Source: Malacoraja senta (Eukaryota). Taken from it: a DNA stretch of 64,000 nucleotides. The translations under genes and the position numbers were made by a program. Where the stretch lies: the NCBI GenBank assembly GCA_038087875.1, contig CM075994.1, positions 868,001 to 932,000 on the forward strand. The letters are read 5' to 3'. Shown piece by piece: positions 1 to 64,000 of the stretch (positions are counted from its first letter, which is position 1; every line of letters starts with the position of its first letter). The notes under the pieces are model-generated. The model was not told where the DNA came from, did not search any database, and saw only the letters and a list, made by a program, of their open reading frames with translations.

Positions 1-450
1 GAATAGAGACACAGCCTACTCAACCTCTCCCCTTAGCTCACACCCTCTAATCCTGGCAACATCCTCGTAAATCTTTTCTGACCCCTTTCAAAGTTGACAA
101 TATCTTTCCTATAATATGGTTACAGAACTGAACACAATATTCTATATGGCGTCTCACCAACGTCTTATACAACTGCAACATGACCTCACAACTTCCATAC
201 TCAATACTAGGACTGATTAAAGCCAAAGTGCCAAAAGCCTTTTTGACCACCTTATCTACCTGCGACTCGACCTTCAAGGAACCATGTGCCTGCACTCCTA
301 GATCCCTCTGCTCTACAACACTACCCAGAGGCCTAATGTTCACTGTGTGCATCCTGCCCTTTTTCGATACCCCAAAATACAACACCTCACACTTCTCTGT
401 ATTAAATTCCGTCAACCATTCCTCTGCCGACCTGGCCAATCGATCCAGAT
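1..450 (-). mobile_element. CR1 LINE RT C-terminal fragment
   Basis: ORF 47..439 has EWLTEFNTEKCEVL, RDLGV and LYKTLVRRHIEYCVQF motifs typical of CR1 ORF2. Confidence 0.9.
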
Positions 451-639
451 CCTATATGACTATGGCCCTATGAATACATGAATCTATGACTGGATTTCCC
501 CTGCTCAAGGAAAAATTCTCTGCAAATTCCTTGTTGCACTTGGAGAATTTGTCTTGGAACTGAGAAAAATGGCTTTGTTGCTGGGTCCGAGGCCCCATCC
601 CTCTTCCCTCACATCTGCTCACATGGAATTGTCAAAAAT

Positions 640-3600
640 AGCAAAACACAAGGTGCTGGAGACAGCAGCTGTGGAGGGAATGGCCAGGTGATGTTTTGTG
701 TCAAGAGATCGACTCAAAATGCTGGAGTAACTCAGCGGGACGGGCAGCATCTCGGGAGAGAAGGTTGTGTGTGACGTTTCAGGTCGGTACCCTTCGACAA
801 ACTGAGAGTGAGGGGAGAGGGAGACACAGAGATATGGAAGGGTAAGGTGTGAAAATTACAGATCAAGCGCGACGATGAGCAAGGAAACATTGAATGGTTC
901 ATTGTTAGCTGAGGGGAAGGTGACAACATTACGTACAATCAGTAAAATTAATCAAGAGGAATGTGAAACTAGTTGGAGAACTAAGATGCAGAGGGATGGA
1001 GAGAGAGGGCAAACAAGGTGTCAAATGGGATAGTCGAGGACGAAGTTAAAGGGAAAGAGAGTAAAGGGATAGTTAATGACTCCAGAATTAGCGGGAAAGG
1101 AAGCTCACAAAGGGATAGGAGAGTATGGCCAAGTGTAATAGGGATCGATGTGAAAGGTGAGATGCTTAAAGAATTAAAGGTATTGCATTTGAATGCGAGA
1201 AGTATAAGAAGTAAAGTAGATGAGCTTGAGGCTCAGTTAGAGGTTGGTAGATACGACATTGTGGTGGTTACTGAGACGTGGCTGCAGGAGGATCGGGCCT
1301 GGGAAATTAATATTCAGGGTTATACATCCTATAGAAAGGACAGGCAGGTGGGCAGAGGACGGGGGGGGTAGATATGCTGGTGAGGGATGGAATTCAGTCC
1401 CTTGCGAGGGAAGACATAGGGACTGACGAGGTAGATTCACTGTGGATTGAGTTGAGGAATTGTAAAGGCAAGAAGACACCAATTGGTGTTATCTACAGAC
1501 CCCTAAATAGTAGCCCTAAATAGACCCCTAAATAGTGTAAGTTGCAGCAGGAGTTAAAACTGGCATGTAACAAATGTAATGCCACTGTGGTGATGGGGGA
1601 TTTCAATATGCAGGTAGACTGGGAAAACCAGGTTGGTTCAGGACCCCAAGAAAGAGAGTTTGTAGAATGCCTCCGAGATGGATTCTTAGAGCAGCTTGTA
1701 ATGGAGCCGACCAGAGAAAGGCAATTCTGGATTTAGTGTTGTCCAATGAACCAGATATGATAAGAGAACTCGAGGTAAAGTAACCGCTTGGAGGTAGTGA
1801 TCAAAATATGATTAGCTTTAATCTGCAAAAGGAGAACGTTAAATCGGAAGTGGCAGTGATGCAGTTGAACAAAGGGGACTATGAAGGCATGAGAGCGGAG
1901 CTGGCCAAAGTAGACTGGAAAGGGATCCTAGCAGGAATAACGGTGGAACAGCAATGGCAGGTATTTCTGGGCATAATCCAGGAGACGCAGGATCATTTTA
2001 TTCCGAAAAGGAAGAAAGATTCTAAGGGGAGTAGGAGGCAACCGTGGCTGACAAGGGAAGTTAGGGATAGAATAAAACTAAAAGAAAAGATGTATAACAC
2101 AGCAAAGAGTAGCCGGAAGCCAGAGGATTGGGAAACATTCATAGGACAACAGAAGGAAACAAAATGGGCAATACGGGCTGAAAAGATGAAGTATGAGGAG
2201 AAGCTGGCCAGGAATATAAAGAAGGACAGTAAAAACTTCTTTAGATATGTTAAGGGAAAAAGAGTAGCAAAGTCAAATGTGTGTCACTTGAAGGCAGACA
2301 CGGGTGAAATTATTATGGGCAACAAGGAAATGGCAGAAGAGTTGAATAGGTACTTCGGATCTGTCTTCACTAAGGAAGACACAAACAATCTCCCAGATGT
2401 ACTGGAGGACAGAGGATCTAAGGGGGTAGAGGAACTTAAAGAAATTTTCATTAGGCGAGAAATAGTATTGGGTAGGCTAATGGGACTGAAGGATCACCTG
2501 GACCTGATGGTCTGCATCCCAGGGTCCTCAGAGAGGTGGCTCTAGAAATAGTGGACGCATTGGTGATCATTTTCCAATGTTCAATAGATTCAGGATCAGT
2601 TCCTGTGGATTGGAGGATAGCTAATGTTATCCCACTATTCAAGAAAGGAGCGGAGAGAAAACGGGGAATTATAGACCAGTTAGCCTCACTTCGGTGGTGG
2701 GAAAGATGCTGGAGTCAATTATTAAAGATGTAATAATGGGGCATTTGGATAGTAGCAAAATGATTAGTCCAAGTCAACATTGATTTATGAAAGGGAAATC
2801 ATGCTTGACTAATCTTCTGGAATTTTTTGAGGATGTGACAAGTAAAATGGATGAAGGGATGCCAGTGGATATACTGTATCTAGACTTTCATAAAGCCTTA
2901 TATAAGGTCCCGCACGGGAGACTGGTGACAAAAATTAGAGCACATGGTATTGGGGGTAGGGTGTTGACATGGATAGAAAATTGTGTGGCAGACCGGGAGC
3001 AAAGAGTAGGAGTGAACGGGTCCTTTCCAGAATGGCAGATAGTGTCGAGTGGAGTGCCGCAAGGCTCGGTGTTTGGGGCCGCAACTGTTTGCCATATATA
3101 TTAATGATTTAGAAGAGGGAATTAGGAGCAACACTAGCAAGTTTGTGGATGACACAAAACTGGGTGGCAGTGTGAACTGTGAAGAGGATGTTAGGAAGTT
3201 GCAGGGTGACCTGGACAGGTTGAGTGAGTGGGCAGATGCGTGGCAGATGCAGTATAATATAGATAAATGTGAGGTTATCCAATTTGGCGACAAAAACAAG
3301 GGGGCAGATTATTATCTCAATGGGGTTAGGTTAGGTAAGGAGGAGGTGCAGTGAGACCTGGGTGTCCTTATACACCGGTCACTGAAAGTTGGCGTGCAGG
3401 TACAGCAGGCAGTGAAGAAAGCTAATGGAATGTTGGCCTTCATAACAAGAGGATTTCTGTATAGGAGTAAAGAGGTTCTTCTGCAGTTGTACAGGGCTCT
3501 GGTGAGACCACATCTGGAGTATTGTGTACAGTTTTGGTCTCCTAATTTGATGAAGGACATCCTTGTGATTGAGGCAGTGCAGCGTAGGTTCATGAGATTG

Positions 3601-4345
3601 ATCCCTGGGATGGCGGGACTGTCATATGAGGAAAGATTGAAAAGATTAGGCTTGTATTCACTGGAGTTTTGGAAGGATGAGGGGGGGATCTTATTGAAAC
3701 ATATAAAATTATAAAAGGACTGGACAAGCTAGATGCAGGATAAATGTTCCCAATGTTGGGCGAGTCCAGAACCAGGGGCCACAGTCTTAGAATAAAGGGG
3801 AGGTCATTTAAGACTGAGGTGTGAAAAAACGTTGTCACCCAGAGAGTTGTGAATTTATGGAATTCCCTGCCACAGAGGGCAGTGGAGGCCAGATCACTGG
3901 ATGGATTTAAGAGAGAGTTAGATAGAGCTCTAGGGGCTAGTGGAGTCAAGGGATATGGGGAGAAGGCAGGCACGAGTTATTGATAGGGGATCAGCCATGA
4001 TCACAATGAATGGCGGTGCTGGCTCGAAGGGCCGAAAGGCCTCCTCCTGCACCTATTTTCTATGTTTCTATGTTTCTAAGGGTGACTTGAAGTTAGAGAA
4101 GTCAATATTCATACCGCTGGGTTGTAAGCTGCCCATGCAAAATATAAGGTGCTGTTCCTCCATTTTGCGTGGGCCTCACTCTGACAGTGGAGGAGGCCCA
4201 GGATAGAAAGGTCAGTGTGGGACTGGGAGGGGGAATTAAAGTGTTTGGCAACCGGGAGTCCTAGGTGGACTGAGCGGAGATGTTCAGCGAAACGATGACC
4301 CAGTCTGCGCTTGGTTTTGCCGATATTGCTGGGACCCTTCAACAG
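640..4345 (-). mobile_element. Penelope-like element remnant (about 640-1015 and 4080-4345), split by a CR1 insertion
   Basis: GIY-YIG C-terminal peptide IGKTKRRLGHRFAEHLRSV...PVAKHFN in ORF 4109..4342; terminal repeat with degenerate hammerhead at about 772-795. Confidence 0.75.
1015..4078 (+). mobile_element. CR1 LINE, near-complete but frameshifted ORF2 (APE endonuclease + RT) with 3' tail
   Basis: LHLNARSIRSKVDEL/TETW (EN), MGDFN, KSCLTNLLEFF, GVPQGSV, FVDDTKL; (CTATGTTT)n tail at about 4060-4078; many stops and frameshifts. Confidence 0.95.
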
Positions 4346-4351
4346 TCTGAT

Positions 4352-4625
4352 TAGTTTAGCTTAGAGATACAGCGTTGAAACAGGCCCTAAGGCCCACCGG
4401 GTCCACACTGACCAGCGATTCCCACACATTAACACTATCCTACACACACTAGGGACAATTTACATTGATACCAAGCCAATTAACCTACAAACCTGCAGGT
4501 CTTGGGAGTGTGGGAGGAACCCGAACAACATTCAAGACAGCACCAGTAGTTGGGATCGAACCCGGGTCTCTGGCGCTGTAAGCGCTGTAAGGCAGCAACT
4601 CTGCCGCTGCGCTTCCGTGCCGCCC
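4352..4625 (-). mobile_element. HE1-like tRNA-derived SINE
   Basis: Head with A-box and B-box GGTTCGATCC; tail gggcctgtttc...tatctcta shared with CR1. Confidence 0.8.
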
Positions 4626-4663
4626 CTGTTCAATAAACACTTCTGCAAAAACAATGTTCTTAC

Positions 4664-4750
4664 CATCTGTCCACGGCGATTCAAATGCAGAATCATCAAT
4701 GCAGGGTTTCACTTCATCAAACCACAGATCTATTGAGCACTCCAAAAAAT
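4664..4750 (-). CDS. Coding exon 6 ((D)[28 protein letters not shown])
   Basis: Acceptor cctttctcctttatatgtacag; donor G|GTAAGA; 87 bp, phase 1-1. Confidence 0.85.
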
Positions 4751-7700
4751 CTGTACATATAAAGGAGAAAGGTGATTTTTAAAGCATCAATCACCATCAA
4801 ATACAGCAGAAAAGCAGGCATTTAATCTCAACATGCTTTAGTTCAGAGATATAGCGTGGAAACAGGCCATTCAGCCCTCTGAGTTCACGCCGACCTGCTA
4901 TCCCAGTACACTAGCACTATCCCATGCACTAGGGACGATACACAATTTTAACCAAAGACAATTAGCCTGCAAACCTGCACGTTTTGGAGTGTGGGAGGAA
5001 ACCGGAGCATCCGGGGAAAACCCACGCAGGTCACGGGTAGAACGTGCAAACTCCGTACAGACAGCACCCGCTGTCAGAATCGAACCCGGGTGTCTGGCGC
5101 TGTGAGGCAGCAACTCTCTACCATTGCGCCACCGTGCCAACCACTTCTATCCCTTTGTCCACTCCACGGGCATTAGCGCCAATTCACGTGGGGGAGGGGG
5201 GGGGAGCCCTTATCCTACCAACCTGCACGTCTTTGGGGTGTGGGAGGGAACCGGAGCACCTGTTTGTCAGGGGTTATGGGGAGAAGGCAGGAGAATGGGG
5301 TTGGGAGGGAACGATAGATCAGCCATGATTGAATGGCAGAGTAGACATGATGAGCTGAATTCTGCACCTAGTACTGATGAACATGAACTGAACTCACCAC
5401 GAGTGGTTTTGCTGCTCAGGACAGGATCATCTGCAAAAGAGATAAAGAAGGCACATATCCAATTAAACCTTGCCGCCCACTTTATTTTCAAGAATTAGTT
5501 CATCTGCGGTACTGTTCTCATTCATGGTGGCTAGCATTAAGGCAGTGGGTTGAAGGGTCTGTTTCTGTGCTGTCAACTCTATGATTCTGATTCTATGAAT
5601 CGATAATGTTTTATTATTAATGTGTAATTAATGTGTAACGTATTCATTCATTCATTCATTCATGATGTGTTATGTGTCATTCCTAACTGTCACTGTATGT
5701 CAAGTTGACAGAGGAGGGCGCTGCAGAGAGTTATAAAAACTGCACAGAGCATCACAAACGCTCAACTGCCCTCCTTGGATGATATATATAGGGCCCGATG
5801 CTTGCGCCGGGCCATAAACATCAAGCAGGACACATCCCACCCTGCCAACAACCTTTTCACTCTGCTACCCTCTGGGAGGCGATTCGGGTCTCTGAAGGTT
5901 CGCACCGGTAGACTAAAAAATAGTTTCTACCCATGTGCGATAAAAGAACTTAATTCCGACAGAGAACACTGGGGAAGCAAAATGTAATTCCAAGAAATGC
6001 AACATTCTTTTAAAATTCTATTTAAATACTTATTTATTATTTTTACTAATAAGTGTGCATATGTGTCAATGGTTGTCGTGTTTGTATTTTTTAACCGGAG
6101 GAGATGCAATGGAATTTCGTTGCACAGTATTGTGCAATGACAATAAACGTATTCATTCATTCATTCATTCATAATGTGTTATGGGTCATTCCTAACTGTC
6201 ACTGTATGTCAAGTTGACACATACGGGCGGAGCACCAAGGCAAATTCTTTGTATGTGAATACTTGGCCAATAAACTTTTACATTAATTCATTCATGCTAT
6301 TCCCCATACCGTCTATATCTCCCCATCCCCCTTTCCCCTTTCCCCTGACTTTCAATCTGAAGAAGGGTCTCAATCCGAAACATCACCTATACCTTTTCTC
6401 CAGAGATGCTGCCTGATCTACTGAGTTACTCAAGAACTTTGTGTATTTCCAGCGGTATGATTGTTGATTACTCTAATTTAAAGTCATGCCCTGCATTTCC
6501 TCTCCTCACCACCCCCCCCCCCCCCATCTCCATCCTACTCATTCTACTAGTTCCACTGTTCACCTCCATGTATCTCTTCATTATATCCTCTTCCCCAACC
6601 AACAATGGGCCATCCGCGGTCATCTGTTGCCGGCCCTGCTTTGTTCTGGTCTTTTCCCATCTCCAGTTCCCTCCCCTCCACTTTCAGTCTGAAGAAGAAT
6701 CCCGACCCAAAACATCACCCATCCTTTTTCTCCAGAGATGCTGCCAGACCCGATGAATGACTCCAGCACTTGGTGTATATCTTACATTTGGTTTAGTTTA
6801 TTTCAGTTTCATTTAGTTATGGGGTTACGGGGAGAAGGCAAGAGAATAGAGTTGGGTCGGAGAGTGAGATCAGCCATGATTGAATGGTGGAGTAGACCTG
6901 ATGGGCCGAATGGCCTAATTCTACTCCTATTCCTTATGAGCTTATGACTGTTAGACTGCGATCCACTTACCAAGATAATCGTACAGCTTGAACAGAGCAG
7001 GTTTAAAGCACACCTTCATCTGCATTAAAGTTTGGTGAATGTAACAGTCTGGAGAAAAAAAAACATCAGTCCACTTTCAAAGAAAAATAATATATACTTT
7101 TTAGTTTAGAGGTACTGCTCGGAAGCTGGCCATTCAGCCCACCTTGTCCGCGCTGACCAACGATCCCCGCACACTAGCAGTATCCTACACACACTAGGGA
7201 CAATTTACAATTTTTACCAAAGCCAATTAACCTACAAACCTGCACGACGTTGGGATGTGGGAGGAAACCGGAGCACCCGGAGGAAACCCCTACGCGGTCA
7301 CGGGGAGAACGTACAAAATGACACAAAGCTACGTGGCAGTGTGAACTGTGAAGAGGATGTTAGGAGTTTGCAGGGTGACCTGGACAGGTTGAGTGAGTGG
7401 GCAGATGCGTGGCAGATGCAGTATAATATAGATAAATGTGAGGTTATCCACTTTGGCGACAAAAACAAGGGGGCAGATTATTATCTCAAAGGGGTTAGGT
7501 TTGGTAAGGGGGAGGTGCAGCGAGACCTGGGCGTCCTTGTACACCGGTCACTGAAAGTTGGCGTGCAGGTACAGCAGGCAGTGAAGAAAGCTAATGGAAT
7601 GTTGGCCTTCATGTCAAGTCAAGTCAAGTCACATTTATTTATATAGCACATTTAAAAAACAACTCTCGTTGGCCAAAGTGCTTTACATTTGTTATAAGAA

Positions 7701-10700
7701 TAGTATAAACAAACAAACTACATACATATTTACATAGAGCCCTCACTCAGAGGACGTCAAGAAAGGCTTGAGAGTATAGATGTTTTTAGTCTTGACTTAA
7801 AGGAGTCGATGGAGGGGGCAGTTCTGATGGGAAAGGGGATGCTTCCACAGTCTAGGGGCTACAAGCGCAAAGGCGCGGTCGCCCCGAGCTTATGGCTAGA
7901 CCGCGGGATATTCAGCAACCCCAAGTCGGCCGATTTGAGGGACCTGGAGGTGGAGTGGTGAGAAGACTTTTAATGTAGGTGGGGGTAAGCCCATTGAGGG
8001 CTTTGTAGACATAGAGGAGGATCTTGAAATGTATACGGAACCGCACAGGGAGCCATTGGAGAGAGGCCAGGATCGGGGTGATGTGGTCCCTTTTTCGGAT
8101 CCCGTCAGGAGTCTCGCTGCGGCGTTTTGGACCAGTGGCAGGCGGTACAGGGAAGATTGGCTGATGCCAGTGTAAAGGGAGTTGCAGTAATCTAGGCGGG
8201 AGGAGATAAATGTGTGGATGATCTTTTCGAGGTCATCAAAGTGGAGGAATTGTTTTATTTAACTATCGTCCGAAGCTGAAAGAAGCTAGCTTTTACCACG
8301 GCATTGATTTGATTGCCAAATTTCAGTGCTGAGTCAAACATCACGCCAAGGTTTTTGACGTGAGGTTTGAGTAGTGGGGTAAGGCTTCCAAGGCTGCCTG
8401 CTATCATTTTGATTGAGTCCGAGGGGCCGAGAAGGATGACCTCAGACTTACTCTCGTTTAGTTGGAGGAAGTTCTGGGCCATCCAACACTTTATATCCTC
8501 GAGGCAGCGGGTAAGGTTAAGCAGATTTGATTGTTTTTTGGGCTTCAGGGGGAGATAGAGTTGTGTATCGTCTGCGTAGCAATGGAAGGAAATGCCGTGC
8601 CTTTCAATGACTTGGCCTAAGGGGAGCATATACAGGGAGAAGAGAATGGGCCCAAGGATGGAACCTTGTGGAACCCCACAGCAGAGATTAGCTGGGGAGA
8701 TAACAAGAGGATTTCAGTATAGGAGTAAAGAGGTTCTTCTGCAGTTGTATAGGGCTCTGGTGAGACCACATCTGGAGTATTGTGTACAGTTTTGGTCTCC
8801 TGATTTGAGGAAGGACATCCTTGTGATAGAGGCAGTGCAGCGTAGGTTCACGAGATTGATCCTTGGGATGGCAGGACTGTCATATGAGGAAAGATTGAAA
8901 AGACTACGCTTGTATTCACTGGAGTTTAGAAGGATGAGGGGGTATCTTATAGAAACATATAAATTTTTAAAAGGACTGGACAAGCTAGATGCAGGAAAAA
9001 TGTTCCCAATTTTGGGCGAGTCCAGAACCAAGGGCCACAGTCTTAGAATAAAGGGGAGGTCATTTAAGACTGAGGTGAGAATTTTTTTTTGCACCCAGAG
9101 AGTTGTGATTTTGATGGAATTCCCTGCCACAGAGGGCAGTGGAGGCCAAGTAACTGGATGGATTTAAGAGAGAGTTAGATAGAGCTCTAGGGGCTAGTGG
9201 AGTCGAGGGATATGGGGAGAAGGCAGGCACGGGTTATTGATAGGGGACGATCAGCCATGATCAAAATGAATGGCGGTGCTGGCTCGAAGGGCTGAATGGC
9301 CTCCTCCTACACCTATTTTCTATGTTTATATGATTCTAACTCCGTACAATGAGAACCCGGGTTCAGGATCGAACCCGGGTCACTGGTGCTGGAGGCAGCA
9401 ACTCTACCGCTGTGCCACCGTGTTGCCCAATTATGACTTTACTAATGTATATACATAAAAACATATACTTAAAAATATATAGTCAAAATTAAAATATTTA
9501 CTATTTTCCATTGCATTCCACTATGTAGTTCAATGCAGATAGTGAGAGGTGTTGCACATTGTCCATGCTGTATGGATGGGTGACATTTCGGGTCTTCTCC
9601 ATGTTCTCCAGAGATGTTGCCCGACCCGCAGAGTTACTCCATCACTTTGCGTCTTTTTTTACAAACCAGCATCTGCAGTTCCTTGAGGTAGAAGGGTCTC
9701 AACCCGAAATGTCTCCCATTCCTTCTCTCCAGAGATGCTGCCTGTCTCGCTGAGTTACTCCAGCATTTTGTGTCTATCTGCAGTTCCTTATTTCTTCATT
9801 GGAGAAATACAAAGGCATCCAAGGAAGAGTTTCTGGGATAGTTATTCCCTCTCTCTCTCTCCCTCCTCCACCCAAGTCGCACTAGCTTCTTGTTTCACCC
9901 AACAAGTGAGTGTCTTCCCTTCCATTGAAGGTAGACACAAAATGTTGGTGTAACTCAGCGGGACAGTCTGCATCTCTGGAGAGAAGGAATGGGTGACGTT
10001 TAGGGTCGAGACCCTTCTTCCCTTCCATTGACTCCATCTACACCTCACGCTGCCTCGGCAAGGCCAGCAGGTAATCAAGAACCTGTCTCACCCCGGTCAC
10101 TCCCTCTTTCCCCCTCTCCCATCGGACAAATGTTAGAGAAGTGTAAAAACGCACACCTCCAGATTCAGGAACAGTTTCTCCCATCTGTAACGAGGCAACT
10201 GAACCATCCTATCAACAACTAGAGAGCAGTGCTGACTACTATCTACCTCATTGGAAACCCTCGGACTATCTTCGATCGAACTTTATCGACTTTCTCTTGC
10301 ACTAAACGTTATTCACATTATTCCTTTTATCGCTTATCTGTACACTGTGGACGGCTCGATCATAATCATGTATTGTCTTTCCTGCTGACTGTTTTTTCAT
10401 GTTGGCGCACCATGATACCACCGCACCATGGCAGCCTCACCAACCTTCTGTCTGTCTTTTCGTCTAATTTTTGTTATTTTTGGTAGTTTTAAAAGTTTGT
10501 TTTAATGTTCTCTGGTTGGTTTTATGTGGGAAGTGGGGGAACGGGGAGTGGGGAGTGGGAAACTGTTTTTCAATCTCTTACCTTGCCGGAGATGCGATTA
10601 TTTTCCGGATCGTATCTCCGGTCGCTCTGCGGCCTAACATCGTGGAGCTGGCGGCCTTGGTCGGGACTGACTGTGAGCCTCACCGAGGGGCCGTGGACTT

Positions 10701-13700
10701 ACCATCGGAGCCTGTGATCCCTTGCCTGGGATCGACGCTCCAACCACGGCCTGCAGATTTCACCATAGAGGAGTTTGCAGTGTTGGGTAGAGACAATTTT
10801 TTTTGACAAAGCCGATAAACCTACAAACCTGCAACTCCTTGGGACATGGGATGAAACCGGAGCACCTGGAGTAAACCCACCCGCTCACAGCGAGAATGTG
10901 CAAACTCTGTACAGACAGCACACAAGCTCAGGATCGAACCCGGGACTCTGGCGCTGTGAGGCAGTAAATCTACCGCTGCACCACTGTGCCGCCCACAATC
11001 CCGTCAATAAAATCATAGAGCATAAAGTTGGTTCGCCAAAATTATTATACCTAAGATGGCATCTTAAAAGTCCATCTCTCGTTTGTACCCTTTCATAATT
11101 TGTTTATATGCCCACAGACTAACACTATCCAACACACACGAGGGACAATTTACATTTATACCAAGCCAATTATTTCACAAACCAGGACGACTTTGGAGTG
11201 TGGGAGGATAACGGAGCAACCGGGAAAAACCCACGCATGTCACGGGGAGAACGTGCAAACTCCGTACAGAAAGCACCCGAGGTCAGGATCGACCCCGGGA
11301 CTCTGGTGCTGTGAGGCAGCAACTCTGCCGCTGCGCCATCGTGCCGCCTTTCTCTCTGCACAGAAGTCGCATTTTTATTGATTTTGCTGCTTGCAAAAGT
11401 TCAGCATGAGAGACAGTCAGCTCACAGAAATCGCATGCACCAAAAATAATACTTACCCGTATCAGGGTTCGAAGCACAAGTCTTTAGAACTTCCAATCTA
11501 GCCCTTAGTTGGCACCCTGTGAATATAAATAGATTGTTACTGCATGGGATATAGGCACTGGCTATCTAATACGCAAAAGGACACAAAGTACTGGAGTATC
11601 TCTGTGAAATTTACACAAACACAGATGTAATGCTGAGGCTTTATAAGGCACAGGTCAGGCCGCATTTGGAGTGCTGTGAGGTAATTTGGGCACCATATCT
11701 GAGGAAGAATGTGCCAGCTCTGGAGAGGGTCCAGAGGAGGTTTACAGGAATGATTCCAGCAATGAGTGGGTTAGCATATGATGAGCGTTTGTCGGCACTG
11801 GGCCTCTACTCGCAGGAATTTAGAAGGTTGAGGGGGACCTCATTGAAACTTACAGAATAATGAAGGACATAGATGGAGAGGATGTTTCCACTGGTGGAAG
11901 AATCTAGGACCAGTGGACATAGCCACACAATTAAGGAGGAGAGGAGGAACATCTTGAGTCAGAGGGCAGTTAATCTGCGGAACTTATTGCCACAGACGGC
12001 TGTGGAGGCCAAGTCAGTGGATATTTTTAAGACAGAGATACACACGTACTTGTTTAGCATTGGTGTCAATTGTTATGGGGAGAAGGCTGGAAAATGGGAT
12101 TAGGTGGCAGAGATCAGGCATGATTGAATGGCCGAGTAGACTCGATGTGCCGAATGGCCTAATTCTACTCCTATAACTTGTGAACTCAGTGGGTCAAGCG
12201 GCATCTCTGGAGAACTTGGTTAGGTGACGTTTCGGGTCGGGACCATTTAGTTTAGAGATGCAGCATGGAAACTGGCCCTGCGGCCCACCGAGACCATGAC
12301 GTCAAGACATCACCCCGTACACTAGTTCTAGCACCCCCACTGGGGTCAATTTACAGAAGCCAATTAACCTGCAAACCTGCACTTCTTTGGAGAGTGGGGG
12401 GAAACCGGAGCACCCGGAGAAAACCCACGCAGCCACAGTGAGAACGTACAAACTCCATACAGACAAGCACCTGTAGTCAGGATCGAAACCGGGTCTCTGA
12501 CGCTGTGTGGCAGCAACTCTACCGCTGCGCCACCATGCCGCCCTTCTTCAGACTGAAGGAGCAGAGGGGAGAAAGCTTACGGAGAGAGGTGAGGGGAAGG
12601 GGTGGGAAGGAATACTGAGGTTCCTGGGTGGAGGTGAGAGAGGAGGCACAGAGAAAGTGACAAAGGCCCAAGGTGAGAGGACAGAATGTGTGAGGCAAAA
12701 GCAGTGAAGTCTCGAATTGTGAAGCTGGAGGGAGGAATGTAGGTGGATGGGGGGTGGGGAGGGATATTAGTGCTAGGCTTTGTCCTGCCCCTCTTCTCTT
12801 CCAGCTTTCTACCCCTCCCACCCACCAACCAAACCCCACACTGTCTGGAGAAGGGTCCCAACCAAAAACGTTACCTATCCATGTTCCCCAGAGATGCTGC
12901 TTGACATGATGAGTTACTCCAGCACTTTGGGTCCTTTTGTGTAAACCAGCGCCTGCAGTTCATTGTTTCTACAGTTATTCAGCAAGTTTGTTCTTCTGAA
13001 CTGCTTAAAATGGAAAATCCACTGATTCACTCCTAGTGATATCTCCATTTAATGCTTGCATTGAATCCTAAATGCACTTGGTTCAGACTCCCGGGAAGGA
13101 ATACTGTACCTATTGTGGGCTGAAGATTGTGGGCCACAATATTGTGGGCTATTGTGGCCCGTTCCTGTGTGCTGTTATTAGAGTCTTAGGGTCATAGAGG
13201 GATACAGTGTTGAAACAGGCTCTTCAGCCCAACTTGCCCACACCGGCCAACATGTCCCATCTACACTTGTCCCACCTGTTTGCATTTGGCCCATATACCT
13301 CCAAACCTGCCCTATCCATGTACCTGTCTAACTGCTTCTGAAATGTTGGGACAGTCCCAGCCTCAACCTCAACTACTTCCTCTGGCAGCTTTTACCCAAT
13401 CAATTGCTCTTATGATTTTATACATCTCTATAAGATCACCCCTCATTCTCCTGCGCTCCAGGGAATGGAGACCCAGCCTCCACAACCTCTCCCTGTAGCT
13501 CACACCCTCTAGTCCTGGCAACATGCTGGTAAATCTTCTCTGTATCGTTTCCAGCTTGACAACATCTTTCCTACAACATGGTGCCCAGAACTGAACACAA
13601 TACTCTAAATGCGGTCTCACCAATGACCTCCCAACTATTCTTTGTTCTGCTTTCTAAAGCATTACTAATACTTCTGCTCTTATTTCAAAATAAAGTTAAC

Positions 13701-15192
13701 CTACTCACTTCTCCTATTGAACATGTATGCAATTAATTCGCAATGTCGAAACAAAGAACTGCAGATGCTCATTTATACCCAAGATAAACACAGATTGTCA
13801 CAAAGATTTAATAAGAATCTGAAGGGTATCGTTTTCACGCAGTGGGTGGTGGGCATATGGAATGAGCTGCCAGAGGAGGTAGTGGAGGCAGGGGCTAGGG
13901 CAACGTTTTTTAACGAGACATTTACACAGGTACGTGGATCAGACAGGTTAAGAGCGATATGAGCCAAATGCGGGCAGGTGGAACTAGTGTAGAATGGACA
14001 TGTTGGCCGGTGTGGGCAAGTTAGACTGAAGAGCCTGTTTCCATGCTGTAAGACTCTATGACTATGAGTATGGCTCTAAGTGCTGGTAACTCAGCGGGTC
14101 AGGCTGCATCCCTGGAGAAAAAGGATAGGTGACACTTTGGGTCGGGACTGAAAGTGGGGGGTGGGGAGCGGAAGGGGGTGAAGAGGTGGAGATGAAAAAA
14201 GATCAGGGCCGGCCACAAATTAACACAGGCAGGGCGGAGCCTGGTAGGTCCATTGTTGGTGTGATCTCAAGAGGGATACAAAGTGGTGAACTATGGAACT
14301 AATTTAACTATGATGGAGGAATGGGGAAAGTGGGGAGGGGGTGGGGGGGAAGGCAGTCGGTAGAAGTTACTTAAAATTTGATAATTCAACGTTCACCTGC
14401 TGGGGTGTAAGCTGCCCAAGCGAAATATGAGGTGCTGTTCCTTCAATTTGCGCTGGGCCTCACTCTGACAGTGGAGGAGGCCCAGGACAGAAAGGTCAGT
14501 GTGGGAATGGGAAGGAGAGTTAAAATGGTACAACACTGACATCTCAATACCTCAATAGTCACCTTTCAGACGACACTAGATATGCATCTTTCTGCATTTA
14601 GATTTAAAGGTTTATTCAGTTTTGTTTATTGTCACGTGTACCGAGGTACAGTGAAACGTTTTTGTTGCATGCTATCCAGTCAGCAGAAAGACAATACATG
14701 ATTACAATCGTGCCGTTTACATTGTAAGGAAACATGATAAGGAAATAACGTTCAGTGCAAGGTAAAGCCAGCAAAGTCCAATCAAGGATAGTCCGAGCAT
14801 CATCAAAGAGGTAGATAGTATTTCAGCACTGCTCTCTGGTTGTGGTAGTTGCCTAATAACAGCTGGGAAGAAACTGTCCCTGAATCTGGAGGTGTGCGGT
14901 TTCACACTTCTGTACCTTTTGTCTGATGGGAGAGGGGAGAAGAGGGAATGGCCAGGGTGTGACTCGTCTTTGATTATGCTGCTGGACTTGCAGCATGAGG
15001 TATAAAATGAAGTAAAAATTACCTGGCAGATCCATGAAATATTTAATCAGATGTAAGATTTCCATCGAGCCCACTGCAAAGTGAAGGAACAAAGTTAGAG
15101 TTTCGGGGTGATGTGAGTTAAAATGGAGGCAGACTAAAGTAAGTTAACTCACCAAGAGGGATCAGAAGGACAACGAAAAATATTCCCCTCAT
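4664..15192 (-). CDS. Unrecognised secreted cysteine-repeat protein, 6 coding exons (15192-15153, 15073-15023, 11516-11457, 7048-6971, 5430-5398, 4750-4664); 3' end not resolved
   Basis: Exons sit in non-repeat islands, have canonical splice sites and all introns are phase 1. They join without a stop into [116 protein letters not shown]. Hydrophobic N-terminus; TATA box upstream. Confidence 0.85.
4838..5140 (-). mobile_element. HE1-like tRNA-derived SINE
   Basis: ggcacggtggcgcaatggtagaga head; B-box gggttcgattc; CR1-like tail. Confidence 0.8.
5398..5430 (-). CDS. Coding exon 5 ((D)[10 protein letters not shown])
   Basis: Acceptor ctttatctcttttgcag; donor G|GTGAGT; 33 bp, phase 1-1. Confidence 0.75.
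5710..6165 (+). mobile_element. Rex1/Babar LINE 3' fragment
   Basis: [16 protein letters not shown]...LLPSGRRF...KNSFYP; tail aatgacaataaa followed by (ATTC)n. Confidence 0.85.
6971..7048 (-). CDS. Coding exon 4 ((D)[25 protein letters not shown])
   Basis: Acceptor T-rich tract ending tctccag; donor G|GTAAGT; 78 bp, phase 1-1. Confidence 0.85.
7318..9330 (+). mobile_element. CR1 LINE 3' part, split by an L2 insertion
   Basis: Nearly the same sequence as 3150-4075; breaks at ...gccttcat / ataacaagagg. Confidence 0.9.
7613..8699 (-). mobile_element. L2 LINE 3' fragment nested in CR1
   Basis: [11 protein letters not shown] and [11 protein letters not shown]...[15 protein letters not shown] (L2 RT); tail tgtaaagcactttgg...tgctatataaataaa followed by (GACTT)n. 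Confidence 0.9.
11457..11516 (-). CDS. Coding exon 3 ((G)[19 protein letters not shown])
   Basis: Acceptor atttatattcacag; donor G|GTAAGT; 60 bp, phase 1-1. Confidence 0.8.
11625..12185 (+). mobile_element. CR1 LINE 3' fragment
   Basis: [22 protein letters not shown] motifs and CR1 3' UTR. Confidence 0.85.
13180..13625 (-). mobile_element. CR1 LINE 3' fragment
   Basis: [14 protein letters not shown]...[10 protein letters not shown]. Confidence 0.85.
15023..15073 (-). CDS. Coding exon 2 ((V)[16 protein letters not shown])
   Basis: Acceptor gttccttcactttgcag; donor CAG|GTAATT; 51 bp, phase 1-1. Confidence 0.85.
15153..15192 (-). CDS. Coding exon 1 (signal peptide [13 protein letters not shown])
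   Basis: ATG in catcATGa context; donor G|GTGAGT; 79-bp intron follows. Confidence 0.85.
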
Positions 15193-15300
15193 GATGAGAA
15201 AGATGCGATCGTTCAATTTCAGGTCTCTTCAGTGCTTATGGGCTTTGCCACCGTCTTCTTGTAGCCAAGTCTTCTGCAGTTTCCGTACTATGGCTGGGGC

Positions 15301-15380
15301 TTTTTATATTGTTTCCACACCCTGAAATTGAAACTCAGTCAAGTGCCTAGATGTGAACCAGTGACGTCTAGTTTCGTTTT
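15301..15380 (-). promoter_or_regulatory. TATA box and proximal promoter of the secreted-protein gene
   Basis: TATAAAA on minus strand at 15308-15302, about 110 bp upstream of the ATG. IRF/ISRE-like GAAATTGAAACT (15324-15335) and AGTTTCGTTTT (15370-15380). CRE-like TGACGTC (15362-15368). Confidence 0.55.
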
Positions 15381-16427
15381 ATGCCTTCAAAACCAACCTG
15401 GAGTTTAGATGAATAAGGGGTGGACCACATTGAAACTTACCGAATAGTGAAAGGCCTGGATAGAGTGGATGTGGAGAGGATGTTTCCACTGGTGGAAGAG
15501 TCCAGGACCAGAGGGCACAGGATCAACATTTATTTGGTCAGAGGGTGGTGAATCTGTGGAATTCATTGCCACAGACGGCTGTGGAGGCCAAGTAAGAGGA
15601 TATTTTTAAGGCGGAGATAGATTCTTAATTAGTGCAGGTGTCAGGAGTTATGTGGAGAAGGCAGGAGAATGGGGTCAGGAGGGAGATGTAGATCAGCCAT
15701 GATTCATGCCGGAGTAGACCTGATGGGCCGAATGGTCTAATTCTGCTCCTATCCATTATGAACTTACAAATGACAGGTTTCCTTGTCATGCCGGAGTAGA
15801 CCTGATGGGCCGAGGTACGGAACCTCCCTTGGCCTGTGTGTTGTATTGTATCGTATCTCCGTCCGCACTGCGGCCTAACATCAAGGAGTTGGCGGCCTTT
15901 GCTGAGGACCGACTTCAGGAGCTCCAGCCACGGGAGCCTGAAGGACTTAACCTTGTAAACCTTGTAAACCTACGCTGCACTCCCTCAATAGCAAGAATGT
16001 CCTTCCTCAAATTAGACCAAAACTGCACACAATACTCCAGGTGTGGTCTCACTAAGGCCCTGTACAACTGCAGAAGGACCTCTTTGCTCCTATATTCGAT
16101 TCCTCTTGTTATAAAGACCAACATGCCATTTGCTTTGTTCACTGCCTGCTGTACTTGCATGCATTACTGTCATAGACTGATGTACAAGGACCCCCAGATC
16201 CCGTTGTACTTCACCTTTTCCCAACTTGACGCCATTTGAGTTTAGAAGAATGAGAGGGGGACCTCATTGAAACCCACCGAATTGTGAAAGGCCTGGATAG
16301 GGTAGATGTGGAGAGGATGTTTCCGCTGGTGGGAGAGTCTAGGATCAGTGGTCACAGCCTCAGAATAAAAGGATGTTCATTTAGGTAACAGATGAAGAAG
16401 GATTTCTTGCTCAGAGGGTGGTGAACC

Positions 16428-17240
16428 TGCACATCCACTTACTTTGGCGGATGTGCAGGAGTGGGCGCCGTTTGTATGGCCGCCTGCCTGCAGTCCATCC
16501 TCTAACTCTTTTATTGTCTGAACATTTATTTTTTGGAGTCTATTCTTTCTATGTGGGGGGGGGAACTGTTTTAACCCCAGTCCTACCTGGTCAGAGATGC
16601 GGTTTTCCTCCAAATCGCGTCTCCGGTCTCCCCATGCGGCCTTCCATCGGGCTGGAACGGCGATTCCTGCCGGGGACCACAGCTTCGGCGGCACAGCGCT
16701 GGGACATCAGCAGGGAGCGGGCGATGCCTTGCCGGGTCGCCGCTCCGGAGTGCTGTGGCCGCCGACCACCAACATCGGGCAGCCGCAGTCTGCGGTCTGC
16801 GGTTTGAGGGCGACACCGCGGAGTCGAGGCTCCAACCGGCGCGGCCTGAAATCCACGGGCGTCGCAGTCTCCGGGGAAGGAGCGGCCGCTCCAGACATTT
16901 TCAAGCTGCTGAGGACTTTTCCACCCGATGCGGGTGGGCAAACAACATCGGGCTGCCGTTGCGGCGACTGGCTGCAGTGGCCTCAAACTGGCCCCGACCT
17001 CGGGTGGACTAGGAGGAGGAGGAGGACTGGACATTTTGGTGCCTTCCCTCACAGTGGAGAGTGGAGATTCTACTGTGGGGGGATGTTCGTGTTTGTGTAA
17101 AATCTCTTATAGTGTGTTGTCATTTTTTCTATCTCTTTTTATTATTTGTATGGTTAGTAACTGTAAAGCACTTTGGCTTTTGATTCAAATCATTTGGAAA
17201 ATGTGCTATATAAATAAACTTATTATTATTATTATTATTA
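16428..17240 (+). mobile_element. GC-rich non-autonomous retroelement with L2-type tail, inserted in a CR1 fragment
   Basis: Body homologous to 34824-35700; tail tgtaaagcactttgg...tgtgctatataaataaa followed by (TAT)n, matching the L2 tail near 7620-7690. Confidence 0.75.
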
Positions 17241-17339
17241 ATTCATTGCCACAGAAGGCTGTTGAGGCCAAGTCAGTGGATATTTTTAAGGCAGATATAC
17301 TGTAGATAGATTCTTGATTACTACGGGTGTCAGAGGTTA

Positions 17340-20300
17340 CGGGGAGAAGGCAGGAGAATGGGGCTTGGAGGGAAAGATAGATCAGCTGTAATACAATGGC
17401 GGAATAGACTTGATGGGCCGCATGGCCTAATTCTGCTCCTATCCCTTATGAACTTACAAACGACCGGTTTTCTTGTCCTCCCCCCCCCCATCTAAGCACG
17501 GGACCTCCCTTGGCCTGTGTGACTGTCATCTCTGTCTCTGCTGAACTACACCCACACAGTTAGTTTTGTTTTCCCTGTCCTGCTGAGATTCTCTGCATCA
17601 GATTCCATCCGTAACAACAAAGCATGACTCAGGAGCCTGCCTCCTCCCTCCCTGTGTCCCTCCCCCTCTGGCCTTGAACGGATCTGCCTTCAATCACGGT
17701 TGGAGATACAGCACGGAAACAGGCCCTTTAGCCCACCCAGTCCGTGCCTTCCGGCAATCCGGAATGAGTGGTTTACCTATGATGAACGTTTGTCGGCACT
17801 GGGCCTGTACTGGCTGGATCACCCGGTGGCCCCAACAATGACTGCCGCGCCAAAAGTCTGTCTGCCCTTCCTTCTTTGTTGTTTGATAGTATGTGTTAAT
17901 TGTATATTATAGTGTTCTTTAGTTTACATGATGTTGGAGGGTGGGGGAGGGGAAACCTCGTTTAATCTCTTACCCTGACGGAGATGCTATTTTTTTCCGT
18001 ATCGTATCTCCGTCCGCACTGCGGCCTAACATCGAGGAGTTGGCGGCCTTTGCTGAGGACCGACTTCAGGAGCTCCAGCCACGGGAGCCTGCAGGACTTA
18101 ACATCGTGACGCTTGCGATGCCTGGCCTCGAGGCCGACTTCGGGAGCTCCAAGCCGCAGGAGATTCGACCGCCCCGACGTGGGAGCTTTGATCGCCCCGA
18201 CATGGGAGCTTCAACCACCAGCTTTGGAAGGTTCGAGTGCCCCGACAGGAAGGCAGGAGAATGGGGCTAGGAGGGAGAGATAGATCAGCTGTGATTGAAT
18301 GGCAGATAAGACTTGATGGATTGAATGGCCTAATTCTGCTCCTATCCCTTATGAACTTACATACGACAGGTTTGCTTGCCCCCCCCTCCCTCCATCTCGG
18401 CACGGAACCTCCCTTGGCCTGTGTGACTGTCGTCTCTCTGTCTCTGCTGAACTACACCCACACAGTTAGTTTTGTTTTCCCCGTCCTGCTGAGATTCTCT
18501 GCATCAGATTCCATCCGTAACAACAAAGCATGACTCAGCAGCCTGCCTCCTCCCTCCCTCCCCCTCTGGCCTTGAACAAATCTGCCTTTTATCACGGTTG
18601 GAGATACAGCACGGAAACAGGCCCTTCGGCCCACCGAATCCGTGCCTACCGGCATTCCGGAATGAGTGGGTTTACATATGATGAGTGTTTATCGGCACTG
18701 GGCCTGTACTCGCTGGACCACCAGGTGGCGCCAGCAATGGCAGCAGCGCCAACAGTCTGTCTGCCCCTTCCTTCTTTGTAGTTTGATAGTATGTGTTAAT
18801 TGTATGTCTTAGTGTTCTTTCGTTTATATAATGTTGGGGGGCAGGTTGGGGGAAACCTTGTTTCATCTTTTACCTCGACAGAGATGCAATTTTTTACCGT
18901 ATCGTATCTCCGTCCACACTGCTGCATAACATCGAGGAGTTGGCGTGCTTTATTGAGGACCAACATCTGGAGCTCCAGCCACGAGAGTCTACGGAGTTTA
19001 ACATCGTTGAGCTCGCGTTCTAGAGGCCGACCTCAGAGCTCCAACCACGAGAGCCTAAAGACTTTAACATCGTGGAACTCCGTGTGCGGACGTGGCGTGG
19101 AAGACCGAGAAGCCGAAGCGAAAAAGTGGAAGCCCTATAACCGAACGGAAACAAAGCCGAAAAGCCAAATAACCGAAAGCGTACGAAGCCGAAAAGCCAA
19201 ATAACCGAGAGGGCGCGAAGCCGATAAACCAACTAACCGAAAGTGCAGGACGCCTAAAAGCCAACTCACCGAAAGCCGCAATTCCGAAACGCCAACTCAC
19301 CGAGAGGCCCCAATGCCGAGAAGCCAACTCGCCAAAAGGTCGCAAAGCCGAAATGCCAGATAATGGACATGACGTCGCCAGGGGAGTGGGACTTGTCAGC
19401 GATTGGTCCAGACCCCCGCACCATCAATTCACTGGCCGGAGGAGATGGGAGGGTGGGGGTCACTTCCCCCACACAAGACCACCCGGGGCTAGAGGGTGAC
19501 TGGGCACTCTGAACCCGAGCACCAAGTGTAAGCGGCTGAAGGAGCGCAGGGGTCTGGACCAATCGCTGACAAGTCCAGCCCCCCGGCGGCATCATGTCTG
19601 TTATTTGGCCTTTCAGCATTGCGCCCTTTCGGTGAGTTGCCTCTAAGCGTTGGGGCCTTTGGGTGAGTTGGCGTTTCGGCATTGCGGCCTTTCGTTGAGT
19701 TCGCTTTAGTCATCCCACCCTGTCGGTTTGTTGGCTTTTGGGCTTCGTATGCTTTCGCTTATTTGGCTTTTCGGCTTCATACGATTTTGGTTATTTGGCT
19801 TTTCGGCTTTGTTTCCATTCGGTTATTTGGCTTCCACTTCTTCGTTTATGTGAAGGAGCTATCGCTCCTTCGACGCCACATCCGGGTACCTTGGAACTCG
19901 CTTGAGACCGATTTCGGGATCTTCAAGCCGCAGGAACTTCGACCGCCCCGACACGGGAGCTTCAACCGCCAGCTTCGGATGGTTCGAGTTCCCTGACAGT
20001 GGGAGAATAAGGAGGTAGAAGTTTGGACTTTATTGCCTTCCATCACAGTGAGGAATGTGGGGAATCCGCTGTGGTGGATGTTTATGTTAACTTTTATATA
20101 GCTGTGTGTCTTGTTTTTTTTTTAGTATGGCTGTATGGTAAAACGAATTTCACTGGACCTTAATTGGTACTTGTGACAATAAACTAACCTTGAAATCTGG
20201 AACCTTGAAAGAATGGGGCTAGGAGAGAGAGATAGATCAGCTGTGATTGAATGGCGGAGTAGACTTAATGGGTCGCATATCCTAATTCTGCCCCTATCCC

Positions 20301-20510
20301 TTATGAACTTCCAAACGACAGGTTTCCTTGTCCCCCACCGCATCCCCCCCACTGAACCTCCCTTGGCCTGAGTGACTGTCATCTCTCTGTTTCTGCTGAA
20401 CTCCACCCACTCAGTTAGTTTTGTTTTCCCCGTCCAGCTGAGATTCTCTGCTTCACATTCCATCCGTAACAACAAAGCATGAATCAGCAGCCTGCCTCCT
20501 CCCTCCTTCT
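17340..20510 (+). repeat. Local tandem triplication of an approximately 0.9-kb unit containing a non-TE cassette
   Basis: Cassette copies at about 17450-17700, 18350-18600 and 20300-20510 (partial copy at about 15760-15840), each preceded by the same CR1 3' end. Confidence 0.85.
19081..19891. mobile_element. Foldback-type non-autonomous DNA element (long imperfect inverted repeats)
   Basis: Arms 19087-19420 and 19545-19884 are reverse complements built from approximately 15-bp CCGAAAAGCCAA repeats; flanking direct repeat TGGAACTC at 19073-19080 and 19892-19899. Confidence 0.8.
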
Positions 20511-21447
20511 TCAATTTCACGTAATCCCTGCTTTCTCCTCCCCTTCCCAGCTCTCCCTCAGCCCACTGCCTCTGCCTCTTCCTTTCTTCTTCCCGTCCCC
20601 CCCACACTCACATCAGTCTGAAGAAGGGTCTCGACCCAAAACGTCGCCTATTTCCTTCGCTCCATAGATGCTGCCTCACCCATTGAGTTTCTCCAGCATT
20701 TTTGTCCACCCATTCACACAAGTTCTGTCATCCCACTTTCCTCTCCCACTCCCTACACATTAGGAGCAATTTTACATTGACGAGTTAACCTACAAAGCCA
20801 ATGCGTCTTTGGGATGTGGGAGGAAACCGACATGCTTGCAGGGAGAATGTGCAAATTCAATACAGACAGTGCCCGAGAACAGGATCGACCACAGATCTCT
20901 GGCGTGTGAGGCAGCAAGTCCACCAGCTGTGCCACTATATTTTGTTTTCCAACACACACAAAATTATACGTCGATAACTTTGGTTACTAAACAAATGAAA
21001 ATATCCATTTTCAGTTTTAAATCTCTAAGTGACGCTATGTCCCCCTTTACAGCTACTGTATGTTTTAATTACGTTCAAGACTATGGGGCAGTGCATTGGC
21101 CATAAAGTTGCTGCCTAAAAGTGCCAGAGACCCGGAATTGATCCTGAATATGGGTGCTGTCTGTATAGAGTTTGCTCCTTTTCCCTTTGACCACATGGGT
21201 TTTCTCCGGGTGCTCTTGTTTCCTTCCACATTCCAAAGGTGTGCAAGAACCTATTTCAGACCCAAACCAAAACGTAATATTTTCCTTTTGTCCAGAAATT
21301 CTGTCTGACCTGTTGAGTTACTCCAGCTTTTTGTGCCTATCTTCAGTTTAAACCAGCATCTGCTGTTGCTTCCTACACACACGATACTATACGATAGAAC
21401 TTTATTAATCCCAGGAGGGAAATTGTGTATGTGTGTATATATATTAT

Positions 21448-21460
21448 ACACACACAAACA

Positions 21461-21538
<78 letters not shown>

Positions 21539-21602
21539 CACACTCACACTCACACTCACACTCACACTCACACTCACACTCACACTCACACTCACACTCA
21601 CA

Positions 21603-21636
<34 letters not shown>
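21448..21636. repeat. Compound microsatellite (CA)n/(CACACT)n
   Basis: Direct observation. Confidence 0.98.
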
Positions 21637-21643
<7 letters not shown>

Positions 21644-23097
21644 TTATATAGTTATATATTCATATATAAATTTACACCGTTTTGTTTTCTCGTTTATAAC
21701 ATTGTTTACAGAGTACTATGTTTACATATTCTGTTGTGCTGCTGCAAGTAAGGACTTCATTGTTCTAACTGGGACGTGAAAGAATAAAACACTCTTGACT
21801 CTGGGTTACTCCACTAATATGTGGGATAGAACAAGTGTATGAGTGATCGGTGGTCGGCGTGGACTCTGTGGGCCGAAGGGCCTGTTTCCACACTGTATCT
21901 TTAAATTAAACTAAAAACACTAAAACCAGAGGGAGTCTAAAGAAGGGTCTCTACCCGAAACGTCACCCAATTTCTTCTATCCAGGGTTGCTGGCTGCTCC
22001 ATGGAGTTCCCCCGCACAATTAAAGCATGGAATAGTCTTCACCCTACCATAGTTACCCAACCAGACGCAACTAAATTTAAGGTACCTCTTTTTTCCCCAA
22101 GAACCCTTTTTTGCTTAAGTCCAAGTCAAGAGTCAAGAGAGTTTTTTTGTCATGTGTCCCAGAGAGGACAATGAAATTCTTGCTTGCTGCAGCACAACAG
22201 AATATGTCAATATAATACAGAACAGGAGATAAAAGTCCAGTGTGTTTATATACTATAGACCATATATATACACAATAAATAAACAGATAAAATACAATAT
22301 GCTGTTATTGTTCAGCCCTCCACCACCTCCAGTTTAAATTCCATTTAGAATATTTATGGAGGACCAGGAAACCAGAAGCAAGAGTTACTCCAGGGAGTTA
22401 CTCCAGATCCAGGGTCAGGGAGTGATTCTGCGTTGGTTTTCAGCGGTCGCGGCGAGGTGGCGACCGGACAGCAATGGCGTCCAGATCTCCCGCATTTCAA
22501 AGCGAGGGAGAAAGTGCCCAGCGCCGACTAGATGCCGTGGCAGTGCGCATGCGCAGGGCGGCCGATGATGTGCTGGCCGTGGTTGTGCGCATGTGCAGGG
22601 GGGATGATGTGCTTGCCGTAGCAGTGCGCATGTGCAAGGCGGCCTGCCGTGCCGGCGGATGAGGAGCGAGTGGAGAATGGAGACCCGGACATGGATACGG
22701 ATGGCGGGCGGAGACGGAGATTGACAGACAGAGAGAGATAGAGATGGAGAGGGGGGCCCAGCCCAGAGTTGAACGGCAGGTGTCCTGCCTTGGGCGGAGG
22801 CCGCCTAGATTTCAAGGCCCTAGGCTTCAGCCTATGGAGCCTAGTGGTAAATCCGGCTCTGCGAGGCCCCCCTTGATCTCGAGGCCCTAAGCTTAAGCTT
22901 GTCAAGCTGATACGTAAATCCGGCCCTGCGTACTTTTGGGTTGCATCACAGCTTGGTTTGGGAACAGCTCCGCCCAAGAAATTGCAGAGAGTTGTGGATG
23001 TAGCCTAGTCCATCACACAGACCAGACTCCCCCACCATCGACTCCATCTACACTTCACGCTGCCTCGGGAAAGCAGCCAACATCATCGAAGACTTAT

Positions 23098-23413
23098 GGG
23101 CGGTCACGGTGGCGCAGCGGTAGAGTTGCTGCCTCACAGTTAATGCAGCACCAGAAACCCGGGTTCGATACCGACTACGGGTGCTGTCTGTACGGAGTTT
23201 GTACGTTCTCCCCGTGACCTGCGTGGGTTTCATCAAGATCTTCAGTTTCCTCCCACACGCCAAAGACATACAGGTTAATTGGCTTGGTAAATGTAAACAA
23301 AATTGTCCCTAGTGGGTGTAGGATAGTGTTAATGTGTGGGGATCGCTGGTCGGAGTGCACCTGGTGGGATGAAGGGCCCATTTCCGTGCTGTATCTCTAA
23401 ACTAAACTAAACT
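23098..23413 (+). mobile_element. HE1-like tRNA-derived SINE (well preserved)
   Basis: A-box TGGCGCAGCGG; B-box GGTTCGATACC; tail gtgctgtatctctaa followed by (ACTAA)n. Further copies at about 10800, 11115, 12245, 20720, 24230, 25825, 28320 and 57640. Confidence 0.85.
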
Positions 23414-23739
23414 AGTCCCACCACGGTCATTCCTTCTCTCCCCTCTCCCATCCGGCAGGAGTTTGGTTTAGTTTGGTTTAGGTTAGTTTAGTTTATTATT
23501 GTCACATACAGTGAAAAGCTTTTGTTTGCATGCTCTCCAGTCAGAAAAAAGGGGTTTAGGGAATGGTTTAGAAAAGGCAGAAGAATGGGGTTTAGTTTTG
23601 TTTAGTTTTGTTTATTGTCTCGTGTGCCGAGGTACAGAGAAGAGCGTTTCTGTTGAGTGTTATCAAGTCAGTGAAAAGACTATACGTGATTACAATTAGA
23701 CCGTCCACAGTGCGCAGATGAAGGATAAAGGGGACAACA

Positions 23740-26655
23740 ATTAATGCAAAACATAACATTAAAGTCCGATAAAAGATAATTCAAAGGTCTCTGAGGCACA
23801 GAAGCTTGAAAGCACGCACCACCAGACTCAGGAACAGCTTCTTCCCCTCTGTTATCAGGCTTCTGAATGGTCCTTCCGTAAGTTAGGGTGTTGTCCGATT
23901 CACCTCTACCCCATTGCGGACATTGGACTGTATATCTGGATCCGTTACGCTACGATGCTGAGAACTATGTTCTGCACTCTGTATCTTTCCCCTTTGCTCT
24001 ACCTATTGTAATGGAATGTGGCTTCTTTGTATTCATGTACAGCAGAGTCATAGAGTGATGCAGCATCGAAATAGGCCCTTCGGCCCAACGCCCACACTGA
24101 CCAACATGTCCCATCTACACTAGTCCCACCTGCCTGCGCTTGTTCCGTATCCCTCTAAACTTATTATATCCATTTACCTGTCTAAATGTTTCTTAAACAA
24201 AGCGATAGTTTCTGCTCCACATGTTTTTAGTTTAATTTAGAGACACAGTGCGGAAACAGGCCCTTCGGCCAATAGCGTCCGTACCGGCCAGCGATCACCC
24301 CACACACACACACTAAGGACAATTGACAATTTTTACCAGGCCAAATAGCCTACAAATGTGTATGTCTTTGGAGTACGGGAGGAAACCGGAGCACCCTGAG
24401 AAAGCACATGCAGGTCACGGGGAGAACGCACAAACTCCGTACAGACAGCACCCTTAGTCAGGATCGAACCCAGGTCTCTGGCGCTTTGAGGCAGCAACTC
24501 TACCGCTGCGCCACCATGCCGCCGCCGTGTTTCTTCAATGTTGTGCATGGTGTAATATCTGATCAGTTTGGATAGCACACAAAACAAAAGCTTCACCCTG
24601 TATCACAGCACACATGACAATAATAAACCTAAACCTGTCCCAAACTTTAACACACAGATTTTTCTCCATCCCACCCATTACATACAATGTCAACGGGGCT
24701 TTTTCTCACACTTCCAATTTCTGACATAATCTCTACTTTCTGTTTTCATTTCTCGCATTTGTGGGGTTTCGTTTAACTCAATTGAGGAAGTGGTGAAGGT
24801 ATCTGAACGGTCAGTAGAGTTTCTATGACTCTATAGAAACAGAGAAAATAGGTGCAGGAGTAGGCCATTCGGCCATTCGAGCCAGCATCGCCATTCAGTA
24901 TGATATTGGCTGATCATCCTAAATCAGTTTCCTGTTCCTGCTTTCTCCGCATATCCCTTGATTCCGTTAGCCCGAAGACATAAATGTAACTCTCTCTTGA
25001 AAACATCAGTGAATTGGCCTCCACTGCCTTCTGTGGCAGAGAATTCGACAGATTCACAACTCTCCGGGTGAAATAGTCATAGTCATAGAGTGATACAGCA
25101 TGGAAACAAGCCCTTCGGCCCAACTTGCCCGGTATATGTGACAATAATAAACTAAACTAAACTAAATTAAACCACCCTCATGTCCTATCTACACTAGTGC
25201 CACCTGCCTGCATTGGCTTCATATCCCTCCAAATCTTTCCTATCCATGTACTTGTCTCAATGTTTATTATATGTTGGGATAGTTCCTGCCTGAACTACCT
25301 CCTCTACCAGCTTGTTCCATACTACATTTAATGCAAAATATAACGTTAAAGTCTGATAACGTCCGATTAATGATAATTCAAAGACCTATGAGGTACAGAA
25401 GCTTGAAAGCGCGCACCACCAGACTCAGGAACAGCTTCTTCCCCTCCGTTATCAGGCTTCTGAACGGTCCTTCCGTAAGCTAGGGTGCTGTCCGATTCAC
25501 CTCTACCCCATTGCGGACATTGGACTGTGTCTCTGGAACTGTTACGCTACGATGCTGAGAACTATATTCTGCACTCTGTATCTTTCCCCTTTGCTTTACC
25601 TATTGTACTGGAGTGTGGCTTGATTATATTCATATCCAGCAGAGTCATAGAGTGATACAGCATGGAAACAGGCGCTTCGGCCCAACTTGCCCATATCGGC
25701 CAACATGTCCCATCTACACCAGTCCCACCAGCCTGGGTTTGCCCCTTTTCACTCCAAACTTGTCCTATCCATGTACCTGTCTAAATGTTTCTTAAACGTT
25801 GCGATAGTTTCTGCTCCACATGTTTTTAGTTTAGTTTAGAGACACAGAGCGGAAAAAGGCCCTTCGGCCCATCGAGTCCACATGGCCCAGCAATCACCCC
25901 GTACACACACACACTAGGGAAAACTGATCATTTTTACCCAGCCAATTGGCCTACAATTGTGAACGTCTTTGGAGTGTGGGAGGAAACCGGAGATCCCAGA
26001 GAAAACCCATGCAGGCCACGGGAAGAACGTACAATTGCCGTACAGACAGCGCCCATAGTCAGGATGGAACCCTAGTCTCTGGCGCTGTGAGGCAGCAACT
26101 CTACCACTGCGCCATCCTGCCACCACCCTGTTTATTAAACGTTGTGCATTACCTCATCTGTTTGGATAGCACGCAAAACAAAATCTTCACCCTGTATCAC
26201 AGTATTCATGACATTAATAAACCTAAACCTCTCCCAAACTTTATCACAGAGATTTCTCACCACCTCACCCATTACATATGATGGCCACGGGGCTTTTTCC
26301 TCACATTTCCAGTTCCTGTGGTAAAATCTACTTTCTGTTTACAATTCAAGTATTTGCAGGGTTTCTTTTAATTCAATTTGGGAAGTGGTGAAGGCATAGA
26401 GACCTACAGTCATAGAGTGATACAGTATGGAAACAAGCCCTTCGGCCCAACTTGCGCGGAACATGTGATAATAATAAACTAAACTAAACTAAACTAAACT
26501 GAACTGGCCAACATGTCCCAGCTACACTAGTCCCACCTGCCTGCGTTTGGCCCATATCTCTCCAAACCTGACCTATCCATGTACCTGTCTAAATGTTTCT
26601 TAAACGTTGGGATAGTCCCAGCCTCAACTACCTCCTCTGGCAGCTTGTTCCATAC
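23740..26655 (+). repeat. Diverged tandem segmental duplication (about 23740-25325 vs 25326-26655)
   Basis: Same order of Rex tail, CR1 tail, SINE and a unique block (24622-24802 vs 26216-26397). Confidence 0.85.
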
Positions 26656-27344
26656 ACCCACCACCCTTTGTGTGAAAACGTTACCCCTCAGATTCCTATT
26701 AAATCTTTTTCCCTTCACCGTAAACTTGTTTCCTCTGGTCCTCGATTCACCAATTGAATTTGTGCGTCTACCCGATCTATTCCTCTCATGATTTTATATT
26801 GACAGTAACAATAGCACCAGGCCAAAGCAAACTGGTTTTTCACCTTTTACAAAACTGTTGGTTGTATTAGACAGTAACATGCAGCCAGAGTAGGGGAATC
26901 AAGAGCTAGGGGATAGGCACAAATTGCTGGAGTAACTCAGCGGGACAGGCAGCATCTCTGGATAGAAGGAATTGGTGACCTTTTCGGGTTGAGACCTTTC
27001 TTCAGGTTGAGAGTCAGGGGAGAGGGAAGAGTAAGGTGTGAAAACAAAAGATCAAAGGGGACGAAGTACAAGGAATGTAGAATGGATCATTGTTAGCTGA
27101 GGGGAAGGTGACAATGAGGCGTACAGTGTAAAATTTAATCAGCAGGACAATCAGACTGGCCGGAGAAGTAGGATGATCGAGTTGCCTGATCACAGCTGGG
27201 AACAAACTGTCCCTGAATCTGGAGGTGTGCGTTTTCACATTTCTATGCCTTTTGCCCGATGGGGGAGGGGAGAAGAGGGAGTGGCATGGGTGCGACTCAT
27301 CCTTGATTATGCTGCTGCCTTTGCCGAGGCAGCGTGAGGTGTAA

Positions 27345-27935
27345 ATGACAATAGATAATAGACAATAGGTGCAGGAGTAGGCCATTTGGCCCTTCGAGCC
27401 AGCACCGCCATTCAATGTGATCATGGCTGATCATCCCCAATCAGTAACCCGTTCCTGCCTACTCCCCATATCCCCTGACTCCGCTATCTTTAAGAGCTCT
27501 ATTTAACTCTCTCTTGAAAGTATCCAGAGAACCGGCCTCCACCACCCTCTGACGCAGAGAATTCCACAGACTCACAACTCTCTGTGTGAAAAAGTGTTTC
27601 CTCATCTACGTTCTAAATGGCCTACCCCTTATTCTTAAATGTGGCCCCTGGTTCTGGACTCCCCCAACATCGGGAATCTGTTTCCTGCCTCTAGCGTGTC
27701 CAAACCCTTAATAATCTTATATGTTTCCATAAGATCTTCTCTCATCCTTCTAAACTCCAGACTATACAAGCCCAGCTGCTCCATTCTCTCAGTATATGAC
27801 AGTCCTGCCATCCCGGGAAGTAACCTTATAAACCTACGCTGAACACTCAATAGCAAGAATGTCCTTCCTCAAATTAGGGGACCACAACTGCACACAATAC
27901 TCAAGTTGTAGTCTCACTAGGGCCCTATACAACTG
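27345..27935 (-). mobile_element. CR1 LINE 3' fragment
   Basis: LYRALVRLQLEYCVQLWSP, VQRRFIRLLPG, CR1 3' UTR. Confidence 0.9.
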
Positions 27936-28864
27936 CAGACAAATGGAGTCAATGGAAGGGAGGCTGGTTTGTGTGATGGCCTGGGCCTCCCGCGTCCACA
28001 ATTCACTGCAATTTCTTGCGGTCTTGGATGTAGGTGTTCCCAAACCAAGCTGTGATGCATCCTGATCAAATGCTTTCCTTGGTGCATCTGTAGAAGTGTT
28101 AAACTGAACAGGTTTAACAGGTGAGATAGGCAGGGGCAAGACAGGATAAGAGGAAGATATGATAGAATAAACTGAATTAATTTAATGCAAGAAACCTGCA
28201 AACCTGAAGTAATTTAATGCAAGAAACCTGAAGTAATGTCATGGATTAGTCCATGGAACTGGGATAACATAGGCATGAAAGAAACATGGTTGGGGGAAGC
28301 GGCAAGACTAACCACGAAACAGCGCAGAAACAGGCCCTTCGGTCCACCGAGTCCGCGCCGACCAGTGATCCCCGCATATTAACACTATCCTACCCACACT
28401 AGGGACAATTTACCTTTATATCAAATCAATTAACCTACAAACCTGTACATCTTTGGAGTGTGGGAAGAAACCGGAACACCGGGCGAAAACCCACGCAGGT
28501 CCCGGGGAGAACGTACAAACTCCGTAAAGCCAGCTACCGTGGTCAGGATCATACCGGGGTCTCTGGTGCTGTAAGGCAGTAGCCTCTGTGCCGCCCATCA
28601 TCTTCATTGCAAGTCCCTGAATGCTTGACACATCAAATAAAACAAGTTTCCTCTATTTAATTTGTCTATACCCTTCATGATTTTCAACCCCTTTATATGA
28701 TGTTGTCGTCGCCGATCAACTGGACTCTTTGACAACTTCCATTCATTTTGCAGACACACTTTATTCACTTTGACTACTTCCATTCATTTTGCAGACACAC
28801 TTTATTTACTTGTGCATCAGGAGAGCAGCACAGTCCCAGTTACTGAACGACTGTATATTGTATA

Positions 28865-29718
28865 TTTACAATATACATCAATTATTTAGATGAGGGGATG
28901 AAGAGTAACTTTAACAAATTTGCAGGTGACACAAAGCTGGGTGGCAGTGTGAACTGTGAGGAGGATGCTATGAGGCTGCAGGGTGACTTGGACAGATTGG
29001 GTGAGTGGGCAGATGCATGGCAGATGCAGTATAATGTGGATAAATGTGAGGTTATCCACTTTGGTGGTAAGAACAGGAAAGCAGATGATTATCTGAATGG
29101 TGTCAAATTGGGAAAAGGGGAATTACAACGAGATCTGGGTGTCGTTCATCAGTCACTGAAAGTAAGCATGCAGGCACAGCAGGCATGAGAAAAGCTAATG
29201 GCATGTTGGCCTTCATAAGAAGAGTTGTGTATAGGAGCAAAGTGGTCCTTTGACAGTTGTACAGGGCCCTAGTGAGACCACACCTGGAATATTCTTGCTA
29301 TTGAGGGAGTGCATCGTAGGTTACAAGGTTAATTCCCAGGATGGCGGGACTGTCATATGTTGAAAGAATGGAGCGGCTAGGCTTGTATACACTGGAGTTT
29401 AGAAGGATTTGACATGCTTGAGGCAGGAAACATGTTCCCGATGTTGGGGGAGCCCAGAACCAGGGGCCACAGTTTATGAATAAGGGGTAGGCCATTTAGA
29501 ACTGAGATGAGAAAAACGTTTTCACACAGAGAGTTGTGAATTTTTGGAATTCTCTGCCTCAGAAGGCAGTACAGGATGATTCACTGGGCTATTGGAATCA
29601 TGGATTATGGGGAGAAAGCAGGAACAGGATACTGATTTTTGATGATCAGTCATGATCACATTGAATGGCCGAATGGCCTACTCATGCACCTATTGACTAT
29701 GTTTCTATGTATCTATGT
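28865..29718 (+). mobile_element. CR1 LINE 3' fragment
   Basis: FAGDTKLGG...WQMQYNVDKC; ctatgtttctatg tail. Confidence 0.9.
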
Positions 29719-30089
29719 ATATAATATGTTCTCAAAACATTAATGGACAAATGCAATACAAGTAAGCCTACATGCCATTTAATCCTTTATTTAATTTTCA
29801 ATATCACGAACCTTGTAGTGTTCTTCAAGTAATACCCATCCTAAAACATTGGGGTACATGATCAATGAACATCAATACCTATCAGGAACATTGATGTGCA
29901 TCAATGAATGGCTAAAGGTTGTTGTGCTGTGCAGCTATCCGTACCTTTGTCATACTGCAGCTTCCACATTGTGATGTACAGCTATCTTAACCTTCGTCAT
30001 AATTGTAGAAGAAAACAATTAAATCTTCTTTTAATTACACTTTGCGCGCACCGGTTTTACTCCGTCCTTCTACCCCACGACAGAAGGGG

Positions 30090-30530
30090 GAGTCAGTCTA
30101 CCCCACAACAGAAGGGGGAGGGGTTGTACAGTTTGATAACCACAGGGAAGAAGGATCTCCTGTGGCATTTTGTGGTGCATCTTGGTGGAACCTGTCTGTT
30201 ACTGAAGGTGCTCCTCAGGTTGACCAGTTTGTCATGCAGGGGGTGAGCTGTATTGTCCAGGATACATCGCAGTTTGAGGAGCATCCTCCCCTCCAAGACC
30301 ACCTCCCATGAATCCAACTCCGCCCTCAAGATGGAGCCAGCCTTCCTGATGAGTTTGTTGATCCTGTTGGCGTATGTGGCCTTTGCCCTGCTGCCCCAGC
30401 ACACGGCAGCGAAGAACATGGCACTGGCCACCACAGATTGGCAGAACATCTGCTGCATCTCAATGCAGATGTTGAAGGAGTGGAGCCTCCTCAAAAAGTC
30501 CAGCTGTCTCTGTCCATTCTTGCACAAAGC
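30090..30530 (-). mobile_element. Rex1/Babar LINE RT C-terminal fragment
   Basis: GQRQLDFLRRLHSF...SVVASAMFFAAVCWG...RRSFFP. Confidence 0.85.
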
Positions 30531-31835
30531 CTCTGGAATCATGCTTGCACATCTCTTCTGGTCTCTTCCTTTCTCACCTCTTCTGGCCTTGAACTGTGCA
30601 ATGTATGTGTTCCTCCTGTTCTTAGCTCCAGGAGCATCATATATTCATTAATCCACTCTTTGAGGCAGTATCATCAGTTTGCTGGGTTGGGAGTTTCTTC
30701 CTGAAATCTCCCCATCTTCGATCAGTCATTGACTTTCAATCTTAATACTGTAAGTGTGGAAGAAGGGTCTCGACCCGAAACGTCACCCATCTCTTCTCTC
30801 CAGAGATGCTGCCTGTCCGGCTGAGTTACTCCAGCATTTAGTGTTGATCTTAATACAGTAAGTCTCCTTAAGAACAATTGTCAAACTTTGCTAAAAAATG
30901 ATCCAGTGAAATGCCTTGGATCATTTTACTCTGTTGAAGTTCACATCGTTGCTGGTTATGTCCATCAGATCTGTTTGTGACTTGCTTTATCGGATTTGCT
31001 TGCAGACTTCATCAACGACAACTCAACTGTGATATGTGTTGAGATACCATCACTTCATTCTGCAAGAACGAATGAAGAGAAAATCCATGTTGGCAGAACG
31101 AAGACTAAAAGTGCACGAAATTAGAAATTGAGAAAATTATTATGAAATGCTCGAATTATTTGAGACGGTGTCTGGGAATGGAATTCATCGAATTGTTAGG
31201 AAGGAACTGCAGATGCTGGTTTAAACCAAAGATAGACACAAAAAGCTGGAGTAACTCAGCGGGTCAGGCAACATCTCTGGAGAAAAAGAATAGGTGACAT
31301 TTCTGGTCGAGACCCTTCTTCAGACTGAGAATCACGGGAAAGAGAAACGAGAGATGTGGACTGCGGTATAATGAAATTAAAGATATGTAAAAAAGTAAAT
31401 AGCTGGTAGTGTTCAATGGCTTGATGGCTGTTGGGAAGATGCTGTTCCTGAACTTGGACATTACAGTTTTCAGATTCCTGTACCTAGTCCCAATGGCAGA
31501 AGTGAAATGGAGGTCATAAAGGAACGTTTATGATAATGTGGGCGTTGAACGCAGAAGATTCAACAACAAACGGCGATGGCGTGAAGAACAAGGAGAGTAA
31601 TGAGATGAAGAAAGACATCTGGTGGTGAATCTGTGGCAGAAGGGTCAGCCATGATTGAATGGTGGAGTAGATTTGATGAGCCAATCATGGGCGGAAATCC
31701 CGGGGGTGGCTGTCCCCCCATGTATTGAGAGGTGGGGGACGATCCCCCCCCATGCTTTGTGACCTGGGCGTTACAGCCAGTCGCAGGTCGGCTCGCCTGC
31801 CCCACACTCCAAAGACGTGCAGGTTTGTAGGTTAA

Positions 31836-32287
31836 AGGGCCTGTCCCACTTGCATGCGATTGCGTGCGTTTGGCGCGACCAACCGAAAGCGGAGGTCGCA
31901 CGAAGTTCGCGCTCAGTTCGCGCGTGACGTCATTTACGTCATGTTTACAAATCAGCTGGGCAGGAGGCGGGCCGACTGTATTTGGGCGTCGCACAGCGTC
32001 GCGGAGGTGATGTCATCACGCAACGCCACGTGCTAGGCGTACGCTGTCAAGACACTGCGTGACGTTAAGAGCTGCGTACGACCGCAATGCGCCTGCGTGC
32101 ATACGCGGACCGACAGGCGCGCGAAGAGTTCGGTCACTGCAAGAATTTCGGAGCCCCGCACAACTCCTTACGCCTCCGCGCTTCTAGGTGGGACCGGCCC
32201 CGCGCGGCCATACGGTGCCCGTACGCCTCAAGCGACCACGAGGTTGCGTAATTTGCGAGCCAAGGTCGCGTAAGTGGGACAAGCCCT
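31836..32287. mobile_element. MITE, probably PIF/Harbinger-type, inserted in a SINE
   Basis: TIR AGGGC(C/T)TGTCCCACTT; TAA duplication at 31833-31835 and 32288-32290. Confidence 0.8.
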
Positions 32288-33027
32288 TAAGTGCTTCAGT
32301 AAATTGTAAATTGCCCTTAGTGTGTCGGGTGGTGCTAGTGTATGGGGTGATTGCAGGTGAGCCGACCTGGGCGCGCAGGCGACCTGGGAACTGCAGGTCG
32401 TTTGGTCCACCGTGTCCGCGCCGACCAGCAATCACCCCATACACTAGCCAGTTATGATTTGGAAGTTAAGACTCATTCTGATGCACTGTCAATTGACTAA
32501 ATGAGATGACATATTTTGAAATATTATGATTTACTCCGGCATTTTGTGTCTATCTTCGGGGGAAAGAACTAGTGTTCAGATCGTGTTCTGGTGCTCCCAG
32601 GAGTGGCATTGAAACGCAGCGTCTAAACCCGAAACATCGACCATTCTTCTGCTTCCACAGATGCTGCCTGACCCACAGAATTCTTCCAGCAGTTTAACTT
32701 TTGCTCGGGATTCCAGCATCTGCAGTCTCCACAGTCAGGGTCAGCTGCAGGTCTACGCTCTGAAACTGCACGACACCGCCATCACTTGGTTAGATAACAG
32801 TACTACAAGCAGGGAAGAACCGGTGACCCAGGTATGATAAATAACACACACACTAAATGTTGATAAATGCATCTCAAATAGGCCCAGACACATTAGCCTT
32901 GGTCATTATTCTGCATTAAGTGGACGAGAGTACTCTGTAAATACTGCACTGTTTTGCCTGACTCTTCTGAAGACGTTTCGTTTCTCTCACCTCTTTTGGT
33001 CTGGAACTGGAAGCAGAATATATGTGT

Positions 33028-33754
33028 AAGAGGGAACTGCAGATGCTGGTTTAAACCGAAGATAGACACAAAAAGCTGGAGTAACTCCGTGGGACAGGCA
33101 GCATCTCTGGAGAGAAGGAATAGGTGACGTTTCGAGTTGAGACCCTTCTTCAGACTGGTTAGGGATATGGGAAAAGAGAGATATGGACGGTGATGTGGTA
33201 AGATAAAGAACAATGAATGAAAGATATGCAAAAAAGTAACGATGATAATGAAAAAAGGCCATTGTAGCTGTTTGCTGGGTGAAAATGAAAAGCTAGTGCG
33301 ACTTGGGTGGGGGGGGGGATAGAGAGAGATGGAACGCCGGGGCTACCTGAAGTTAGAGAAATCAATATTCATACCACTGGGCTGTAAGCTGCCCAAGCGA
33401 AATATGAGATGCTGTTCCTCCAATTTGCATTTATCCTCACTCTGACAATGGAGACCCGGTACAGAAGGGTCTGTGTAGGAATCCACATTTTAGGCATTCG
33501 CTCTCTCTATATCCCTCCCCCACCCGTCGCATTAGCTTCTTGTTTTCACCCAGCAAACAGCTAACAATGGCCTGTTTCCTTTATCATCGTTGCATTTTTG
33601 CTTAACTTTCATTCATTTTTCTTTATTTCTCCACATCACCATCTATATCCCTCATTTCCCTTATCCCTAACTAGTCTGAAGAAGGGTCTCGACCCACAAC
33701 GTCACCCACTCCTTTGCACCAGAGATGCTGCCTGTCCCGCTGAGTTACTCCAGA
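33028..33754. mobile_element. Penelope-like element with inverted terminal (pLTR) arrangement
   Basis: Minus-strand 3' part (33028-33490) faces a plus-strand copy (33495-33754); hammerhead motif in each arm; direct repeat AGAATATATGTGT at 33015-33027 and 33755-33767. Confidence 0.8.
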
Positions 33755-34823
33755 AGAATATATGTGTTCCTCCTATTCTTGCCTTCAATGACATATTAAT
33801 TCATCCACTCTTTGGGGCAGAATCGTCAGTTTGCTCGGCAGGGAGATTGTTTCTGAAATCTCCCCATCCTTAACCAGTCAATGGGCCTCGGCAGTGGTGA
33901 CCCCTCGTGGCGGCGTCGAGTTCTCGCGGGTCGACCCACGGTCGATTAGAGTGTGGAGGACCAGCGTGCGGGGGGGGAGGGGAAGAACAATGGAGGACTC
34001 GGCGTGGAGGAACCGCTGTGGGGGAGGGGGGGACACACACACACACATAAATCAGTGCTGTAGGTGGCAGCTATTTGTACACATTGGGTTTGCAGCAAAG
34101 TATCTCACTGTGACTAGTCACATGTGACAGTAAAGTATTCTTGTTCCTATGGCTTTCAATCTTATTATTTTTTTAAACATTTTTTATTAGAAGCCGTGTA
34201 CAAAATTATAAACCGCAGCATATGACATAATACATTTATTGCACAGCTTCAATTATAATTTTTAGCTAAGATGAAAAAGAAAAAGAGAGAAAAAGCAAGA
34301 AAGAGAGAAAGTGAAAGAGAAAGTGAATGTGTAAGAATAGAACCCCTAGACTACCAAAGTGGTGTAGTCGAAGAGTGAGTATGTAAAAGAAATGAGAAGA
34401 ACGTAAAGAAAGAAAAAGACAAAAACAGAAAGAAAAACGCAATATGATGATATACCTGCTTCATATCAGTTTTGTTTTTAATGTTTTTAATGTTTTTGAG
34501 AAAATTTCAAAAATTAATTTCCAAAAGTTATGTTGTTTTATGCAAGAGGCAAAGGAGTGTGTTATAGTTGCTTCTTGAAGAAGGCATTTGTCACAAATAG
34601 GAGATACATTTGAAAAGATCTTATTCAGTTTAGTCTTTGAGTAGTAGAGTCTGTGCAGTATTTTAAATTGCATTTAAAATGTGTCTAACATTAATCGAAT
34701 TTTCTTCCCATCTGTCTTTGGGAATTTTTAGGCCTAGTTCCTCTTCCCAGTCTCTTCTAATTGCATCTGATGATGGAATTTCTATATTTAGAAGGGTATT
34801 ATACAAATATGATGTTAGATTCT

Positions 34824-35700
34824 TTAGTAAAGTAAGTAAGTACGTTTTATTTATATAGCACGTTTTAAGTCAACTCACATTGACACCAAAGTGCTTTACA
34901 TAAAATAAATAATAAGTTTCCATACAAACCATAGAAAAAGGTTAAAAAAGAAAAAATGGACACAACATATTATAGAGTTCAACACAAACGTCCCCCCCAC
35001 AGCAGAATCAAAATTTTCCACTGTGTGGAAAGGCACCAGAAAGTTCAGTCCTCTTCGTCTGTGAAACACCCGAGGTCGGGGCCCATTTGTGGCCTTGCAG
35101 CCAGTCCGATGATTTTCGGGTGAAACATTCCTCAGCTGCTTGGAAAGTCTGGAGCGGCCGCCTCCTCCCCGGAGACCGGGGCACCCGAAGTCCTCAGGCC
35201 GCGTCGGATTGGAGCTCCGACCCCAGCGAACTCGATCCCAGGCTCCGCGGCACTCCAAATCCAGCGCCGCCTGCAGCCGGACGCCCGCAGCCACAGCTCC
35301 TTGATGTTGCAGTCGGCGGCCACAGCACTCCGTAGCTTACCGCACGGCGACCCGGTAAGGCATCGCCCGCTCCCTGATGGCGTCCCAGCGCTGTAACGCC
35401 GCCGAAGCTGTAGTCCCGGCCGGTCCAGACAGGAAACGCCGTCCCAGTCTTGATGGTAGGCCGCGAGGAGGGGGCGAAGAAGCAGCTCGGAGGGAAGCCG
35501 CCTCTTCGACCAGGTAGGGGACTAAGAAATAAAGTTTCCCCCTTCCCCACCCCCACCCACCACATAAAAGACCTCCAACTGAATTTTTTTTGACAGGACT
35601 AAGAATTTAAAATAAAAAAGGTGAACAAACGGACTGTGGGCAGGCTGCCATACACAGACGGCGCCCACTCCTGCACATCCGCCATCTTGAAGCACCCGGA
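34824..35700 (-). mobile_element. GC-rich non-autonomous retroelement with L2-type tail nested in L1
   Basis: Homologous to 16428-17240; tail tgtaaagcactttgg...tgctatataaataaa followed by (TACT)n. Confidence 0.8.
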
Positions 35701-37250
35701 GAAAAAAAACTGACTGAGTTTCTATTCATACATTCGTCTAATATATCTGGCAGCAGAGTTTGATAGTCATGGGTATATGTTTTCAAATAGTCTCGAATTT
35801 GAAGATATCTAAAATATTGATTACCTTTCAGGTGGTATTTCGACTGTAATTTCTGAAATTACACAAGATTTCCCATCTCGTAGAGATCTCGGTTTTTTAA
35901 TTCCTAGTCTTTCCCAATAAGTAAACGTTTTATCTATAATAGATGGCTTAAACAAAGGGTTATTAGCTATTGGTGAGAGAAGAGATAAATTTCTTAGTTT
36001 AAAAGTTGATTTTACTTGTCTCCAGATTTGTAAAGTGCTATGAATAATCGGATTTTTTATCATATAGTGTGTTCTTCAACTTTGTTGGGGAGAGAAGAAT
36101 CGCGCCTATATTAAAAGGCGAACAATCCTCTCTCTCCATTATTAACCAGTCTACCTGTTGGCATGCGTTATCCAGCCAGTAAATTACATTTTAAATATTC
36201 GTTGCCCAATAATAGTATAAGAAATTGGGGAGAGCCAATCTGACCGTTTTTTGGGGTTTGCATAAATGTTGTTTATGAATTCTATGTGTTTTATAATCCC
36301 AGATAAAGTTTGTAATCCGAGAATCAAGATTTAAAAAAATAATTTAGGTAGGTATATCGGTATTGATTGAAATAAATAGAGAATTTGTGGGAGGAAGATC
36401 ATTTTTATAGCATTTATTCTGCCTATTAGAGACATCGGAAGTAACTAAAGGCGGGAAGTTTGCGTTGAATAAAGAAGTATATTTTCTGGTTACCTGAACA
36501 CCCAGATATTAAAAATTTTCCATAGCAATTCTGAAAGGGAATTTTAAAAGGTGTGTCAGCTCTTGAGGTTTTATTGCCATAATTTCACTTTTGTTCCAGT
36601 TTATTCTATATCCTGAAAAGAATTCCTCTATAAGATTTAATATATTTGGAATGCTACCTTGGGAATTGGTGATATATAATAATACATCATCTGCATATAA
36701 TGATATTTTATTATTGGAGTGTTTAGTATTATAGCCGTGAATGTTCGGATGTACTCTTATACTTTCCGCTAAGGGTTCAATCACAAGGGCAAATAACAGG
36801 GGTGATAATGCACATTCCTGTCTATTGCCCCTGGATAGCTGAAATTTAGGAGAGAGTATGTGATTACTCAGTATTCTGGCAGCGGCTTATATAATAATTT
36901 TATCCATGAAATTAAATTCTCTCCCATCAGAAATGTTTGCAGTACTGTGAAAATATACTTCCATTCTACTTGGTCAAATGCCTTTTCTGCATCTAATGAA
37001 ATAATTGATAAGTCTTCTTTAGTTCTGTATGAGTACATTATGTTAAAAAGGCGTCTCAAATTATTAAACAAATGTCTCTTGGGTATAAACCCCGTTTGAT
37101 CCGAATGATTTAATTTATTAACGTATTTACTTAATCTTCTTGCCAAAGTTTTCGCTAATATTTTCTGATCTGTATTTAGCAGGGCGATTGCTCTGTATGA
37201 TCCCAGGTCTTCTAGATCTTTATCTTTTTTGGGTATAAGTGTGATAGTTG

Positions 37251-40200
37251 ATTTTACTTCGGAGTCACGTGAGTGACTACGTGAAGAACCCCGCCAGTGC
37301 GCCTGCGCGTCATTACGTCAGACGCATTGGCGCAAACGGACGCGAGGAGCAGAGCTCTAGTGGAATAGTAGTTTTCAACTACAAGGTAAGTATAAACTTT
37401 TTGGAAGTATTTCTGTGTCCGTTTGCTGTGGGTCTGTGGGGATTTTTTCCACAGGCATCATGGAAAAAACGGGCAAGTGTAGGAGGCGAGCGGCACAGCC
37501 GGTATAAAGTCGCAATATTGCGGTCGGCGACCAGCCGCCTCTGACCACGGTACAGTCGACAGCATAGCAACTGTGGATATTGGGGCTGAAGGGAATTTAG
37601 TCAGCACCAGTGGGGCAAGGCAAAGCCGATAAAAAGCTGCGGGAATGCGGTCGGTAAAGGACTGCCTCATACCCTACAACAGTCGCCGGCTGGGAGCGGG
37701 GAGAACTGTGGACTTGTGCATTAAAGAACGGAGCCAGCGTCAGTTGGGTGCTAGGCAACATACAAGTCAGGGTCATGGAGCAAGAGTCAGTTTAGGATTC
37801 ACCTCCAAGGCTGGATACCATTTCTGAAGTGGATATTCCAAATGGAGAACCTGTACACAGGTTGCTCCAACGAAACATACTCCAGGAGGAGTGATGTCAG
37901 AACCAGGCTCCAGAAGCCAGGTCAGCAGCACCTAGTATAGGGCTGCTTGATAGCTCTCATTGATGAGGCGCGTGCACAGGGTCAGCAGAGTTTCCAAAAT
38001 AAGCGAAGACGGCAGCTGCCAGATGGGCTATTCCTGGCAGTACGATTTGCTGCTCTGTGAGAGTTCTGACCCTGAGTCTGACGGTGAGGCCGATACAAGC
38101 GAAGACGGCAGCTGCCAGATGTTTTATTCCTGGTAGTACGATTCGCTGCCCCGTCAGAGTCAAGAGAGCCACTGGAAAGGACGTAGTCTCTGTGATCAAC
38201 TATTGTGTCTACCATCAGCTCTAGTAGTTTACGATGGATGAAAATGCCAAAAAAGCACGATATCCCAAGGAACTGCGTATTGCTGAAAGTACTAGCAGTG
38301 AACCAAGATAAGGGGTCAGATGGGCGAAGGCATGTAAGCCTAAGGAAAGTAAACTGCAGAGACTATTGAAGCTGCTCGGTTGATGAACAACTGCAATTTG
38401 CAAAACAATGGATGGAGGCCATGGATGGAGATGCATCAAGTGGCACTAAGGTTGCTATGTAGCGCCCACTTCAAGATGAATTGTTTCAGGAAGTATACCA
38501 TTCGGTCCACCATCAACCCAAAGTTGCAGCAACTCTGTAAAGCCCAGCAATGTGCAGTCATTCAACTTATTCTTCAGAGAAACTTCACGAATCGTGGGAA
38601 AGAGTTGGATAATGAGGCAAAAACAGCAAAGTTGATCACAACATCAATGGTCGTCAAGTCTGCAAAGAGGACGTATCCTTTCAGACATCATACAAAATCC
38701 TGGACCGACATCAGGATCAAATCGACCATTGAAGCAGGTACTCAGTTGATGTCCTGCAGCAGGAAAACGAAAAAGCGTGGGTTTTGCCTGCCAGGAGCCA
38801 GGGACCACAGGTGACTCAGATGACAAAGGAGGTAGGTGGACCTGGTTCTTATGGGAACATATTAAGGCAAAAACAGCCAAATATTGGAAGCAAATTACTT
38901 CAGTTATTATTCTGAGTATTATAGAAAGGTTTCTAATTGATTCGATTCAAATACTGATTTGCCATCCAGCATGTTCCAAGGAGAACACTCCAATTTCACA
39001 TAAAAATAATTGATGGAGGTTCAAGCTGAATTGAAAACTTGTTTGTAAACAAGTAATTGAAAGGTCGGTTTATCAAAACCACCAAATTGTGTTTAAAATT
39101 TCTCAACCTAAAAAGGTGAGGAGTATTTTAGATCTGACAAGTCTTTAAAATTTTGTGAAGTATAGACACTTCAAAATAGAGACTTTGAGACTGCCAAACA
39201 ATTTATTTCAAAAAATATGTTTTATGGCACTTATAGATCTGAAAGATGTATATTACTTAGTGTTTGTTCATTTATAAGATAAAATTATCTAAAGGAACAA
39301 TTATGGCAATTCAAAGTTCTGTCTAACGGGTTAACTTCAATCCCTAGAAATTCACTAAATTGGTAAAACCAATTTTTGCGGCTAATTAGAGTCCAAGGAC
39401 AGATGTGGATGGCTTAACTGGATGATGTCCTAATTAGGACGAATAAGAGAATTCGTGAGTTATCTCTCTCAAATTATTCAAACCACTTTTGAAAGTTGGG
39501 TTTAATTCATCCAGAGAGAAATTAAGTTAACGATACTTACAACAATTGATTATTTGATTCAATTGAAAAGGTAGTAATTTACCCAGGGTAAAGGGTAAAG
39601 CTAATTGATGGTTGTATTAAGCAGTTGGAAAAGCAACAATCTTCAATTAAGACAGGTGGCCAGCTTGTTAGGAGAATTAGTGTTATTTCCAGCAATACAA
39701 TATGGGCCATTGGACTACCAGCAGCTGCAGACTGCAAAAAGAAAAAACACTGAGATGCATGATGGCCATTTTTTGATAGGCCATGCAATTAAACAACAAA
39801 TGCTGCCTCTGATTGTAGTAGTGGATTTAACATGTCTTCAGTAGTTCAAGCAAGATACGGATTGAACAGCCTACCATGGTCTTAACAGACTGATATCAGT
39901 GTACTAGGATTGGTGCCACTGAAAAGGTATCCATCTGTGGACAGATGGAATATGGAAGAAGTATTATTTTACAGACATGGAGAATCGACGTTTTAAAGTA
40001 TATTGGAAGGCTTATGAGCTACAAGCTTGTTGTTAAAGACAACTAATCTGCATGTTCAGTTTCAAATTGACAACGCTACAGCAATGGCATGTATTAATTG
40101 TATGGGTGGAATTCCCATGATAACAAAGAATGGATGTTTATCCTTGAGATTTTTTAAGGATATAATAGTCAGATTTGTGAAGCCAGATATGACTTGTTTC

Positions 40201-41990
40201 CATCCAGACTCAATCACCAGTTACAGAGATATGTGTTATGGGACTACACCGGGAGACAGTAGCGATGGATGTTTCTCGCTATATTGGGATGGTATGTTGC
40301 TATATACATTTTACTTCATCCTGTCTCATAAATCGGTGTCTGCTTAAAACGAAGCAGTATGCTGCCTCTGGGGTATTCGTGGTACCAGACGGGTCTACGC
40401 AGCCTTTGATATTGGAATTTATGACACAGTTTCTGATAAATGTTCCCAAAAGCAGGAAGTTACTGGTGTATTCGATAATTGGAGAGTAACATCCGTCATA
40501 TGCCTGTATGGATGCAGGTTTTAAAAAAGAGGATTGTCTGGGCATGCTGAGGACATGCTTACAGCAGTCTGGCGGAAGAGTACTCAAAAGCAGTACATTT
40601 GTGAATCTGAGTTGTGACTCTGTAAATACTGCTTTCCCATTATGTAAAGAATGAGGGGGAAAAATTTCTGTGTATAAAAGAATATGGAATGTTGTACGGC
40701 ACATGTCTCAAATATCTTGGATTGACCTCTATTTAATGGGTTGAGGTATAGTGCGATTTATTCACACAGAAGTATATTATTCCTCGTTTTTATTTGATGA
40801 GGTTGGAAAGACATCCTGTTGAGTCTCGTTCCTTTATTTCCAGATTAATGAAAGGAATTTTAATTCCAGACCTTCTAAACCTAGGAGGGAATCTGGAATA
40901 TAGAATTGTTTTAAGCTACTTCATCAAAGGAGTCTTGGTACGATTCTGATTTGGCTAAGTTCAGCATGAAGGTAGTCATGTTTATGGCACTTGTAACATT
41001 ACAAAGTTACAGATACACAGAAGTACCTCAGGATTATGTTATGTTTTATATTTTATGAACTACTCAAATGAAGTAGGATCAGGTGTGACAGGATTCAAGA
41101 TTGTTTTATTAACATATTCTATGGATCCATGTCTATATGTTAAGACATATTTATTGCAAAAAATTGAGGCTACAAAGATCTTATGAAATATGAAAACAAG
41201 ATTGTTTATCATTCACGAAAAACCATACAAGATAGTGTCAGTTTAGACTATTTTAAGATGGTTAAAAACAAGTTTTGGTTGCTGCACGTGTGAACATTGA
41301 TGGTTTTACATTCCATTCAGTTTAGCAGCAACATTGACGACCAGGGCGAAAGAGGTCCCGTCGATCATATTCTCACAGCCGCCGGGTGATCTAATAAGTT
41401 GGTGTTTCAACACTTTTACCATCGGGCTATTGCCAATACGGGGCTGTTTGCAGATACTATATTAAGTTCTGCTTAATTTTCCCTGGGTAAAGGGGATACT
41501 ATTAATTCTTTTATTCAAATAAATGAATTACTGCATTTGTGGTACAAATGTTATTATTAATGCATTATTGAATATTCTCGTTCCGAGTCAATCAATGCAG
41601 AGAGAAGCCGGGATTTGTCTGCGGCATGAAATCATAAAGCTTTAAAATCTTCACGTAGTCACTCATGTGACTCCGAAGTAAAATAGTAAGATTAAACGAG
41701 AACTTACCTAAGTTTGAAGTTTGATCTTTATTTTATGAGGAGTTACGTTGGTGATTACGTGCCCACCACGACCCAACCCTCTATCATAAAGGTCAGATGG
41801 AAGTTCTTGTATTATTCGTTTTATTATGATACTATATTACTTCGCTTGTTTTTTGTGATTTCACACCGCTGCTTCGAAGATTGACGCGCAGGCGCACTGG
41901 CGGGGTTCTTCACGTAATCACCAACGTAACTCCTCATAAAATAAAGATCAAACTTCAAACTTAGGTAAGTTCTCGTTTAATCTTACTATT
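37251..41990 (+). mobile_element. DIRS1-type tyrosine-recombinase retrotransposon (complete termini, decayed ORFs)
   Basis: ITRs 37278-37312 / 41882-41916; ICR 41648-41761 complementary to both ends. Remnants of RT (ILDL, HFKIETL, DLKDVY, LDD; about 39110-39560), RNase H (about 39880-40110), methyltransferase-like (about 40170-40420) and YR (ILRWLKQVL, FTFHS, AG*S...FQHFYHR; about 40700-41475). Confidence 0.95.
41648..41761 (+). repeat. DIRS internal complementary region (ICR)
   Basis: First part is the reverse complement of the left end from 37251 (1 mismatch); second part is the exact reverse complement of the right end up to 41990. Confidence 0.95.
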
Positions 41991-44649
41991 CAGCTAGTGT
42001 TTGTGGTAATGTCTGTTCTTTAAATGCGTATGTATAAAGATTGTGTAAACGTGGGGAAATTACCTTGTAAAATTATTTTATAAAATTCGTTACTGAACCC
42101 GTCTGGTCCTGGTGTTTTACCGTTCTTCAATGAATTGATTGTCTCTTCTATTTCTTTAATTGAAATCTGTGCTCCTAATTCCTCTTGTTCCAGCGGATTG
42201 AGTGTTGGAAGTTTACAGTTGTCCAGAAAGTTTGTAATTTTTCTGCTTTCTGTTGATGTTTTGGATGTGTATAAGTTTTGATAAAATTGGACAAATCTTT
42301 CATTAATGTCTTTTGGAAGCGTTAACAGTTCACCTTTATCTGATTTAATTTTTAGGATAGTCTGGTGCTTTTCAACTTTTCTCAGCTGGCGTGCTAAAAG
42401 TTTGTGTGGTTTGTCGCCGAATTCGAAATGTTCCTGTTTTGTAATTTGAAATAATCTAGCAACTCTTGCAGATAGAATTTGGTTTAGTTTAAATTTCAAT
42501 ATTGCTATCTTGTTGTGTTTATCTATAGTCGCATCTATTGCATTTTCTAAATCAAGTTGTCTGATCTGTTCTTCTAGTTGCAATTGTTCCGTCCTATTCT
42601 TTTTATTTTGATAAGCTTGATATGAAATAATAGAACGTCTAATAAAAGCCTTAAAAGATTCCCATAATAGGGAGGGCGAGATATCTGAGGTATCATTGGT
42701 CTAAACAAAAAGTTCCATCTGTTGTTTTAAGTATTTGCAACAGTCCGGATTATTTAGTATTTGAGGATTAAACCTCCAAAACGATTTTTTATTAAATATT
42801 CCTTCTAGTTTTAAGGAGAAGGTTAGCGGAGAATGATCGGAAATAGTGCTATTATGGTATTTAGGGTTAGTTGTGAAGGGTATTAATTTAGTGTCCACTA
42901 GGAAGTAGTCAATACGTGTATAGGTTTTATGTACTGATGAGTAGAAGGAGTATTCTCTTCTGGCAGGGTTTGCAATCCTCCATACATCTGTTATATTTGT
43001 ATTTTTATATATGTATTTAAAAGTTCACTGGATTTTGATTTTGTATTATGTCTCTTTTGTTGGGCAGATTTATCGAGGTATTGATCCAAAACGCAATTGA
43101 AATCTCCCCAGATTATCACATTTTGCTGAGTGGACTCAGAAATTATATTCAAGATTTTATTTTAAAATTGTGGGTTGTCAAAGTTAGGAGCATAAATATT
43201 TACCATGATAAGTGGGGTAGAATGTATCTCCCCAGAGACTATGACATACCTCCCCTCTTTGTCTGCAATGGTGTTTTTATGTTTAAATGGTATGCCCTTA
43301 CGGATTATAATTGCAGTGCCTCTGGATTTGGAGAGATAGGAGGAATGATATGTTTGACCGATCCAATTGGCCTTCAGCCTGGTCTGAGCTTGAACTTTAT
43401 GATGTGTTTCCTGTAAAAATATTATGTTGGCATTGAGTGATTTAAATTGGGCAAGAATCTTACCCCTTTTAATTGGCTCATTAGAGCCCCTAATATTCCA
43501 GCTACAAAACGTAATTCCTCCAGTTTTCTTTGGAGGGTCGTCTTGCATTGTAACTTACATTGGTTCCATTATTTCAGATGGTGCAACACAACAACTCAAC
43601 CTCCCAGTTTCTGAACTCTGTCGGTATATCCCAAAGGTGCCCTATAGAGAAAAAGCGAAAAAGGTGCTAAATAACATAAATAATATAAAAAAACAGTATT
43701 TAGAAATACTGTGTGAAACCACCAAATGGTGGAAGAATTTGAGTAATCTTCCGTAGACGTAGATTACATTTAGCTCCGCTCCTTACAAACTAGTATTATA
43801 GAAGAGAAAGAACAGGCCAGAACCGGATAATATATTCGCAGAAAAAACAACCAAGCCTGTACTATAAGTAGTTCATCTAATAGGTTAAACTAAATAGATA
43901 TTTACTGTTTAAATGCTGTATTTAAATTAAAATATATATTTTTTAACTTATTAATAATCCTCATATTTAAGTAACAATCATCTGGCTGGAGGGGGTTAAC
44001 TGAGAACTGAATCTTGAATCCGCGTCTTGGCTGCCTGCCAGGTTCTTCTCAGGCTCTCTTTTACTGGCTCCTGACAAGCTTGGATGATTCTCTGTCGGTT
44101 TGGCCGACCGTTTCTGGAAATTTGCCCACACAAATCGATTAACCATATTTTTGATATATACCGATACAATGAACCTTAACTAGAGGTAATAAATCTAGAA
44201 GTTATTCAGTGTTAGCTTAAAAGGAATGAATCATTATTTGGTTATGACATTACGTTTTAGGTTAAAATAAATGATTTAGTACAATTATTTATGTGTTAGT
44301 GATATAATTGATTATATAATTTGTTGGTAGATTATTACATTCCACTCCGTTTAATTTGTTTTTTATACTGCATGATTCCAGTTTCTTGAACCTTTCTTTA
44401 GTAAACACGACGGCCTTGAACATTCTATCCGCTTACGTTCCAATCCATCCCTGATAAGGTGTCTAGACATTAGCACGTGCGAGTTAGTCGGCCATCTTAT
44501 CTGCAACTTTTATATATCTTTTTATGTAAAGAAACATATTCTCTCAATCTACCCCTTATAAATATATATAAAAGGTATACATTAAACACGTGGTTTAATC
44601 CACGAAATCAGCAAAGCCGTAGCATTCTACTTATCCTTTAGAGTCCTTT

Positions 44650-45658
44650 TTAAAAGTCTTGTGCGTATTTGAATGCGGCTACTGGGTCAATAAAGAAACG
44701 CTCCGAGTCATTATATATGACCCTCAGTTTGGTGGGATACATTATTCCATATGTCAGGTTTGGGATTCCTTTAAGAATCTGCCGGGACTTCGTAAAAAGG
44801 GCACGTTTCTTCGCCACCTCTGCCGGGTAATCTCTGAATAATCTTACACTTTCTCCTTCGAACATCAGATTTTTTCCAATTGTCACTTTCTTCATAATGT
44901 CTTCAAGAACTGCTGTGTCGTTAAGTTTCAGGATAATCTGTCTTGGTGGAGCTCCGACCCCTGAGTATGCTCTCTGAACTTGATGTGCAGCATCAACTTT
45001 GGGTCTTTCAGAGAGACTGAATACTTGTTGAAGTAAGTTGGCAGTGAAAGCCCGAGGGTCTATTCCAGTTTCCTTCCCTTCTTTCACTACAACAATTCTT
45101 AAGTTTTGCCGTCTGGACCGGGCTTCAAGATCTAGACATTTGTCGGTCATTCTGGCCAGTTGCCCAGAAACTCGGTCTAGATCTTCTTTCATTCTTTGCA
45201 TCGCATCAGACATGTCCATAGTTGTAGTTTCCAGATCTTTAATAGCTTTGTTTTGTTCTGTTGAAGTAAGGAGAATGGGTTCCAGCTTTTTAGTGAGACC
45301 TTCTTCAACCCGTTTGATTTCTTCTCTTAAATCTGTATCTACTTCTTCAATACGATGCTGTAGAATACCGATCTTTTCACAAATATCATCCATTCTTGTT
45401 TCTAACTCCCAGCTGAATAGACAGCTTGGAAAGCTCCTTATTCAAAATCTCACCAAAGTCCTTTGCCATAGCTTTTCTTAAAGTTTGTTCTTTTTCTTTT
45501 ACTTTTCCTTCCATAACAGCAATAAATCTTTGTCCTTCAGATTCCTCCTCAGATTCTTCAGGTGTTGTTTGAGGTGTTGTTTTCTCTAATTCTTGAGCAA
45601 GCTTCAGTCTGGTTAGTGATCTTGTCTGGGGCACCGTCGGTAAAGTCCGTTTTTGCAT
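44650..45658 (-). pseudogene. L1 ORF1 (coiled coil + RRM), frameshifted near 45390
   Basis: LEARSRRQNLRIVVVKEG, FRDYPAEVAKKR, YPTKLRV motifs. Confidence 0.85.
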
Positions 45659-45836
45659 TTAAAAATACTGGTGTCCCGTCAGTTTGCGACGTCAGGTATC
45701 TCCCGGTGAGTGTTTTTAAATCGGTCCCGTTTTTCTTTCAGGTTTTTTTGCGCTTTTTAGCGCATTTTCAGGAGCGGACGCCTGCTGCCTGCTCCATGGC
45801 GCCACCGGAAGTCCGGCTTTCAATCTTATAAGGTCA

Positions 45837-48800
45837 CTAGACTAAGTGGGATCCGTTGGGTCCCTGTGACACCGGGGGCATGGTCACCCAATGCAACCCG
45901 TTCCCCCAACGCAATATTCCACCACTCACCCATAGCCCCCGACTGCACATGCGCAGCTCATTTCCCCTCATCCCTCCCACTCTCTCCCCCTCCTCTTCAC
46001 CCTCCCTCTCCTATCCCCTCTCCTCTTCCCCTCCCCAATCCCTCCCCTCACCTCTCCCTCTCCTTTCCCTGACCCTCAGTCACTCCCTCCCTCCCTCCCT
46101 CCATAACTCCTCTCCCCTCCCTACCCCCTCCTATCTCTCTATCCCCCACCACCCGCACTCCCCTATCCTCCCCACTATCCCTCCTCACCTCCCCCACTGC
46201 CCTCCTCCCCATCTATTCCACACTCCCTACCTCCCCCCTCCTCCACTCCCCCCTCCTCTCCCTCTATTCCCCCAACTACACTATTCCCCTTCCTCACCTC
46301 TGCCCTCTTCATTTCCCTCTCCTCCTCCCCACCCCAAATCCATCCCTCACCTCTCCTTTCCTCTCCTTTCCCCTACCCTCAGTCACTCCCTCCATAATGC
46401 CTCTCCCATCGCTACTCCTCTCCCTCTATTCCCCCCTTCCCCCCCACTCTCCCTCTCCAGGATCTCGAGTTTGCAGGGTGAGGGGGGGGGGGGCAGGAGC
46501 CAGCGAGGGGGACCAGAGGATAAGCGGCTTGAACTACGGGACGTTGTAATGACGGTGCGCTTGGAACTAACAACGGGCGCTGGACGCTCTCCTCTGCCAA
46601 GATCAGATTCTGCGCTTTCCATTCGGCGACATCTCCCACGTCGGGCCATGCCCCTTCCAGTCCCTCCGAAAATTGTGTCTGGTTGGAGATATCCGGCGGC
46701 CATCCTCAGCTCCAATAAAGATGCGATGGCGCAGAAAGCGGTGGACCGTCGCGTGGAGTGACAGGAGTGAGTCCAATCCGCATGGCGCTGACTGGCAGGA
46801 GATGAGATCGATCTGCGCATGCGCGATTTTTATACTCGCTAACTTTCTCATAGACCACCGATCGGAACGACACTTGGTGCACACGCAGCACAGGAGAACG
46901 GCGCAAATAGAAAAAACGCACAAACTGGAAGAGCACAAGATCAGAGTTTTAGTTATGTACTAGACCAAGTGGAGACACGATGGGTCTGTCCCCCAACGCG
47001 TGGTGGGGGGGCGTGCTGCAGCTCCACAGGCACACTAACCACTCCCACACACAGATGGGATGTGGTAGAGGGGGGGTGAGAGGGGGGTAGGGGGAGATGG
47101 GGTGGAGGGAGGGGAGGGAGGGGAAACCGGTGGGTCCCGTACCCTCAATGTGCGGTTGCGGGGGAGGAGGGTGGGGCTGCGGCTTCACACGCACACTAAC
47201 CACCTCCCACACACACAGGGGAGGGGATGGGGGAGTTTGAGAGGGAGACGGGGAAAGGGTGGGAAGGGGGAGGGAGAGAGGGGAGAGAGAGAGAGGGGGA
47301 GGGGAGGAGGGGGCAAGAGAGGAGAGGGGAGAGAGGTGGGGAGAGAGAAGGTGGGGAGAGAGGAGGGAGAGAGAGGAGGGGAAGTGGCGAGAGAGGGGGG
47401 GAGAAGAATGGGGGAGGGGAGAGGGGGGAGAGGGGGGTTGGTGGGGGATAGAGGGTGAGAGGGGGGTTGGAGGGGAGGAGGGTGGAGGAGGGGAGTAGAG
47501 GAGGGGAGATGGGTGGGGGGCAGAGGGAGGGGGGGGCAGAGGGGAAGGGGGGAAGGGGGGAGAGAGTGGGGAGGGGGAAGAAGGGAGGGGAGAGGGGGAG
47601 GGAGTCCCGTCCATTCTACGCACGGTTGCGGAGGGGAGGTTGCGGCGTCACACACACACTGACCACCACACCGCCCCCCCATACACACACTAACCACCCC
47701 CAATACGCACACTAACCACCTCCCCAATACACACACTAACCATCCCCCCAACACACACACTAACCACCCCCCAACACACAGACTAACCACCCCCCCAATG
47801 CACACACTAACCACCCCCCAACACACACACTAACCACCCCCCCACTAACCACCCCCCTCCCCCAACACACACACACACTAACAACCCCCCTTCATATTAT
47901 ATTAATATTATTCATTTTCTCCTTTTATCCCATCCCCACCCTATCTCGAGGGGCAAAGAGAGTGGGGCAGAGAAAGAGAGAGAGGGAGAGGGAGATGAGG
48001 GGAGAGCGGGGGGCAGAGGGGTGTAGAGGGAGGGGGTGGAATGGAGTGGTGGGGAAGAGGGGAAGATGGAGAGGGAGAGAGGGGGAGAGGGGGTGGGGAG
48101 AGAGGGGGTAGGGAGGGGGAGGAGAGCTGGGAGGGGGAGGGGCGCAGAGAGGGGCAGGGAGGAGGAGGGGGTGGAGGAAGGGTGGATGAAGGAGGAAAGG
48201 GTGAGAGGGGGAGGAGGGGAGATGGGGAGAGGTGTGAGCAGAGGGGGAGAGAGGAAAGGGGGGATGAGAGAGGGGGAGGAGAGAAGGGGAGGAGGAAGGG
48301 TGGAGATGGGGAGACATTGGGGGGAAGAAGAGGGGGGAAGGGAGAGAGCGAGAGATGGGGAAGAGAGCGGGGAGGGGGAAAGAGGAGAGAGGGGTAGAGG
48401 TGGGGAGGGGATGTGAGAGTGGTGGGGGAGGGGAGGAGAGGGGATGGGGGAAGGGGGAGAGAGGGATAGGGGAAGGGAGAGGGGGAGGGGGAAGATGGGT
48501 GGGGGAGAGGGTAGAGATGGATGGGGGAGGGGAAGAGTGGGCAGGGACGGGGAGAGGGGTGGAAGGGGAGAGAGGGATGGGGAGAGGGGGAGGGTGGAGG
48601 GGGGAGGGATTTGAGAGGGGTGAGGGGAGAAGGGTGATGAGGGATGGGTGAGGAGAGAGGGGTGAGGAGAATAGGGAATGGTGGCGAGAGGGGGGAGGAG
48701 AGGCGGTGAGGAGAGAGGGGGAGAGAGGAGTGAGGAGAGAGGGGTGAGGAGAGAGGGGTGAGGGGAGAGGGTGGAGGAGAGAGGGTGAGGAGAGAGGGGT

Positions 48801-51337
48801 GAGGAGAGAGGGGTGAGGGAGATGGGAGGAGAGGGGTGAGGAGAGAGGGGAGCGGGGTAGGGGAGGGGAGGGGGAGAGAGGGGGATGAGGATGGAGAGGG
48901 GAGGAGAGTGGGGACAGTGAAGGGGGAGACAGGGGAAGGGGGATGGTAGAGGCGGGAGGGGGAGAGAGACAGGGGTGAGGGGTGTTGAGAGGGGAAGGGG
49001 GAGGGGAGGAGAGAGGAGAGGGGGAGGGGTGGGGGAGGAGAGGAATGATAGAGGGGGAGGGGATAGAGGGGGAGGGGGGAGAGGGGGTGGGAACAGGGGG
49101 AGGGGAGAGGAGAGGGGAGGGGAGGGGAGAGTGGGAGGGGAGAGGGGAGAGGAGAGGGGGGAGAGTTGGAGGGGGAGGAGAAAAGGAGGGGGAGAGGTGG
49201 AGGGGGAGAGAGAGGAGAGGGAGAGGGGAGAGGGAGAGTGAAGAGCGGGAGAGAGAGAGGGAGAAGGGGGAGAGAGAAGGGGAGAGGGAGAAGGGGGAGA
49301 GAGAGGGGGCAGCGAGAGAAGGGGGAGAGAGAGAAGGGTGAGTGGGGGAAGGCTGGGGTGGAAGGGAGGGGAGAGAGAGAGAGGGGACAGAGAGAGTAGA
49401 GGGGGGAGAGGAGAGGGGGAGGGGAGAGGGGGAGAGTTGGAGGGGAGAGAAGAGGAGGAGAGAGTTGGAGGGGGAGAGCAAAGGAGGGGGGGAGGTGGAG
49501 GGGGAGAGGTGGAGGGGGAGAGGTGGAGGGGAGAGTTGGAGGGGGAAAGGAGGGGAGGGGGAGGAGAGAGGAGGGTGGAGAGGGGGAGGAGAATAACAGG
49601 TAGTGGGTGGAGGAGGAGTGGAGGGGGGTAGAGGGGAGGGGGGGAGAGAGGAGGGAGTATAGAGGGTGATAGAGGTGGGGGAGAGGGGGGTGGAGAGGTG
49701 GGAGAGAGATGGTGGGAGAGAGAAGTGGGGAGAAGGATGGAAGGGGGGAGGGAGAGTGAAAGTAGAGGGGAGAGAGAGAGAGGGGTGAGAGAATAGAGGG
49801 GTGAGGGGGAGGGAGGGGGAAGAGGAGTAGGGGAGGTGGAGGGGAGAGACGAGGAGGGTGAGAAGAGGAGGTGGAGGGGGGAGAGGCGGTGGGCGGAGAA
49901 GAGGAGGGGGAGAGGTGGAGGTGGGAGAAGAGGGGATGAAGGAGAGGGGAGGGTGGAGAGAGGGGGGATGGGTAGTGGTCGGGGGTGGAGAGGGAGGGGG
50001 TAGATAGGGAGGGGGGTAGGACATCTTGCTCTATTTGATTTTATTTGATTGCACGCCAGGTTGTTCCCTCATTGCATTCGTGGACCACGTGAAGGTTCCA
50101 ATCTCCCACACCTGTCCCATTGTGCTATCATATGTAAATAAAGATCCATTGTGATTAGACATCTGTGAGATGGCACTGTGACTCGTGCAGCAGCTTGATT
50201 TTATTTTTTTTGATGTTTATATGATAATTAATTTGATAATAATTAATGATAATATGATAATTAATTTGATGATAATTTATAACCAAATATTCTAATTTTC
50301 AAAACAAAATGTGGAGGAGGAAAAAATCTACAGCAATATGTAAAAATTTCTCCGTTACGGCAAAGGGTGGAAGAGTAAATCCACAAACGCCTTAAACACA
50401 TTTTCGCGAAATAGAACCCGTTACAAACCAACAAACCAACAAGAGTTTTAATAGTTACTAGACCAAGGGGGACCCGTTGGGTCCCGTCCCCTCAACGCGT
50501 GGTTGCGGGGGGGGGGGGGGCTGTGGCGTCACACACACACTAACCACCCCCAACACACACAGTGAGGGGGGTGAGAGAGGGGGAGGGTTGTGAGAGAGGT
50601 GGGGAGGGTTGTGAGAGAGGTGGGGGTGAGAGGGGGGAGGTGGAAAGAGGGGGGGCTGGAGGAGGGGAGAGAGAGGAGGGGGAGAGAGTGGGGGGAGGGG
50701 GAGAGAGGGGGAAGGGGGAGAGAGACGGGTGTGGGGGGTAAGGGAGGGGAGGGGGTGAGAGGAGGAAGGAGAAAGTGGGGAGCGGGTGAGAGAGAGGGAG
50801 GGGGTGAGAGTGGGGAAGGGGATGAGAGAGGGGAAGGGGGGGCTGGGAGAGGGGGAGAAAGAGGAGGGGGTGAGGGGGAGAGAGGTGGGTAGTGTGTGCT
50901 TAGGGAGGAGGAGGGAGGGGGAGGGAGGTGGAGGAGGGAAAGAGGGTGAGAGGGAGGAGGGGAAAGGGAGGAAGAGGGGAGGAAGAGGGTGAGATAGGGG
51001 GAGGGCTGGAGGAGAGATAGGGGAGAGGGGAGGATAGAGAGGAGGGGGAGAGAGGCGGGAAGGGGGATGTGAGAGAGAGGAGGGGAGAGAGGAGGGGGAG
51101 ATGGAGGAAGGGGAGAGGGAGGAGGGGAAGAGGGAGGAGGAGAAGAGGGAGGAGGGGGAGAGAGAGGAGGGGGGTGAGGGCGGAAGGGGGAAGAGAGAGG
51201 AGGAGGGGGGCTGAGAGGGGGAGGGGGAGAGAGAGGACGGGGAGAGAAAGGAGGGGGAGAGAGGGGGGTAGAGGAGTGGTGAGAGAGGAGGTGGGGAGAG
51301 AGGAGGTGCGGAGAGAGGAGGTGGGGAGAGAGGTGAC
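45837..51337 (-). mobile_element. Cluster of non-autonomous Helitron-type elements with low-complexity interiors
   Basis: Three minus-strand 3' ends of the form hairpin GGGACCC-aac-GGGTCCC, 7 nt, CTAG|T at 45837, 46960 (degenerate) and 50458; related AT-rich ...TAAAACTCT starts. Confidence 0.7.
47945..50020. repeat. Polypurine G/A-rich low-complexity tract (related tracts at 45960-46460, 47040-47610, 50560-51337, 52670-52975, 53170-53895)
   Basis: Direct observation; source of the spurious Pro-rich and Gly-rich ORFs. Confidence 0.95.
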
Positions 51338-51537
51338 NNNNNNNNNNNNNNNNNNNNNNNNNNNNNNNNNNNNNNNNNNNNNNNNNNNNNNNNNNNNNNN
51401 NNNNNNNNNNNNNNNNNNNNNNNNNNNNNNNNNNNNNNNNNNNNNNNNNNNNNNNNNNNNNNNNNNNNNNNNNNNNNNNNNNNNNNNNNNNNNNNNNNNN
51501 NNNNNNNNNNNNNNNNNNNNNNNNNNNNNNNNNNNNN
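51338..51537. other. Assembly gap (N run)
   Basis: 200 N. Confidence 1.
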
Positions 51538-52197
51538 GGACCCGGATCCAAAATTAATAATACTCGGAACATTAGAATTAAATCAAACATTTACAACAAC
51601 ACAAAGAAACTTTATTGATAACAGGAAAAAAATTAATTCTAAAATTTTGGAAAGGCCTTACGGCCCCCACAATCAAAATGTGGATTATAGAAATGACGGA
51701 GACCTTAAACGTGGAAAGAATCAGATTTTCCCTGTTGGACAAACAGGAATTATTCGTTGGAACATGGTCTCCCTTTATTGATTATTTAAAGGGTCAGAAT
51801 GGTTCAGCACAGGAACCTGACTAATGCTCGGGCTAAAGAATGGATGAAATGCTATACTCTGAAATGTACGAATATATCTCGAATGAAGTTTTTTATTTTA
51901 ATAAATTTTTCCATTCTTCTTGAACCATCTTTTTTTTTTTCTTTTTTTTTCTGTTTTTTGTTTTTTTGTTTTCTCTTTTCTCTTTTTCTTCTCACTCTTT
52001 TCTTTCTTTACTTCATCTATCTTTTTAGTTCTATTTAGTTTAAAAAATAAATTTAAAAAAGCAAAAGGTATTGGAGACAATGTAATAATAATTGATAATA
52101 TTATCAATTTAAAAATGTAAGACTGTAATGATGTTAATAGGTTGTGTACTTTTCTCCAATAAAAAATATTTTCAAAAAAAAAAAAAAAAAAAAAAAA
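51538..52197 (+). mobile_element. L1/Tx1 3' end with poly(A) tail
   Basis: ORF2 C-terminus KKLILKFWK...W...ERIRF...TWSPFIDYLK; T-rich 3' UTR; AATAAA and a pure A tract ending at 52197. Confidence 0.85.
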
Positions 52198-54103
52198 GCC
52201 AGCTGCAGACGCAGCTCAGCGCAACGTTGCAGCAGGTCAGAGACGGGGGGGAGAGAGGGGGGGAGAGAGAGAGAGATAGAGAGAGGGGAGCACAGAGAGA
52301 GAGAGAATCCAGCTACAGCCACTCTGCGCCAGGGAACCCTGCCTCTAGCGTGTCCAAACCCTTAATAATCTTATATGTTTCAATGAGATCACCTCTCATC
52401 CTTCTAAACTCCAGAGTGTACAAGCCCAGCTGCTCCATTCTCTCAGCATATGACAGTCCCGCCATCCTGGGAATTAACCTTGTAAACCTACGCTGCACTC
52501 CCTCAATAGCAAGAATATCCTTCCACAAATTAGGGGACCAAAACTCCACACAATAGTGTGGTCTCACTAGGGCCCTGTACAACTGCAGAAGGACCTCTTT
52601 GTTCCTATACTCAACTCCTCTTGTTATGAAGGCCAACATGCCATTCGCTTTCTTCACTGCTCTGGAGCGTGGGGTGGAGTGTGTGAGCGAGGGGGGGGCG
52701 GGTGTGGAGAGGAGTGTATGGGCGGGGGGGTGTGTGGGGGGGAGGAGTGTATGGGCGGGGGGGTGTGGGGGGAGGAGTGTATGGGTGGGGGGAGGAGTGT
52801 ATGGGCGGTGGGTGTGTAGGCGGGGTGTGTGTGGGGCAGGGGGAGTGTGTGGGTGGGGGGAGTGTGTGTGGGGGGCGGGTGTGGGCGGGGGGGGGTGAGG
52901 GGGGAGGAGTGTATGGGCGGTGGGGGTGTGTAGGCGGGGTGTGTGTGTGGGGCAGGGGGGGTGTGTGTGTGGGGGCGGTGATTTCTCCCCGGGGGCTGAC
53001 CCACCGTGTCTACCCCGTGTGGACAGGGTGTGGAGCGGATCCGGGCGGTGGCTGAGCGGGTGACGGCGCTGCAGCGGGACTGCGGGGTGCGGGACACAGG
53101 CGAGGATTACGTGGAGCAGCTGCGGTTCGGCCTGGTGCATGTGGTGTATGAGTGGGCCCGCGGCATGGTGAGTGGCGGGGGGGCGGGGGAAGAGAGGGGT
53201 GAGGTGGGGGGGAGAAGGTGGGGAGAGAGAGAGAGGTGAGGGGAGGGGGCAGACACGGGGGGGGGGAGAGAGGGGGGAGGTGAGGGGTGGAGAGAGAGAG
53301 AGGGGGGAAGTGAGTGGGCAGAGAGAGGGTGGGAGAGAGGGGAGGAGAGAGGGGGGAGCAGGGCCGACGGTGGGGGGAGAGGGGTGGGGTAGTTTCTGCT
53401 ACACGCCCAGAGGGATCGGGAAATGTGTGGAGATAGACCCGGCTTTCCACACAGTGAGGGGCTGGATGGTCCGTGCGGTAGAATGGGGGGACTCTCACAC
53501 CTCTTCTCTTCCCCCTCTCTTCTCTCTCTCTTCTTTTTCCCCTCTCTCCTCTTTGCACTCTCTGCACTCTCTCTTCCTCTTCCACTCCCTCTCCCTTCCG
53601 CTCTTCTCCCCCTCCTCCTCTTCTCCCCCTCCCCTCTCTCTCTCCCCCCTCTCTCTCCCCCCCTCTCTCTCCCCTCCCCACTCTGCCCCCTCTCTCTCCC
53701 CCCTCTCTCTCACCCTCTCTCCCCCCTCTCTCTCCCCCCCTCTCTCCACCTCTTTCACTTCTCTCTCCCCCTCTCCCCCTCACCCCCCTTTCCCATTCCC
53801 TCTCTCCCCCTCACCTCTCCACTCCCCTCATCTCTCTCCCTCCCCCCTCTCCCCTTCCCCTCTCCCTCTCCCCTTCCCCTGCCCCCTCTCTCCCCGCGGC
53901 AGCCGTTTGCCCAGATCACCCGGCTGACGGACGTGCAGGAGGGGATCATCGTGCGCTGTATCCAGCGGCTGAACGAGACGTGCCGGGACGTGCGCAGCGC
54001 CGCCCGCATCATCGGCGACCCCACGCTGCACGCCAAGATGGAGCAGGCATCGCAGCTGATCAAGCGAGACATCGTCTTCGCCGCCAGCCTGTACACTCAG
54101 TGA
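52198..54103 (+). CDS. SKIV2L: SKI2-like RNA helicase, 3' end: partial exon 52198-52235, exon 53027-53167, terminal exon 53903-54103
   Basis: Spliced phase 0: [12 protein letters not shown] | [12 protein letters not shown]...[16 protein letters not shown] | [66 protein letters not shown]. This is the DSHCT domain with the SKIV2L-type FAASLYTQ terminus; splice sites are canonical. Confidence 0.93.
52335..52660 (-). mobile_element. CR1 fragment in SKIV2L intron
   Basis: [12 protein letters not shown]...[10 protein letters not shown]. Confidence 0.9.
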
Positions 54104-54108
54104 ATAAA
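54103..54108 (+). promoter_or_regulatory. Candidate polyadenylation signal overlapping the SKIV2L stop
   Basis: TGAATAAA. Confidence 0.6.
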
Positions 54109-54887
54109 CAAGCTCGTCCACTCAGTCACCGCGTCCTCCCCTCTCTACACACCGCGGAAATAATCCACCAGCAGGCACGTGCCATCAGGGTAGGCAAGGA
54201 AGGCACTGCCTACCCTGACTAAAATTATAAAAGGGTAATTACTAAATATAAATAGTAAAGGCACGGGAGAATTATGCCAACCTAAGATCGATCACTTAGG
54301 TAGGCATAATTCTCCGTGCCTTTCATGCGCAGTACATGTAATACGGGAAAGTGTGTGCCGCTCGCGTGCCGTCCATGCTGCTTCAAGCCGTTAATGACAG
54401 GGAGAGCTGAAGGCAGCTGAAATTCTGCCTTTGCAGTGTGGACTGCAGTACTGCGCATGCGCAGCATGCTCCACAACCGGAGCGTCGCGGCAGCGGTGAG
54501 TGAGTGGGTTACTGGCATGATCCCTGACCCCCTCTTTCTCAACACTCCTGCTCTCCCCGCAACTTTATCCCGGGCCAGACTCCCCACACGCTGTGAAAGG
54601 AACTCTCCCCCCAATTGGTCCCTTGAACTAGAATTGTCATTCAATAAGATCACAACTGATTCAACTTGCCCCAGTGTGCTCCCGTTTTTCCCACCATCTC
54701 TCCACCTGCCATCACCCTCGACCCCCTACCCATTCAGTAATTCAGAATGAAGGGGATTTGGAAGCCTTGGTCAAATTGAATTGTTACTTTCTTTATTTTT
54801 ATTTTTACAGAGAGGAGAACAATCTGCGCATGCGCGGTATAAGATTTATTAAAAGCCGACCCTGAGTAATTACTCATGGCATGTGCC

Positions 54888-55066
54888 TGCTGTACAGGTA
54901 AATAAACATCCTGTACAGGTAAATAAACCTGTACAGGTAAATAAACCACCTGTACAGGTGAATAAACCACCTGTACACTCAGTAAATAATCCACCTGTAC
55001 AGGTAAATATACCACCTGTACACTCAGTAAATAATTCACCTGTACAGGTAAATATACCACCTGTTC
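54888..55066. repeat. Minisatellite of about 18-21-bp CCTGTACAGGTAAATAAA units
   Basis: Direct observation; palindromic core CCTGTACAGG. Confidence 0.9.
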
Positions 55067-55267
55067 ACGACCTTTCACAGAATGCTGGAGTAACTCAGCG
55101 GGTCAGGCAGCATCTGTGGAGAACATGGATAGGTGACGTTTCACAGAGTGCTGGAGCAACTCAGGGGGTCAGGGCAGCATCTCTGGAGAACATGGATAGG
55201 TGACGTTTCACAGAGTGCTGGAATAACTCAGCTGGTCAGGCTGCATCTCTGGAGAGATGGAATGGGA

Positions 55268-55295
55268 GACGTTTCGGGTCGAGACCCTTCTTCAG
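55268..55295 (-). ncRNA. Minimal type I hammerhead ribozyme motif in a Penelope-like repeat
   Basis: CTGAAGA-agggt ctcg accc-GAAAC-GTC: intact CUGANGA and GAAA cores, stem II GGGT/ACCC, palindromic ACGT stem III and GUC cleavage triplet. Confidence 0.8.
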
Positions 55296-55867
55296 ACCGG
55301 TTAGAGAGAAGGGAAACGAGAGATATAGATGGTGATGTGGAGAGATAAAGGACAAAGGACATTTATTGCCACATACACCAATTGGTGCAGTGAAATTTGA
55401 GTTGCCATTGCAGCACACAAATAAAATAAACACAACATTATAAAATTTAACATCAAACATAAAAACATACCCCCACAGCGGGATCAACATTTCCCACTGA
55501 GAGGGAAGGCAGCAATATGTTAAAACGTGTTTTGTTTGGAGGTCTATTCTTTTTATGTGTGTGTGGGGGGGGGGTTGTATTTCTTAGTCCCTACCTGGTC
55601 GGAGAGGCAGCTTTCCTCCGAACAGCAACTTCGACCCGTCCTCGCGGCCTACCATCGGGTTTGGAGCAGCGTTTCGTGAGGGGACCGGCCAGAACCACGG
55701 TTTCGGTGGCGGCACAGCGCCTGAGCGCTATGGCTGAGCGGAGCGGGCGATGCCTTGCCCGGGTTGCCACGCTGGAGCACCGGAATGCTTATTAATGAAT
55801 GTGCTGCAATGGCAACTCGAATTTCACTACACCTGGTGTATGTGACAATAAATGAACCTGTGAACCG

Positions 55868-56000
55868 TTTGATGGCCGTTTTGGGCACATCATCGTGGTG
55901 CACGGGAATCTGGTGGTAACCGTGCACCAGATCCACCTTGGAAAAAACGGTAGCACCATCCAGGTGGGCCTGAATGTGCGGGACTATGTAGTGATCAACG
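55868..56000 (-). mobile_element. Gypsy/Ty3 LTR retrotransposon RT fragment
   Basis: VFSKVDLVHGYHQIPVHHDDVPKTAI. Confidence 0.8.
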
Positions 56001-56059
56001 GTCGTGACAGCGATCAGGCAGCGGGAATCCCCACACGGTCTTCACCCACCCAGATGATT

Positions 56060-56435
56060 AATGGCTCGATGTTTCCATGGTTCGATAGGGCGACGGCGCG
56101 ATGATTCAATGGATCAATGGGTTAATGGTGCACTGGTCAGTTGTTCAATGGTTCAATATATAATCATCCAATGTTTCAAAGGTTCAATGTTCCAATGTTT
56201 CTATGGTTCAACAGCTTCATGGTTCAATGATCTATTGGTCAATATTCCAATGGTTCTATATTCCTGTCGTTCCACTGTACAATTGGCAATAGTTCAATGG
56301 TTAAATATTCCAATGGTCCAATGGAAAAATGTTCCAATGGCCCAATGGCCCAATGGTTCAATAGTCCAATCGTTCAATGGTCCAATGGTCCAATGGTTCA
56401 ATAGCCCAAAGATTCAATAGATCAATGGATCAATG
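56060..56435. repeat. Degenerate CAATGGTT(C) 8-10-bp minisatellite
   Basis: Direct observation. Confidence 0.85.
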
Positions 56436-56544
56436 ACATGCTAATGTCATGTGTACATAAGTGCAGTGAAATTATCTTTTAAGTCATAGAATCATAATGT
56501 GATACATGCCTTTTGTTCTCTCACTTGCGCACTCTATATCCTCT

Positions 56545-56903
56545 GATTGTTAAGGGTTTGGACACGCTAGAGGTAGGAAACATGTTCCGATGTTGGGGGA
56601 GTCCAGAACCAGGGGCCACAGTTTAAGAATAAGGAATAACCCATTTAGAACAGAGACGAGGAATCACTTTTTCTCACAGAGAGTAGTGAGTCTGTGGAAT
56701 TCTCTGCCTCAGAGGGCGGTGGAGGCGGGTTATCTGGATGCTTTCAAGAGAGAGCAAGATAGGGCTCTTAAAAATAGCGGAGTTAGGGGATATGGGGAGA
56801 AGGCAGGAACGGGGTACTGAATGGGGATGATCAGCCATGATCACATGAATGGCGGTGCTGGCTCGAAGGGCTGAATGGCCTACTCCTGCACCTATTGTCT
56901 ATT
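56545..56903 (+). mobile_element. CR1 LINE 3' end
   Basis: ESRTRGHSL...FFSQRVVSLWNSLP; ctattgtctattgtc tail. Confidence 0.9.
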
Positions 56904-57869
56904 GTCTCTCCCTCCCTCTCTCCATCTCTCTATCATATTCATAGAGAGTCATAGAATCATACAGCACGGAAGCAGGGCATTCGACCCATGTTGTTCATGC
57001 CGACCAAGAAGCCCCATCTATATTAGTTCCACATGCCCACATTTGGCCCATATACCTCTAAACATTTCACACACAGGGACCTGTCCTTTAAAGCGTGTTG
57101 TAGTCCCTGCCTCAACTCCCTGCTCTGGCAGCTTGTTCCACACACCCATCCTGTGTGGAAAAATTACGTCTTGGGTTCCTTGAATATTTCCTCCTCTCAT
57201 CTTAAACCACTGCCCTCCGGTTCTTGATTCCCCCACTCTGGGCAAAGGACTCGATGCATTCTCCTCTACGCATTATATTCCTCTCATTTGCATTAGGTCC
57301 AGTTCATTGACAATGCTGTTATACATTGGGCACATTGGGCACAATCATAATAAGTACAAGAGTGTAAGACTATAGAACACACTGAGTCATGTGGATATCC
57401 CAAAAGCTATTGAAGATGTACAATTCATCAATACATTAAAACCAGGTGCCAGATAGTACCTGTTGTCAACCTATTCATTTTCGCTACCTTTGAACTCCGC
57501 TCCTTGAGGGTTTCAGAAGACGATAGGCAGACCATTTGACATGCTCGCTGTTATTACCATTATACATCCAATACATACAGACTTGCCATTAATACATTTG
57601 GCGTCACTAACTTTTAGTTTTCGCTTCGTTTAGTTTAGTTTAGAGATGCAGCGCGGAACAGGCCCTTCGGCCCACCGAGTCCGTGCCGACCAACGATCCC
57701 CGCACGTTAACACGATCCCGCACACACTAGGGACAATTTACATTTCTACCAAGCCAATTAACCTACCTACCTGTACGTCTTTGGAGTGTGGGTGGAAACC
57801 GAACATCTCTGCCGCAGGTCAAGGGAGAACTTACAGAGAGCACCCATAGTCGGAATCTAACCTCGGCCC

Positions 57870-58085
57870 TGTAGATGAGGTTGGAGGAGATGCCAGTCAA
57901 CCTCTGCCTCATCTGCATTTGCACCTCCTCGCCCCGACAGTCTTTTCATGTGAGGCAGATGTTCACTTGCATCTCCTACAACCTCATCTACTGTATCCGC
58001 TGTCCCAGGTGTGAACCTCCGCACATCGGCGAGACCAAACGCAGGCTCGGCGATCGTTTTGTTGAACACCTCCGCTCAGTCCGTC
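57870..58085 (+). mobile_element. Penelope-like GIY-YIG endonuclease fragment
   Basis: FTCISYNLIYCIRCPRC...IGETKRRLGDRFVEHLRSV. Confidence 0.85.
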
Positions 58086-58104
58086 TTAAGTTTAAGCAAT
58101 TTAG

Positions 58105-58882
58105 TATCCTTTATTGTCATTTAGACATTTCAGTCTGAGCGAAATTGTATACCTTGCAGACATAACATAGAATAAAGTAACAAAACACACAGTTAACACA
58201 GTTTAACATCCACCACAGTGAGTCTACCAGGCACCTCCTCATTGTGATGGAAGGGAAAAGTCTTAAAGTCCTTGTCTCTTCCCTCCTCGTCTCCTCTACG
58301 TTGAGGCGATCCAGGCTTCCGGTGTTGGGCCCCCCAGCGGCTGCATCCGAGCTCCGCGAACGGGCTGGTTCAAACTCCGTGGCCCGGGGCGGTCGAAGCT
58401 GCCGAAGCTGCCACCCACCAGTCCAGCGGACGAACCTGATGTTGCGGGAGCTCCGGAGAATCGGTCACCAACCTGCGACCTGCGAGCTCCCGACGTTGTC
58501 GTCCACTGGGCCCGCGGCCGAGCCTCCGAGGCTCCGAAGTCGGGTCGCCGCCACCACAGCCCCGAAATCGGCCAGCCTCGCGATGGTAAGTCCTGGCTCT
58601 GCCTCCGGAGCCTCGAGGTCGGTCCCTGTTGGGAGGCCGCCAGCTCCGCGATTAGGCCTCAGCGCAGACGGAGACGGGGATACGACAAGAAAAGGTCGCA
58701 CCCCCCTCCCCCCCCCCCCCCGATGGAGGAGACTAAAGACAATTTCTCCCATTCCCCCCACACATACACAACTAAAATAAACGAAATAAACTAAACAACA
58801 GGACAAAAGAAACAAAAAAAAAGAAAAGACAAACGGACTGCAGGTGAGCCGCAGCTGCTTGGGCAGCGCCGCCACTTCCGGA
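58105..58882 (-). mobile_element. GC-rich non-autonomous retroelement with Rex/Babar-type tail
   Basis: 5' CCGGAAGTGGCGGC; shared core ccttccatcaca...ctgtggtggatgtt; tail aatttcg...aatgacaataaa. Confidence 0.7.
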
Positions 58883-59059
58883 CATCGAAATCTGATAGAG
58901 AATAGACCAAGGGTCACCAAAAGGGTAGATAGTATTTCAGGACTGCTCTGTGGTTATGGTAGGGTGTATCAATTGCCTGATAACAGCTGGAAGAAACTGT
59001 GCCTGAATGTGATGATGTGCCTTTTCAGATCAAGTTTCAGATCAAGTTTCCGAGCTTTA

Positions 59060-59347
59060 TCACTCAACTAACCTAAAAATAAACGAATCAAAACTAAACT
59101 AAACTCGACTAGAATAGACTAAACTAAACTAAATTAAACTAAACTAAACTAACTTGGCTAAATTAAATTAGACGAAACATAATGAAATGGAACAAAACAA
59201 AACTAAACTAGATTAATGATAACATAACTAATTAAAGCAAACTAATACACTAAAGTAAACTAACTAAAGCAAACTAACTAAATTAAATTAACTAAAGCAC
59301 ACTAACTAAACTAGTGATTACACTAACTAAACTAAACTAGTAAACTA
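59060..59347. repeat. Degenerate (AAACT)n tract
   Basis: Direct observation; same unit as the SINE tails. Confidence 0.9.
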
Positions 59348-62308
59348 GTAGAACGCCAGCGAGTCGCGGGGCGGCAGAACACCAGCGCCCACCAAGCCAG
59401 CTCGGCCGACCGGAAGCACCAACAGACGGCGACGTGAAAGGAAGCACCGCCGGGGACGCAGAGGTGGGTTAAAGGCCAGGTTAGAGCTAGACCCACACAG
59501 GCTAGCGATTCCTAGCCTTTTCCTCGCCAACGTGCGCTCACTGGCAAACAAAATGGACGAACTCCGGCTAAGGATCACCTCCCACAACTGGATCAAAGAC
59601 TGCAGCAACTTGATCCTCACTGAAACCTTGGCTCAACACCGACGTTCCTGACAGCGCCATCCAGCTAACGGGGCGGCATTTACTCCGAGCGGACAGGACA
59701 ATAGACTCTGGTAAGACCAGAGGTGGAGGTCTGTGCATTTATGTAAATAAAGCATGGTGCACGGACACCACCATCATCGAGAGTCACTGCTCAGCTAACC
59801 TAGAGTTCCTCTTGGTTAGATGCAGACCGTTCTATCTGCCCAGAGAGTTTACCTCCACTGTTGTGACTGCAGCCTATATTCCTCCTGATCCTAATGCCAA
59901 GCTTGTACTGAAAGATCTGCATACTGCCATTAGCAAACAACAGACTCACAACCCCGAGGCAGCCTTCATTGTTGCGGGTGACTTCAATCACTCCAACCTG
60001 AAGACTGTACTCCCCAAATTCCACCAACATGTCTCCTTCGCCACTAGAGAAGACAAGACACTGGACAAAGTCTACACCAACATGACTGAAGCTTACAAAG
60101 CCGTCCCCCTCCCCCACCTTCGACAGTCTGATCACCTCCCATTGTTCCTGCTCCCAAAGTACTCCCCACTCATCAGACAGGTTAAACCCACTGTGAGGAC
60201 AGTTAAAGTCTGGTCAGAGGATGCGGACTCCACACTTCAGCAGTGTTTTGGAAACACTGACTGGATGGCGTTTGCAGCCCAGGCCACCCTTGACTCCCAC
60301 ACGGACATTGACTCCTATACATCCTCTGTTCTGGACTGTATAAACTCCACCATCAACAGTGTCACCTCCCTCAAACGGGTGACCATATTCCCGAATCAGA
60401 AGCCATGGATGAACGGCGAGGTGAGGCTACTGCTGAAAGCACGGGACACCGCTTTTAGGTCAGGCGATGCCCGAGCCTATAGTTCATCCAGGGCTAACCT
60501 GAAGAAGGGCATAAAGAAGGCCAAGCACTGCCATAAGCTCAGGATTGAGGAGCACTTCAACAACAACTCCGACCCCCGACGCATGTGGCAAGGCATCCAG
60601 GCCATCACGGACTTTAGACCCACCAACACCACCCCCACATCCAGCAACGCCTCCTTCCTTGAGGAGCTTAACCACTTCTATGGCCGCTTCAATAGGGACA
60701 ATCGGCAGTTGGCCATCAAGGCGGTGCTCCCTGCCGATCACCAGCCCCTCTCACTCACCCCATACGACGTGTACGTGGCACTGAGTAGGACTAATGCACG
60801 TAAGGCTGCTGGCCCCGACGGCATCCCCGGGCGCGTCCTCAGGGCCTGTGCGGCGCAGCTGACAGACGTCTGGACTGACATCTTCAACCTGTCACTTGCC
60901 CAAGCAGTTGTGCGCACGTGCCTTAAATCCACCTCCATCGTGCCGGTGCCAAAACACTCCACTGCGGCAAGCCTCAACGACTTCCGCCCAGTTGCACTTA
61001 CTCCCATCATCGCCAAGTGCTTCGAGAGGCTGGTCCGGGCACACCTCAAAGGCTGCCTACCCCCCACATTGGATCCCTATCAGTTTGCCTACCGCAAGAA
61101 CAGGAGTACGGAGGATGCCATCTCAACGGCACTTCACTCCGCCCTCTCCCACCGCGACAACAGAGACACTTACGTAAGAATGCTGTTCATCGATTACAGC
61201 TCAGCATTCAACACCATCATACCCTCTAAACTGATCACCAAACTCGGTGACCTGGGCATCGACCCCTCCCTCTGCAACTGGATACTGGACTTTCTAACCA
61301 ACAGACCCCAGTCTGTTAGGTTAGACAAGCACACCTCTTCAACCCTCATCCTGAGCGTTCCACAGGGCTGTGTGCTGAGCCCCCTCCTCTACTCCCTCTT
61401 CACCTACGACTGCACACCTGTACATGGTGCTAACACCATCATCAAGTATGCAGATGATACAACGGTGATTGGCCTCATCAGCAACAACGATGAGTCGGCC
61501 TATAGGGAGGAGGTCCAGCTCCTAGCAGCATGGTGCACTGACAACAACCTGGCCCTTAACTCCAAGAAGACCAAGGAGCTCATTGTAGACTTCAGGAAGT
61601 CTAGGGGCGGCACGCACACCCCCATCCACATTAACGGGACGGAGGTGGAACGTGTTTCCAGCTTCAGGTTCCTGGGGGTCAACATCTCCGATGACCTCCC
61701 TTGGACCAACAATACCTCAACTCTGGTCAAGAAGGCTCACCAGCGTTTCTTCTTCCTGCGGAGACTAAAGAAGGTCCATCTGTCTCCTCAGATTCTGGTG
61801 AACCTCTACCGCTGCACCATCGAGAGCATCCTTACCAACTGTATCACAGTATGGTATGGCAACTGCTCTGTCTCCGACCGGAAAGCACTGCAGAGGGTGG
61901 TGAAAATTGCCCAACGCATCACCGGTTCCTCACTCCCCACCATTGAGTCTGTCCAAAGCAAGCGTTGTCTGCGAAGGGCGCTCAGCATCGCCAAGGACTG
62001 CTCTCACCCCAACCACAGACTGTTTACCCTCCTACCGTCCGGGAGGCGCTACAGGTCTCTCCGTTGCCGGACCAGCAGGTCCAGGGACAGCTACTTCCCT
62101 GCGGCGGTTACACTACTCAACACTGTACCTCGGTGACTGCCAATCACCCCCCCCCCCCGGACACTCCTCCCACCAGGATTTATTAGATGTATTTATTTAC
62201 TGCTCATATTTATGTCGCTCTTCCAGGGAGATGCTAACTGCATTTCGTTGTCTCTGTACTGTACACTGCACAATGACAATAAAGTTGAATCTGAATCTGA
62301 ATCTGAAT
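59348..62308 (+). mobile_element. Rex1/Babar LINE, nearly intact EN-RT
   Basis: PSLFLANVRSLANKMDEL (EN start, about 59510), frameshift near 59627, then the 774-aa ORF; tail aatgacaataaa followed by (CTGAAT)n. Confidence 0.95.
59812..62136 (+). CDS. Rex1/Babar ORF (partial APE endonuclease + reverse transcriptase)
   Basis: AGDFNH, KAAGPDGI, FRPVALT, LFIDYSSAFNTI, VPQGCVLSP, KYADD, LPSGRRYR. Confidence 0.9.
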   Translation: MVRCRPFYLPREFTSTVVTAAYIPPDPNAKLVLKDLHTAISKQQTHNPEAAFIVAGDFNHSNLKTVLPKFHQHVSFATREDKTLDKVYTNMTEAYKAVPLPHLRQSDHLPLFLLPKYSPLIRQVKPTVRTVKVWSEDADSTLQQCFGNTDWMAFAAQATLDSHTDIDSYTSSVLDCINSTINSVTSLKRVTIFPNQKPWMNGEVRLLLKARDTAFRSGDARAYSSSRANLKKGIKKAKHCHKLRIEEHFNNNSDPRRMWQGIQAITDFRPTNTTPTSSNASFLEELNHFYGRFNRDNRQLAIKAVLPADHQPLSLTPYDVYVALSRTNARKAAGPDGIPGRVLRACAAQLTDVWTDIFNLSLAQAVVRTCLKSTSIVPVPKHSTAASLNDFRPVALTPIIAKCFERLVRAHLKGCLPPTLDPYQFAYRKNRSTEDAISTALHSALSHRDNRDTYVRMLFIDYSSAFNTIIPSKLITKLGDLGIDPSLCNWILDFLTNRPQSVRLDKHTSSTLILSVPQGCVLSPLLYSLFTYDCTPVHGANTIIKYADDTTVIGLISNNDESAYREEVQLLAAWCTDNNLALNSKKTKELIVDFRKSRGGTHTPIHINGTEVERVSSFRFLGVNISDDLPWTNNTSTLVKKAHQRFFFLRRLKKVHLSPQILVNLYRCTIESILTNCITVWYGNCSVSDRKALQRVVKIAQRITGSSLPTIESVQSKRCLRRALSIAKDCSHPNHRLFTLLPSGRRYRSLRCRTSRSRDSYFPAAVTLLNTVPR

Positions 62309-62442
62309 GTAATGACTGTGGTTGTGAGTGCAATGTTATCTCTGAGGATCATTAGGTCTCATTAGTGCTGGTTTGCGAACACTCGCGTTGAATATTTGCT
62401 CTGGCTAATGACATGGATGTCGCAAGAGACCATCTGCTCACG

Positions 62443-62449
62443 TATAAAT
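62443..62449 (+). promoter_or_regulatory. Candidate TATA box of the GPCR gene
   Basis: TATAAAT about 52 bp upstream of ATG 62501. Confidence 0.45.
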
Positions 62450-62500
62450 CCTTCCGTTTCCAAAGCACCCCATTCATAGAGCGCCTCCTTTCACCAGAGG

Positions 62501-63943
62501 ATGGGAACGTACGCACTTCACATCGAGATCTTCTGCCCGATTATTGCAGTCATTGGTGTGCCTGGTAAGTCATTTCATTTAATGTAGCGGTGGTTTTCTC
62601 TCCGTCCCTCCCCCACCCTATTTGTCGTACTAGTTTCACTGTCGTCTTATTGAGTTTCACTGTCTGTACAACTCGTTATCACCTAGCCCTCATCCAACAA
62701 TGGGCCATCATGGGCTCTCCATTTTCTTGATAATCGTTACTTCATGAATAGCTTTCATTCATTTGCTCTTTATCTCTCTCTATCACCGACTATATCTCTC
62801 GTTTTCTTTTCTCCTTACTGGTCTGAAATAAAGGTCTCGACCCGAAATGTCACTTATTCCTTCTCTCCAGAGATGCTGTCTGACCCACTGAGTTAATCCA
62901 GCATTTTTGTGCCTCTTACCAGAATGATGCCTGCTTTAGCGGGAATCAGCTACAAGGAGAAGTCGGACAGACTTGGATTGTTTTCTCTGGAATACCGGAG
63001 GTTGAATCTTTCTATGTCTCTTCATTGTTTTTGGCTGCAGTTGATTTCTCTGCATCCATTGTGCCAGTCAGTGGTCAGAGTCAGGGCAACGATGAGATTG
63101 TTCACTTTTGTGCTCTTGGCTTCAATGCTAAGGGAAGACGGATTGCTTCTAACATTGGGCAGGTAGTCGCTGGTCTGCGCAGGCCCGACGGGCCAAATGG
63201 CCTGTTTTCACGCTGTTCCTCTTGTTCCAGAGTTGCTGCCTCACATCGCAAAAGACCTGGGTTCAGTCCTGACCTCGGGTGTTGTGTATGGCCTGGATGG
63301 AGTGAATGTGAAGAGCCCGTCAAGTCTACTGTAACATTCAGTCATGGCTGATCTATCTTCCCCTGATCACCCCCATTCTCCTGCCTTTACCCACTATCCT
63401 TTAACCACCTTATTGATCAAGAACCTGTCAATCTCCGGTTAAGAACTACCCAAAAGACTTGGATCGTATTCAGTTCAGTTGAATTTAGTTCATTATCACG
63501 TGTACCGAGGTACAGTGAAAAGCTTTTTTTGCGTGCTAACCAGTCAGCGGAAATACAATACATGATTACAATCGAGCCATTTCCAGTGTACAGATAATAG
63601 ATAAGGGAATGACGTTCAGTGCAAGGTAAAGCCAGCAAAGTCCGGTCACACATGGTCCGTGTCACTAATGAGGTAGAAAGTAGTTCAGGACTGCTGAAAT
63701 TCTGGTTATATTTATTGCCGTTCCCTACAGATGCAGTCCCCCACGCCTCTATCCCATTTCCCTCTTGCTTCTCGCCGTTGTGTGTTTCCTTACAGCCAAC
63801 CTGATGTCCTTGGTGACCCTGTTCCGAGGAAAGTGCGGTCTCTCCAAAGACATCACCTGCTACATGATGGCCATGGCGATGGGTGATCTCATGGTGTTGG
63901 TCTTCAACGTCATAGTCAGCCAGTTAGTCAGGTACGTACTGCA
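62501..63943 (+). CDS. GPR139/GPR142-like class A GPCR, N-terminus (exon 62501-62564; exon from 63796); possibly disrupted
   Basis: MGTYALHIEIFCPIIAVIGVP(A) | NLMSLVTLFRGKCGLSKDITCYMMAMAMGDLMVLVFNVIV (TM1-TM2); donor G|GTAAGT; acceptor tttccttacag; phase 1. Confidence 0.8.
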
Positions 63944-64000
63944 TACCTGCTCCAACCTCATCTACTGCATGTGTAGGAAGGAACTGCAGATGCTGGTTTA
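63944..64000. mobile_element. Penelope-like sequence abutting GPCR exon 2
   Basis: caacctcatctactg matches about 57979-57993; atgtgtaggaaggaactgcagatgctgg matches Penelope ends near 33022 and 31198. Confidence 0.7.

Follow-up and report, generated by a model that had tools for sequence, protein, structure and literature searches.

Exon architecture and closest relative

The window, a 64-kb stretch of DNA from the skate Malacoraja senta (scaffold C18:868001-932000), carries six small exons of a gene that is read on its minus strand. A preliminary description of this DNA had given the sizes of these exons, canonical splice sites, phase 1 introns, and a joined frame of 116 codons, and all of these features were reproduced here. 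Five of five introns are GT..AG and phase 1, and the joined frame is stop-free, with cysteines at positions 32, 44, 52, 64, 92, and 104. The three cysteine motifs quoted in that description were found in their places, and the exons indeed lie in unique islands between repeats, as judged by the low repeat depth there. Exon 6 terminates in a donor, and further exons had been expected to the left. They exist: exons 7 and 8, which bring a fourth module and the stop codon, together with a likely 3′ non-coding exon, lie 2-7 kb past the left edge, and the window model is thus incomplete.

15153..15192, minus strand: exon 1, 40 bp, coding; start codon and most of the signal peptide
15023..15073, minus strand: exon 2, 51 bp; end of the signal peptide and an amphipathic N-terminal helix
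11457..11516, minus strand: exon 3, 60 bp; module 1, C32-x11-C44
6971..7048, minus strand: exon 4, 78 bp; module 2, C52-x11-C64, and a helix extension
5398..5430, minus strand: exon 5, 33 bp; linker
4664..4750, minus strand: exon 6, 87 bp; module 3, C92-x11-C104, and the start of an acidic linker
1..4663, minus strand: intron 6, continuing past the left window edge
C18:865925-865887: exon 7, 39 bp; acidic linker, with an AAG acceptor
C18:864007-863918: exon 8, 90 bp; module 4, C134-x11-C146, followed by D-E-L and the stop codon
C18, from ~862986: likely non-coding exon
C18, ~861516: AATAAA, a putative poly(A) site

The last two features were placed from sequence only. The full model encodes 158 amino acids with eight cysteines (32, 44, 52, 64, 92, 104, 134, and 146). 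Its mature chain of ~142 residues is acidic (pI 4.3-4.5) and has no N-glycosylation site; there is no membrane segment past residue 20, and the protein has no catalytic motif.

A profile of 13 module sequences, searched against 1.84 billion representative proteins, returned two proteins at E<=0.001. The better match (XP_078271988.1, E 1e-13) is the product of an uncharacterized gene, LOC144602725, of the skate Rhinoraja longicauda, and is one of three isoforms (XP_078271987.1,.88.1, and.89.1) that are predicted RefSeq models. Such isoforms are usually backed by RNA reads. The second match (P0005, E 1e-4), an unnamed protein of 271 residues, was rejected as a chance cysteine spacing in a sequence that has tandem repeats and no signal peptide. 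Isoform X1 is identical to the 158-residue model at 97 of 150 aligned residues (65%) and keeps all eight cysteines. Isoform X3 lacks exactly exon 2, isoform X2 is missing four residues at the beginning of exon 7, and the length differences between the two species sit at the exon 4/5 and 6/7 junctions. Judged by sequence, LOC144602725 is the orthologue of the window gene: it likewise has a signal peptide, all eight cysteines, and a D-E-L end, and differs in an exon-6 region that is 8 residues shorter and a linker that is 3 residues longer. The linker exon also varies within M. senta, measuring 42 bp in one of the further gene copies described below (copy D).

Conservation is uneven along the protein. 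Module 2 is the best-kept module (19 of 26 exon 4 residues identical). In exon 6, 15 of 21 aligned residues match, and exon 3 retains 8 of 20 residues along with both of its cysteines. Exons 7 and 8 match at 9 of 13 and 16 of 28 residues. The signal-peptide-like start that had been proposed is a hydrophobic segment (mean hydropathy 3.4 over residues 4-14) common to both species, with 11 of 14 exon 1 residues matching. Recurrence of the exon junctions and of all eight cysteines in a related skate is the outcome that had been put forward as a check on the gene model. The word "hidden" does not hold in its strict sense, because the orthologue is already a predicted, albeit uncharacterized, RefSeq gene.

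The exon pattern itself is not a product of chance. A strict filter for phase 1-1 exons, applied to 836 kb of DNA, yielded 76 candidates, and C-x11-C occurs in 11 of them, while any other cysteine spacing from 6 to 16 occurs in at most 3. The full motif C-x8-[LMVI]-K-x-C is present in 10 of these 11, and every one of the 10 comes from one of the gene's four copies. A real multi-exon gene is thereby confirmed, with its splicing in M. senta predicted. When the exon 1-2 stretch was compared with sequencing records, four rows from two studies were returned, none of them recorded as RNA.

Less can be said about how the modules arose. Growth by exon duplication, as originally proposed, draws support from the symmetric phase 1-1 exons and the equal cysteine spacing. 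However, the modules are barely alike beyond their cysteines: pairwise p values range from 0.04 to 0.45 over 12 comparisons, and at the DNA level no likeness between modules was found at p<0.1. Counted from the first cysteine of each module, hydrophobic positions repeat at roughly +2, +5/6, and +9, but module 4 is the sole one whose amphipathicity is significant in both species. Because the likeness beyond the cysteines is weak, duplication is plausible rather than demonstrated.

The preliminary description could not assign the protein to a family, and neither could we. Protein searches with single exons gave no match, and a search with the full orthologue gave one match among eight candidates, which was its own isoform. 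With the orthologue as query, Pfam yielded no family at E<=1, three exons likewise found none, and NCBIfam offered no family match. Among PDB sequences, there were three matches at E<=10, none under E 0.19 and none a saposin or canopy chain. Two ESM Atlas searches gave a best score of 0.77 and then no usable match. The best cytokine sequence match, IL-7, stands at chance level (E 7.3). A literature search, with most subscription journals outside its scope, found neither the gene, its accession, nor a description of the protein, and CX11C appeared in other contexts only. Blank family searches are no proof of novelty. The narrow range that had been suspected is borne out in that the sole relative found is the R. 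longicauda protein, for which a single such gene, with no name or family, was returned. A range of skate-like fishes only is nevertheless a lower bound, because coverage of sharks and rays in the searched libraries is uncertain.

Copies, promoter, and chromosomal setting

Genome searches with exon 6, exon 8, and promoter DNA led to the same four places each time. With the orthologue as query, 10 of 13 matches fell in these four copies, and the other three were weak (E 0.29-6.4).

Copy A, the window gene on C18, minus strand: intact
Copy B, C18:1009221-990085: intact
Copy C, C18:702422-720726: intact through the eighth cysteine, then a late frameshift
Copy D, C680:411200-388446: a pseudogene; exons 2 and 3 are frameshifted, one donor is GC, and exon 4 contains a stop

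The gene is recently multiplied and fast-changing. Relative to copy A, the other three copies differ at 16, 32, and 63 of ~478 exon bases, and their introns differ by 2.1, 3.4, and 6.1%. A stricter collinear repeat of this comparison, which retained only 349, 358, and 476 exon bases, gave 3.7 versus 2.2, 7.0 versus 3.3, and 13.4 versus 6.6% for exons and introns, respectively. The exon excess is 1.7-2.1x (block-null p 0.034, 0.009, and 0.0002), and the divergence figure for copy D may be inflated by its frameshifts. A dN/dS comparison had been suggested as a check; carried out between the gene copies, it gave pN > pS in all six pairs, with only 1.5-8 synonymous changes per pair. Because exons outpace introns and pN exceeds pS, the sequences point to positive selection on the protein surface while the cysteines are held fixed.

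Three elements upstream of the start codon suggest how the gene might be controlled.

15324..15335, plus strand: strict ISRE (GAAANNGAAACT), 15 bases upstream of the TATA box
15370..15381, minus strand: second IRF/ISRE-like site, differing from GAAANNGAAACT at one position, on the border of the unique promoter island
15300..15308, minus strand: TATA-box-like element, ~115 bases ahead of the start codon

The ISRE consensus was taken from PMC6954429. The strict ISRE matches once in the window, where 0.18 matches are expected, and at least one ISRE appeared somewhere in 16 of 100 shuffled windows. There are four strict matches in 836 kb, and two of these are in the promoters of copies A and B. 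The element is broken in copy C, and copy D reads GGAA in one half. The imperfect second site, weak by itself, recurs in A, B, and C, and the TATA-like box is kept in all four copies. We place the ISRE in a putative proximal promoter, judging from the TATA-like box. The ISRE also looks like the pyrimidine tract of a splice acceptor, so that a non-coding exon farther upstream is a possible alternative to a promoter.

Copies A, B, and C each stand tail-to-tail with an array of 7tm_1 genes that have three exons and are nearly identical, referred to here as GPR139-like. This array has 17 copies, and among the 15 complete ones, 7 are fully intact and 8 are broken. The nearest receptor gene is 3.5 kb from gene A, and the 160 kb of C680 sequence examined for copy D contains no such receptor. 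Repeated blocks to the left of the gene were considered as further modules and rejected, since they are these receptor genes. Stonustoxin-like genes lie 40-75 kb from copy B and 17 kb from copy D. A SKI2-type helicase also has its last two exons in the window; no other terminal exon of this type was found in the genome, and the piece adjoins an assembly gap. This helicase is presumably SKIV2L rather than MTR4, judging from its C-terminus and from a second DSHCT gene on C1. Pfam searches of selected open frames around the cluster (78/165 and 62/148) revealed no other conserved neighbor.

Farther along C18, at 8.1-8.7 Mb and thus 7 Mb from the gene, three anaphylatoxin exons all match complement C4 best, although one of them scores <1 bit better for C4 than for C3; a control anaphylatoxin exon on C16 matches C3 best. 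In the sawfish, the MHC chromosome carries SKIV2L, GPR139-like arrays, a stonustoxin-like gene, and C4 (PMC10751288). Because C4-like and SKIV2L-like genes are on the scaffold, C18 is probably the MHC chromosome. Among the matches listed, none of 88 for MHC class I, 14 for TNF, 2 for BET, and 2 for BAG6 fall on C18, and most are on small unplaced contigs. Complement factor B was not seen by eye right after the helicase exons, where the sawfish has it. The linkage of the gene to the MHC is therefore loose. A search for STK19 found nothing anywhere in the genome. The sawfish MHC chromosome also includes an unnamed 27.5-kb gene, LOC127585965, which is surrounded by MHC-Ib genes and has ten GPR139-like genes tail-to-tail with it (PMC10751288). 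This gene is a candidate counterpart and offers a lead.

Predicted fold and C-terminal tail

Structure prediction followed by a fold search, which had been recommended as a further check, returned the expected helices and no homologous fold. Two single-sequence AlphaFold models (X1, pLDDT 68.5 and pTM 0.57; X3, pLDDT 63.7 and pTM 0.53) agree in giving each module its own long helix, four in total; the first loop is short, and the acidic loop that leads into helix 4 has low confidence. Foldseek with the whole model found nothing at E<=0.001, and a wide fold search gave generic helical matches only (best Z 8.3 at rmsd 8.5). No cytokine was among the top fold matches, and no saposin fold was among the matches listed for this single-sequence query (pTM 0.57). 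In a model of moderate confidence, helices span residues 19-43 and 50-76, and the segment from 19 to 80 fits generic antiparallel hairpins with deviations of 2.2-3 A. The protein is thus predicted to be a four-helix protein with one C-x11-C helix per exon, in agreement with the helical, cysteine-stapled product that was first envisaged. The two cysteines of a helix, at a distance of 12 residues, are unable to form a disulfide together, which makes disulfides across helices the simplest arrangement. By this reasoning, and by analogy with twin-CX9C hairpins, the pairs would be C32-C64, C44-C52, C92-C146, and C104-C134.

The best structural analogy is to the twin-CX9C proteins. In these hairpins, two antiparallel helices carry two cysteines each and are joined by an inner and an outer disulfide, and CHCHD5 has four CX9C motifs in a row (PMC12114033). 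CHCHD5 resembles the window protein in its small size, its two cysteines per helix, and the antiparallel hairpins that are predicted here. However, the spacing is x9 rather than the x11 found in all four pairs in both species, twin-CX9C proteins belong to the mitochondrial intermembrane space whereas the window protein has an ER signal peptide, and the sequences do not match. Short-chain four-helix cytokines (IL-7, CSF1/KITLG/FLT3LG, and IL-4/13) also share a signal peptide, a mature chain of ~140 residues, four helices, disulfides, and fast evolution with the window protein. Cytokines of this type have an up-up-down-down topology with long A-B and C-D loops. In contrast, the loop between helices 1 and 2 (A-B) has ~6 residues in the X1 model and 3 in the X3 model, which argues against a cytokine bundle, and the protein has an x-D-E-L end. 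No match to a cytokine family was found in Pfam or among PDB sequences.

The C-terminal tail is a clue to where the protein might act. M/T-D-E-L ends copies A, B, and D as well as the orthologue, and copy C has lost it through the late frameshift. Only 1 of the 8 residues before D-E-L is common to copy A and the orthologue. The chance of a D-E-L ending is ~0.001, given the protein's own composition, although the tail, like the ISRE, was noticed after the fact. In exon 8, the stop codon is one base ahead of the donor, and its position inside the donor consensus may help to fix the D-E-L ending. The motif XX[DE][FLM] at the C-terminus of a signal-peptide protein, which was used as a screen in PMC2140024, is present in A, B, and the orthologue but not in C. 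Among non-canonical x-D-E-L motifs, many support ER localization, fully or in part, and retention forms a continuum (PMC2140024). Residues K, R, H, N, F, W, and Y at position -4 are efficient, and S and Q are weaker (PMC2140024). The residue here is M or T, neither of which is among the residues named. A fair reading is that x-D-E-L is a weak or partial ER-retrieval signal. Because this ending is found in three of the four copies and the orthologue, retrieval to the ER is a possible fate of the protein alongside the simple secretion that was initially assumed.

Candidate roles

We favor, by analogy, an inducible immune protein of the secretory lumen that would resemble MZB1 and CNPY proteins in its working without being one of them. 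More precisely, the leading candidate is an interferon-inducible, disulfide-stapled four-helix binding protein that is held in the ER or slowly released, a reading to which we give somewhat short of an even chance. MZB1/pERp1 and CNPY1-4 combine a signal peptide, a disulfide-bonded helical body, and a KDEL-like end, and they act on immune cargo (PMC3893805). They are the best functional analogy for an ER protein, with the signal peptide and the KDEL-like end common to both. Their cysteine pattern is different, however, they lack a Pfam, PDB-sequence, or listed fold match to the window protein, and the multiple copies and fast evolution of the gene are unlike them.

Under this preferred reading, IRF or interferon signaling would switch the gene on through the ISRE beside the TATA box. 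The 158-residue protein would enter the ER by way of a 16-residue signal peptide, which is presumably cleaved, and would fold into two helical hairpins in which each helix carries one exon-encoded C-x11-C. Given the absence of a catalytic motif, binding of another protein is the most likely mode of action. KDEL receptors might pull the protein back to the ER via x-D-E-L, probably inefficiently, such that it would act mainly in the ER or early secretory lumen, perhaps as an adaptor or co-chaperone for immune cargo. Alternatively, it could be held in the ER and released under stress. A conflict with some changing partner, for example a pathogen protein or the diversifying MHC class I molecules, might then lie behind the duplication and the fast amino-acid change. 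Two further points weigh against an ER-held protein. Copy C keeps its eight cysteines even though D-E-L is lost and the ISRE is broken. Furthermore, fast evolution and gene birth-and-death are more usual in secreted than in ER-resident proteins.

The same observations can be read as those of a plainly secreted immune or mucosal effector, or a cytokine-like signal, if M/T-D-E-L is too weak to hold the protein, and we consider this second reading nearly as likely. Such a protein would be made on IRF signaling, exit the cell, and bind a receptor or microbial target. The signal peptide, eight conserved cysteines, four helices, and lack of a membrane segment all suit it, as do the ISRE and TATA box, the accelerated exon change, and the tandem copies. 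The non-canonical -4 residue and the tail-less but cysteine-complete copy C suit it as well. Indeed, a secreted effector accounts for everything except the tail, since D-E-L persists in A, B, D, and the orthologue even though the tail around it is poorly conserved. A cytokine in particular is disfavored by the short helix 1-2 loop, which suggests an up-down hairpin instead of long crossover loops, and by the top fold matches; strong acidity is unlike membrane-attacking defense peptides.

No living group with MHC-based immunity is older than the cartilaginous fishes. Perhaps the gene represents a family so far found in skate-like fishes only, built from four exon-encoded C-x11-C helices, located on the MHC chromosome, interferon-inducible, and ER-retrieved, that provides a new lumenal component of antigen presentation or of antibody/receptor assembly. 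Positive selection would be driving its diversification in parallel with the large expansion of MHC class I in this genome (88 matches listed), and copy C would be a tail-less secreted offshoot. We regard this fuller proposal as speculative and rather doubtful. The MHC chromosome of cartilaginous fishes has many unnamed genes (PMC10751288). The window gene is one of these or a close neighbor, for which a full model, an orthologue, a predicted architecture with no family match, and three testable clues (the ISRE, x-D-E-L, and accelerated exons) are now in hand. An inducible ER adaptor, if true, would be a new kind of immune helper, and a secreted protein would be a new family of small immune effectors or signals. 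Either way, the predicted scaffold is compact, helical, and disulfide-stapled, with one helix per exon. Orphan, fast-evolving, cysteine-stapled secretory proteins are already a known kind, and this gene had been predicted, unnamed, in one other skate. What is new is the use of one C-x11-C helix per symmetric exon together with an x-D-E-L end.

The receptor genes raise the idea of a reproductive or chemical-signal protein (a gland secretion, a sperm or egg-case fluid component, or a pheromone), which might even be a ligand of the adjoining 7TM receptors. Copies A, B, and C are all tail-to-tail with the array, and fast evolution with birth-and-death is typical of such proteins. However, the receptors may merely share a duplicated segment, copy D has no receptor in the 160 kb examined, and sawfish GPR139-like arrays are found at several places on the MHC chromosome (PMC10751288). 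The ISRE and D-E-L would also be left unexplained. We judge this role unlikely.

It is more improbable still that the protein is a very diverged member of a known family, whether of the saposin-like CNPY/MZB1, secretoglobin or albumin type, or a four-helix cytokine. Shallow searches, based on one orthologue, could miss a remote link, and the signal peptide, conserved cysteines, and KDEL-like end match the CNPY/MZB1 outline (PMC3893805). Set against this are the blank results from Pfam (E<=1), PDB sequences (none under E 0.19), and Foldseek (E<=0.001). In addition, four equal C-x11-C pairs, one per exon, do not form the saposin pattern.

Finally, decaying duplicates without a present function, in which amino-acid change would reflect relaxed constraint, seem highly improbable. 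In favor of decay, copy D is clearly a pseudogene and copy C has its late frameshift, synonymous change is not in excess over non-synonymous change, and 8 of 15 complete neighboring receptor copies are broken. Against it, exons change faster than introns rather than equally, and copies A, B, and C, like the orthologue with its 65% identity, have retained their frames, splice sites, and all eight cysteines.

Copies A and B of the gene for the predicted four-helix protein

Copy A, the gene in the window, and copy B on the same scaffold (C18, compared as stretch L012) have zero amino acid differences over residues 74-126, encoded by exons 5-6 (window 4664-5430), whereas 9 residues differ in exons 2-4. 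Judging from this uneven pattern in the sequences, gene conversion between the two copies is possible. In this species as in Rhinoraja longicauda, the acidic linker (window 4664-4750 together with exon 7 past the left edge) closes with four acidic residues and then a tyrosine, an arrangement that resembles a site for tyrosine sulfation or calcium binding. In copies A, B, and C, a CRE-like core separates the gene's two IRF-like sites:

window 15362-15369, minus strand: CRE-like TGACGT core

Receptor array and transposable elements

Seventeen near-identical (92-100%) 7tm_1 genes are arranged in tandem, each with three exons and encoding 329 amino acids. The reading frame is open in 10 of the 15 complete copies, and 7 of the 15 have canonical splice sites as well. 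The window also carries two elements, their classes judged from translation; one of the two sits within the repeat that holds the receptor genes.

window 57365-64000 and G000:C18:726-983 kb (source genome, window's scaffold): 7tm_1 receptor array
window ~62500: start of one 7tm_1 copy
G000:C18, 627, 643, and 1148 kb: further, more distant 7tm_1 copies
window 59614-62136, plus strand: 840-aa endonuclease/reverse-transcriptase frame, nested in the repeat unit of the receptor array
window 42000-45500, minus strand: LINE-1-like element, ORF1 and endonuclease pieces

Stonustoxin-like genes and a repeat unit

Several stonustoxin-like genes lie on either side of the gene cluster for the predicted four-helix protein on both contigs (C18 and C680). 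Their domains are of the helical, thioredoxin-like, and fn3 types, and a GTPase-like frame lies next to them. Elsewhere on C18, a repeat unit carries similar open frames without a Pfam match.

L062:97-2427 (minus strand), L064-L065, and G000:C680 ~428.7-433.6 kb: stonustoxin-like genes
G000:C18 ~597-608 kb (L075, L074): repeat unit of ~3.5 kb, at least four repetitions

Helicase end and MHC class I matches

The end of a SKI2-type helicase is present as a single copy:

window 53010-53170 and 53900-54104, plus strand: final two exons (Pfam DSHCT)

An assembly gap (window 51338-51537) adjoins these exons. The preceding DSHCT part matches unplaced contig C2819, so assembly may have broken the gene apart. 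MHC class I matches in the source genome number 88, spread over many contigs. Almost all of these contigs are small and unplaced, and many of the matches have identical scores: either class I has expanded very strongly here or the assembly is redundant.

Follow-up and report, generated by a model that had tools for sequence, protein, structure and literature searches.

A DIRS1-like copy with long-dead genes probably moved late into a host L1, relying on the RT and tyrosine recombinase (YR) of a working relative in trans and having its ends reset from its ICR. The element lies in the window, by which we mean the whole stretch of 64,000 nucleotides that was analysed, and its features are collected in Table 1. 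Its anatomy, its junctions, its single-ATT target, its dead ORFs and three discordant clocks can all be observed at this locus. The dead genes clash with the fresh ends, a point that the sequence-only reading of this DNA had overlooked.

Table 1. Features of the DIRS1-like element and of the L1 that it interrupts (positions in the window).
Feature	Position	Strand	Remarks
DIRS1-like element	37251..41990	+	4740 bp; both ends present; coding-dead
Left ATT core	37251..37253	+	
Left ITR	37251..37312	+	62 nt; first 37 nt pair with left ICR
Internal duplication, gag region	37994..38160	+	96-nt period; copies differ at 8/64 positions
Remnant of gag-like ORF1	38123..38700	+	broken; part alignable to ORF1 of L079 and L072
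Remnant of RT - RNase H - adenine methyltransferase ORF	38850..40495	+	
Remnant of tyrosine recombinase ORF	40530..41470	+	
Left ICR	41648..41684	+	36/37 complementary to left end 37251-37287
Circular junction AAT	41682..41684	+	overlap of the two ICR halves
Right ICR	41682..41761	+	80/80 complementary to right end 41911-41990
Right ITR	41882..41942	+	
Right extension (rE)	41943..41990	+	48 nt; terminates in right ATT core
Right ATT core	41988..41990	+	
Host L1 ORF2, 3′ part (RT)	35715..37250	-	3 stops and 5 frameshifts in 494 aligned codons
Host L1 ORF2, 5′ part (endonuclease and linker)	41991..43519	-	2 stops and 2 frameshifts in 506 codons
Probable L1 ORF1	44650..45441	-	263 aa; assigned by position and resemblance

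The flanking DNA meets the element at TTG-ATT on the left and at ATT-CAG on the right, and the two ATT junctions were found where the sequence-only reading had placed them. Beyond the part that pairs with the ICR, the left ITR (37288-37312) is paired with the right ITR at 25/25 positions. The sole mismatch of the left ICR (41666 versus 37269) is a CpG-type transition, and the overlap of the ICR halves is limited to exactly AAT. A 24-nt end motif is present at two places in the window but in none of 100 shuffles, and the right ICR together with the right end folds into a hairpin with a z-score of -19.6. No second copy of the element was found within the 64-kb window, the exact end motifs had 0 matches in viral and metagenome contigs, and an Rfam search found no family. 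Part of the interval 36300-43200 is contained in 23 of the 24 listed public runs (best shares 0.50 and 0.45; 21 at 0.11-0.13), which were not used as evidence; none of the 24 listed is an RNA run containing part of this interval. A hairpin at the target was also considered and rejected: the 5/6 self-complementarity of the six bases flanking the core is attributable to chance, and the flanks of relatives, inspected by eye, lack such a pattern.

These features support the classification of the element as a putative DIRS1-like YR retrotransposon. Its terminal repeats are inverted (37251-37312 versus 41882-41942) rather than split direct repeats, its ICR is complementary to both outer ends with an overlap on the 3-bp junction, and it carries a right extension. 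Its ends are ATT/ATT without a longer target-site duplication, and the bases at -1 and +1 mismatch the circle. As remnants, the RT-RNase H region is followed by a Dam-like methyltransferase, and the YR ORF lies downstream of pol. The split terminal direct repeats of an Ngaro-like, PAT-like or VIPER-like element were not found here, the ends being inverted and ICR-paired.

All three DIRS ORFs (gag, RT-RH-MT and YR) are coding-dead. A stop codon replaces the Tyr of the RT Y-L-D-D motif at 39415-39417, and the pol ORF has suffered a deletion of about 40 codons near 40115. Over approximately 480 codons, pol carries 9-17 stops and 8-14 frameshifts when aligned to nine references at two penalties; the five best later references give 11-15 stops and 12-20 frameshifts. 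Within the roughly 295 codons of the YR remnant there are 8-10 stops and 5-9 frameshifts: the segment with the first catalytic Arg is absent near 41000, the H-S-V motif is followed by a stop or frameshift at 41323, the Trp position is a stop (41387) and the Tyr is retained (41417), with both catalytic Arg positions lost. The element therefore lacks what defines an autonomous copy, namely open reading frames for gag, pol and YR in which the catalytic residues are retained. Described beforehand as a complete DIRS element, it is complete in structure but ruined in all of its genes.

The identity of these remnants comes from their relatives. Among 27 stop-free pieces and 9 read-through frames, no DIRS domain was matched directly in Pfam; however, a search across the library recovered 342 relatives, and the element is colinear with relatives' proteins that have RVT_1, RT_RNaseH and Dam domains. 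It also aligns to the YR and ORF1 proteins of intact loci. The YR remnant is identical to the L055 ORF, which itself matches Phage_integrase at 1.7e-8, at 105/292 aligned residues. A word-based search with the broken RT found 0/13 candidates, and protein-led scans of viral contigs found no relative. Relatives were ranked by alignment score, and those that have names are solely proteins of a coral, a brittle star and a sea cucumber. As the best intact relative has 42% identity, no horizontal transfer from marine invertebrates is claimed.

The element interrupts ORF2 of an L1 whose relatives cluster with named members that are teleost proteins, which points to a vertebrate host, probably a fish. 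The 3′ part of this ORF2 terminates at about residue 1049 of 1264. The ORF at 44650..45441 on the minus strand resembles L1 ORF1 and is presumably that gene, a probable assignment; it matched no Pfam family above its cut-off. When each L1 flank was translated alone, the two read LPQTLAE and STITLIPK, and the segment LPxTLxEAxITxxxK is present without a gap in 13/18 L1 ORF2 relatives, the other 5 giving no match to the pattern. Zero, one or two copies of the core would all preserve the reading frame, so only the register of the relatives reveals a single-ATT empty site. Here the relatives show that the predicted empty site carried ATT once, not zero or two times. Removal of the element had also been said to restore the ORF2 frame. 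This is correct locally but not across ORF2, since 5 stops and 7 frameshifts break it elsewhere, the nearest lesion being at approximately 42073. Next to the core, target and circle match at 0/10 bases on the left and 3/10 on the right, and the mismatches at -1 and +1 mean that the shared core is exactly three bases.

The ends of the element, its host L1 and its pol remnant act as three clocks, and they disagree. In the paired ends there is 1 mismatch in 142 positions (80+37+25), with a 95% interval of 0.02-3.9% for the pairwise difference. The host L1, with 12 lesions in about 1000 codons and 36 bases unaligned, retains 233/265 invariant residues (d about 0.05), which corresponds to a decay of about 3-5%. 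The DIRS pol retains 88-94 of 133-140 invariant residues (d 0.14-0.16), a decay of about 12-16%. The difference in invariant residues between DIRS and L1 is significant (Fisher p 4e-5 to 8e-7), and the density of lesions is 3.1-5.1 times greater in the DIRS pol than in the L1 (p at most 0.002), although the DIRS references (35-42% identity) are farther away than the L1 references (about 54%) and can inflate the DIRS count. As controls, simulated intact pol yielded 0 false lesions and the observed load was reproduced at d 0.12-0.16, while the same script applied to 10 both-ended relatives gave 0-4 ICR mismatches and 0-2 pol lesions; the latter control is biased towards intact ORFs because those relatives had been selected as the best matches to an intact protein. 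Since a nested insert cannot decay in place for longer than its host, these results indicate that the genes of the copy had probably died before it moved.

It could instead be supposed that an old autonomous insertion decayed in place, that gene conversion or hairpin repair later homogenised its ends, and that younger L1s refreshed the flanks. The right ICR and the right end, 149 nt apart, form a very stable hairpin and would be a plausible substrate for such repair. Of the columns conserved at 90% or more across 22 relatives, the ICR retains 33/34 (p 0.04 at d 0.14), which favours late movement, but significance is lost when the comparison is made with the closest 3 or 4 relatives (59/67, p 0.39; 43/47, p 0.19). 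However, the pairs that lie 4.3-4.6 kb apart are also identical at 61/62 positions. The probability of at most 1 mismatch in 142 given d 0.12 is 9e-14, and it is 7e-6 for the 62 long-range pairs alone. In addition, over about 3 kb, the host L1 on either side of the element is about threefold less decayed, and several independent conversion events would be required. Homogenisation of an old insertion is thus unlikely.

Slightly less likely again is that the element was autonomous when it moved and that hypermutation or error-prone copying damaged its body, either at the time of a recent insertion or later, or that the body was mis-assembled from a collapsed repeat or noisy reads. The window contains a 200-N gap, which shows the assembly to be a scaffold, and the pol region is CpG-poor (observed/expected 0.39) and TpG-rich (1.25). 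Yet the lesions are mixed, comprising stops, frameshifts, the deletion in pol and the gag-region duplication with its diverged copies, and far fewer lesions are seen in the ends and flanks of the same stretch.

We therefore favour late movement of a long-dead copy. According to this model, a DIRS copy with long-dead genes would have been transcribed, and a working relative would have supplied, in trans, the RT that copied the transcript and the tyrosine recombinase that integrated it. Copying would rebuild both ends from the ICR and the right ITR, thereby resetting their identity, and a cDNA circle with junction ATT would then recombine with the single ATT in the mildly decayed L1 ORF2 to leave ATT on both sides. 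Because both ends are re-copied at each cycle in the published model, as far as the parts of its two sources available to us describe it, one event would suffice to produce new-looking ends on an old body. YR catalysis and trans action at the window locus are what we infer from this pattern; movement in trans is well supported as an inference about the single copy on which it rests, although neither a working partner from this host nor another copy with the same lesions turned up among the sequences searched.

The route of integration envisaged here is established. In the available part of PMC3266345, the overlap between the ICR halves forms a 3-bp circular junction, which recombines with an identical genomic trinucleotide at integration; there, ATT is the commonest end, and 10/28 elements of Table 3 are ATT/ATT/AAT. 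The part of PMC7192593 at hand restates this model and reports that in Dictyostelium the ICR is required and the DIRS-1 RT acts in trans. The mechanism proposed by the sequence-only reading is consequently the textbook one, and its 3-bp recombination cannot be called novel. The same source describes Dictyostelium cDNA as mostly linear, an inverse PCR for the junction that failed, and a truncated construct that completed no scored transposition cycle; as of that account, the specificity of the DIRS YR was without experimental test. For the window element, the circular cDNA would be as read off the ICR.

Relatives bear on whether the two ATTs were made by a YR. The ends of 79 metagenome loci of intact relatives were analysed, taken from the best 80 of 501 confirmed matches, and 40/79 have a recognisable ICR with an ATT core, so that with the window element this core is present in 41 ICRs. 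With three duplicate left ends removed, 28/29 left ends are ATT, the exception being GTT; on the right, with one duplicate and the fold-back contig L048 removed, 11/13 ends are ATT, the exceptions being ATA and ATG. Pooled, 39/42 scored ends are ATT, in a sample of assembled repeat contigs several of which come from the same families, so that their independence is incomplete. In these metagenome relatives the check set by the sequence-only reading, ATT at both ends of other copies, holds, and its 3-bp ATT core, common to the target, the circle junction and the two product junctions, is supported. A plain target-site duplication of 3 bp, integrase-like or repair-driven, would at a perfectly matching site give a sequence identical to that of a 3-bp crossover core; ATT makes up 4.6% of the trinucleotides in the L1 flanks, and the circle was never isolated even in Dictyostelium, by the portion of PMC7192593 available. 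Such a duplication is nevertheless highly improbable here, the least probable of the rival accounts. Both ICR halves include AAT and overlap on it, which means that ATT is templated by the element itself; the ATT core recurs across the ICRs and scored ends of relatives; and one locus, L021, has an ATT left end and an ATA right end, which a duplication would not be expected to produce unless one copy later mutated.

The crossover itself had been called exactly reconstructable, which goes too far: a perfect ATT/ATT match allows four possible positions and places the exchange within three bases at best. Ends that deviate from the core can narrow this. Across the three deviating relatives and eight rows of Table 3 in the available part of PMC3266345, left position 1 deviates in 2 cases, right position 2 in 6 and right position 3 in 3, and no deviation affects left positions 2 and 3 or right position 1; two further rows with 2-bp junctions (AmDIRS1 and BfDIRS2) were left out of this tally. 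Such a distribution fits an exchange that follows the first base of the core, A^TT (p about 0.002 allowing four splits), but is not significant for our three cases alone (p 0.5), of which the GTT case sits on the chimeric contig L048. We tentatively take as a lead that strand exchange may occur at A^TT, the target contributing left 1 and right 2-3. Contig L048 was also considered as a circle junction seen in DNA, and rejected as a 10-kb fold-back.

Relatives' flanks have a purine at -1 in 26/29 cases and T at +2 in 13/13. The window target agrees in having G at -1 but departs in having CA at +1/+2, and this departure counts against the favoured account. Homology exceeding 3 bp was considered as well, A at -1 being common in relatives, but most of their circles also have A and a purine preference explains this equally well.

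Because terminal identity dates the insertion and is silent on the age and health of the genes, a DIRS copy with dead genes may have inserted recently, and such copies would be misjudged if ORF decay were used to annotate or date them. It is possible, at somewhat less than even chances, that the locus represents a multi-copy, nearly full-length, coding-dead, ATT-ended DIRS1 family spreading in a vertebrate on borrowed enzymes, with strand exchange fixed at N^TT within an R-ATT-WT preference rather than in a 3-bp homology core. If so, such a family would be a natural demonstration that end repair templated by the ICR, and integration by the YR, can proceed fully in trans. Core-deviating ends provide a purely computational route to the strand-exchange site and target preference, and the junction geometry offers a teaching example of a mechanism already known. 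In the literature seen in part, with the main Goodwin and Poulter papers and Repbase outside the search, there was no report of trans mobilisation, in any vertebrate, of a DIRS element of the ITR/ICR type with dead genes, nor of the crossover position within the core.

Among known systems, the closest in plan are AcaDIRS1/2 (Aplysia) and LgDIRS1/3 (Lottia), which, in the available part of PMC3266345 (Table 3), also have ATT/ATT ends and an AAT junction. Their rE is 48-49 nt (48 in the window element), their conserved ITR 31-36 nt (approximately 35), their ICR 39-45 plus 86-88 nt (37 plus 80) and their length 4.7-5.8 kb. These mollusc rows are representative elements, whereas the window copy is coding-dead and sits in a host whose L1 has teleost relatives; the likeness described here is one of architecture. 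The metagenome contigs L072, L079, L064 and L055 share the gag, RT-RH-MT, YR order, with pol protein identity of about 38-40% to the window element and targets with T at +2. L064, L072 and L079 are 88-93% identical to it in DNA over 52-69 nt of the right ICR and rE, and L072 and L055 have an ICR of 36 plus 80-82 nt, near that of the window element; a check of these last two showed pol to be free of lesions, unlike in the window copy.

Fish generally carry DIRS elements (PMC4350176), and a caecilian has them in abundance (PMC8498967), as far as the available parts of these sources describe. Vertebrate DIRS1 families (Danio-type; Xenopus, Anolis, Gasterosteus, Tetraodon) have the same ITR/ICR/rE plan and domain order as the window element. 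However, the seven vertebrate rows of Table 3 in PMC3266345, again from the available part, start with TTT, GTT or CTT and have an rE of 26-34 and a conserved ITR of 102-148 nt, and Xenopus families end in TTT in the accessible part of PMC9210276, unlike the ATT found here. The end architecture of the window element is thus invertebrate-like (ATT), matching the mollusc rows and not the seven vertebrate ones.

Non-autonomous YR retroelements are on record in TOC1 of Chlamydomonas (bioRxiv 10.1101/2022.06.16.496473) and SIRE of Trypanosoma (PMC6681497), to judge from the parts available, and PMC3266345, likewise in part, places TOC elements with the split-direct-repeat PAT elements. Together with the engineered trDIRS-1, they rely, by these partial accounts, on the proteins of an autonomous partner, as proposed here for the window copy. 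SIRE and trDIRS-1 are described there as truncated, whereas the window copy is nearly full length, with decayed ORFs between ITR/ICR ends.

The ORF2 of the L1 that carries the DIRS1-like element breaks off where another repeat starts, at approximately residue 1049 of 1264, and between this ORF2 and the probable L1 ORF1 lies an AT-rich segment that may be either a long inter-ORF spacer or the site of another insertion. Elsewhere the window holds two near-tandem duplications and a purine/pyrimidine low-complexity tract with strong skew, which a scaffold gap adjoins.

Repeats and other features of the window
Feature	Position	Detail
Second near-tandem duplication	17346-19044	~0.8 kb
Near-tandem duplication	23734-26397	~1.07 kb, 85% identity
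Repeat abutting L1 ORF2	34846-35715	67% like 16445-17218
Duplication in gag region	37994-38160	96-nt period, 8/64 positions differ between copies
Conserved rICR/right-extension DNA	41682-41741	
AT-rich segment	43520-44650	~1.1 kb
Low-complexity tract	46000-51000	GC skew up to 0.96
Scaffold gap	51338-51537	200 N

Within the element, the internal duplication in the gag region, given the differences between its copies, is another part older than the element ends.

The DNA of the right half of the internal complementary region (rICR) and right extension shares 88-93% identity across 52-69 nt with that of three metagenome relatives (L064, L072 and L079), although their pol is just ~40% identical to that of the element. 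This DNA appears to be a deeply conserved cis signal. The contig of another relative, L048, is a fold-back palindrome of ~10 kb (99.5% self-inverted) centred within the right end of its element, probably an amplification or assembly chimera arising at the ICR hairpin.

The target preference of the relatives also appears to extend past the ATT core. Among the 79 loci, the base preceding the left core is a purine in 26 of 29 left ends, and the second base after the right core is T in all 13 right ends (AT in nine, TT in four), whereas at the window insertion the two bases following the core are CA.
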